Program-made: the position numbers and the translations under genes | Source of the DNA: Eledone cirrhosa | Lineage: Eukaryota | Assembly (NCBI GenBank): GCA_964016885.1 | Contig: OZ024741.1 | Location: 358,732,001-358,796,000 of the forward strand | Direction of reading: 5' to 3' | DNA length: 64,000 nt | Part shown: in pieces, positions 1 to 64,000 of the stretch | Numbering within the stretch: the first letter of the stretch is position 1 | How the letters are laid out: every line of letters starts with the position of its first letter | Notes under the pieces: generated by a model | Database searches by the model: none | What the model saw: only the letters and a program-made list of their open reading frames with translations | Told to the model about the DNA's origin: nothing

Positions 1-62
1 GACTAAAGCTATAACACCCCACTTGCCGACTTTGTAATGGGTAACCCCTGCTTGCAAAGGTA

Positions 63-2481
63 GACGTCTGTACTACCTGCTAACATATGTACATATACAC
101 TATATATATATGATCAGCAGTTAACATCTGTACTACCTGCTAACATATGTACATATACACAATATATATATGATCAGCAGTTAACGTCTGTACTACCTGC
201 TAACATATGTACATATACACTATATATATATGATGAGCAGTTAACATCTGTACTACCTGCTAACATATGTACATATACACTATATATATATAATCAGCAG
301 TTAATGTCTGTACTACCTGCTAACATATGTATATATACACTATATATATATATATGATCAGCAGTTAACATCTGTACTACCTGCTAACATATGTACATAT
401 ACACTATATATATATGATCAGCAGTTAATGTCTGTACTACCTGCTAACATATGTACGTATACACTATATATATATGATCAGCAGTTAACGTCTGTACTAC
501 CTGCTAACATATGTACATATACACTATATATATATGATCAACAGTTAATGCCTGTACTACCTGCTAACATATGTACATATACACTATATATATATGATCA
601 GCAGTTAATGCCTGTACTACATGCTAACATATGTACATATACACTATATATATGATCAGCAGTTAACATCTGTACTACCTGCTAACATATGTACATATAC
701 ACTATATATATGATCAGCAGGTAACATCTGTACTACCTGCTAACATATGTACATATACACTATATATATATGATCAGCAGTTAACATCTGTACTACCTGC
801 TAACATATGTACATATACACTATATATATGATCAGCAGTTAACATCTGTACTAGCTGCTAACATATGTACATATACACTATATATATGATCACCAGTTAA
901 CGTCTGTACTACCTACTAATATATGTATATATACACTATATATATATATATGATCAGCAGTTAACATCTGTACTACCTGCTAACATATGTACATATACAC
1001 TATATATATATATATATGATCAGCAGTTGATGTCTGTACTACCTGCTAACATATGTACATATACACTATATATATGATCAGCAGTTAACATCTGTACTAC
1101 CTGCTAAAATATGTATATATACACTATATATATATATATATATATATATATGATCAGCAGTTAACATCTGTACTACCTGCTAAAATATGTATATATACAC
1201 TATATATATATATCTATGATCAGCAGTTAACATCTGTACTACCTGCTAACATATGTATATATACACTATATATATATATATGATCAGCAGTTAACATCTG
1301 CACTACCTGCTAACATATGTACATATACACTATATATATATGATCAGCAGTTAACATCTGTACTACCTGCTAACATATGTATATATACACTATATATATA
1401 TATATATATGATCAGCAGTTAACGTCTGTACTACCTGCTAACATATGTATATATAAACTATATATATATATATATATGATCAGCAGTTAATATCTGTACT
1501 ACCTGCTAACATATGTACATATACACTATATATATGATCAGCAGTTAACATCTGTACTACCTGCTAACATATGTACATATACACTATATATATATGATCA
1601 GCAGTTAACGTCTGTACTACCTGCTAACATATGTACATATACACTATATATATATGATCAGCAGTTAATGTCTGTACTACCTGCTAACATATGTACATAT
1701 ACACTATATATATATGATCAGCAGTTAACGTCTGTACTACCTGCTAACATATGTACATACACACTATATATATATGATCAGCAGTTAATGCCTGTACTAC
1801 CTGCTAACATATGTACATATACACTATATATATATGATCAGCAGTTAATGCCTGTACTACCTGCTAACATATGTACATATACACTATATATATGATCAGC
1901 AGTTAACATCTGTACTACCTGCTAACATATGTACATATACACTATATATATGATCAGCAGGTAACATCTGTACTACCTGCTAACATATGTACATATACAC
2001 TATATATATATGATCAGCAGTTAACATCTGTACTACCTGCTAACATATGTACATATACACTATATATATATATATATATGATCAGCAGTTAATGTCTGTA
2101 CTACCTGCTAACATATGTACATATACACTATATATATATATGATCAGCAGTTGATGTCTGTACTACCTGCTAACATATATTTATATACACTATATATATG
2201 ATCAGCAGTTAACATCTGTACTACCTGCTAACATATGTACATATACACTATATATATATGATCAGCAGTTGATGTCTGTACTACCTGCTAACATATGTAC
2301 ATATACACTATATATATGATCAGCAGTTAACATCTGTACTACCTGCTAACATATGTATATATACACTATATATATGATCAGCAGTTAACGTCTGTACTAC
2401 CTGCTAACATATGTACATATCCAATATATATCTATGATCAGAAGTTGATGTCTGTACTACCTGCTAACATATGTATATATA

Positions 2482-2516
<35 letters not shown>

Positions 2517-5500
2517 CAGCAGTTAACGTCTGTACTACCTGCTAACATATGTACATATACACTATATAAATATGATCAGCAGTTAACGTCTGTACTACCT
2601 GCTAACATATGTATATATACACTATATATATATATATATATGATCAGCAGTTAACGTCTGTACTACCTGCTAACATATGTACATATACACTATATATATG
2701 ATCAGCAGTTAACGTCTGTACTACCTGCTAACATATGTACATATACACTATATATATGATGAGCAGTTAACATCTGTACTACCTGCTAACATATGTACAT
2801 ATACACTATATATATGATCAGCAGTTAACGTCTGTACTACCTGATAACATATGTACATATACACTATATATATATGATCAGCAGTTAACGTCTGTACTAC
2901 CTGCTAACATATGTACATATACACTATATATATGATCAGCAGTTAACATCTGTACTACCTGCTAACATATGTACATATATACTATATATATATATGATCA
3001 GCAGTTAACGTCTGTACTACCTGCTAACATATGTACATATACACTATATATATGATCAGCAGTTAACATCTGTACTACCTGCTAACATATGTACATATAT
3101 ACTATATATATATATGATCAGCAGGTAACATCTGTACTACCTGCTAACATATGTACATATACACTATATATATATATATTATCAGCAGTTAACATCTGTA
3201 CTACCTGCTAACATATGTACATATACACTATATATATGATCAGCAGTTAATGTCTGTACTACCTGCTAACATATGTACATATACACTATATATATATATG
3301 ATCAGCAGTTAACGTCTGTACTACCTGCTAACATATGTACATATACACTATATATATGATCAGCAGTTAATGTCTGTACTACCTGCTAACATATGTACAT
3401 ATGCACTATATATATATGATCAGCAGGTAACATCTGTACTACCTGCTAACATATGTACATATACACTATATATATATATATGATCAGCAGTTAACATCTG
3501 TACTACCTGCTAACATATGTACATATACACTATATATATATATCATCAGCAGGTAACATCTGTACTACCTGCTAACATATGTACATATACACTATATATA
3601 TATATATGATCAGCAGTTAACATCTGTACTACCTGCTAACATATGTACATATACACTATATATATGATCAGCAGTTAATGCCTGTATTACCTGCTAACAT
3701 ATGTACATATACACTATATATATATATATGATCAGCAGTTAATGCCTGTACTACCTGCTAACATATGTACATATACACTATATATATATGATCAGCAGTT
3801 AACATCTGTACTACCTGCTAACATATGTACATATACACTATATATATATGATCAGCAGTTAACGTCTGTACTACCTGCTAACATATGTATATATACACTA
3901 TATATATATATATATATGATCAGCAGTTAACATCTGTACTACCTGCTAACATATGTACATATACACTATATATATATGATCAGCAGTTAACGTCTGTACT
4001 ACCTGCTAACATATGTATATATACACTATATATATATGATCAGCAGTTAACATCTGTACTACCTGCTAACATATGTACATATACACTATATATATATGAT
4101 CAGCAGTTAACGTCTGTACTACCTGCTAACATATGTATATATACACTATATATATATATATATATATGATCAGCAGTTAACGTCTGTACTACCTGCTAAC
4201 ATATGTACATATACACTATATATATGATCAGCAGTTAACATCTGTACTACCTGCTAACATATGTACATATACACTATATATATATATGATCAGCAGGTAA
4301 CATCTGTACTACCTGCTAACATATGTACATATACACTATATATATATGATCAGCAGTTAACATCTGTACTACCTGCTAACATATGTACATATACACTATA
4401 TATATATATGATCAGCAGGTAACATCTGTACTACCTGCTAACATATGTACATATACACTATATATATATGATCAGCAGTTAATGCCTGTATTACCTGCTA
4501 ACATATGTACATATACACTATATATATATATATGATCAGCAGTTAATGCCTGTACTACCTGCTAACATATGTACATATACACTATATATATATGATCAGC
4601 AGTTAACATCTGTACTACCTGCTAACATATGTAAATATACACTATATATATGATCAGCAGTTAACATCTGTACTACCTGCTAACATATGTACATATACAC
4701 TATATATATATGATCAGCAGTTAACATCTGTACTACCTGCTAACATATGTATATATACACTATATATATATGATCAGCAGTTGATGCCTGTACTACCTGC
4801 TAACATATGTACATATACACTATATATATGATCAGCAGTTAACATCTATACTACCTTCTAACATATGTACATATACAATATATATCTATGATCAGAAGTT
4901 GATGTCTGTACTACCTACTAACATATGTATATATACACTATATATATATATATGATCAGCAGTTAACGTTTGTACTACCTGCTAAAATATGTACATATAC
5001 AATATATATCTATGATCAGCAGTTAACATCTGTACTACCTGCTAACATATGTATATATACACTATATATATATGATCAGCAGTTAACATCTGTACTACCT
5101 GCTAACATATGTACATATACACTATATATATATGATCAGCAGTTAACATCTGTACTACCTGCTAACATATGTACATATACACTATATATATATGATCAGC
5201 AGTTAACATCTGTACTACCTGCTAACATATGTACATATACACTATATATATATCTATGATCAGCAGTTAACGTCTGTACTACCTGCTAACATATGTACAT
5301 ATACACTATATATATATGATCAGCAGTTAACGTCTGTACTACCTGCTAACATATGTACATATACACTATATATATATATATATGATCAGCAGTTAACATC
5401 TGTACTAGCTGCTACCATATGTATATATACACTATATATATATGATCAGCAGTTGATGTCTGTACTACCTGCTAACATATATTTATATACACTATATATA

Positions 5501-7355
5501 TGATCAGCAGTTAACATCTGTACTACCTGCTAACATATGTACATATACACTATATATATATGATCAACAGTTAATGCCTGTACTACCTGCTAACATATGT
5601 ACATATACACTATATATATATGATCAGCAGTTAATGCCTGTACTACATGCTAACATATGTACATATACACTATATATATGATCAGCAGTTAACATCTGTA
5701 CTACCTGCTAACATATGTACATATACACTATATATATGATCAGCAGGTAACATCTGTACTACCTGCTAACATATGTACATATACACTATATATATATGAA
5801 CAGCAGTTAACATCTGTACTTCCTGCTAACATATGTACATATACACTATATATATGATCAGCAGTTAACATCTGTACTAGCTGCTAACATATGTACATAT
5901 ACACTATATATATGATCACCAGTTAACGTCTGTACTACCTACTAATATATGTATATATACACTATATATATATATATGATCAGCAGTTAACATCTGTACT
6001 ACCTGCTAACATATGTACATATACACTATATATATATATATATGATCAGCAGTTGATGTCTGTACTACCTGCTAACATATGTACATATACACTATATATA
6101 TATATATATATATATATATGATCAGCAGTTAACGTCTGTACTACCTGCTAAAATATGTATATATACACTATATATATATATATATATATATATATGATCA
6201 GCAGTTAACGTCTGTACTACCTGCTAAAATATGTATATATACACTATATATATATATCTATGATCAGCAGTTAACATCTGTACTACCTGCTAACATATGT
6301 ATATATACACTATATATATATATATGATCAGCAGTTAACATCTGCACTACCTGCTAACATATGTACATATACACTATATATATATGATCAGCAGTTAACA
6401 TCTGTACTACCTGCTAACATATGTATATATACACTATATATATATATATATATGATCAGCAGTTAACGTCTGTACTACCTGCTAACATATGTATATATAA
6501 ACTATATATATATATATATATGATCAGCAGTTAACATCTGTACTACCTGCTAACATATGTATATATACACTATATATATATATATATATGATCAGCAGTT
6601 AATGTCTGTACTACCTGCTAACATATGTACATACACACTATATATATATGATCAGCAGTTAATGCCTGTACTACCTGCTAACATATGTACATATACACTA
6701 TATATATATGATCAGCAGTTAATGCCTGTACTACCTGCTAACATATGTACATATACACTATATATATGATCAGCAGTTAACATCTGTACTACCTGCTAAC
6801 ATATGTACATATACACTATATATATGATCAGCAGGTAACATCTGTACTACCTGCTAACATATGTACATATACACTATATATATATGATCAGCAGTTAACA
6901 TCTGTACTACCTGCTAACATATGTACATATACACTATATATATATATATATATGATCAGCAGTTAATGTCTGTACTACCTGCTAACATATGTACATATAC
7001 ACTATATATATATATGATCAGCAGTTGATGTCTGTACTACCTGCTAACATATATTTATATACACTATATATATGATCAGCAGTTAACATCTGTACTACCT
7101 GCTAACATATGTACATATACACTATATATATATGATCAGCAGTTGATGTCTGTACTACCTGCTAACATATGTACATATACACTATATATATGATCAGCAG
7201 TTAACATCTGTACTACCTGCTAACATATGTATATATACACTATATATATGATCAGCAGTTAACGTCTGTACTACCTGCTAACATATGTACATATCCAATA
7301 TATATCTATGATCAGAAGTTGATGTCTGTACTACCTGCTAACATATGTATATATA

Positions 7356-7390
<35 letters not shown>

Positions 7391-10300
7391 CAGCAGTTAA
7401 CGTCTGTACTACCTGCTAACATATGTACATATACACTATATAAATATGATCAGCAGTTAACGTCTGTACTACCTGCTAACATATGTATATATACACTATA
7501 TATATATATATATATGATCAGCAGTTAACGTCTGTACTACCTGCTAACATATGTACATATACACTATATATATGATCAGCAGTTAACGTCTGTACTACCT
7601 GCTAACATATGTACATATACACTATATATATGATGAGCAGTTAACATCTGTACTACCTGCTAACATATGTACATATACACTATATATATGATCAGCAGTT
7701 AACGTCTGTACTACCTGATAACATATGTACATATACACTATATATATATGATCAGCAGTTAACGTCTGTACTACCTGCTAACATATGTACATATACACTA
7801 TATATATGATCAGCAGTTAACATCTGTACTACCTGCTAACATATGTACATATATACTATATATATATATGATCAGCAGTTAACGTCTGTACTACCTGCTA
7901 ACATATGTACATATACACTATATATATGATCAGCAGTTAACATCTGTACTACCTGCTAACATATGTACATATATACTATATATATATATGATCAGCAGGT
8001 AACATCTGTACTACCTGCTAACATATGTACATATACACTATATATATATATATTATCAGCAGTTAACATCTGTACTACCTGCTAACATATGTACATATAC
8101 ACTATATATATGATCAGCAGTTAATGTCTGTACTACCTGCTAACATATGTACATATACACTATATATATATATGATCAGCAGTTAACGTCTGTACTACCT
8201 GCTAACATATGTACATATACACTATATATATGATCAGCAGTTAATGTCTGTACTACCTGCTAACATATGTACATATGCACTATATATATATGATCAGCAG
8301 GTAACATCTGTACTACCTGCTAACATATGTACATATACACTATATATATATATATGATCAGCAGTTAACATCTGTACTACCTGCTAACATATGTACATAT
8401 ACACTATATATATATATCATCAGCAGGTAACATCTGTACTACCTGCTAACATATGTACATATACACTATATATATATATATGATCAGCAGTTAACATCTG
8501 TACTACCTGCTAACATATGTACATATACACTATATATATGATCAGCAGTTAATGCCTGTATTACCTGCTAACATATGTACATATACACTATATATATATA
8601 TATGATCAGCAGTTAATGCCTGTACTACCTGCTAACATATGTACATATACACTATATATATATGATCAGCAGTTAACATCTGTACTACCTGCTAACATAT
8701 GTACATATACACTATATATATATGATCAGCAGTTAACGTCTGTACTACCTGCTAACATATGTATATATACACTATATATATATATATATATGATCAGCAG
8801 TTAACATCTGTACTACCTGCTAACATATGTACATATACACTATATATATATGATCAGCAGTTAACGTCTGTACTACCTGCTAACATATGTATATATACAC
8901 TATATATATATGATCAGCAGTTAACATCTGTACTACCTGCTAACATATGTACATATACACTATATATATATGATCAGCAGTTAACGTCTGTACTACCTGC
9001 TAACATATGTATATATACACTATATATATATATATATATATGATCAGCAGTTAACGTCTGTACTACCTGCTAACATATGTACATATACACTATATATATG
9101 ATCAGCAGTTAACATCTGTACTACCTGCTAACATATGTACATATACACTATATATATATATGATCAGCAGGTAACATCTGTACTACCTGCTAACATATGT
9201 ACATATACACTATATATATATGATCAGCAGTTAACATCTGTACTACCTGCTAACATATGTACATATACACTATATATATATATGATCAGCAGGTAACATC
9301 TGTACTACCTGCTAACATATGTACATATACACTATATATATATGATCAGCAGTTAATGCCTGTATTACCTGCTAACATATGTACATATACACTATATATA
9401 TATATATGATCAGCAGTTAATGCCTGTACTACCTGCTAACATATGTACATATACACTATATATATATGATCAGCAGTTAACATCTGTACTACCTGCTAAC
9501 ATATGTAAATATACACTATATATATGATCAGCAGTTAACATCTGTACTACCTGCTAACATATGTACATATACACTATATATATATGATCAGCAGTTAACA
9601 TCTGTACTACCTGCTAACATATGTATATATACACTATATATATATGATCAGCAGTTGATGCCTGTACTACCTGCTAACATATGTACATATACACTATATA
9701 TATGATCAGCAGTTAACATCTATACTACCTTCTAACATATGTACATATACAATATATATCTATGATCAGAAGTTGATGTCTGTACTACCTACTAACATAT
9801 GTATATATACACTATATATATATATATGATCAGCAGTTAACGTTTGTACTACCTGCTAAAATATGTACATATACAATATATATCTATGATCAGCAGTTAA
9901 CATCTGTACTACCTGCTAACATATGTATATATACACTATATATATATGATCAGCAGTTAACATCTGTACTACCTGCTAACATATGTACATATACACTATA
10001 TATATATGATCAGCAGTTAACATCTGTACTACCTGCTAACATATGTACATATACACTATATATATATGATCAGCAGTTAACATCTGTACTACCTGCTAAC
10101 ATATGTACATATACACTATATATATATCTATGATCAGCAGTTAACGTCTGTACTACCTGCTAACATATGTACATATACACTATATATATATGATCAGCAG
10201 TTAACGTCTGTACTACCTGCTAACATATGTACATATACACTATATATATATATATATGATCAGCAGTTAACATCTGTACTAGCTGCTACCATATGTATAT

Positions 10301-10476
10301 ATACACTATATATATATGATCAGCAGTTGATGTCTGTACTACCTGCTAACATATATTTATATACACTATATATATGATCAGCAGTTAACATCTGTACTAC
10401 CTGCTAACATATGTACATATACAATATATATCTATGATCAGAAGTTGATGTCTGTACTACCTGCTAACATATGTAT
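63..10476. repeat. ~60-bp satellite array, block 1
   Basis: Tandem monomer GATCAGCAGTTAACATCTGTACTACCTGCTAACATATGTACATATACAC(TA)n with variable TA-run length; contains a ~4.9-5.0 kb tandem duplication (identical ORFs at 2445/7319 and 3742/8616, offset 4874). Confidence 0.98.
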
Positions 10477-11211
10477 CATCATCATCATCAGGTTTAGCGT
10501 CCGTGTTCCACGCTTGCATGGGTTTGGACGGGGGTTTTCCCACTTGAGGCAAGAGTGGTTGTCTTGCTCGCATAGGACTGTCTGGCGGGTTTTCTACAGT
10601 TGGTTGCCCTTCCTAACACCAACCACATTTACAGTGTGGGGCTGGGAGGTTTTTACCGTGTTGCCTACACGGCCACATTACAGTGTGGACTGTCTGGCGG
10701 GTTTTCTACAGCTGGATGCCCTTCCTAACACCAACCACATTTACAGTGTGGGGCTGGGAGGTTTTTAACGTGTTGCCTACACGGCCACATTTACAGCGTG
10801 GACTGTGTGTTTTTTGTCGTGACACCTACACGATCTCATTTGTTTCGGCCTGGATGTTGTGGGACCAACATAACTTTACATTGAAAGGGGCGGTGTGGGT
10901 GGGGTGGAGGTGGTGGGACGGGAGTGTGTTTTGATAGAGATGCCTACTGACTGTAGTAGGTTTTTACTTTGTATTTAGGTAAGGCGGGTCTTCTCTATTA
11001 CTGAGTACCGCCAAAGGTCTCGGTCCAGTGACATTGTCTTGGAGAGGTGTAAGCGTGTGAGGTCGGAATTTATCAGCTCGTCCCATGTTTTTCTGGGTCT
11101 GCCTACTCCGTGGCTACCGTCTATCTTTATTGCCCTGCACTTTGTTATACAGCTGTCGTCTTTCATGCGCATCACGTGACCGTACCAACGTAGCCTTCTC
11201 TCGAGTAAACA
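10477..11211 (-). mobile_element. 5'-truncated RTE-clade LINE (ORF C-terminus, 3' UTR, (TGA)n tail)
   Basis: Minus strand reads ERRLRWYGHVMRM...GRPRKTWDELINSDL...DRDLWR, typical of the RTE ORF C-terminus; (CAT)n at 10477-10490 is the 3' tail; ~112-bp tandem repeat in the 3' UTR (starts 10575, 10687, 10800); the satellite monomer resumes at 11212. Confidence 0.9.
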
Positions 11212-14200
11212 ATATATACACTATATATATATATATATATATGATCAGCAGTTAACGTCTGTACTACCTGCTAAAATATGTACACATACAATATATATCT
11301 ATGATCAGCAGTTGATGTCTGTACTACCTGCTAACATATGTACATATACACTATATATATATGATCAGCAGTTAACGTCTGTACTACCTGCTAACATATG
11401 TATATATACACTATATATATATGATCAGCAATTAACATCTGTACTACCTGCTAACATATGTACATATACACTATATATATATGATCAGCGGTTAACATCT
11501 GTACTACCTGCTAACATATGTACATATACACTATATATATATATATGATCAGCAGTTAATGCCTGTACTACCTGCTAACATATGTACATATACACTATAT
11601 ATATGATCAGCAGTTAACATCTGTACTACCTGCTAACATATGTACATATACACTATATAGATATGATCAGCAGTTAATGTCTGTACTAACTGCTAACATA
11701 TGTATATATACACTATATATATATGAGCAGCAGTTAACATCTGTACTACCTGCTAACATATGTACATATACACTATATATATATATGATCAGCAGTTAAC
11801 ATCTGTACTACCTGCTAACATATGTATATATACACTATATATATATGATCAGCAGTTGATGTCTGTAATACCTGCTAACATATATTTATATACACTATAT
11901 ATATGATCAGCAGTTAACATCTGTACTACCTGCTAACATATGTACATATACAATATATATCTATGATCAGAAGTTGATGTCTGTACTACCTGCTAACATA
12001 TGTATATATACACTATATATATATATATATATGATCAGCAGTTAACGTCTGTACTACCTGCTAAAATATGTACACATACAATATATATCTATGATCAGCA
12101 GTTGATGTCTGTACTACCTGCTAACATATGTACATATACACTATATATATATGATCAGCAGTTAACGTCTGTACTACCTGCTAACATATGTATATATACA
12201 CTATATATATATGATCAGCAATTAACATCTGTACTACCTGCTAACATATGTACATATACACTATATATATATAATCAGCAGTTAATCTCTGTACTACCTG
12301 CTAACATATGTACATATACACTATATATATATGATCAGCAGTTAACATCTGTACTACCTGCTAACATATGTACATATACACTATATATATATATATGATC
12401 AGCCGGTAACGTCTGTACTACCTGCTAACATATGTACATATACGCTATATATATGATCAGCAGTTAACGTCTGTACTACCTGCTAACATATGTACATATA
12501 CACTATATATATATGATCAGCAGTTAACATCTGTACTACCTGCTAACATATGTACATATACACTATATATATATGATCAGCAGTTAACATCTGTACTACC
12601 TGCTAATATATGTACATATACACTATATATACATGATGAGCAGTTAACATCTGTACTACCTGCTAACATATGTATATATACACTATATATATATATATGA
12701 TCAGCAGTTAACATCTGCACTACCTGCTAACATATGTACATATACACTATATATATATGATCAGCAGTTAACATCTGTACTACCTGCTAACATATGTACA
12801 TAAACACTATATATATATCTATGATCAGCAGTTAACGTCTCTACTACCTGCTAACATATGTACATATACACTATATATATATATATATGATCAGCAGTTA
12901 AAATCTGTACTACCTGCTAACATATGTACATATACACTATATATATGATCAGCAGTTAACATCTGTACTACCTGCTAACATATGTACATATACACTATAT
13001 AGATATTATCAGCAGTTAATGTCTGTACTAACTGCTAACATATGTATATATACACTATATATATATGAGCAGCAGTTAACATCTGTACTACCTGCTAACA
13101 TATGTATATATACACTATATATATATGATCAGCAGTTGATGTCTGTAATACCTGCTAACATATATTTATATACACTATATATATGATCAGCAGTTAACAT
13201 CTGTACTACCTGCTAACATATGTACATATACAATATATATCTATGATCAGAAGTTGATGTCTGTACTACCTGCTAACATATGTATATATACACTATATAT
13301 ATATATATATATGATCAGCAGTTAACGTCTGTACTACCTGCTAAAATATGTACACATACAATATATATCTATGATCAGCAGTTGATGTCTGTACTACCTG
13401 CTAACATATGTACATATACACTATATATATATGATCAGCAGTTAACGTCTGTACTACCTGCTAACATATGTATATATACACTATATATATATGATCAGCA
13501 ATTAACATCTGTACTACCTGCTAACATATGTACATATACACTATATATATATAATCAGCAGTTAATCTCTGTACTACCTGCTAACATATGTACATATACA
13601 CTATATATATATGATCAGCAGTTAACATCTGTACTACCTGCTAACATATGTACATATACACTATATATATATATATGATCAGCCGGTAACGTCTGTACTA
13701 CCTGCTAACATATGTACATATACGCTATATATATGATCAGCAGTTAACGTCTGTACTACCTGCTAACATATGTACATATACACTATATATATATGATCAG
13801 CAGTTAACATCTGTACTACCTGCTAACATATGTACATATACACTATATATATATATATGATCAGCAGTTAACATCTGTACTACCTGCTAACATATGTACA
13901 TATACACTATATATATATGATCAGCAGTTAACATCTGTACTACCTGCTAATATATGTACATATACACTATATATACATGATGAGCAGTTAACATCTGTAC
14001 TACCTGCTAACATATGTATATATACACTATATATATATATATGATCAGCAGTTAACATCTGCACTACCTGCTAACATATGTACATATACACTATATATAT
14101 ATGATCAGCAGTTAACATCTGTACTACCTGCTAACATATGTACATAAACACTATATATATATCTATGATCAGCAGTTAACGTCTCTACTACCTGCTAACA

Positions 14201-16840
14201 TATGTACATATACACTATATATATATATATATGATCAGCAGTTAAAATCTGTACTACCTGCTAACATATGTACATATACACTATATATATATCTATGATC
14301 AGCAGTTAACGTCTGTACTACCTGCTAACATATGTACATATACACTATATATATATATATATGATCAGCAGTTAAAATCTGTACTACCTGCTAACATATG
14401 TAAATATACACTATATATATATGATCAGCAGTTAACATCTGTACTACCTGCTAACATATGTACATATACACTATATATCTATGAACAGCAGTTAATGTCT
14501 GTACTACCTGCTAACATATGTACATATACACTATATATATATGATCAGCAATTAATGTCTGTACTACCTACTAACATATGTACATATACACTATATATAT
14601 GATCAGCAGTTAACATCTGTACTACCGGCTAACATATGTACATATACACTATATATATGATCAGCAGTTAACATCTGTACTACCTGCTAACATATGTACA
14701 TATACACTATATATATATGATCAGCAGTTAACGTCTGTACTACCTGCTAACATATGTATATGTACACTATATATATATGATCAGCAGGTAACATCTGTAC
14801 TACCTGCTAACATATGTACATATACACTATATATATGATCAGCAGTTAACATCTGTACTACCTGCTAACATATGTACATATACACTATATATATATGATC
14901 AGCAGTTAATGTCTGTACTAACTGCTAACATATGTATATATACACTATATATATATGATCAGCAGTTAACATCTGTACTACCTGCTAACATATGTATATA
15001 TACACTATATATATATGATCAGCAGTTGATGTCTGTACTACCTGCTAACATATATTTATATACACTATATATATGATCAGCAGCTAACATATGTACATAT
15101 ACAATATTTATCTATGATCAGAAGTTGATGTCTGTACTACCTGCTAACATATGTATATATACACTCTATATATATATATATATATGATCAGCAGTTAACA
15201 TTTGTACTACCTGCTAACATATATTTATATACACTATATATATGATCAGCAGCTAACATATGTACAAATACAATATTTATCTATGATCAGAAGTTGATGT
15301 CTGTACTACCTGCTAACATATGTATATATACACTCTATATATATATATATATATATGATCAGCAGTTAACATCTGTATTACCTGCTAACATATGTACATA
15401 TACACTATATATATGATCAACAGTTAACATCTGTACTACCTGCTAACATATGTACATATACACTATATATATATATATGATCAGCAGTTAACGTCTGTAC
15501 TACCTGCTAACATATGTATATGTACACTATATATATATGATCAGCAGGTAACATCTGTACTACCTGCTAACATATGTACATATACACTATATATATGATC
15601 AGCAGTTAACATCTGTACTACCTGCTAACATATGTACATATACACTATATATATATGATCAGCAGTTAATGTCTGTACTAACTGCTAACATATGTATATA
15701 TACACTATATATATATGATCAGCAGTTAACATCTGTACTACCTGCTAACATATGTATATATACACTATATATATATGATCAGCAGTTGATGTCTGTACTA
15801 CCTGCTAACATATATTTATATACACTATATATATGATCAGCAGCTAACATATGTACATATACAATATTTATCTATGATCAGAAGTTGATGTCTGTACTAC
15901 CTGCTAACATATGTATATATACACTCTATATATATATATATATATGATCAGCAGTTAACATCTGTACTACCTGCTAACATATGTACATATACACTATATA
16001 TATATGATCAGCAGTTAACATCTGTACTACCTGCTAACATATGTACATATACACTATATATATATGATCAGCAGTTAACGTCAGTACTACCTGCTAACAT
16101 ATGTACATATACACTATATATATATATATGATCACCAGTTAATGCCTGTACTACCTGCTAACATATGTACATATACACTATATATATGATCAGCAGTTAA
16201 CATCTGTACTACCTGCTAACATATGTACATATACACTATATATATGATCAGCAGTTAATGTCTGGACTAACTGCTAACATATGTACATATACACTATATA
16301 TATGATCAGCAGTTAACATCTGTACTACCTGCTAACATATGTACATATACACTATATATATATGATCAGCAGTTAATGTCTGTACTAACAGCTAACGTAT
16401 GTATATATACACTATATATATATGATCAGCAGTTAACATCTGTACTACCTGCTAACATATGTACATATACACTATATATTTTATATGATCAGCAGTTAAC
16501 ATCTGTACTACCTGCTAACATATGTATATATACACTATATATATATGATCAGCAGTTGATGTCTGTACTACCTGCTAACATATATTTATATACACTATAT
16601 ATATGATCAGCAGTTAACATCTGTACTACCTGCTAACATATGTACATATACAATATATATCTATGATCAGAAGTTGATGTCTGTACTACCTGCTAAGATA
16701 TGTATATATACACTATATATATATATATATATATATGATCAGCAGTTAACATCTGTACTACCTGCTAACATATGTACATATACAATATATATCTATGATC
16801 AGAAGTTGATGTCTGTACTACCTGCTAACATATGTATATA
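11212..16840. repeat. ~60-bp satellite array, block 2
   Basis: Same monomer; 1280-bp duplication (ORFs 12000/13280); 19-bp-deleted monomers (CAGCAGCTAACAT) near 15081, 15251 and 15841. Confidence 0.98.
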
Positions 16841-17795
16841 CTAGACATGAAAAATGCGCAAGCTCAAAAGTGCCACAGAATGTTATAATAAACCTTCAAA
16901 AGTGTGGGACTAGAGTTGTTGCTAAAAAATATTGTAATCATTATACATCGTACATTCTGTGGCATCCTTTATAAAAATAGCTTAAACCAACGAAGCCTTT
17001 ATTTTTACGCTATTTCACTTAGTTAATTCTTAGAGTGTAACATATAAAAATATCATTTACAACTATAAAATAAATTAATTAATATAATAACAGAGCTGCG
17101 GAGCTGAAATTTAGGAAATAATGGAGTATCGGATCCTGAGTTGGAGCCAGTCAATTTTTGGCCGACTCCGCAGCCCTGTATAATACATTTCATATTAAAG
17201 TTATTAATAAACCTATTTTACACTTCATGCAAATTACCACGAGATATTGATATTAGATATAAGATACAGCGCAATATCTACAGCTGTAAAAGTACGAAAG
17301 CGAAGTAATAATAAATGGCTTAAGGTAATTCCAATATGAAAGTTTGTAGTGATAAAAATTTGATAATGCAATACGATTGTTAATATTATAGTTCGATGAA
17401 AATGTAACAATAGATAACTAAATTATTTTACTATTAGTATATTTAAGAAATTATCATTATAGATTTGATCGTTCATATAAGCATCATATTAAGTTTCAAC
17501 ACAATTATTTTGTTACTATGAGTATATGATAATAATATTACGTAATTATTTATAGCTGTTATTACATTAAACATAGATGTATTTATTTTTATATGTTACA
17601 CTCTAAGAATTAACTAAGTGAAATAGCGTAAAAATAAAGGCTTCGTTGGTTTAAGCTATTTTTATAAAGGATGCCACAGAATGTACGATATATAATGATT
17701 ACAATATTTTTTAGCAACAACTCTAGTCCCACACTTTTGAAGGTTTATTATAACATTCTGTGGCACTTTTGAGCTTGCGCATTTTTCATGTCTAG
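16841..17795. repeat. 212-bp inverted repeat (955-bp foldback)
   Basis: 16841-17052 is the reverse complement of 17584-17795 with one mismatch seen; both outer ends are CTAG. Confidence 0.95.
17091..17178. mobile_element. Tiny hAT-like MITE relic
   Basis: TIRs CAGAGCTGCGGAG / CTCCGCAGCCCTG; 8-bp flanks TATAATAA / TATAATAC (7/8 match) fit an hAT-type TSD. Confidence 0.65.
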
Positions 17796-18389
17796 TTTAA
17801 TATTTTTTTAAGGCAACGCTTGTAATAACTCTAGTTAAACAGGATATATATTAATAATAAATTATCGTTGTAATGTAATTAGATTATGTAATTGTTATTA
17901 TAAATTATCTTATAAATATTAGTGTAAGATGTATAAAAATATTTTCAGACTTTTAATATAAACAACTACAAAAAACAATCAATATTAAATCAATATATTA
18001 TACATAATAGAAAACATAAAATATACAATACAAAAACAAAATATTTACATACAATTGCAATTATCAGTGTATATACATTTTCTTTATATTCCCTGAGCAA
18101 ATTAATAAGATTTGTTTTTATTGTACATAATTTGATGACTTGTTGGAGTGTATTAAAAGATAGCAACAATTTGTGATTAAATTGTTATCTTAAGCAACTC
18201 ACTTTTTAATAGTTGTTGGCTGAGCGAAATTGTAAAAGCCTATGAGCAAATATAAAAAAAAATACACAAACAACATTTCCTTGTGTTATTACAACATTAG
18301 ATAAAATAATTGAGCAATGTCGTTATATTTTGCTCTTATTGCACATTAATAGTGTTTCTATTTTTCGGCACAAATCCATTACGGCAGTC

Positions 18390-18520
18390 CATTACTGGTA
18401 CTTTATTTTATCGAATTAGTAAGTATGAAAGTCGAAGTTAACCTCGGCAGGATTTGAACTTAGAATGCAAAGGACCATAACAATACTGCAAAGCATGGTG
18501 TCTGACGCTCTACCAATACT
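18390..18520 (-). mobile_element. tRNA-derived SINE fragment inside the Helitron-like element (second fragment at ~19325-19372)
   Basis: ACTGGTACTTTATTTTATCGA...GGATTTGAACT is the reverse complement of the SINE at 61785-62007, including the B-box GAGTTCAAATCC. Confidence 0.8.
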
Positions 18521-18913
18521 TGTGTTGAGCTGGTCATTAATTTATGGTGGTCGTGCGTGGAGTAGAGCAATCGCTAGTTGAAATATTATGAACAAAACAT
18601 TTTTATTTGCCGAAGAACATATTTTCAATACTGTTTGTGAATGTGACGAAGGAAATACATTCTGATATGGAACAGTGTACAAAGTGTGTCTGTGAATAAC
18701 ATAATGTTACCTCATGTTGTTGTCAAGACATAATGGATTTCGTATATCCAGTTAGAAGATGAAACCTAGCCATCTCGGATTAGTTATATTTCATGCCATG
18801 TGTAAACGTGTTTGAGGATAGCAAAATATGCGCGTTAATTATAATAATTAGTTAATAATATTACAAAATATACCTAATTAAACTCTTTGCTTGAAATTTT
18901 ATCATTCTTCGTT

Positions 18914-18962
<49 letters not shown>

Positions 18963-19735
18963 TTATCTAGTCCTTCGCTCAAGATTAATCTATAAGTTTA
19001 GATGTTTGCCTTCGTTTAAGTAAATATTACAGTAAGATTTTTAATATAAACAACTACAAAAAACAATTAATATTAAAACGGAAAAATTATCAATGATAAA
19101 AGAAGCGGATGCAACTTTTTTTTTTATAAAGTTATATTCCTGTTTCTTTAAAGAACATTTCATTTTTGTTCTATTGTAGGCGAAATAATGCAATGGTTTA
19201 ATAGGGAAGATATAACTTACGAATTATGTCTCTAACCGTGTAACGCTTTTTAAGTAGATAACTACAATTGAAAATACTAAAGAAATGGAACCAACAATTC
19301 AATTTGAAAGTCGTCTAGTGACAGTGTATTACTGGTACTTTATTTTATCGACCCCGTAACGATGAAAGGCAAAAATGCAAATGCTTAAAATTTAAATTGC
19401 CTTAATTCTATCGTCTGCTGTTTCATTAAAGGGAGATTATCGTCTGTATTTAATTCTATCGTCTACTGTTCCACTAAACAGATATACCTCCACTATCGTC
19501 TCTATTTATACATTTTAACTTATAACTTATACACATTTGATTTGAAATATTTTATCTAGTCCCCCCTCTCAATATTATGATGATTTCTTTCGAATGAAAC
19601 AGTTCTAGTCCTGTAGAAACCATTTATATATATAATTGAACTGAGTTAAAAATTCACAATATTTATAATTAAATAAGCTCATATATATATGTGTGTATTT
19701 ATCTGTTTATTGTATTATATATAATGTGTGTATAT

Positions 19736-19775
19736 ACAGGATGTCCCCCAAAAATATATACACACTTCAACAGCA
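19736..19775 (+). mobile_element. Possible solo Tc1/mariner-type TIR end
   Basis: TA-CAGGATGTCCCCCAAAAATATATACACACTT resembles CAGGGTGTCCCA-type mariner TIRs; no partner end found. Confidence 0.35.
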
Positions 19776-20310
19776 TTCTAATAACTATTGCCTGTACAGG
19801 TAATCAAAGTGTCAATCGAATGTTAGTTTCGTGTTTTAACAGTACAAATTTACAATACACACATAAAACCAGTGTATATACATACATGAGTGTGTATACA
19901 CATACATGAATGTGTATATACAATATATATGTATATATATATAGACACATATATTCACGGTGCAACGGTACATTAAAATATAGATGCGGGAGAGGGGGGG
20001 GTGTATATATAGGGGCGCTGGGGATAAAGGAGTGTAAAGCGTGTGTAATTGATATATTGAAGGAGAGGAGCGTGCAGCGATAGAGTAACAAATATATAGA
20101 GAGGGGGAGAGATGGTATTGAAGGGGAGGAGTGCAAAGCGAAAGAGTAAGAGATATATATAGAGACGGAACAGATAGAGAGAAACAGGCGTAAGTAACAG
20201 TGGAAGAGATATAGAGAGAGGTACTCTGATTGGTTGAAAATTAGCCAATGACATACGATCACCACCACCACGGCTATCCCCGAAAAATTTTTTAAGAAGC
20301 TACGCATATA

Positions 20311-20365
20311 TGTTAGAACGCGAAAAGTGAACATTCTGTTGTTTCACACTTTTCGTGTTCTAACA
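20311..20365. other. 19-bp-stem hairpin at the 5' end of the Helitron-like element
   Basis: TGTTAGAACGCGAAAAGTG (20311-20329) pairs with CACTTTTCGTGTTCTAACA (20347-20365), one mismatch, 17-nt loop. Confidence 0.9.
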
Positions 20366-20367
20366 GA

Positions 20368-23300
20368 TACACTCTATATATATATATATATATATATGAT
20401 CAGCAGTTAACGTCTGTAATACCTGCTAACATATGTACATATACACTATATATATATGATCAGCAGTTGATGTCTGTACTACCTGCTAACATATGTACAT
20501 ATACATTATATATATATGATCAGCAGTTAACGTCTGTACTACCTGCTAACATATGTATATATACACTATATAAATATGATCAGCAGTTAACATCTGTACT
20601 ACCTGCTAACATATGTACATATACACTATATATATATGATCAGCAGTTAACGTCTGTACTACCTGCTAACATATGTACATATACACTATATATATATGAT
20701 CAGCAGTTAACATCTGTACTACCTGCTAACATATGTACATATACACTATATATATATATATGATCAGCAGTTAATGCCTGTACTACCTGCTAACATATGT
20801 ACATATACACTATATATATATATATGATCAGCAGTTAACATCTGTACTACCTGCTAACATATGTACATATACACTATATATATATGATCAGCAGTTAACA
20901 TCTGTACTACCTGCTAACATATGTACATATACACTATATATATATGATCAGCAGTTAACGTCTGTACTACCTGCTAACATATGTACATATACACTATATA
21001 TATATATATATGATCACCAGTTAATGCCTGTACTACCTGCTAACATATGTACATATACACTATATATATATGATCAGCAGTTAACGTCTGTACTACCTGC
21101 TAACATATGTATATATACACTGTATATATATGATCAGCAGTTAACATCTGTACTACCTGCTAACATATGTACATATACACTATATATATATATATGATCA
21201 GCAGTTAATGTCTGTACTACCTGCTAACATATGTACATATACACTATATATATATATGATCAGCAGTTAATGTCTGTACTACCTGCTAACATATGTACAT
21301 ATACACTATATAAATATGATCAGCAGTTAACATCTGTACTACCTGCTAACATATGTACATATACACTATATATATATGATCAGCAGTTAACATCTGTACT
21401 ACCTGCTAACATATGTACATATACACTATATATATATATATGATCAGCAGTTAACATCTGTACTACCTGCTAACATATGTACATATACACTATATATCTA
21501 TGATCAGCAGTTAATGTCTGTACTACCTGCTAACATATGTACATATACACTATATATATATGATCAGCAGTTAATGTCTGTACTACCTACTAACATATGT
21601 ACATATACACTATATATATGATCAGCAGTTAACATCTGTACTACCTGCTAACATATGTACATATACACTATATATATATGATCAGCAGTTAACATCTGTA
21701 CTACCTGCTAACATATGTACATATACACTATATATATGATCAGCAGTTAACATCTGTACTACCTGCTAACATATGTATATATACACTATATATATATATG
21801 ATCAGCAGTTAACGTCTGTACTACCTGCTAACATATGTATATGTACACTATATATATATGATCAGCAGTTAACATCTGTACTACCTGCTAACATATGTAC
21901 ATATACACTATATATATATATGATCAGTAGTTAATGTCTGTACTACCTGCTAACATATGTACATATACACTATATATATATATATGATCAGCAGTTAACA
22001 TCTGTACTACCTGCTAACATAGGTACATATACACTATATATATGATCAGCTGTTAACATCTGTACTACCTGCTAACATATGTACATATACACTATATATA
22101 TATGATCAGTAGTTAATGTCTGTATTACCTGCTAGCATATGTACATATACACTATATATATATATATGATGAGCAGTTAACATCTGTACTACCTGCTAAC
22201 ATATGTATATGTACACTATATATATATGATCAGCAGTTAACGTCTGTACTACCTGCTAACATATGTACATATACACTATATATATATGATCAGCAGTTAA
22301 CATCTGTACTACCTGCTAACATATGTACATATACACTATATATATATGATCAGCAGTTAACGTCTGTACTACCTGCTAACATATGTACATATACACTATA
22401 TATATATATATATGATCACCAGTTAATGCCTGTACTACCTGCTAACATATGTACATATACACTATATATATATGATCAGCAGTTAACGTCTGTACTACCT
22501 GCTAACATATGTATATATACACTGTATATATATGATCAGCAGTTAACATCTGTACTACCTGCTAACATATGTACATATACACTATATATATATATATGAT
22601 CAGCAGTTAATGTCTGTACTACCTGCTAACATATGTACATATACACTATATATATATATGATCAGCAGTTAATGTCTGTACTGCCTGCTAACATATGTAC
22701 ATATACACTATATAAATATGATCAGCAGTTAACATCTGTACTACCTGCTAACATATGTACATATACACTATATATATATGATCAGCAGTTAACATCTGTA
22801 CTACCTGATAACATATGTACATATACACTATATATATATGATCAGCAGTTAACATCTGTACTACCTGCTAACATATGTACATATACACTATATATCTATG
22901 ATCAGCAGTTAATGTCTGTACTACCTGCTAACATATGTACATATACACTATATATATATGATCAGCAGTTAATGTCTGTACCACCTACAAACATATGTAC
23001 ATATACACTATATATATGATTAGCAGTTAACATCTGTACTACCTGCTAACATATGTACATATACACTATATATATGATCAGCAGTTAACATCTGTACTAC
23101 CGGCTAACATATGTACATATACACTATATATATGATCAGCAGTTAACATCTGTACTACCTGCTAACATATGTACATATACACTATATATATATGATCAGC
23201 AGTTAACGTCTGTACTACCTGCTAACATATGTACATATACACTATATATATGATCAGCAGTTAACATCTGTACTACCTGCTAACATATGTATATATACAC

Positions 23301-23673
23301 TATATATATATATGATCAGCAGTTAACGTCTGTACTACCTGCTAACATATGTATATGTACACTATATATATATTATCAGCAGTTAACATCTGTACTACCT
23401 GCTAACATATGTACATATACACTATATATATATGATCAGTAGTTAATGTCTGTACTACCTGCTAACATATGTACATATACACTATATATATATATATGAT
23501 CAGCAGTTAACATCTGTACTACCTGCTAACATATGTACATATACACTATATATATGATCAGCTGTTAACATCTGTACTACCTGCTAACATATGTACATAT
23601 ACACTATATATATATGATCAGTAGTTAATGTCTGTATTACCTGCTAGCATATGTACATATACACTATATATAT
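20368..23673. repeat. ~60-bp satellite array, block 3
   Basis: Same monomer; ~1.4-1.5 kb internal duplication (ORFs 21231/22633). Confidence 0.98.
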
Positions 23674-24498
23674 TTAGAAACACACAGATACATGCGGACA
23701 CACACATATATACATGAATGCATCCGCACCCAACTGTGAGTTAAGGGTGCCAACTTCACCGATGTTGCTCAATGAATGACTGGGACAGACCAATTCAGTT
23801 TGAACCAGACTGAACCAGTATCAGAGTTAAAAATACATTATGAAGAGAGAAGAAACATTTAGATATAATTAGTAATAAAATGTATCATACCTAAACTGTT
23901 CCTAAATTCCTCGATTACGTAGTTTCGTGGCATAAACAAAAACAATATATCAAAGATATAGAGTCCTTGCGAGGTCGGCCGACTTATCAAGAGGATACCT
24001 CATTTTACTAGTCTCAAGAACGCGTCTACACGACGTGAGAAAGAATCCCAAAAGGCGGAGGGGGAGACGGTCACGCGATATAACGGTCGAGAAACAGAGC
24101 TAAGCCTCTTATAACCACGAAGAAAATACCACGGAGGCGGAGGGGGCATTCATATCGAGGCCGTAGAAGAGGTAGTGAAGAAGGCGAGAAGTATGAGTAA
24201 TGGAAGCTTTCCAGTTGTCCCCACACTTCAAAGATTGCTCGACCAGAGGGAGTTATTAATATATTTAGAAACACACAGATACATGCGGACACACACATAT
24301 ATACATGAATGCATCCGCACCCAACTGTGAGTTAAGGGTGCCAACTTCACCGATGTTGCTCAATGAATGACTGGGACAGACCAATTCAGTTTGAACCAGA
24401 CTGAACCAGTATCAGAGTTAAAAATACATTATGAAGAGAGAAGAAACATTTAGATATAATTAGTAATAAAATGTATCATACCTAAACTGTTCCTAAAT

Positions 24499-24586
24499 TC
24501 CTCGACTACGTAGTTTCGTGGCATAAACAAAAACAATATATCAAAGATATAGAGTCCTTGCGAGGTCTGCCGACTTATCAAGAGGA
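24499..24586 (-). ncRNA. Type I hammerhead ribozyme, U3-A8 variant (minus-strand copies also at 23908-23995, 25090-25177 and 25681-25768)
   Basis: Reverse complement of the 26218-26305 motif; the 23908 copy has a stem III point change and the 25681 copy a stem I point change. Confidence 0.75.
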
Positions 24587-26217
24587 TGCCTCATTTTACT
24601 AGTCTCAAGGACGCGTCTACACGACGTGAGAAAGAATCCCAAAAGGCGGAGGGGGAGACGGTCACGCGATATAACGGTCGAGAAACAGAGCTAAGCCTCT
24701 TATAACCACGAAGAAAATACCACGGAGGCGGAGGGGGCATTCATATCGAGGCCGTAGAAGAGGTAGTGAAGAAGGCGAGAAGTATGAGTAATGGAAGCTT
24801 TCCAGTTGTCCCCACACTTCAAAGATTGCTCGACCAGAGGGAGTTATTAATATATTTAGAAACACACAGATACATGCGGACACACACATATATACATGAA
24901 TGCATCCGCACCCAACTGTGAGTTAAGGGTGCCAACTTCACCGATGTTGCTCAATGAATGACTGGGACAGACCAATTCAGTTTGAACCAGACTGAACCAG
25001 TATCAGAGTTAAAAATACATTATGAAGAGAGAAGAAACATTTAGATATAATTAGTAATAAAATGTATCATACCTAAACTGTTCCTAAATTCCTCGACTAC
25101 GTAGTTTCGTGGCATAAACAAAAACAATATATCAAAGATATAGAGTCCTTGCGAGGTCTGCCGACTTATCAAGAGGATACCTCATTTTACTAGTCTCAAG
25201 AACGCGTCTACACGACATGAGAAAGAATCCCAAAAGGCGGAGGGGGAGACGGTCACGCGATATAACGGTCGAGAAACAGAGCTAAGCCTCTTATAACCAC
25301 GAAGAAAATACCACGGAGGCGGAGGGGGCATTCATATCGAGGCCGTAGAAGAGGTAGTGAAGAAGGCGTGAAGTATGAGTAATGGAAGCTTTCCAGTTGT
25401 CCCCACACTTCAAAGATTGCTCGACCAGAGGGAGTTATTAATATATTTAGAAACACACAGATACATGCGGACACACACATATATACATGAATGCATCCGC
25501 ACCCAACTGTGAGTTAAGGGTGCCAACTTCACCGATGTTGCTCAATGAATGACTGGGACAGACCAATTCAGTTTGAACCAGACTGAACCAGTATCAGAGT
25601 TAAAAATACATTATGAAGAGAGAAGAAACATTTAGATATAATTAGTAATAAAATGTATCATACCTAAACTGTTCCTAAATTCCTGGACTACGTAGTTTCG
25701 TGGCATAAACAAAAACAATATATCAAAGATATAGAGTCCTTGCGAGGTCTGCCGACTTATCAAGAGGATACCTAATTTTACTAGTCTCAAGAACGCGTCT
25801 ACACGACGTGAGAAAGAATCCCAAAAGGCGGAGGGGGAGACGGTCACGCGATATAACGGTCGAGAAACAGAGCTAAGCCTCTTATAACCACGAAGAAAAT
25901 AACACGGAGGCGGAGGGGGCATTCATATCGAGGCCGTAGAAGAGGTAGTGAAGAAGGCGAGAAGTATGAGTAATGGAAGCTTTCCAGTTGTCCCCACATT
26001 TCAAAGCTTCCATTACTCATACTTCTCGCCTTCTTCACTACCTCTTCTACGGCCTCGATATGAATGCCCCCTCCGCCTCCGTGGTATTTTCTTCGTGGTT
26101 ATAAGAGGCTTAGCTCTGTTTCTCGACCGTTATATCGCGTGACCGTCTCCCCCTCCGCCTTTTGGGATTCTTTCTCACGTCGTGTAGACGCGTTCTTGAG
26201 ACTAGTAAAATGAGGTA

Positions 26218-26305
26218 TCCTCTTGATAAGTCGGCAGACCTCGCAAGGACTCTATATCTTTGATATATTGTTTTTGTTTATGCCACGAAACTACGTAGTC
26301 GAGGA
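26218..26305 (+). ncRNA. Type I hammerhead ribozyme, U3-A8 core variant (plus-strand copies also at 26809-26896 and 27400-27487)
   Basis: Stem I TCCTC/GAGGA; core TTGATAA (26223-26229); stem II GT(C)GGCA...TGCCAC; GAAA (26287-26290); palindromic stem III ACTACGTAGT; GUC site with predicted cleavage after 26300. The copy at 27400 has a U4G change (TGGATAA). Confidence 0.75.
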
Positions 26306-27559
26306 ATTTAGGAACAGTTTTGGTATGATACATTTTATTACTAATTATATCTAAATGTTTCTTCTCTCTTCATAATGTATTTTTAACTCTGATACTGGTT
26401 CAGTCTGGTTCAAACTGAATTGGTCTGTCCCAGTCATTCATTGAGCAACATCGGTGAAGTTGGCACCCTTAACTCACAGTTGGGTGCGGATGCATTCATG
26501 TATATATGTGTGTGTCCGCATGTATCTGTGTGTTTCTAAATATATTAATAACTCCCTCTGGTCGAGCAATCTTTGAAGTGTGGGGACAACTGGAAAGCTT
26601 CCATTACTCATACTTCTCGCCTTCTTCACTACCTCTTCTACGGCCTCGATATGAATGCCCCCTCCGCCTCCGTGGTATTTTCTTCGTGGTTATAAGAGGC
26701 TTAGCTCTGTTTCTCGACCGTTATATCGCGTGACCGTCTCCCCCTCCGCCTTTTGAGATTCTTTCTCACGTCGTGTAGACGCGTTCTTGAGACTAGTAAA
26801 ATGAGGTATCCTCTTGATAAGTCGGCAGACCTCGCAAGGACTCTATATCTTTGATATATTGTTTTTGTTTATGCCACGAAACTACGTAGTCGAGGAATTT
26901 AGGAACAGTTTAGGTATGATACATTTTATTACTAATTATATCTAAATGTTTCTTCTCTCTTCATAATGTATTTTTAACTCTGATACTGGTTCAGTCTGGT
27001 TCAAACTGAATTGGTCTGTCCCAGTCATTCATTGAGCAACATCGGTGAAGTTGGCACCCTTAACTCACAGTTGGGTGCGGATGCATTCATGTATATATGT
27101 GTGTGTCCGCATGTATCTGTGTGTTTCTAAATATATTAATAACTCCCTCTGGTCGAGCAATCTTTGAAGTGTGGGGACAACTGGAAAGCTTCCATTACTC
27201 ATACTTCTCGCCTTCTTCACTACCTCTTCTACGGCCTCGATATGAATGCCCCCTCCGCCTCCGTGGTATTTTCTTCGTGGTTATAAGAGGCTTAGCTCTG
27301 TTTCTCGACCGTTATATCGCGTGACCGTCTCCCCCTCCGCCTTTTGGGATTCTTTCTCACGTCGTGTAGACGCGTTCTTGAGACTAGTAAAATGAGGTAT
27401 CCTCTGGATAAGTCGGCAGACCTCGCAAGGACTCTATATCTTTGATATATTGTTTTCGTTTATGCCACGAAACTACGTAGTCGAGGAATTTAGGAACAGT
27501 TTAGGTATGATACATTTTATTACTAATTATATCTAAATGTTTCTTCTCTCTTCATAATG

Positions 27560-28585
27560 TATACACTATATATATATATATGATGAGCAGTTAACATCTG
27601 TACTACCTGCTAACATATGTATATGTACACTATATATATATGATCAGCAGTTAACGTCTGTACTACCTGCTAACATATGTACATATACACTATATATATA
27701 TGATCAGCAGTTAACATCTGTACTACCTGCTAACATATGTACATATACACTATCTCTATGATCAGCAGTTAACGTATGTACTACCTGCTAACATATGTAC
27801 ATATACACTATATATATATGATCAGCAGTTAACATCTGTACTACCTGCTAACATATGTACATATACACTATATATATGATCAGCAGTTAACATCTGTACT
27901 ACCTGCTAACATAGGTACATATACACTATATATATATATGATCAGCAGTTAACATCTGTACTACCTGCTAACATATGTACATATACACTATATATATACA
28001 TGATCAGCAGTTAACGTCTGTACTACCTGCTAACATATGTACATATACACTATATATATGATTAGCATTTAACATCTGTGCTACCTGCTAACATATGTAC
28101 ATATACACTATATATATATATATGATCAGCAGTTAATGTCTGTACTACCTGCTAACATATGTATATATACACTATATATATATGATCAGCAGTTAATATC
28201 TGTACTACCTGCTAACATATGTACATATACACTATATATAAATGAACAGCAGTTAACATCTGTACTACCTGCTAACATATGTACATATACACTATATATA
28301 TGATCAGCAGTTAACATCTGTACTACCTGCTAACTTATGTACATATACACTATATATATGATCAGCAGTTAATGTCTGTACTACCTGCTAACATATGTAT
28401 ATATACACTATATATATATGATCAGCAGTTAATGTCTGTACTACCTGCTAACATATGTACATATACACTATATATATATGATCAGCAGTTAACATCTGTA
28501 CTACCTGCTAACATATGTACATATACACTATATATATATAATCAGCAGTTAACGTCTGTACTACCTGCTAACATATGTATATATA

Positions 28586-28620
<35 letters not shown>

Positions 28621-31600
28621 CAGCAGTTAACGTCTGTACTACCTGCTAACATTTGTACATATACACTATATATATATGATCAGCAGTTAACATCTGTACT
28701 ACCTGCTATCATATGTACATATACACTATATATATATGATTAGCAGTTAATGCCTGTACTACCTGCTAACATATGTACATATACACTATATATATATGAT
28801 CAGCAGTTAATGCCTGTACTACCTGCTAACATATGTACATATACACTATATATATATGATCAGCAGTTAATGCCTGTACTACCTGCTAACATATGTACAT
28901 ATACACTATATATATATGATGAGCAGTTAATGTCTGTACTACCTGCTAACATATGTACATATACACTATATATATATATGATCAGCAGTTAACATCTGTA
29001 CTACCTGCTAACATATGTACATATACACTATATATATATGATCAGCAGTTAATGTCTGTACTACCTGCTAACATATGTATATATACACTATATATATATA
29101 TATATGATGAGCAGTTAACATCTGTACTACCTGCTAACATATGTATATATACACTACATATATATGATCAGCAGTTAACGTCTGTACTACCTGCTAACAT
29201 ATTTACATATACACTATATATATGATCAGCAGTTAACATCTGTACTACCTGCTAACATATGTACATATACACTATATATATATATATATAATCAGCAGTT
29301 AATGTCTGTACTAACTGCTAACATATGTACATATACACTATATATATATGATCAGCAGTTAACATATGCACTACCTGCTAACATATGTACATATACACTA
29401 TATATATATGATCAGCAGTTAATGTATGTACTACCTGCTAGCACATGTACATATACACTATATATATATGATCAGCAGTTAACATCTGTACTACCTGCTA
29501 ACATATGTACATATACACTATATCTATGATCAGCAGTTAACGTCTGTACTACCTGCTAACATATGTACATATACACTATATATATATGATTAGCAGTTAA
29601 TGTCTGTACTACCTGCTAACATATGTACATATACACTATATATATGATCAGCATTTAACATCTGTACTACCTGCTAACATATGTACATATACACTATATA
29701 TATATGATCAGCAGTTAATGCCTGTACTACCTGCTAACATATGTACATATACACTATATATATATGATCAGCAGTTAATGTCTGTACTACCTGCTAATAT
29801 ATGTACATATACACTATATATATATGATCAGCAGTTAACATCTGTGCTACCTGCTAACATATGTACATATACACTATATATATATGATCATCGGTTAACA
29901 TCTGTACTACCTGCTAACATATGTACATATACACTATATATATATGATCAGCAGTTAACATCTGTACTACCTGCTAACATATGTACATATACACTATATA
30001 TATATGATCATCAGTTAACATCTGTACTACCTGCTAAGATATGTACATATACACTATATATATATGATCAGCTGTTAACGTCTGTACTACATGCTAACAT
30101 ATGTACATATACACTATATATATATGATCAGCAGTTAACATCTGTACTACCTGCTAACATATGTACATATACACTATATATATATGATCAGCAGTTAATG
30201 CCTGTACTACCTGCTAACATATGTACATATACACTATATATATATGATCAGCAGTTAATGCCTGTACTACCTGCTAACATATGTACATATACACTATATA
30301 TATATGATGAGCAGTTAATGTCTGTACTACCTGCTAACATATGTACATATACACTATATATATATGATCAGCAGTTAACATCTGTACTACCTGCTAACAT
30401 ATGTACATATACACTATATATATATGATCAGCAGTTAATGTCTGTACTACCTGCTAACATATGTATATATACACTATATATATATATATATGATGAGCAG
30501 TTAACATCTGTACTACCTGCTAACATATGTATATATACACTACATATATATGATCAGCAGTTAACGTCTGTACTACCTGCTAACATATTTACATATACAC
30601 TATATATATGATCAGCAGTTAACATCTGTACTACATGCTTACATAGGTATATATACACTATATATATATGATCAGCAGTTAACGTCTGTACTACCTGCTA
30701 ACATATGTACATATACACTATATATATATATATATAATCAGCAGTTAATGTCTGTACTAACTGCTAACATATGTACATATACACTATATATATATGATCA
30801 GCAGTTAACATATGCACTACCTGCTAACATATGTACATATACACTATATATATATGATCAGCAGTTAATGTATGTACTACCAGCTAGCACATGTACATAT
30901 ACACTATATATATATGATCAGCAGTTAACATCTGTACTACCTGCTAACATATGTACATATACACTATATCTATGATTAGCAGTTAACGTCTGTACTACCT
31001 GCTAACATATGTACATATACACTATATATATATGATCAGCAGTTAATGTCTGTACTACCTGCTAACATATGTACATATACACTATATATATGATCAGCAT
31101 TTAATATCTGTACTACCTGCTAACATATGTACATATACACTATATATATATGATCAGCAGTTAATGCCTGTACTACCTGCTAACATATGTACATATACAC
31201 TATATATATATGATCAGCAGTTAATGTCTGTACTACCTGCTAACATATGTACATATACACTATATATATATGATCAGCAGTTAATGTCTGTACTACCTGC
31301 TAATATATGTACATATACACTATATATATATGATCAGCAGTTAACATTTGTGCTACCTGCTAACATATGTACATATACACTATATATATATGATCATCAG
31401 TTAACATCTGTACTACCTGCTAACATATGTACATATACACTATATATATATGATTAGCATTTAACATCTGTACTACCTGCTAACATATGTACATATACAC
31501 TATATATATATGATCAGCAGTTAACGTCTGTACTACCTGCTAACATATGTACATATACACTATATATATATATGTGATCAGCACTTAATGTCTGTACTAC

Positions 31601-34600
31601 CTGCTAACATATGTACATATACACTATATATATGATCAGCAGTTAACGTCTGTACTACCTGCTAACATATGTACATATACACTATATATATATGATCAGC
31701 AGTTAACATCTGTACTACCTGCTAACATATGTACATATACACTATATATATATGATCAGCAGTTAACATCTGTACTACCTGCTAACATATGTACATATAC
31801 ACTATATATATATGATTAGCAATTAACATATGTACTACCTGCTAACATATGTACATATACACTATATATATGATCAGCAGTTAATGTCTGTACTACCTGC
31901 TAGCATATGTACATATACACTATATATATATGATCAGCAGTTAATGTCTGTACTACCTGCTAACATATGTACATATACACTATATATATGATCAGCAGTT
32001 AATGTCTGTACTAACTGCTAACATATGTACATATACACTATATATATATGATCAGCAGTTAACATCTGTACTACCTGCTAACATATGTACATATACACTA
32101 TATATATATATGATTAGCATTTAACATCTGTACTACCTGCTAACATATGTACATATACACTATATATATATGATCAGCAGTTAACGTCTGTACTACCTGC
32201 AAACATATGTACATATACACTATATATATATATATGATCAGCAGTTAATGTCTGTACTACCTGCTAACATATGTACATATACACTATATATATGATCAGC
32301 AGTTAATGTCTGTACTACCTGCTAACATATGTATATATACGCTATATATATATATGATCAGCAGTTAACGTCTGTACTACCTGCTAACATATTACATATA
32401 CACTATATATATATATATGATCAGCAGTTAATGTCTGTACTACCTGCTAACATATGTACATATACACTATATATATATGATCAGCAGTTGACATCTGTAC
32501 TACCTGCTAACATATGTATATATACACCATATATATATGATCAGCAGTTAACATCTGTACTACCTGCTAACATATGTACATATACACTATATATATATAT
32601 ATGATCAGCAGTTAATGTCTGTACTACCTGCTAACATATGTACATATACACTATATATATGATCAGCAGTTAATGTCTGTACTACCTGCTAACATATGTA
32701 CATATACACTATATATATATGATCAGCAGTTAACATCTGTACTACATGCTAACATATGTACATATACACTATATATATATGATTAGCAGTTAACATCTGT
32801 ACTACCTGCTAACATGTGTACATATACACTATATATATATATATGATCAGCAGTTAATGTCTGTACTACCTGCTAACATATGTACATATACACTATATAT
32901 CTATGATCAGCAGTTAATGTCTTTACTACCTGCTAACATATGTACATATACACTATATATATATGATTAGCAGTTAATGTGTGTACTACCTGCTAACATA
33001 TGTACATATACACTATATATATATATATGATCAGCAGTTAACATCTGTACTACCTGCTAACATATGTATATATACACTATATATATATGATCAGCAATTA
33101 ACATCTGTACTACCTGCTAACATATGTACATATACACTATATATATATGATTAGCAGTTAATGTGTGTCCTACCTGCTAACATATATATATATACACTAT
33201 ATATATATGATCAGCAGTTAACATTTGTACTACCTGCTAACATATGTACATATACACTATATATATATGATTAGCAGTTAATGTGTGTCCTACCTGCTAA
33301 CATATATATATATACACTATATATATATGATCAGCATTTAACATCTGTACTACCTGCTAACATATGTACATATACACTATATATATATATGATCAGCAGT
33401 TAACGTCTGTACTACCTGCTAACATATGTACATATACACTATATATATATATGTGATCAGCAGTTAATGTCTGTACTACCTGCTAACATATGTACATATA
33501 CACTATATATATGATCAGCAGTTAACGTCTGTACTACCTGCTAACATATGTACATATACACTATATATATATGATCAGCAGTTAACATCTGTACTACCTG
33601 CTAACATATGTACATATACACTATATATATATGATTAGCAGTTAACATATGTACTACCTGCTAACATATGTACATATACACTATATATATGATCAGCAGT
33701 TAATGTCTGTACTACCTGCTAGCATATGTACATATACACTATATATATATGATCAGCAGTTAATGTCTGTACTACCTGCTAACATATGTACATATACACT
33801 ATATATATGATCAGCAGTTAATGTCTGTACTAACTGCTAACATATGTACATATACACTATATATCTATGATCAGCAGTTAATGCCTGTACTACCTGCTAA
33901 CATATGTACATATAAACTATATATATATGATCAGCAGTTAATGTCTGTAATACCTGCCAACATATGTACATATACACTATATATATATGATCAGCAGTGA
34001 ATATCTGTACTACCTGCTAACATATGTACACATACACTATATATATATGATCAGCAGTTAACATCTGTACTAACTGCTAACATATGTACATATACACTAT
34101 ATATATATGATCAGCAGTTAACATCTGTACTACCTGCTAACATATGTATATATACACTATATATATATATATGATCAGCAGTTAACATCTGTACTACCTG
34201 CTAACATATGTATATATACGCTATATATATATATGATCAGCAGTTAACGTCTGTACTACCTGCTAACATAGTACATATACACTATATATATATATATGAT
34301 CAGCAGTTAATGTCTGTACTACCTGCTAACATATGTACATATACACTATATATATATGATCAGCAGTTAACATCTGTACTACCTGCTAACATATGTATAT
34401 ATACACCATATATATATGATCAGCAGTTAACATCTGTACTACCTGCTAACATATGTACATATACACTATATATCTATGATCAGCAGTTAACGTCTGTACT
34501 ACCTGCTAACATATGTACATATACACTATATATATATATATGATCAGCAGTTAACATCTGTACTACCTGCTAACATATGTACATATACACTATATATATA

Positions 34601-37600
34601 TGATCAGCAGTTAACATCTGTACTACCTGCTAACATATGTATATATACACTATATATATATGATCAGCAATTAACATCTGTACTACCTGCTAACATATGT
34701 ACATATACACTATATATATATGATTAGCAGTTAATGTGTGTACTACCTGCTAACATATGTACATATACACTATATATATATATATGATCAGCAGTTAACA
34801 TCTGTACTACCTGCTAACATATGTATATATACACTATATATATATGATCAGCAATTAACATCTGTACTACCTGCTAACATATGTACATATACACTATATA
34901 TATATGATTAGCAGTTAATGTGTGTCCTACCTGCTAACATATATATATATACACTATATATATATGATCAGCAGTTAACACTTGTACTACCTGCTAACAT
35001 ATGTACATATACACTATATATATATGATTAGCATTTAACATCTGTACTACCTGCTAACATATGTACATATACACTATATATATATGATCAGCAGTTAACG
35101 TCTGTACTACCTGCTAACATATGTACATATACACTATATATATATATGTGATCAGCAGTTAATGTCTGTACTACCTGCTAACATATGTACATATACACTA
35201 TATATATGATCAGCAGTTAACGTCTGTACTACCTGCTAACATATGTACATATACACTATATATATATGATCAGCAGTTAACATCTGTACTACCTGCTAAC
35301 ATATGTACATATACACTATATATATATGATCAGCAGTTAACATCTGTACTACCTGCTAACATATGTACATATACACTATATATATATGATTAGCAATTAA
35401 CATATGTACTACCTGCTAACATATGTACATATACACTATATATATGATCAGCAGTTAATGTCTGTACTACCTGCTAGCATATGTACATATACACTATATA
35501 TATATGATCAGCAGTTAATGTCTGTACTACCTGCTAACATATGTACATATACACTATATATATGATCAGCAGTTAATGTCTGTACTAACTGCTAACATAT
35601 GTACATATACACTATATATATATGATCAGCAGTTAACATCTGTACTACCTGCTAACATATGTACATATACACTATATATCTATGATCAGCAGTTAATGCC
35701 TGTACTACCTGCTAACATATGTACATATACACTATATATATATGATCAGCAGTTAATGTCTGTAATACCTGCTAACATATGTACATATACACTATATATA
35801 TATGATCAGCAGTGAATATCTGTACTACCTGCTAACATATGTACACATACACTATATATATATGATCAGCAGTTAACATCTGTACTAACTGCTAACATAT
35901 GTACATATACACTATATATATATGATCAGCAATTAACATCTGTACTACCTGCTAACATATGTATATATACACTATATATATATATATATGATCAGCAGTT
36001 AACATCTGTACAACCTGCTAACATATGTATATATACGCTATATATATATATGATCAGCAGTTAACGTCTGTACTACCTGCTAACATATTACATATACACT
36101 ATATATATATATATGATCAGCAGTTAATGTCTGTACTACCTGCTAACATATGTACATATACACTATATATATATGATCAGCAGTTAACATCTGTACTACC
36201 TGCTAACATATGTATATATACGCTATATATATATATGATCAGCAGTTAACGTCTGTACTACCTGCTAACATATTACATATACACTATATATATATATATG
36301 ATCAGCAGTTAATGTCTGTACTACCTGCTAACATATGTACATATACACTATATATATATGATCAGCAGTTAACATCTGTACTACCTGCTAACATATGTAT
36401 ATATACACCATATATATATGATCAGCAGTTAACATCTGTACTACCTGCTAACATATGTACATATACACTATATATATATATATGATCAGCAGTTAATGTC
36501 TGTACTACCTGCTAACATATGTACATATACACTATATATATGATCAACAGTTAATGTCTGTACTACCTGCTAACATATGTACATATACACTATATATATA
36601 TGATCAGCAGTAAACATCTGTACTACATGCTAACATATGTACATATACACTATATATATATGATTAGCAGTTAACATCTGTACTACCTGCTAACATGTGT
36701 ACATATACACTATATATATATATATGATCAGCAGTTAATGTCTGTACTACCTGCTAACATATGTACATATACACTATATATCTATGATCAGCAGTTAATG
36801 TCTTTACTACCTGCTAACATATGTACATATACACTATATATATATGATTAGCAGTTAATGTGTGTACTACCTGCTAACATATGTACATATACACTATATA
36901 TATATATATGATCAGCAGTTAACATCTGTACTACCTGCTAACATATGTATATATACACTATATATATATGATCAGCAATTAACATCTGTACTACCTGCTA
37001 ACATATGTACATATACACTATATATATATAATTAGCAGTTAATGTGTGTCCTACCTGCTAACATATATATATATACACTATATATATATGATCAGCAGTT
37101 AACATTTGTACTACCTGCTAACATATGTACATATACACTATATATATATGATTAGCATTTAACATCTGTACTACCTGCTAACATATGTACATATACACTA
37201 TATATATATGATGAGCAGTTAACGTCTGTACTACCTGCTAACATATGTACATATACACTATATATATATATGTGATCAGCAGTTAATGTCTTTACTACCT
37301 GCTAACATATGTACATATACACTATATATATGATCAGTAGTTAACGTCTGTACTACCTGCTAACATATGTACATATACACTATATATATATGATCAGCAG
37401 TTAACATCTGTACTACCTGCTAACATATGTACATATACACTATATATATATGATCAGCAGTTAACATCTGTACTACCTGCTAACATATGTACATATACAC
37501 TATATATATATGATTAGCAGTTAACATATGTACTACCTGCTAACATATGTACATATACACTATATATATGATCAGCAGTTAATGTCTGTACTACCTGCTA

Positions 37601-40600
37601 GCATATGTACATATACACTATATATATATGATCAGCAGTTAATGTCTGTACTACCTGCTAACATATGTACATATACACTATATATATGATCAGCAGTTAA
37701 TGTCTGTACTAACTGCTAACATATGTACATATACACTATATATATATGATCAGCAGTTAACATCTGTACTACCTGCTAACATATGTACATATACACTATA
37801 TATCTATGATCAGCAGTTAATGCCTGTACTACCTGCTAACATATGTACATATACACTATATATATATGATCAGCAGTTAATGTCTGTAATACCTGCCAAC
37901 ATATGTACATATACACTATATATATATGATCAGCAGTGAATATCTGTACTACCTGCTAACATATGTACACATACACTATATATATATGATCAGCAGTTAA
38001 CATCTGTACTAACTGCTAACATATGTACATATACACTATATATATATGATCAGCAGTTAACATCTGTACTACCTGCTAACATATGTATATATACACTATA
38101 TATATATATATGATCAGCAGTTAACATCTGTACTACCTGCTAACATATGTATATATACGCTATATATATATATGATCAGCAGTTAACGTCTGTACTACCT
38201 GCTAACATAGTACATATACACTATATATATATATATGATCAGCAGTTAATGTCTGTACTACCTGCTAACATATGTACATATACACTATATATATATGATC
38301 AGCAGTTAACATCTGTACTACCTGCTAACATATGTACATATACACTATATATATATGATCAGCAGTTAACGTCTGTACTACCTGCTAACATATGTACATA
38401 TACACTATATATATATATATGATCAGCAGTTAACATCTGTACTACCTGCTAACATATGTACATATACACTATATATATATGATCAGCAGTTAACATCTGT
38501 ACTACCTGCTAACATATGTATATATACACTATATATATATGATCAGCAATTAACATCTGTACTACCTGCTAACATATGTACATATACACTATATATATAT
38601 GATTAGCAGTTAATGTGTGTACTACCTGCTAACATATGTACATATACACTATATATATATATATGATCAGCAGTTAACATCTGTACTACCTGCTAACATA
38701 TGTATATATACACTATATATATATGATCAGCAATTAACATCTGTACTACCTGCTAACATATGTACATATACACTATATATATATGATCAGCAGTTAACAT
38801 CTGTACTACCTGCTAACATATGTATATATACACTATATATATATGATCAGCAGTTAACATCTGTACTACCTGCTAACATATGTACATATACACTATATAT
38901 ATATGATCAGCAGTTAACATCTGTACTACCTGCTAACATATGTACATATACACTATATATATATGATTAGCAGTTAACATATGTACTACCTGCTAACATA
39001 TGTACATATACACTATATATATGATCAGCAGTTAATGTCTGTACTACCTGCTAGCATATGTACATATACACTATATATATATGATCAGCAGTTAATGTCT
39101 GTACTACCTGCTAACATATGTACATATACACTATATATATGATCAGCAGTTAATGTCTGTACTAACTGCTAACATATGTACATATACACTATATATATAT
39201 GATTAGCAGTTAATGTGTGTACTACCTGCTAACATATGTACATATACACTATATATATATATATGATCAGCAGTTAACATCTGTACTACCTGCTAACATA
39301 TGTATATATACACTATATATATATGATCAGCAATTAACATCTGTACTACCTGCTAACATATGTACATATACACTATATATATATAATTAGCAGTTAATGT
39401 GTGTCCTACCTGCTAACATATATATATATACACTATATATATATGATCAGCAGTTAACATTTGTACTACCTGCTAACATATGTACATATACACTATATAT
39501 ATATGATTAGCATTTAACATCTGTACTACCTGCTAACATATGTACATATACACTATATATATATGATGAGCAGTTAACGTCTGTACTACCTGCTAACATA
39601 TGTACATATACACTATATATATATATGTGATCAGCAGTTAATGTCTTTACTACCTGCTAACATATGTACATATACACTATATATATGATCAGCAGTTAAC
39701 GTCTGTACTACCTGCTAACATATGTACATATACACTATATATATATATATGATCAGCAGTTAACATCTGTACTACCTGCTAACATATGTACATATACACT
39801 ATATATATATGATCAGCAGTTAACATCTGTACTACCTGCTAACATATGTATATATACACTATATATATATGATCAGCAATTAACATCTGTACTACCTGCT
39901 AACATATGTACATATACACTATATATATATGATTAGCAGTTAATGTGTGTACTACCTGCTAACATATGTACATATACACTATATATATATATATGATCAG
40001 CAGTTAACATCTGTACTACCTGCTAACATATGTATATATACACTATATATATATGATCAGCAATTAACATCTGTACTACCTGCTAACATATGTACATATA
40101 CACTATATATATATGATCAGCAGTTAACATCTGTACTACCTGCTAACATATGTATATATACACTATATATATATGATCAGCAGTTAACATCTGTACTACC
40201 TGCTAACATATGTACATATACACTATATATATATGATCAGCAGTTAACATCTGTACTACCTGCTAACATATGTACATATACACTATATATATATGATTAG
40301 CAGTTAACATATGTACTACCTGCTAACATATGTACATATACACTATATATATGATCAGCAGTTAATGTCTGTACTACCTGCTAGCATATGTACATATACA
40401 CTATATATATATGATCAGCAGTTAATGTCTGTACTACCTGCTAACATATGTACATATACACTATATATATGATCAGCAGTTAATGTCTGTACTAACTGCT
40501 AACATATGTACATATACACAATATATATATGATCAGCAGTTAACATCTGTACTACCTGCTAACATATGTACATATACACTATATATCTATGATCAGCAGT

Positions 40601-43600
40601 TAATGCCTGTACTACCTGCTAACATATGTACATATACACTATATATATATGATCAGCAGTTAATGTCTGTAATACCTGCTAACATATGTACATATACACT
40701 ATATATATATGATCAGCAGTGAATATCTGTACTACCTGCTAACATATGTACACATACACTATATATATATGATCAGCAGTTAACATCTGTACTAACTGGT
40801 AACATATGTACATATACACTATATATATATGATCAGCAATTAACATCTGTACTACCTGCTAACATATGTATATATACACTATATATATATATATGATCAG
40901 CAGTTAACATCTGTACTCCCTGCTAACATATGTATATATACGCTATATATATATATGATCAGCAGTTAACGTCTGTACTACCTGCTAACATATTACATAT
41001 ACACTATATATATATATATATGATCAGCAGTTAATGTCTGTACTACCTGCTAACATATGTACATATACACTATATATATATGATCAGCAGTTAACATCTG
41101 TACTACCTGCTAACATATGTATATATACACCATACATATATGATCAGCAGTTAACATCTGTACTACCTGCTAACATATGTACATATACACTATATATATA
41201 TATATGATCAGCAGTTAATGTCTGTACTACCTGCTAACATATGTACATATACACTATATATATGATCAGCAGTTAATGTCTGTACTACCTGCTAACATAT
41301 GTACATATACACTATATATATATGATCAGCAGTTAACATCTGTACTACATGCTAACATATGTACATATACACTATATATATATGATTAGCAGTTAACATC
41401 TGTACTACCTGCTAACCTGTGTACATATACACCATATATATATATATGATCAGCAGTTAATGTCTGTACTACCTGCTAACATATGTACATATACACTATA
41501 TATCTATGATCAGCAGTTAATGTCTTTACTACCTGCTAACATATGTACATATACACTATATATATATATATGATCAGCAGTTAACATCTGTACTACCTGC
41601 TAACATATGTATATATACACTATATATATATGATCAGCAGTTAACATCTGTACTACCTGCTAACATATGTACATATACACTATATATATATGATCAGCAG
41701 TTAACATCTGTACTACCTGCTAACATATGTACATATACACTATATATCTATGATCAGCAGTTAACGTCTGTACTACCTGCTAACATATGTACATATACAC
41801 TATATATATATATATATGATCAGCAGTTAACATCTGTACTACCTGCTAACATATGTACATATACACTATATATATATGATCAGCAGTTAACATCTGTACT
41901 ACCTGCTAACATATGTATATATACACTATATATATATGATCAGCAATTAACATCTGTACTACCTGCTAACATATGTACATATACACTATATATATATGAT
42001 TAGCAGTTAATGTGTGTACTACCTGCTAACATATGTACATATACACTATATATATATATATGATCAGCAGTTAACATCTGTACTACCTGCTAACATATGT
42101 ATATATACACTATATATATATGATCAGCAATTAACATCTGTACTACCTGCTAACATATGTACATATACACTATATATATATGATTAGCAGTTAATGTGTG
42201 TCCTACCTGCTAACATATATATATATACACTATATATATATGATCAGCAGTTAACGTCTCTACTACCTGCTAACATATGTACATATACACTATATATATA
42301 TATGTGATCAGCAGTTAATGTCTGTACTACCTGCTAACATATGTACATATACACTATTTATATGATCAGCAGTTAACGTCTGTACTACCTGCTAACATAT
42401 GTACATATACAGTATATATATATGATCAGCAGTTAACATCTGTACTACCTGCTAACATATGTACATATACACTATATATATATGATCAGCAGTTAACATC
42501 TGTACTACCTGCTAACATATGTACATATACACTATATATATATGATTAGCAGTTAACATATGTACTACCTGCTAACATATGTACATATACACTATATATA
42601 TGATCAGCAGTTAATGTCTGCACTACCTGCTAGCATATGTACATATACACAATATATATATGATCAGCAGTTAATGTATGTACTACCTGCTAACATATGT
42701 ACATATACACTATATATATGATCAGCAGTTAATGTCTGTACTAACTGCTAACATATGTACATATACACTATATATATATGATCAGCAGTTAACATCTGTA
42801 CTACCTGCTAACATATGTACATATACACTATATATCTATGATCAGCAGTTAATGCCTGTACTACCTGCTAACATATGTACATATACACTATATATATATG
42901 ATCAGCAGTTAATGTCTGTAATACCTGCCAACATATGTACATATACACTATATATATATATGATCAGCAGTGAATATCTGTACTACCTGCTAACATATGT
43001 ACACATACACTATATATATATGATCAGCAGTTAACATCTGTACTACCTGCTAACATATGTACATATACACTATATATATATGATCAGCAGTTAACATCTG
43101 TACTACCTGCTAACATATGTATATATACACTATATATATATATATGATCAGCAGTTAACATCTGTACTACCTGCTAACATATGTATATATACGCTATATA
43201 TATATATGATCAGCAGTTAACGTCTGTACTACCTGCTAACATATTACATATACACTATATATATATATATGATCAGCAGTTAATGTATGTACTACCTGCT
43301 AACATATGTACATATACACTATATATATATGATCAGCAGTTAACATCTGTACTACCTGCTAACATATGTATATATACACCATATATATATGATCAGCAGT
43401 TAACATCTGTACTACCTGCTAACATATGTACATATACACTATATATCTATGATCAGCAGTTAACGTCTGTACTACCTGCTAACATATGTACATATACACT
43501 ATATATATATATATGATCAGCAGTTAACATCTGTACTACCTGCTAACATATGTACATATACACTATATATATATATGATCAGCAGTTAACATCTGTACTA

Positions 43601-46600
43601 CCTGCTAACATATGTATATATACACTATATATATATGATCAGCAATTAACATCTGTACTACCTGCTAACATATGTACATATACACTATATATATATATGA
43701 TTAGCAGTTAATGTGTGTACTACCTGCTAACATATGTACATATACACTATATATATATATATGATCAGCAGTTAACATCTGTACTACCTGCTAACATATG
43801 TATATATACACTATATATATATGATCAGCAATTAACATCTGTACTACCTGCTAACATATGTACATATACACTATATATATATATGATTAGCAGTTAATGT
43901 GTGTCCTACCTGCTAACATATATATATATACACTATATATATATGATCAGCAGTTAACATTTGTACTACCTGCTAACATATGTACATATACACTATATAT
44001 ATATGATTAGCATTTAACATCTGTACTACCTGCTAACATATGTACATATACACTATATATATATGATCAGCAGTTAACGTCTGTACTACCTGCTAACATA
44101 TGTACATATACACTATATATATATATGTGATCAGCAGTTAATGTCTGTACTACCTGCTAACATATGTACATATACACTATATATATGATCAGCAGTTAAC
44201 GTCTGTACTACCTGCTAACATATGTACATATACACTATATATATATGATCAGCAGTTAACATCTGTACTACCTGCTAACATATGTACATATACACTATAT
44301 ATATATGATCAGCAGTTAACATCTGTACTACCTGCTAACATATGTACATATACACTATATATATATGATTAGCAGTTAACATATGTACTACCTGCTAACA
44401 TATGTACATATACACTATATATATGATCAGCAGTTAATGTCTGTACTACCTGCTAGCATATGTACATATACACTATATATATATGATCAGCAGTTAATGT
44501 CTGTACTACCTGCTAACATATGTACATATACACTATATATATGATCAGCAGTTAATGCCTGTACTACCTGCTAACATATGTACATATACACTATATATAT
44601 ATGATCAGCAGTTAATGTCTGTAATACCTGCTAACATATGTACATATACACTATATATATATGATCAGCAGTGAATATCTGTACTACCTGCTAACATATG
44701 TACACATACACTATATATATATGATCAGCAGTTAACATCTGTACTAACTGCTAACATATGTACATATACACTATATATATATGATCAGCAATTAACATCT
44801 GTACTACCTGCTAACATATGTATATATACACTATATATATATATATGATCAGCAGTTAACATCTGTACTCCCTGCTAACATATGTATATATACGCTATAT
44901 ATATATATGATCAGCAGTTAACGTCTGTACTACCTGCTAACATATTACATATACACTATATATATATATATATGATCAGCAGTTAATGTCTGTACTACCT
45001 GCTAACATATGTATATATACACCATATATATATGATCAGCAGTTAACATCTGTACTACCTGCTAACATATGTACATATACACTATATATATATATATGAT
45101 CAGCAGTTAATGTCTGTACTACCTGCTAACATATGTACATATACACTATATATATATGATCAGCAGTTAACATCTGTACTACCTGCTAACATATGTACAT
45201 ATACACTATATATATATGATTAGCAGTTAACATATGTACTACCTGCTAACATATGTACATATACACTATATATATGATCAGCAGTTAATGTCTGCACTAC
45301 CTGCTAGCATATGTACATATACACAATATATATATGATCAGCAGTTAATGTATGTACTACCTGCTAACATATGTACATATACACTATATATATGATCAGC
45401 AGTTAATGTCTGTACTAACTGCTAACATATGTACATATACACTATATATATATGATCAGCAGTTAACATCTGTACTACCTGCTAACATATGTACATATAC
45501 ACTATATATCTATGATCAGCAGTTAATGCCTGTACTACCTGCTAACATATGTACATATACACTATATATATATGATCAGCAGTTAATGTCTGTAATACCT
45601 GCCAACATATGTACATATACACTATATATATATATGATCAGCAGTGAATATCTGTACTACCTGCTAACATATGTACACATACACTATATATATATGATCA
45701 GCAGTTAACATCTGTACTACCTGCTAACATATGTACATATACACTATATATATATGATCAGCAGTTAACATCTGTACTACCTGCTAACATATGTATATAT
45801 ACACTATATATATATATATGATCAGCAGTTAACATCTGTACTACCTGCTAACATATGTATATATACGCTATATATATATATGATCAGCAGTTAACGTCTG
45901 TACTACCTGCTAACATATTACATATACACTATATATATATATATGATCAGCAGTTAATGTATGTACTACCTGCTAACATATGTACATATACACTATATAT
46001 ATATGATCAGCAGTTAACATCTGTACTACCTGCTAACATATGTATATATACACCATATATATATGATCAGCAGTTAACATCTGTACTACCTGCTAACATA
46101 TGTACATATACACTATATATCTATGATCAGCAGTTAACGTCTGTACTACCTGCTAACATATGTACATATACACTATATATATATATATGATCAGCAGTTA
46201 ACATCTGTACTACCTGCTAACATATGTACATATACACTATATATATATATGATCAGCAGTTAACATCTGTACTACCTGCTAACATATGTATATATACACT
46301 ATATATATATGATCAGCAATTAACATCTGTACTACCTGCTAACATATGTACATATACACTATATATATATATGATTAGCAGTTAATGTGTGTACTACCTG
46401 CTAACATATGTACATATACACTATATATATATATATGATCAGCAGTTAACATCTGTACTACCTGCTAACATATGTATATATACACTATATATATATGATC
46501 AGCAATTAACATCTGTACTACCTGCTAACATATGTACATATACACTATATATATATATGATTAGCAGTTAATGTGTGTCCTACCTGCTAACATATATATA

Positions 46601-48353
46601 TATACACTATATATATATGATCAGCAGTTAACATTTGTACTACCTGCTAACATATGTACATATACACTATATATATATGATTAGCATTTAACATCTGTAC
46701 TACCTGCTAACATATGTACATATACACTATATATATATGATCAGCAGTTAACGTCTGTACTACCTGCTAACATATGTACATATACACTATATATATATAT
46801 GTGATCAGCAGTTAATGTCTGTACTACCTGCTAACATATGTACATATACACTATATATATGATCAGCAGTTAACGTCTGTACTACCTGCTAACATATGTA
46901 CATATACACTATATATATATGATCAGCAGTTAACATCTGTACTACCTGCTAACATATGTACATATACACTATATATATATGATCAGCAGTTAACATCTGT
47001 ACTACCTGCTAACATATGTACATATACACTATATATATATGATTAGCAGTTAACATATGTACTACCTGCTAACATATGTACATATACACTATATATATGA
47101 TCAGCAGTTAATGTCTGTACTACCTGCTAGCATATGTACATATACACTATATATATATGATCAGCAGTTAATGTCTGTACTACCTGCTAACATATGTACA
47201 TATACACTATATATATGATCAGCAGTTAATGTCTGTACTAACTGCTAACATATGTACATATACACTATATATATATGATCAGCAGTTAACATCTGTCCTA
47301 CCTGCTAACATATGTACATATACACTATATATCTATGATCAGCAGTTAATGCCTGTACTACCTGCTAACATATGTACATATACACTATATATATATGATC
47401 AGCAGTTAATGTCTGTAATACCTGCTAACATATGTACATATACACTATATATATATGATCAGCAGTGAATATCTGTACTACCTGCTAACATATGTACACA
47501 TACACTATATATATATGATCAGCAGTTAACATCTGTACTAACTGCTAACATATGTACATATACACTATATATATATGATCAGCAATTAACATCTGTACTA
47601 CCTGCTAACATATGTATATATACACTATATATATATATATGATCAGCAGTTAACATCTGTACTCCCTGCTAACATATGTATATATACGCTATATATATAT
47701 ATGATCAGCAGTTAACGTCTGTACTACCTGCTAACATATTACATATACACTATATATATATATATATGATCAGCAGTTAATGTCTGTACTACCTGCTAAC
47801 ATATGTATATATACACCATATATATATGATCAGCAGTTAACATCTGTACTACCTGCTAACATATGTACATATACACTATATATATATATATGATCAGCAG
47901 TTAATGTCTGTACTACCTGCTAACATATGTACATATACACTATATATATGATCAGCAGTTAATGTCTGTACTACCTGCTAACATATGTACATATACACTA
48001 TATATATATGATCAGCAGTTGATATCTGTACTACCTGCTAACATATGTACATATACACTATATATATATGATCAGCAGTTAATGTCTGTACTACCTGCTA
48101 ACATATGTATATATACACTATATATATATATATGATCAGCAGTTGATGTCTGTACTACCTGCTAACATATGTACATATACACTATATATATACATATTAT
48201 CAGCAGTTAACATCTGTACTACCTGCTAACATATGTACATATACACTATATATATATGATCAGCAGTTAACATCTGTTCTACCTGCTAACATATGTACAT
48301 ATACACTATATATATATGATCAGCAGTTAATGTCTGTACTAACTGCTAACATA
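27560..48353. repeat. ~60-bp satellite array, block 4
   Basis: Same monomer; higher-order offsets of 1446 (29302/30748), 2124 (35576/37700), 1330 (38617/39947) and 2674 (42678/45352); variants GATTAGCAG, GTGTGTAC and GTGAATATC are concentrated here. Confidence 0.98.
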
Positions 48354-48769
48354 CATATACACACATTCTTACAGACAAATATATAAACATAAATTCAAAA
48401 ATATCTAAGATATTTAGTAGTGTGAATTAGTGATAGTATAAAATCAACAACAAAGGTGAGAAATTGATTTTTTTAAATATTTATTACATCAATATATTTT
48501 GTAAAAATGATATTTTTTTAATTTTAAATGAATGTCATAAAAATATCAATTATACAGAAGAAGGAATGAGGTTTTAAAAAAATATATTTTTTGGCAATAA
48601 GTTCTATGAAAAATATAGGGTTTAGTGTGTTTAAATGAAAACACCTACATATGAGTGTGTATGTACATACATGTGTGTGTGTATATTATATATATATATA
48701 TATATATTTGTGTATGTATATATATATGTATGTTTATATATATATAATCCTTTATAGAAAGCTAAGGCA

Positions 48770-49330
48770 GATTTTTTACTGATTGCAATGTCCGACTGCT
48801 AGAGGGTTGTGAGTGTTTAAAGGCATTTCATTTTCCAGGCACAACCTCTTGGTCTTTGCTTGACCTATGACTGCAGCTCTGTCAAAGAGACAAGTTGGGG
48901 AAATGTGTCTGGCAAACAGCAACCACACCTGTTCACTCTCAAGGAAAAGTTGGAGATGATGTAGCCTGAATGCATGTTCAGAAGATCCCGTTCCAGTCAC
49001 CAACTAACACTAAAGAGCAAGGCATTTCCAGCTGCCTGAAGAAATTTGGTTGTCCTGCCCCTATCAGGGCATAGATGGTAACTAGCCTCAAAACATGTCC
49101 AGCACCACTGATTTACCTTTTGAATCCAGGAAGGTGGTTCATATCACAAGATCCAGGCCCTTCCAAAACAACATAGCGGTTCTGTCTCCAAAGATGGGAG
49201 CGACTTGACCTTTACCATCCTTCTTTCTAAATAAGATGGATAGAGCACATGATTCTCACTCCGACAGGGTACCACAGGGTATTTAACAGCCAGAGCTTCT
49301 CTTTTAAAGAGCATTGAAATGCCTGCATAT
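48770..49330 (-). mobile_element. Degenerate L1/Tx1-type LINE, APE endonuclease fragment
   Basis: Minus strand ~48981-49097 reads LRLVTIYALIGAGQPNFFRQLEMPCSLVLVGDWNGIF, matching the IYAP and GDFN motifs of LINE APE domains; disrupted by stops. Confidence 0.65.
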
Positions 49331-49479
49331 TACCTGGCCCTCGCAATATGCTGAATATAGAGCATTACCTCTTTCAATGACAGTCTGATTTGCTGGCTCC
49401 AATTGTTTTGTTTGTGGACATGCATTTGTAGATGACAGGTTGTTGTTTTTTTTAGTGGTGGTGGTGGGGGGAGTCTGCT

Positions 49480-50850
49480 AATAACAAGGGATTAGGGTCT
49501 TAAAGGTGTTCAAAGTGATACCTACATATGCCTTTGTCAAATTGCTTGCTATGACATCACATTTATACATGATGTCATTTATCAGGCATTTTTGATCATG
49601 TGGGTAGTTGTTTTATTTGGGCCACCATGGGTTTTGGATGTTATCTTAGAAGTATTCATTTAAAAAATATTTATGTTTGTGATGTTTCTAGTTAAGATGT
49701 GGTGGAGTATGATAGCCTAATAGTATTTCTATTGAGGATGGTTTAATAATTTTTCTGTGGTGAGGTGTTTCTTGAATAAGAGGAAAAAAGTTTCTAGCTA
49801 TTGGTGTGAACACTGCTATGTTGAAAGAAGAGGGGGGGGGGGGGGGTTATACCAACATATGTGTCTATACCCATTTCAATTGGGGTATCTGGGTGTACTA
49901 ATCTATGTAGGTGACTTTTCCCTTAAAATTAACTATGGACTAGGGCTTCGTTATAGTAGGCAGTGACTCTCTAAAGATGTGCCTGTTGGCTAAGAGGCCT
50001 GAGATCCCAAGGGGTATATTCCCAATGAGGTTCAGAGTTATGCTGTGGTTGGTGTGTATGATGATGTATTTTAGGGATTCATTTTGTTTGTCGTAGGGGT
50101 AGTAAAAGGAGGTAGCCAAATCTAAGGTGACATTTAGGAAGCATGTCCTAGTAATGTTGGACTCTATTATTTTGAAACCTAAATTGTTAAAGAATGAGTG
50201 GAGATTTTTCTTAAACCCATCATTGCAGTATAGGCCTCCATTAATGCCAGTGAATAGAATCTTTAATTTGTGTAGTATGTATAGGCCAATGTGGTCGTTT
50301 ATCTCTGTTGAGTCATTTTCCCCATGCCTGACATCAAAGAGGGTGTCAGATTTCTTATTAATCCATGATCCTTCATCATTGGTGAGTATCTTGGCAAAGC
50401 CCAGTATGGGGCTCAGTGATCGAGTTGCATAAAGCAGGTGTTATGCTTGTTTGGTAGGTTACGGAACCACGTAATGATGTTTTACTCCATAGGGGAAGTG
50501 CCGAGGCTCTTCAAACTAGTGGTTAATCCAGTCCAGTAGCCTTTTGTTGATAGTTCCAATGTCCAAGCTGGTGGCGTTTATTAGTCATATAGAGGGCTTT
50601 CTGTCAAAGTTGGGCTTGTGGTCCTTCAGGGTAAAATGTTGGGGTTTCACCATAAGGTATTCAGTTGAGTCATTTACTTTTAGGGTTTTTGTGATCCTTT
50701 TACCCTCAGTGTTGATTTTATTTAAGGTATTGGAATTGAGTTTTTTGAGAATGCAGGTAATGGCATTGTTTGCAGGTTTGCTAAATCTATCATTTCCTGA
50801 AGCTCTTTCTTCAGGTAGGCCTGGAAGGTTACTTATGTTCATATATGGAA
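49480..50850 (-). mobile_element. Degenerate Penelope-like element (RT + GIY-YIG remnants)
   Basis: FTLKDHKPNF (Penelope RT start), FLNVTLDL..FYYPY, KCLINDIMYKCDV and YVGITLNTFK (GIY-YIG) on the minus strand; many stops and frameshifts. Confidence 0.8.
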
Positions 50851-51071
50851 CAAAGGTGCTACCCAAGGCTTCTCGGGCTAAATTTGACCATACCTCCAAA
50901 ATACCTATAGATATTGCTACACACACACGCATACATATATCTCACAAAACAAATTCAAAAGCAAATTATATATGTATATATATATATATATGAATATATA
51001 TATATATGTATGTGTGTATATATCAAAGAAAAAATGACGAAGTTTCATTTACATGTTTTTATTGATCATTA

Positions 51072-51164
51072 ACCTGTTATGTACGTTTCACTGATGACTG
51101 GCTCAAGGTCACCTATGGAAGATATGAACTCAACTTCAGCATCAATCAGCTCGTCAGAATTGGT
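51072..51164 (-). ncRNA. Degenerate type I hammerhead motif (pLTR relic)
   Basis: CTGACGA, stem II GCTGAT...ATCAGT, GAAA-CGTACA-TA; stem I is imperfect. An inverted partial copy at 51596-51640 keeps the palindromic GAAACGTACGTA. Confidence 0.55.
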
Positions 51165-51770
51165 GATTCAACAAAGAACAGTGTATGTTTTTCAGAGTTG
51201 GGTATATATAAACATTGGCCCTATTTTTTGTGTGGATGTGTGCATATGTAAGTGTTTGAGTGCATAAGTATACCCACTTGTGTGTGTTTATGCTTGTGTA
51301 CTTTTTTGTGAGTGTGATAGTTGTATGTTTGTGTGAGCATGGCTGTATGAGGACTAGAAAGGGTTGAAGATCAGCCAGGTGCCCATTATCAGGTATTGAC
51401 AGTCAAACATCACAATATTCAAAACAAGACAGAGGAACAATGAAGGGTTGGTGTGGAATTTGGTACTGATGTGCAGTAGTGTCAAGTTACAATTGCTTGT
51501 CAGGCAGCAGCAACAACATCAACAGCAACATTGACAATAACAGCAGCAACAGCGTCAACAACACAAAATGGATCAAGCTGTAATGCCAATAATCTGTGAA
51601 ACGTACGTAACAGGCTGATAATCAATAAAAACATGTAAATAAAAGTTCATGTTTTCTTTATTATTATATACACTCTGCCTGTACAACAAGTGCTCATATT
51701 GGTACCACCACCAGTAATTCACTGAATCACATATATTCACACACACACACATATATATATGTATACACAC

Positions 51771-51830
51771 ACGTCCTACCCTTGCAAGCAGGGAAAAGCG
51801 GACGTAAAATGAAATGAAATGAAATGATGA
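51771..51830 (+). mobile_element. RTE-type 3' tail fragment
   Basis: CCTACCCTTGCAAGCAGGGAAAAGCGGACGTAAAATGAAATG resembles the 3' end of the RTE at 10477-10525; a related inverted fragment sits at ~46-67. Confidence 0.55.
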
Positions 51831-52109
51831 CACATACATATATGTATATATGAATATGCCTATACATATAACAATTACCTTCAAACATCACCCCATGCTG
51901 CAACTGTTTTGTGGAATATTCCATATATATATTTAAGGAAGTGGTGTGTGTTATACCAACTAAAAATTATGAACATCCTTGATGAATATTAATAGTATAA
52001 TAAAATATAATGCAATATAAAATAATACAATATTTTAGGCATAGTGAGTAAAAATTTGTAAAATGTCATGTATGGAAGGAATCGATAGTTAAAAATAACT
52101 ATCATCCTC

Positions 52110-52132
52110 ATCTTATATATACACACACACAC

Positions 52133-52181
<49 letters not shown>

Positions 52182-52571
52182 CAATATATGTATATATATA
52201 TATGTGTATATATATATATACATGTATATATATATGTATATACATATATACATATGTATATATATATACATATACACATATATATATGTATATAAATATA
52301 TATACACACACATACATATACATGTATATATATGTATATACATATACATATATATAAATAATATATATATATAAAATATATATATATATAACCAAATTAA
52401 AAGATATATGTTTATATCTTTTAATTTCGTTATTATGGCTCTCGATAAAGTCTACTGAGCTAATTGAGAAACACAAAATTCTAAACATATTTGATATGTT
52501 TTGAATTAACATTTGTTGTTGTTGTATATATATATATATACATATATATATAATTATATATATATATAATA

Positions 52572-52636
<65 letters not shown>

Positions 52637-52640
52637 TGTA
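52110..52640. repeat. (TA)n / (TACA)n microsatellite complex
   Basis: Directly visible; source of the YIYI ORFs. Confidence 0.95.
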
Positions 52641-52930
52641 ATTTTGGTATGTTTATATACATTTTTTCTTCTAACTTTGATTTTATACCTAATTGTGTAT
52701 GGTTGACGATATATTTAATCGCTTCCCACGTGCTATTGGAAATGCTGGGTAAATATTCTATGGTTGTTGATCGCGAATAGATAGCTGTCGTTTATTTATC
52801 TATTATTTCTTCATAGGTGTCTTTTAATCTTATAGCCTGGTTTAATTGTTTTTTTTTGTGTGGTTGATTATGCTGATTGGGAGAGGAAATGGTGTATATA
52901 TTTTATCAAATGATTCTATGGACATACTTT

Positions 52931-52969
<39 letters not shown>

Positions 52970-53717
52970 GGAGTGTAATATGGAGTTACTGTAGGTTCAC
53001 CTGGGTGAGCACTCAATGTTTAGGTTCACTTCTGCTTCGAGGTGTAGTGCTAGACAGAGTGTCGTATAATAAAATAAAACAATGATGAGGTCATACTTTG
53101 CATATTTTAAGTTGTGATCATATCTTGGTTACCTCATTATCCGTGTCAGAATGCTGTATATATGTATTTCAGGATTCTTTAATTATTTTCAGTAGATGCT
53201 TAGCTTTTATGAATAGATTTTGTAATTGTAAACAAATGAATTTTGATGGCAACTTATATACATATAGTACAATCCTGACGAGCTAGTATTTGCACTGGGT
53301 AATTGCTGGCCTTGTGCCTAAAGTAGAAACAATTAATTAGTGCCAGAATTAATACAATGTGATTCAGAATAAATACATAAATGGAAGCATATACAGTATA
53401 ATAATATTTATTATACATAAACATATATATATAGTTTTGCTGTGAGTATTTTAAGCTGTAATCATATATCAGCTATCTCAGCACATTTATGTAATGCAAT
53501 CTTAAAATCCTCTGCGGTGAGACTACATGTGTTTATTATACATAAACATACAGTATATGGGTTCATATAAACCCTTTTTCACAACCATGTTGTGTTAGTG
53601 ACATCACTAATGAGTATTTTGTTTATATATATATGTGTGCGTGAGTCCGGGTTCAATCGCTGATTTCCTTCGAATGAAACAATTCTAGTCTTGTAGAAGA
53701 CATTCCTATATTAAATT

Positions 53718-53790
53718 TGTTATATATATATTTATATATATATTTATATATATTTATATATATATATTTATATATATATTTATATATATT

Positions 53791-53823
<33 letters not shown>

Positions 53824-53976
53824 TTATATATATATATTTATATATATTTATATATATATATATTTATATTTATATATATATATTTATATATATATATATT
53901 TATATATATTTATATATATATATTTATATATATTTATATATATATATATATTTATATATATATTTATATATATATT

Positions 53977-54007
<31 letters not shown>

Positions 54008-54183
54008 ATTTATATATATATATATATTTATTTATATATATATATATTTATTTATATATATATATATATTTATTTATATATATATATATTTATATATATC
54101 AGGTTTAGCGTCCGTGTTCCATGCTTGCATGGGTATATATATATTTATTTATATATATATATATTTATATATATTTATATATA
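53718..54183. repeat. (TA/TTTA)n microsatellite containing a 37-bp RTE 3' end at 54098-54134
   Basis: ATCAGGTTTAGCGTCCGTGTTCCATGCTTGCATGGGT matches 10487-10523 at 36/37. Confidence 0.9.
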
Positions 54184-54212
54184 GTTATGTAATAAACAAC
54201 ATAAGGCAATTA

Positions 54213-54270
54213 TTTCATTTACCAGTGGTTTCTTAAAAGCAAAAAAATTTTGCTTTCAATCAGAATGAAA
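54213..54270 (-). ncRNA. Hammerhead relic with a 3-nt core deletion
   Basis: Stem I TTTCATT/AATGAAA; CTGA lacking NGA; stem II TTGAAAGCAAAA/TTTTGCTTTTAA; GAAA-CCACTGG-TA. Confidence 0.55.
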
Positions 54271-54320
54271 AAATCCTGGCGTATATATATATATTTATAT
54301 ATATTTATATATTTATATAT

Positions 54321-54457
54321 ATTATTTCTGAAGACAGCATATATATGTGATGGTATGTATATTCTCTTTGATAGTTTGTATAATTTTGTACATAGATCTT
54401 TTGAATATGCATACCAATTCTAACACATATATGTCCTAGAAACGATCGTAAAATAAT
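54321..54457 (+). ncRNA. Type I hammerhead ribozyme with ~104-nt stem II
   Basis: Stem I ATTATTT/AAATAAT; CTGAAGA (54328-54334); stem II CATATATATGTG..TGGTATGTATATTC / GAATATGCATACCA..CACATATATG; GAAA (54439); palindromic stem III ACGATCGT; GUA site. The base of stem II is imperfect. Confidence 0.75.
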
Positions 54458-54549
54458 GAACTTTTTTTGTTTAATATAAGGAACTGTTTCTTTGTTTATT
54501 CATTATTTTTTTAATATTTTATATATTTATATATATATTTATATATATA

Positions 54550-54584
<35 letters not shown>

Positions 54585-54588
<4 letters not shown>

Positions 54589-54698
54589 AAAGTTTGTCCT
54601 TCATCAGTGATCTTCCAACTATCATAGGCATTTCATCGCTTTAAAGACCATATCATAGGCATTTCATTGCTTTAAAGACCATATTCATAGGCATTTCA
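54585..54698. repeat. 114-bp direct repeat flanking the Penelope element (second copy 58447-58560), with an internal 31-bp tandem
   Basis: GAAAAAAGTTTGTCC...GGCATTTCA is identical in both copies but for one base; TATCATAGGCATTTCATCGCTTTAAAGACCA repeated ~2.5 times. Confidence 0.95.
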
Positions 54699-55830
54699 TA
54701 TATATATATATATATTTATTTATAATATAAGATCAAAAGATGGTTAAAGGAGTTCCATATATTTTATTATGCGCATTTCAAAAACAAACATCATCAAGCA
54801 ATAATATTTGTGTTTTCATCAGATAAAACAGGAGAACATGATATGAAGGCTAAAAAACACTTGTGGATAGTGCAGTTTTAAATCAACATATGAAAAGTGG
54901 TTTTAGATTGATGTGTGATATTGGGAAAAATATTTTATTTAGAGAGGGGGGGGGGATGAAAAGGGAAGGAGATGAGAGGGAGAGATGGGTGATAGAGAGA
55001 AAGAGATAGTTTTTATAACTGAGGGGAGATATATTTTTTACATAGAGAGGTTGAAAACCGTTGGAAGATACTGTATAAATTAAAAATTTTGAAAATTAAC
55101 GAAGGGAGGATATGTGCGAGGAAAAAATATTTTATTTAGGGAGGGGGGGTGGAAAGGATGAAAAAAAGGGGGAGGAGATGAGAGTGAAGGTGGAGAGGGA
55201 GAGGTGGGTGATAGAGAGAAAGAGATAGTTTTTATAACTGAGAAAAAGATATATTGTTTTAATATAGAGAGGTTGGGAACCGTTGGAAGATAATGTATAA
55301 ATTAAAGGAATTTGAAAATTAACGAAGGGAAATTATGTATGAAGATAGAGAGAAAAAAATAATAATTGTGGGTGAATATTCTAACGTCAAAAGAAGAAAT
55401 GTATGTATTGTGGCAATTTCAAAATTAGCGAAGAGAAAAATTGTTAAGGTTTGTGTGTAGAAGGATTTGAGAAAAATAATGTGAAGTTAAAGTTTGTATA
55501 TTGATTGAATTGATAATATGTGCGAATAAAGAGTTAATATGTATTAATAATGAGTTCGTTGATGGGGAGAAAAAAATAATAATAAATTAAGGATGAAATT
55601 GAGATTAAAAAGATTTATGATAGAGAGAAAAAATAATAGTGATTGCGGATGAATATTGTAAAATCATAACAAATGTTATGATTTTACGAGAAGATAGAAT
55701 GAGGGTAATGAGTAAACGAGTATTATAGAGTGTATAATGCCCTTTAAAGTAAGGTAGATGGGTATATTTTAAAGAGGTGTATGTATATGTGCCTTTGAGA
55801 AAAGATTCTAAATTGATAAAGAATTGAATA

Positions 55831-57630
55831 TTAACTGTATACTTTGTGAAAAGTTCTATGGAATTTATGCAGGCAGATAGAAAACAAATCTGAGCGTCTA
55901 TTTATTATAGAATCTAGGTTAGAGATAATGGTAAATTTTTCATTTAGGCAGAGATTACAGATTTTAGATAGAGAGCTGTTCAAGTATGAGGATGCAGAAG
56001 AAATCTTCTTCCAAAAGATGGTATATTTAATGTTTTTGTCTTTTAAGGACCATATGAGTTCTGAGAGAGCAGTGTTAGTTCTTTTAAGTTTGTATTTGAA
56101 AGATGAATGATGATTATAGAGACGAGCTTTAAAAGAGGTGGAAGTGGAACCAAAATAGGTGAAGGAATTGGTGCTAGTTATAATTTTACATTCATAAATT
56201 AAGTTTTTATCGAGGCAATGGTTGTTGAGAGGACATTTATTTTTAATGCGGCAGTTGCAATTAGAGAGATTATTAATGAGTGATCTAGTGTTATCTATAG
56301 AAGGAATTGGATTGGAGAAGTTGTTTGCGATAGGAATAATAGGAATAATAGTTTCTTGATTTAGATTTGGATTATGAACATTTAGCGAAGTTGTGTTTGA
56401 CGTTGTATTTGGGTTTACAGAAGTTAGCCTAGGGTTTACAATGACGTCGGGAGTACTATTACTGTTATTATGAAATTCAATATTGGAAGGAAGAGATTTA
56501 GTATTTAATATTTTGTTGTTGTGTTTAGAGATGATGTTGGAAATATTGGAGGATGTAGAATACGAAAATTTGATGGTGTGTTTGTTAAATATTTTACTAT
56601 AGGTATGTGAGGGAGGGAAGCATTTATTTAAGGCACTAAAAAATAATTTAGGAATATTGTTATTAATAGAGATGGAGAAAGGAGCATTATACCAGATTAT
56701 GTTTTTGTATCTAGGTCTTTTATTAAAATTATTGGAATGGTCATGATTAATTATTCTACTGTAAGTTTTTCTAGAATTTGTTTCTTTATTATATTTGATT
56801 TTATCTGGATAGCCGGCTTTAGAAAGTGCGTTATTATAGTAATTGGCGTTAGCATCAAAGATGTTTTTATTAGAAGATATGTTAGATATTCTATTTCCAA
56901 TATTATTAACTATAGCATTCTTGATATTGGTAGGATGGTTAGATTTAAAGTTAACATAATTAAGGTTCTCATTGTTTTTATGGTAAGGGTAATATAGGCC
57001 AGTGTCAAGATTAAGAGATACATCCAAGAAATTAGCTAGTTTGATACTATTATCAAATTCAATTTTTAGGTTATGTTGGTTAAAGAGATTACGTATATTG
57101 TTCTTAATAATATTAAGTTTAACTATATTGCAATTTAGGATAGTAAAGAGTCCATCGTCACGATAAATTCCACCGCGAAGTTGAGGAATTTTCCGACTCA
57201 AAGAGTTCAAAATGAAGATACCAATTAAATCAGTCAATTGGGATGAATCGGATGCTCCCATTGTGATGTCGAAGTTGTTAGAGGTATCGGCTCTGGTCCA
57301 ATATTCGTTGTTGAACTCTAGGATGGTTTTACGTGCGGTGAGGATGATGTGAAATTCATCTGTGGTGATGTCAGAATATTTAAGTGCGAAAGATAGAGCA
57401 TTATTGAGAAGTGAAGGAGAAATGGAGGAATAGTAGCTGGCAATATCAAATTGAATAAATTTTAGTTTGTTTTTATTATCCAATTTGTTGAACCAGCCAA
57501 TCACTTCAGAAGTACCAAACCATAAATTTAGGTTTAAAGAAGAGCAATTAGAACTAACCTGTGGGATAATCCTATCCAAGATGGCTTTACTAACAACCCC
57601 CAGATCAGATTTAGAGGGGGCGATTAATCT
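55831..57630 (-). CDS. Penelope reverse transcriptase / GIY-YIG endonuclease (N-terminally truncated)
   Basis: RLIAPSKSDLG, QFDIASYYSSI, ITMGASDS, IYRDDGL, CNCR..CPL..C, LIYECKI...YFGST...FKARLYNH, CNLCLNEK; the frame stays open to ~57630, past the track's start at 57579. Confidence 0.92.
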   Translation of the reverse strand, partial: RLIAPSKSDLGVVSKAILDRIIPQVSSNCSSLNLNLWFGTSEVIGWFNKLDNKNKLKFIQFDIASYYSSISPSLLNNALSFALKYSDITTDEFHIILTARKTILEFNNEYWTRADTSNNFDITMGASDSSQLTDLIGIFILNSLSRKIPQLRGGIYRDDGLFTILNCNIVKLNIIKNNIRNLFNQHNLKIEFDNSIKLANFLDVSLNLDTGLYYPYHKNNENLNYVNFKSNHPTNIKNAIVNNIGNRISNISSNKNIFDANANYYNNALSKAGYPDKIKYNKETNSRKTYSRIINHDHSNNFNKRPRYKNIIWYNAPFSISINNNIPKLFFSALNKCFPPSHTYSKIFNKHTIKFSYSTSSNISNIISKHNNKILNTKSLPSNIEFHNNSNSTPDVIVNPRLTSVNPNTTSNTTSLNVHNPNLNQETIIPIIPIANNFSNPIPSIDNTRSLINNLSNCNCRIKNKCPLNNHCLDKNLIYECKIITSTNSFTYFGSTSTSFKARLYNHHSSFKYKLKRTNTALSELIWSLKDKNIKYTIFWKKISSASSYLNSSLSKICNLCLNEKFTIISNLDSIINRRSDLFSICLHKFHRTFHKVYS

Positions 57631-57960
57631 GATCTGGGGATTAATCTGATCTGGCGATTAATCCTCGCACATATCCTCCCTTCGTTAATTTTCAAAATTT
57701 TTAATTTATACAGTATCTTCCAACGGTTTTCAACCTCTCTATGTAAAAAAATATATCTCCCCTCAGTTATAAAAACTATCTCTTTCTCTCTATCACCCAT
57801 CTCTCCCTCTCATCTCCTTCCCTTTTCATCCTTCCCACCCCCCCTCTCTAAATAAAATATTTTTCCCAATATCACACATCAATCTAAAACCACTTTTCAT
57901 ATGTTGATTTAAAACTGCACTATCCACAAGTGTTTTTTAGCCTTCATATCATGTTCTCCT

Positions 57961-58029
57961 GTTTTATCTGATGAAAACACAAATATTATTGCTTGATGAT
58001 GTTTGTTTTTGAAATGCGCATAATAAAAT
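57961..58029 (+). ncRNA. Canonical type I hammerhead in the pLTR (mirror copy 54761-54829, minus)
   Basis: TTTTAT-CTGATGA-stem II-GAAA-TGCGCA-TA-ATAAAA; palindromic stem III ATGCGCAT, as known for PLE hammerheads. Confidence 0.88.
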
Positions 58030-58154
58030 ATATGGAACTCCTTTAACCATCTTTTGATCTTATATTATGCATACTCCAGTCCCACAAACTGTAGAGTGCT
58101 TCTTATCCGATATCTGCATTGCTTTATTGTACTACAATAAAACTCACCTCCTAC

Positions 58155-58559
58155 ATATATTTATTTATATATATATTTATAAATATATATATTTATATTT
58201 ATATATATATTTATGTTTACATATATATATATTTATATAAATTTATATATTTATATATATTTATATATATTTATATATGTATATATATTTATATATTTAT
58301 ATATATTTATATATATATATACATTTATATATATATATATATTTATATATATTTATATATTTATATATATTTATATATATATATTTATATATATATATTT
58401 ATATATATATATATATTTATATATATTTATATATATATATATATATGAAAAAAGTTTGTCCTTCATCAGTGATCTTCCAACTATCATAGGCATTTCATCG
58501 CTTTAAAGACCATATCATAGGCATTTCATCGCTTTAAAGACCATATTCATAGGCATTTC

Positions 58560-58591
<32 letters not shown>

Positions 58592-58775
58592 ATTTATTTA
58601 TATATATATTTTATATTTATTTATATATATATTTATATTTATATATATATTTATGTTTATATATATATATATTTATATATATTTATATATTTATATATAT
58701 TTATATATATTTATATATTTATATATATTTATATATATTTATATATATTTATATATTTATATATATATATACATT

Positions 58776-58810
<35 letters not shown>

Positions 58811-58886
58811 ATATTTATATATATTTATATATTTATATATATATATATATTTATATATATTTATATATATAAATATATATATATAT
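58155..58886. repeat. (TA/TTTA)n microsatellite
   Basis: Directly visible. Confidence 0.95.
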
Positions 58887-58889
58887 TTG

Positions 58890-60950
58890 GAGGAGGTTAT
58901 AGTTCACTTGAAGCATTGTGTAATGAGGTATAAACGTTTGAATATGTGTAATAAGGCCAAGACAATGCAGGTATGGACAGAAAAAAGAATGCAATAGTGA
59001 AAGATATTGATGTGAATTCGTCTTTCACCTTGAATTTATTTAAATGTCCTTAATTTTCGAGATAATATCTCTTCTTCGGAGGGAAGTAAAGGTCTCAAAC
59101 CAGCGTCTTTAAATTTCTAGCCAAGCCATGCTGACCGGAAATAGTATAGAGTATCTGTTCTAACTCTAATATCAAAGAATTAAAATTAGGTGGATAAAGA
59201 GTAGTCTCCCTTTAAGAGGGGTTTGTTTAGGTTTTTTTTTTTTTTTATTTTTTTTTTTATTTTATATACGTGCCTGTATATGTGTGTGGGAGAATGCATG
59301 AAGGTGTAGGTATGTGGGTGTGTGTGTGTGAGTGTGGGAAGATAGGTCTAATCGTAAAAGTGGGGGGTAGGTGTTATCTGGTGTTAGAACTGGTTTTGTG
59401 TGTGTATGTGTGAGAGAGAATAAGTGGAGGTGTGCGCGTGCGTGTGTGTGGGGTGTGTAAAAATGGGGCTAGAGGCCCTATCAGGTTATAAATTGGGTGT
59501 TGAGCTCTAGTCTATTATTGATTGGTGGATGTGTTCTATCTATAATAAGTGCTTCCTTAATTCTAAGATTGCCGAGGTTTCTTTCCTTAGTTTCTATCCT
59601 AACTGTTATGTTTTTATCGGTGTTTCTCAAATGAGAAAGCGTTAGTATTGAGGTGTTCTTTTATTCTTATGTGGAGTGGTCTGGTGGTGCTACCTACGTA
59701 GAAGTTGTTGCATTTGTCACACTCTAGTCTGTATACTACGTAAGCCTGGTGGCATAGGTCTGTGTCGTTGATGGGGCAGTTGGCTAGTCTGCAGCAGTTG
59801 TCATGTCTGGTGGAGTGTCTCTTAGCCAGCCGTCCGCGCATAGAAGGACCCGAGTGGGCCAGTTGGATATCCAGTCCCTCTCGTCTGATGGCTCTGCGGA
59901 TGGCTGTTGTTGTTTCTTCACTGAAGTGTGGGAGCTTCAGGAAGCAAGTGTTAGTGCCTCGGGTGTGGTGTCCTCTGTTCTTTCTGGCATGGTTTGTGGT
60001 GGATGTCGTGTATCCGTTCAGTTTGAGTACTTCCAGGAAATGTGTGGTGTGTGTGTCTCGGTCTCTGGCGTCGGTGCATTTGTTCTTGATACGTGCCAGT
60101 TCGTTCCTTATGTATCCGAACTTGGCACCGAGTGGGAGGGCCGATCTGAAATGTACGAACAGGTCCCTGCTGGCGGATTTTTTATAGAAGCAGGTGGTGG
60201 ATGTTGCCTTCCTCTGTTACCCTGAGTTGGAAGTCCAGTAGGGATAGGGATCCGCGGTCATCGGGGTGTTCCATGCTGAACTTTATACTGGCATCCATGC
60301 TGGAGAATGTTGTGTATATTTTCTCTGCCTCCTCACGGGATGATGTAAGGATGAGTATGTCATCTACATATCGGGTGAAGAAGGCATGGGAATGGCAGGT
60401 GTTGAGGGCTCGGCATTCTAGCTGGTTCATGTAGGTGATGGCCAGCAGGCTCGATAGGCTGGATCCCATGGGTAATCCTGTTGTCTGTATGTGTGGTGGT
60501 GGAAGGTGAAGTACGTGTTGTCTACTGTGAAGGACAAAAGTTGGTGTATGTCCGTCGGGTGGAGGCCGTAGCAGTGGATGTCCTCTGCGACCACGCAGTC
60601 CGTCAATAAATCGACAGCTGGGTGAGCGGGGACTGTAGTGTAGAGGGAGACAACGTCGAGGCTAAAAGCGTATTTATTTAGTTTAAGTTGTTCTGGCTGG
60701 AGTTGGTGTAGTCTACGTATAACTTCGTCGGAGCTACTGACATGTCCGGGGAAGGTGGAGAGTAGAGGCTTGAGGACCTGGGAGAGAAGCCAGGAAATTT
60801 TGTATAGGGGTCCTTCTATGCTAGAGACGATGGGTCTTATTTGCGTCTTAGTGCTATTCTTGTGGGTCTTGATGAGGTGGTAGAAAGTGGGCAGTCTGCT
60901 GTTTCTAGTGGTGTAGTTGAGTTTAATTTTATTCGGGAGTTGTCTTCTCC
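58890..60950 (-). mobile_element. Penelope-like element of a different clade, frameshifted and 5'-truncated
   Basis: PTFYHLIKTHK...IRPIVSS, FSLDVVSLYT, LPMGSSLSSLLA, TRYVDDIL, VVYRLECDKCNNFYVGSTTRPLHIRIKEH, LRIKEALII; stop at 59481. Degenerate hammerhead CCGAAGA-A-GAGAT/ATCTC-GAAA at 59047-59084 (minus). Confidence 0.9.
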
Positions 60951-61020
60951 TACAGATATCGAACCAAATGGAGTTGGTCTGTTTTTCGATATATATATTT
61001 ATATATATATATATTTAAAT

Positions 61021-61225
61021 ATATCACAGAAAAAAGAGAATCAGTGTTGTGATGAAAGGAATTTATTGGACATATTACAAATGTTTCTTGGGCGACCTGC
61101 TCGAGGCACGATCGATATGGTGATACGTCTCGATTCTACGAAGCAGATTTTCCTATAGGAAACATTTGTAATATGTCCAATAAATTCCTTTCGTCGCAAC
61201 ACTGATTCTCTTTTTTCTGTGATAT
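61021..61225. repeat. 67-bp inverted repeat with 71-bp spacer
   Basis: 61021-61087 is the reverse complement of 61159-61225 with 2 mismatches. Confidence 0.93.
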
Positions 61226-61342
61226 CATACTCTGCTCTGCGAGGGCATTGAGTGCTCATACAGCCTACCGCATACGGACGCTTTAAGCATCCAACACCAA
61301 TTATATTTATATATATACATTGAAACATTGATTAAAATAATA

Positions 61343-61457
61343 TTATAATAGTAATTTTAAAATTAATATTGAAAAACATGAGCCTACTGCCAAACCAATT
61401 GTGACAAATAATGATAATAATGTTCCCGTCTGTTCTGCCTCATGGCTTTCAACCAAG
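61343..61457 (-). CDS. SLC29A: Equilibrative nucleoside transporter, last coding exon (TM11)
   Basis: Polypyrimidine acceptor TTTTTTTGTTATTCCCACAG; translates LVESHEAEQTGTLLSLFVTIGLAVGSCFSILILKLLL*, matching the ENT C-terminus (EAETAG..M.FFL.LGL..G); phase fits the upstream exon (CT+C = Leu). Paralog not assigned. Confidence 0.9.
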
Positions 61458-61577
61458 CTGTGGGAATAACAAAAAAAAGAAGATACACAATTATCATCAT
61501 CATTATTAGGATTATATTTGGCCTTAGTGGCCTTTAAACTTAATTATTACTATTATTATTATTATTACATGCACTAG

Positions 61578-62007
61578 GGTGTTGTATTGGCAGAGCAAAG
61601 AGTTACGGCCCTTTACGTTCTGAGTCAAAACCCTTTTATCCTTTGCCTTTTATCCTTACAGTGGGGTCGATAAAATAAAGCACCAATAATGTACTGGGAT
61701 TGATTTAATTGACTTTCCCCCTTCCCGAAACCTGCTGGCCGTGTGCCTATATTAGAAATCATTATTATTACATGCACTGTAATAGAGGTGGTCGATTGGC
61801 TGTATCAGTAGGGCATCAGAAAATGTTTTGCAGCATATAGTTACGTCCCTTTATATTCTGAGTTCAAATCCCACTGAGTTAAGCTTTGCCTCTCATTCTT
61901 ATAGGGTCGATAAAATAAAGTACCAGTAATGCACAGGGGTTGATATCATTGACTTTCCCCTCTCTTCAAAATTGTTGGCCTTCTGCCTAAATCAAAAACC
62001 ATTATTA
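61578..62007 (+). mobile_element. Two tandem tRNA-derived SINE copies (61578-61770, 61785-62007); partial copies at 62790-62940 and 53290-53332
   Basis: B-box GAGTTCAAATCC, conserved GGGTCGATAAAATAAAGTACCAG core and (ATT)n tail; resembles octopus SINEs as I recall them. Confidence 0.8.
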
Positions 62008-62500
62008 TATGCACTCATCCAGTTCCTGCACTTTCCTGACATGTGAAGTTTTGTCAAACAGCTGTTGTAGCCTGTAGAACAGATCTAGCTATCATTCGAC
62101 TCCATTTGAAGATCATCTGCTGCCTTCTTTTGGCCTTGTGGCTTTGACGAAAGATTTTGTGTGGCGGATGAGGCTGAAAGAATGGAAAACAACACATTCC
62201 TCTTCAGCCAAGCCTTTGTTGACCTTTTCAAATTCCACTTGGAAAGGAAAATGAAGGTGTGAAGTAAGTGCTGCTCCTTGCAGTATATTTGTTGAAAAGT
62301 GAATGAATGTAGAGAGAATGATCCTAGTGAATGAACGTACTCTAAGTATGCACCAGTAGAATAGAGGAGAAAGGGACATTTGCTAATTGGAGTGATCTTG
62401 GATTTGTGGGGCTCCTTAATTACTCCTGGGTGGTTCTATATCTATTGGGAATTCTATTGTTATTAATTTATTGTTTACTTTATTACATGTTTTTTTCTGT
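62008..62500 (+). mobile_element. Probable degenerate L1/Tx1 LINE 3' end
   Basis: Broken frames give ALIQ, LVALTKDFVWRMRLK and LFKFHLERKMKV, resembling a Tx1-type ORF2 C-terminus; T-rich tail region follows. Confidence 0.45.
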
Positions 62501-62539
62501 TTACTTGTTTCAGGTAAATCTCCAATGTCCTTGTTTATC

Positions 62540-62775
62540 AACATCATTTTACGTCCATTTTTCCATGTTTGCATTGGTTAGACAAGTTGTCCTGTTGTGG
62601 GCAATGCTAGGTCAGGCAACCATGTCTTGCTCATACAGAACTGATTTTGGCTTGGTTTCTACAGCTGGATGCCTTTCCTAATGCCAACCTCATTTACAGT
62701 GAGTACTGGGTGTTTTTGTCGTGACACCTATATGACAATTTTACAGTGTGGGCTGGGCACTTTTTGTTGTGTCAC
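62540..62775 (-). mobile_element. SINE/LINE fragment sharing the RTE 3' UTR
   Basis: TTTCTACAGCTGGATGCC..CCTAA..CCAACC, GTGTTTTTGTCGTGACACCTA and ATTTTACAGTGTGGGCTGGG are shared with 10700-10830. Confidence 0.7.
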
Positions 62776-62889
62776 CATCACGACCACTTGTCTGAGGTTA
62801 ACTTTGCCTTTCATCCTTACAAGGTCGATAAAATAAAGCACCAGTCGTGCACTGGGGTAATTGCTGGCCTTGTGCCAAAAGTAGAAACA

Positions 62890-62931
<42 letters not shown>

Positions 62932-63665
62932 CATTATTACTAGCAGAAAAACAACCCTTTGGGTGGTTTTCTGCTAGCCTGTGTAGTGTGCATATTGATA
63001 TTATACGCAAGTATATATACATGTAGATATGATACATCAAATAAAATCATAATTGACAATATACACAGAAATTAAACGAAGACTGTTACACTGTCTTATG
63101 TAATCAGTAACGTAATCCATTGACGGAAATATATGAATGTTTATTTAAGTGATCGCTAACTGGAAGTATTGACATTTGAAAATTTTAAAGAAGAGAATCT
63201 TAAAACAAGCGACAAAATTATTAATATTTAATCAAGAATAACGAAATTTAGTAGATAAATTATGTAATATTCATTCATTATTTATTCAAAGTAATCCAAG
63301 TTATTTTACAAATGGGATAAAAAGATATATTCTGAACGTTGTCCCGCACTCCTCCCTTTATTATAGTTTAGATTATTGAATTCCTAGCTAAGTTCAAATA
63401 TACATTTGTATATTGGTTAAGAAGCTTAATTCAGCACCATATGAATATGAGTTCAGTCTCAATGCATTGCAGAAATTTTGAGCAGGCACCTTCTGACTGA
63501 ATTTGGTAAACAGAAATTTTAAGAAACCACACCACCATAACCACCTACACCAGTAACACAATCAACCCATCCACCTAACACTAACATCTATAACATCACC
63601 ACCACCAACAACAGCAACAACACACACATAATAAAAGAGATATATATAATAAAGAGATAACTTAC

Positions 63666-63868
63666 AGTGGTGCATTCATCATACTAGTGTTACTAACAAA
63701 ACCATTGGTCAGTCCCAGGAAAAGGATGATTAAGCCTGAAGCATAGTCATTAACAAAGTACACATTGTATGCACGTGGCTGCACATTGCATAACGTTATC
63801 AATGGGATGAATATGATACGCAGTACTGCAAAGAGCAAAAACCATGGCGAGTACCTTGGTTTGAAAAT
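63666..63868 (-). CDS. SLC29A: Equilibrative nucleoside transporter, penultimate coding exon (TM9-TM10)
   Basis: Acceptor CTCCACTTTCAG and donor GTAAGT; the 203 nt translate IFKPRYSPWFLLFAVLRIIFIPLITLCNVQPRAYNVYFVNDYASGLIILFLGLTNGFVSNTSMMNAP, matching ENT motifs R..F.PL..LCN..PR and SNGY....M..GP. Confidence 0.92.
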
Positions 63869-64000
63869 CTGAAAGTGGAGATTTAAAAGTTCTTTTAAAT
63901 CATTATTATTATTTCCAATACTTTGTATGTAGTAATGAACCTGTAACTCCTGGTGGAGTCATAGAGGTTTCATAATGACATACAGTGTCTTAGGCATTTT

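Follow-up and report, generated by a model that had tools for sequence, protein, structure and literature searches.

The analysed window, a 64,000-nucleotide stretch of the Eledone cirrhosa genome, contains at 23668..27562 an array of 6.6 copies of a 591-bp unit, and this array is one insertion made of two opposed tandem arms joined head-to-head. Judging from its sequence, the unit is best read as a non-LTR retrozyme, a non-autonomous Penelope parasite that is probably copied by rolling circle. It is likely that a borrowed Penelope-type enzyme wrote the array, the template probably being a circular 591-nt RNA copied from both cut ends. The copies were 98.8-100% identical, in agreement with the approximately 6.6 near-identical units described in the initial annotation, and the hairpin words that it named occurred once per unit each. 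Its claim that the unit lacks an RT or endonuclease ORF was also confirmed, as no RT and GIY-YIG ORF was found in the repeating unit and no stop-free frame exceeded 96 aa. In contrast, the single rolling-circle concatemer that it had proposed was replaced by two opposed arms with two fixed start sites. The array ends, which it had placed mid-unit, did fall at unit positions 591 and 426, although not at arbitrary points, because both are fixed termini throughout the family. The parts of the insertion and its target are as follows, with unit c6 as reference for the cut-to-B segment and the tail.

67..48353, plus strand: host satellite with a ~60-bp repeat, whose TA run is the insertion target
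22146..22161, plus strand: empty site in a paralogous satellite stretch ~1.5 kb upstream
23658..23673, plus strand: left copy of the target duplication, 7-16 bp, in part microhomology with terminus A
23668..26009, minus strand: arm A, 3.96 tandem units, minus being the RNA-sense strand; bounded outside by fixed terminus A (unit position 591, ...GTTTCTAAATATAT) and inside by unit position ~23
26003..26009, no strand assigned: head-to-head inversion junction, a 7-nt overlap (AAAGCTT) between the arms
26003..27562, plus strand: arm B, 2.64 tandem units, plus being the RNA-sense strand; bounded inside by unit position 49 and outside by fixed terminus B (unit position 426, ...CTTCATAATGTAT)
26892..26971, plus strand: cut site to terminus B in unit c6, 80 nt, predicted long hairpin
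26972..27136, plus strand: 'tail' from terminus B to terminus A in unit c6, 165 nt, three predicted hairpins
27560..27575, plus strand: right copy of the target duplication

Comparison with the empty paralogous satellite segment set the target duplication at 7-16 bp (maximum TATACACTATATATAT). This segment, 22146-22161, gave exact matches over 97+42 bases on the left and 20+174 bases on the right, which bore out the target duplication with an empty site that had been annotated. The duplication exceeds the 4-bp criterion for metazoan non-LTR retrozymes; LTRs were absent, and the 64-kb window contained no tRNA gene. Since one duplication brackets the whole array, insertion as a single event was also supported. 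This same observation counts against the possibility that one unit was inserted and then grew at the DNA level, as satellites do, by slippage, unequal crossing-over or snap-back of one arm. In favour of this, a satellite surrounds the array, local amplification is the explanation preferred by Li et al. (bioRxiv 10.64898/2026.07.22.740005), and two arrays carried a variant in some units only (T555C in 3/11; T380G in 2/5). However, the arms end at different fixed sites, unit-private changes show no mirror order, and in bare TA tracts multi-unit arrays are the rule, at 99% identity. We consider such growth very unlikely.

Each unit carries a predicted type I hammerhead variant with a U3-A8 core, a long helix II and a palindromic helix III. 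The core reads UUGAUAA instead of CUGAUGA and the helix II arm measures 57 nt; in c6, the parts are helix I UCCUC/GAGGA, the core, the long helix II, GAAA and a palindromic ACUACGUAGU helix III. The call rests on these core boxes and helices and not on an Rfam score, as Rfam returned no match at the gathering score and no hammerhead among its 8 matches at E<=10. Owing to the inversion at 26003-26009, the hammerheads divide into four on the minus and three on the plus strand:

23908..23995, minus strand: hammerhead c1, damaged (G16.2>A; helix II A>C)
24499..24586, minus strand: hammerhead c2, intact, predicted cut 24504/24503
25090..25177, minus strand: hammerhead c3, intact, predicted cut 25095/25094
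25681..25768, minus strand: hammerhead c4, damaged (G1.1>C, first helix I pair broken)
26218..26305, plus strand: hammerhead c5, intact, predicted cut 26300/26301
26809..26896, plus strand: hammerhead c6, intact, predicted cut 26891/26892
27400..27487, plus strand: hammerhead c7, damaged (U4>G)

Thus, of the complete hammerhead reported for every copy, the motif was found in all seven, but it was intact in four and damaged in three, while the position of the predicted cut site (GTAGTC^GAGGA) was confirmed. The intact motifs include two consecutive pairs (c2-c3 and c5-c6), and retrozymes are defined by at least two consecutive complete type I hammerheads. Between subfamilies a helix I pair varies (U-A, U-G or C-G), and covariation was limited to 1 of 14 hammerhead pairs. 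The active hammerhead fold differs from the predicted minimum-energy fold (z -1.99; 9/200 shuffles). Weak cleavage is described for Penelope-type hammerheads in the relevant part of PMC4209133, 8 of 9 Xenopus retrozyme dimers are reported in print without cleavage, and hammerhead mutants had no effect on insertion in the in vitro assays described in PMC11167929.

The unit is not confined to this locus. A 19-base hammerhead word gave 7,681 exact matches genome-wide (control, 0), corresponding to ~3,700 loci as estimated from 48 loci per 100 matches, among the matches listed. The retrozyme-like, dispersed nature that had been proposed was hence supported. The family is young. Termini A and B, 165 nt apart on the unit, bounded nearly all insertions examined: inverted insertions combined A and B in 45/50 cases, A and A in none of the 50, and B and B in one, which was nested, while 30 of 31 direct insertions ended at A or B. 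The 80-nt segment between cut site and terminus B is among the parts best conserved between subfamilies. TATATATA was present within 24 nt in 187 of 223 insertion flanks. Literature searches, with subscription journals largely outside their coverage, retrieved no publication that describes this family or two-armed insertions of retrozymes.

The two fixed ends, the (TA)n targets and the insertion architecture support the earlier proposal of mobilisation by Penelope-like elements. Four Penelope families of the same genome have the same two-terminus, inverted, (TA)n architecture, with termini 40, 41, 91 and 82 nt apart; this is the 'tail' footprint of Penelope, and intact Penelope families of the genome share it. 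The unit itself combines the two 3′ termini, inverted 5′ arm, 5′ truncation and (TA)n targets of a non-autonomous Penelope-like element. Both Penelope elements of the window belong to active families that insert with the same architecture, but neither has nucleotide homology to the unit, so the suggestion that they act as helpers was not supported. The unit profile matched no UTR of the six Penelope families examined, which are a sample of those in the genome (the ends of P4 and P5 being mapped in part), and a short-helix-II version of its hammerhead found 0 matches. The apparent resemblance of the P1 5′ UTR did not reach significance (153/1000 shuffles). P6 resembles the unit in its U3-A8 core, palindromic helix III, first terminus 80 nt after the cut and similar last 12 bases; nevertheless, the alignments were not significant (94 and 45 of 500 shuffles; P2, 29 and 65; P3, 442 and 236; P1, 261 and 260). 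A direct unit-P6 junction at one locus proved to be a chimera: its P6 part is an insertion in its own right, complete and older (90%).

These data also bear on whether the unit is a mere pseudo-LTR of a coding Penelope element. Its footprint is that of Penelope ends, and U3-A8 hammerheads occur in Penelope UTRs of this genome (P6; degenerate in P2) and in Cercyon. However, the unit directly follows itself in tandem, in subfamilies ~20% apart, the checked flanks meet Penelope mostly across TA tracts or simple repeats with no shared continuation, and a UTR match was obtained in 0 of the 6 families. We regard this origin as extremely improbable; the initial annotation would have given up its reading for a unit that was only such a pseudo-LTR or occurred only here, and neither was found.

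We then consider the template. Within an insertion, the units of both arms carried the same haplotype; the polymorphic sites 112 and 190 were mixed in 0/34 and 0/39 cases, respectively. In arrays of at least three units, private variants were present in one unit (42), in all units (6) or in some (once), and those in all units were often present on both arms. At one locus (L151), seven A>G changes were found in every covering unit of both arms; three of the seven were searched genome-wide and occurred together only there (7 matches). This pattern is as expected from one edited sense RNA that was copied repeatedly. The two arrays with T555C or T380G in a subset of their units count against such copying. 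Among private all-unit variants at 69 loci, A>G changes outnumbered T>C (6 vs 2, p=0.04), a weak excess to which L151 contributed 3 of the 6. Single-unit changes at first seemed biased by strand (T>C 17 vs A>G 4), but this was discarded after stricter filters (12 vs 3, p=0.13), under which G>A and C>T numbered 5 and 6. The haplotypes and the editing thus support the part of the original rolling-circle reading in which one monomer is copied repeatedly, while we infer the circularity itself. Of four sequencing runs (RNA or DNA), two (X1 and X5) each contained one contig of 621 or 620 letters, approximately the unit plus 30, a length compatible with a circle and with a tandem alike.

Of 34 target-joined 5′ ends at positions 330-350, 7 lay exactly at the predicted cut site and 14 within 347-349, indicating that some templates were cut there; most arms run through the site. 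In an 81-locus sample biased to intact hammerheads, 3/132 arm ends fell at 342-352 vs 2.5 expected. A linear cut monomer as template of the same parasite and enzyme, with the enzyme jumping from its 5′ end back to a 3′ end in each round, would also account for the uniform haplotypes and for the surplus of 5′ ends where the cut is predicted. Such jumps, up to 11 of them exact, would have to leave the internal 346/347 junctions nearly always clean, with the family core and GTC in 77/80 copies (a set chosen in part by that word) and only two changes of position 347 across 149 pieces. We therefore judge a linear template unlikely. An equal improbability attaches to uncut multi-unit read-through transcripts of young, uniform arrays, with the hammerhead mostly a passenger. 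Here, unprocessed RNA is the main substrate of the anole enzyme in the in vitro work of PMC11167929, single-unit variants were common to two loci in 12 locus-cases, and hammerhead activity is a prediction from sequence. Nevertheless, seven identical A>G changes per unit at a private locus are hard to obtain by editing a multimer, and variants were all-or-one, not nested. Moreover, the A and B arms overlap in the template, and A arms lack ends near site B, unlike the prediction of linear twin priming. Without a monomer step, arrays could neither homogenise nor grow.

The circular template favoured here would imply the following sequence of events. A genomic array would be transcribed, its hammerheads would release monomers, probably acting as dimers through the palindromic helix III, and a host ligase would close them. 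The borrowed Penelope-type enzyme would then cut both strands of the TA run. As a dimeric RT-endonuclease, it would prime at site A on one strand and, 165 nt away, at site B on its partner, after which each enzyme may circle the template over a variable distance, in most cases passing the ligated cut site. Microhomology would finally join the two cDNA ends, which would give the head-to-head junction and the short duplication. In its full form, with two enzymes of a dimer working from both ends of one break for up to 11 laps each on a single sense circular RNA that is sometimes A-to-I-edited, this scheme is tentative, and we hold it to be somewhat short of probable. In the biochemical work on PAc in PMC11167929, a purified Penelope protein was able to cleave and extend both strands and to initiate at two internal sites of the RNA; these two start sites downstream of the hammerhead resemble ours.

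How animal retrozymes are copied and what causes the tandem and inverted ends of Penelope are treated as open questions in the literature consulted. If the two-enzyme rolling circle is true, the circular intermediate proposed for animal retrozymes would be demonstrated, the polarity of the template and the origin of Penelope inverted ends would be settled, and the same origin would be suggested for coding Penelope tandems. The family is young, with ~3,700 estimated loci, its template is short and non-coding, both start sites are exact to the base, and the same genome contains several intact candidate enzymes, so that circle or multimer, sense or antisense, and the helper can be tested directly in vitro.

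Animal retrozymes as a class are already known. Like the metazoan non-LTR retrozymes covered in PMC7229834 and bioRxiv 10.64898/2026.07.22.740005, the family has non-coding tandem units that are below 50% GC and each contain a type I hammerhead, dispersed copies in the thousands, a long duplication, a strongly folded monomer and coexistence with Penelope. Unlike them, as far as those accounts describe, it shows two opposed arms, two fixed termini and a Penelope-variant hammerhead (U3-A8, long helix II). A single monomer template, proposed but not shown in the sections of these papers that discuss it, has genomic evidence here, in a family known from DNA. The U3-A8 hammerheads of Schistosoma Cercyon elements and the dimer-dependent type I hammerheads, in the description of PMC4209133, share the U3-A8 core covariation, enlarged helix II and short palindromic helix III; here, in contrast, the helix II arm has 57 nt and the motif lies in every unit of a non-coding tandem.

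EN+ Penelope-like elements, as portrayed in PMC8557442 and PMC3846280, likewise show 5′ truncation, partial tandems, an inverted 5′ copy, a one-ended tail, (TA)n targets and 8-10 bp duplications, whereas our unit has no ORF and arms of up to 11 whole units. The tail spans 165 nt, compared with 30-40 nt in the descriptions of those papers and 40-91 nt in the coding families of this genome. The A>G polarity is more in line with a sense template than with the antisense self-priming that PMC3846280 suggests as a model. Non-autonomous Chlamys elements (MRC1 etc.) are also Penelope parasites with multicopy head-to-tail insertions; according to the portion of PMC8557442 devoted to them, they share 3′ sequence with their helper and are generally without canonical hammerheads, whereas the present family keeps a conserved hammerhead and showed no homology to a helper in the six families examined.

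The unit is not unusually large, as had been claimed, since published retrozyme units range from 51 to 972 bp, with a mean of 650 in ray-finned fish, in the size data of bioRxiv 10.64898/2026.07.22.740005. Covariation outside the hammerhead was weak. The monomer is highly self-paired, as retrozyme monomers are: the sense strand is predicted to fold strongly, with z -4.3 to -6.0, the circular fold reached z -6.0, and three old-subfamily monomers gave z -4.3 to -5.8 for the sense strand vs +0.1 to -1.2 for the antisense.

Unit positions are numbered after window 26546-27136 (plus strand, RNA sense). The insertion and its host are composed as follows:

67-48353: ~60-bp satellite, host of the insertion
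23674-27559: block without satellite sequence, interrupting the ~60-bp satellite
23668-26009: arm A, 3.96 units (RNA sense on the minus strand)
26003-27562: arm B, 2.64 units (RNA sense on the plus strand)

The initial annotation had read the block as a retrozyme-like concatemer. The 591-bp repeat array was indeed present as seven unit pieces, but these have two orientations, four pieces against three, forming arms that are joined head-to-head with a 7-base overlap. Over 3,902 bases, the pieces departed from the family majority at 15, and their comparison revealed no mirrored changes between the arms. A paralogous empty satellite stretch set the target duplication at 7-16 bp; therefore, the array is a single insertion, as had been proposed. 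The unit is also non-coding, the longest frame in the array being 96 aa.

The unit is dispersed in the 3.0-Gb host genome and not confined to the window: a 19-base hammerhead word gave 7,681 matches and the reversed control word none. Copies form a ladder of subfamilies, and an older one (~80% identical, ~597-bp units) has the layout of the young one. We mapped 81 insertions: that of the window, 38 from the best hits in the genome (a sample biased to young, full units), 40 from word matches and 2 chance finds. The 40 were drawn from the first 100 of the 7,681 matches and, with one mapped earlier, represent 41 of the 48 loci there; locus L151 was sampled out of order among them, as the largest. 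Fifty insertions were inverted and 31 direct. Two fixed outer ends recurred, terminus A (position 591) and terminus B (position 426), separated by a 165-nt tail. Inverted insertions combined A and B in 45 of 50 cases, A and A in none and B and B in one (of two nested ages), with an odd end in the remaining 4; direct insertions ended at A (18/31), at B (12/31) or elsewhere (1/31). Inner arm ends were dispersed, with some excess at 495-545 (21/132 observed versus 11 expected), and the targets were TA runs.

According to PMC8557442, endonuclease-bearing Penelope elements typically have inverted 5′ copies, a one-ended tail and (TA)n target sites, and the unit insertions resemble them in tail, inverted arm and TA-run targets. 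In PMC11167929, tail length corresponds to the spacing of two internal start sites of a Penelope enzyme, a predicted dimer that cleaves the two strands and extends each. These sequence features, with a two-terminus layout as in Penelope families, agree with the earlier proposal of a Penelope-mobilised retrozyme-like element, and the unit, which bears the sequence hallmarks of non-LTR retrozymes, would work like one moved by a Penelope enzyme. Its 591-nt size, previously considered unusually large, is ordinary against published retrozymes. What this analysis adds is the two-site, two-arm anatomy with a tail of 165 nt, together with genomic evidence that one monomer served as template; a literature search found neither in print, and supplements of the cited papers may list the family or inverted forms.

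Regarding the template, sites 112 and 190 varied between the 53 young loci and were mixed within none (0/34 and 0/39), while site 468 was mixed within 2 of 39. Private variants in arrays of at least three units occurred in one unit (42), in all (6) or in some (1), and full units differed on average by 1.2 bases within an insertion and 3.4 between insertions. At L151, ten differences from the family majority recurred on both arms in the units that cover them, a count leaving out one unrepeated outermost-piece difference and two single-unit differences. Setting aside one of the ten as a common polymorphism leaves nine, of which seven are A>G (p=0.0003 with a share of 0.2 assumed; 0.02 when 69 loci are allowed for). 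A word with three of these A>G changes had seven genome matches, all at L151; four of the seven changes were found singly elsewhere. The simplest reading of this one locus would be that the two arms were copied from one edited sense RNA. Against a single template stand mosaic variants in two arrays. An 11-unit arm (L320-L321, G000:C4:169490846-169498305) carries T555C in units 2, 4 and 7 only; this mosaic may stem from repeated misreading at a single site of the template, from conversion or from assembly. At the L151 inversion junction (L151:4706-4764), an 11-base stretch of the unit is repeated several times, which suggests polymerase slippage while the ends were joined.

The sense-strand hammerhead motif comprises helix I (UCCUC/GAGGA), the core UUGAUAA, a helix II arm of 57 nt, the GAAA box, helix III and GUC, and an Rfam search gave no match to it. 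A Penelope hammerhead variant with U3-A8 for C3-G8 is already described in PMC4209133. Helix III is a 10-base palindrome, computed at +1.5 kcal/mol as a hairpin and -12.9 as a duplex; because the duplex is far more stable, dimeric cleavage is likely the favoured mode, by analogy with PMC4209133 and PMC7229834. The predicted active fold differs from the minimum-energy fold. Although a complete hammerhead had been reported in every window copy, the motif is present in all seven and damaged in three. The core was kept in 77 of 80 copies. Across 15 copies spanning ~20% divergence, pairing held in 97.6% of 209 cells, and one helix I pair appeared as U-A (7), U-G (3) or C-G (5), the only covarying pair of 14 among these related sequences. 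Whole monomers folded far better than shuffled sequences on the sense strand; 99 of 131 confident pairs were unchanged, 15 changed on one side, 2 were compensatory and 15 broken, so covariation outside the hammerhead is modest.

For TA-joined 5′ ends, 100 of 125 matches were assigned manually to 35 loci, or 34 once a duplicate had been merged. Seven of the 34 started exactly at 347, the first base after the predicted cut and a position without TA microhomology, and 14 at 347-349 (p about 0.0001-0.0002). The 81-locus sample had no excess at the cut site, but is biased against such ends. The excess at 347-349 suggests that some templates ended at the predicted cut. Most arms cross it scar-free, as a ligated circle would permit.

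Many Penelope copies with long open frames, from at least five families, were found in the genome. All four mapped families had two termini, 40 (P1), 41 (P2), 91 (P3) and 82 nt (P6) apart. The window's two Penelope elements, earlier put forward as candidate helpers, belong to P3 and P1; that role is not supported, as the unit profile matched no UTR of the families examined. By its CxCX5C linker, P3 falls in the Hydra clade. P6, whose CX4CxxC linker is of Neptune/Nematis type, shares the U3-A8 core and has its first terminus 80 nt past the cut, as terminus B; although this likeness is not significant, P6 is the best circumstantial candidate helper.

The P3 insertion (54722-58155) has an inverted two-terminus layout like the unit's with a 91-nt tail. 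Its 608-aa frame on the minus strand (55831-57657) is truncated; the family ORF has 821 aa, and family copies are 99-100% alike. The insertion also bears a CUGAUGA hammerhead in which helix II is long and helix III (AUGCGCAU) palindromic. The P1 copy (58889-60987) is 5′-truncated, broken and 95% identical to an active family with a 3,127-bp unit, an ~860-aa ORF, termini 40 nt apart, a minimal hammerhead-like motif and a linker without the CxxC of Neptune. Families P2, P4 and P5 (L232-L241, L272-L285) have a second long frame of 420-500 aa overlapping the RT ORF start and long, microsatellite-rich 3′ UTRs; the P2 hammerhead is degenerate (GCAA for GAAA).

Further recurrent hammerhead motifs with CUGAAGA cores occur in flanking repeats (L099, L236, L241, L272, L273), with no tie to the families examined. 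Short inverted or tandem pieces within TA runs at 54590-54710, where the minus strand bears a hammerhead-like core (CTGATGAAG), and at 61024-61305 are probably ends of other Penelope-type families. An AT-rich, MITE-like element at 16837-17799 (216-bp terminal inverted repeats, 99% identity) opens a 3.5-kb block without satellite. The 738-bp insertion at 10476-11213 begins with (ATC)n, and we take it to be the likely 3′ end of a minus-strand LINE. Finally, a degraded Penelope-like RT remnant lies on the minus strand at 49940-50900.
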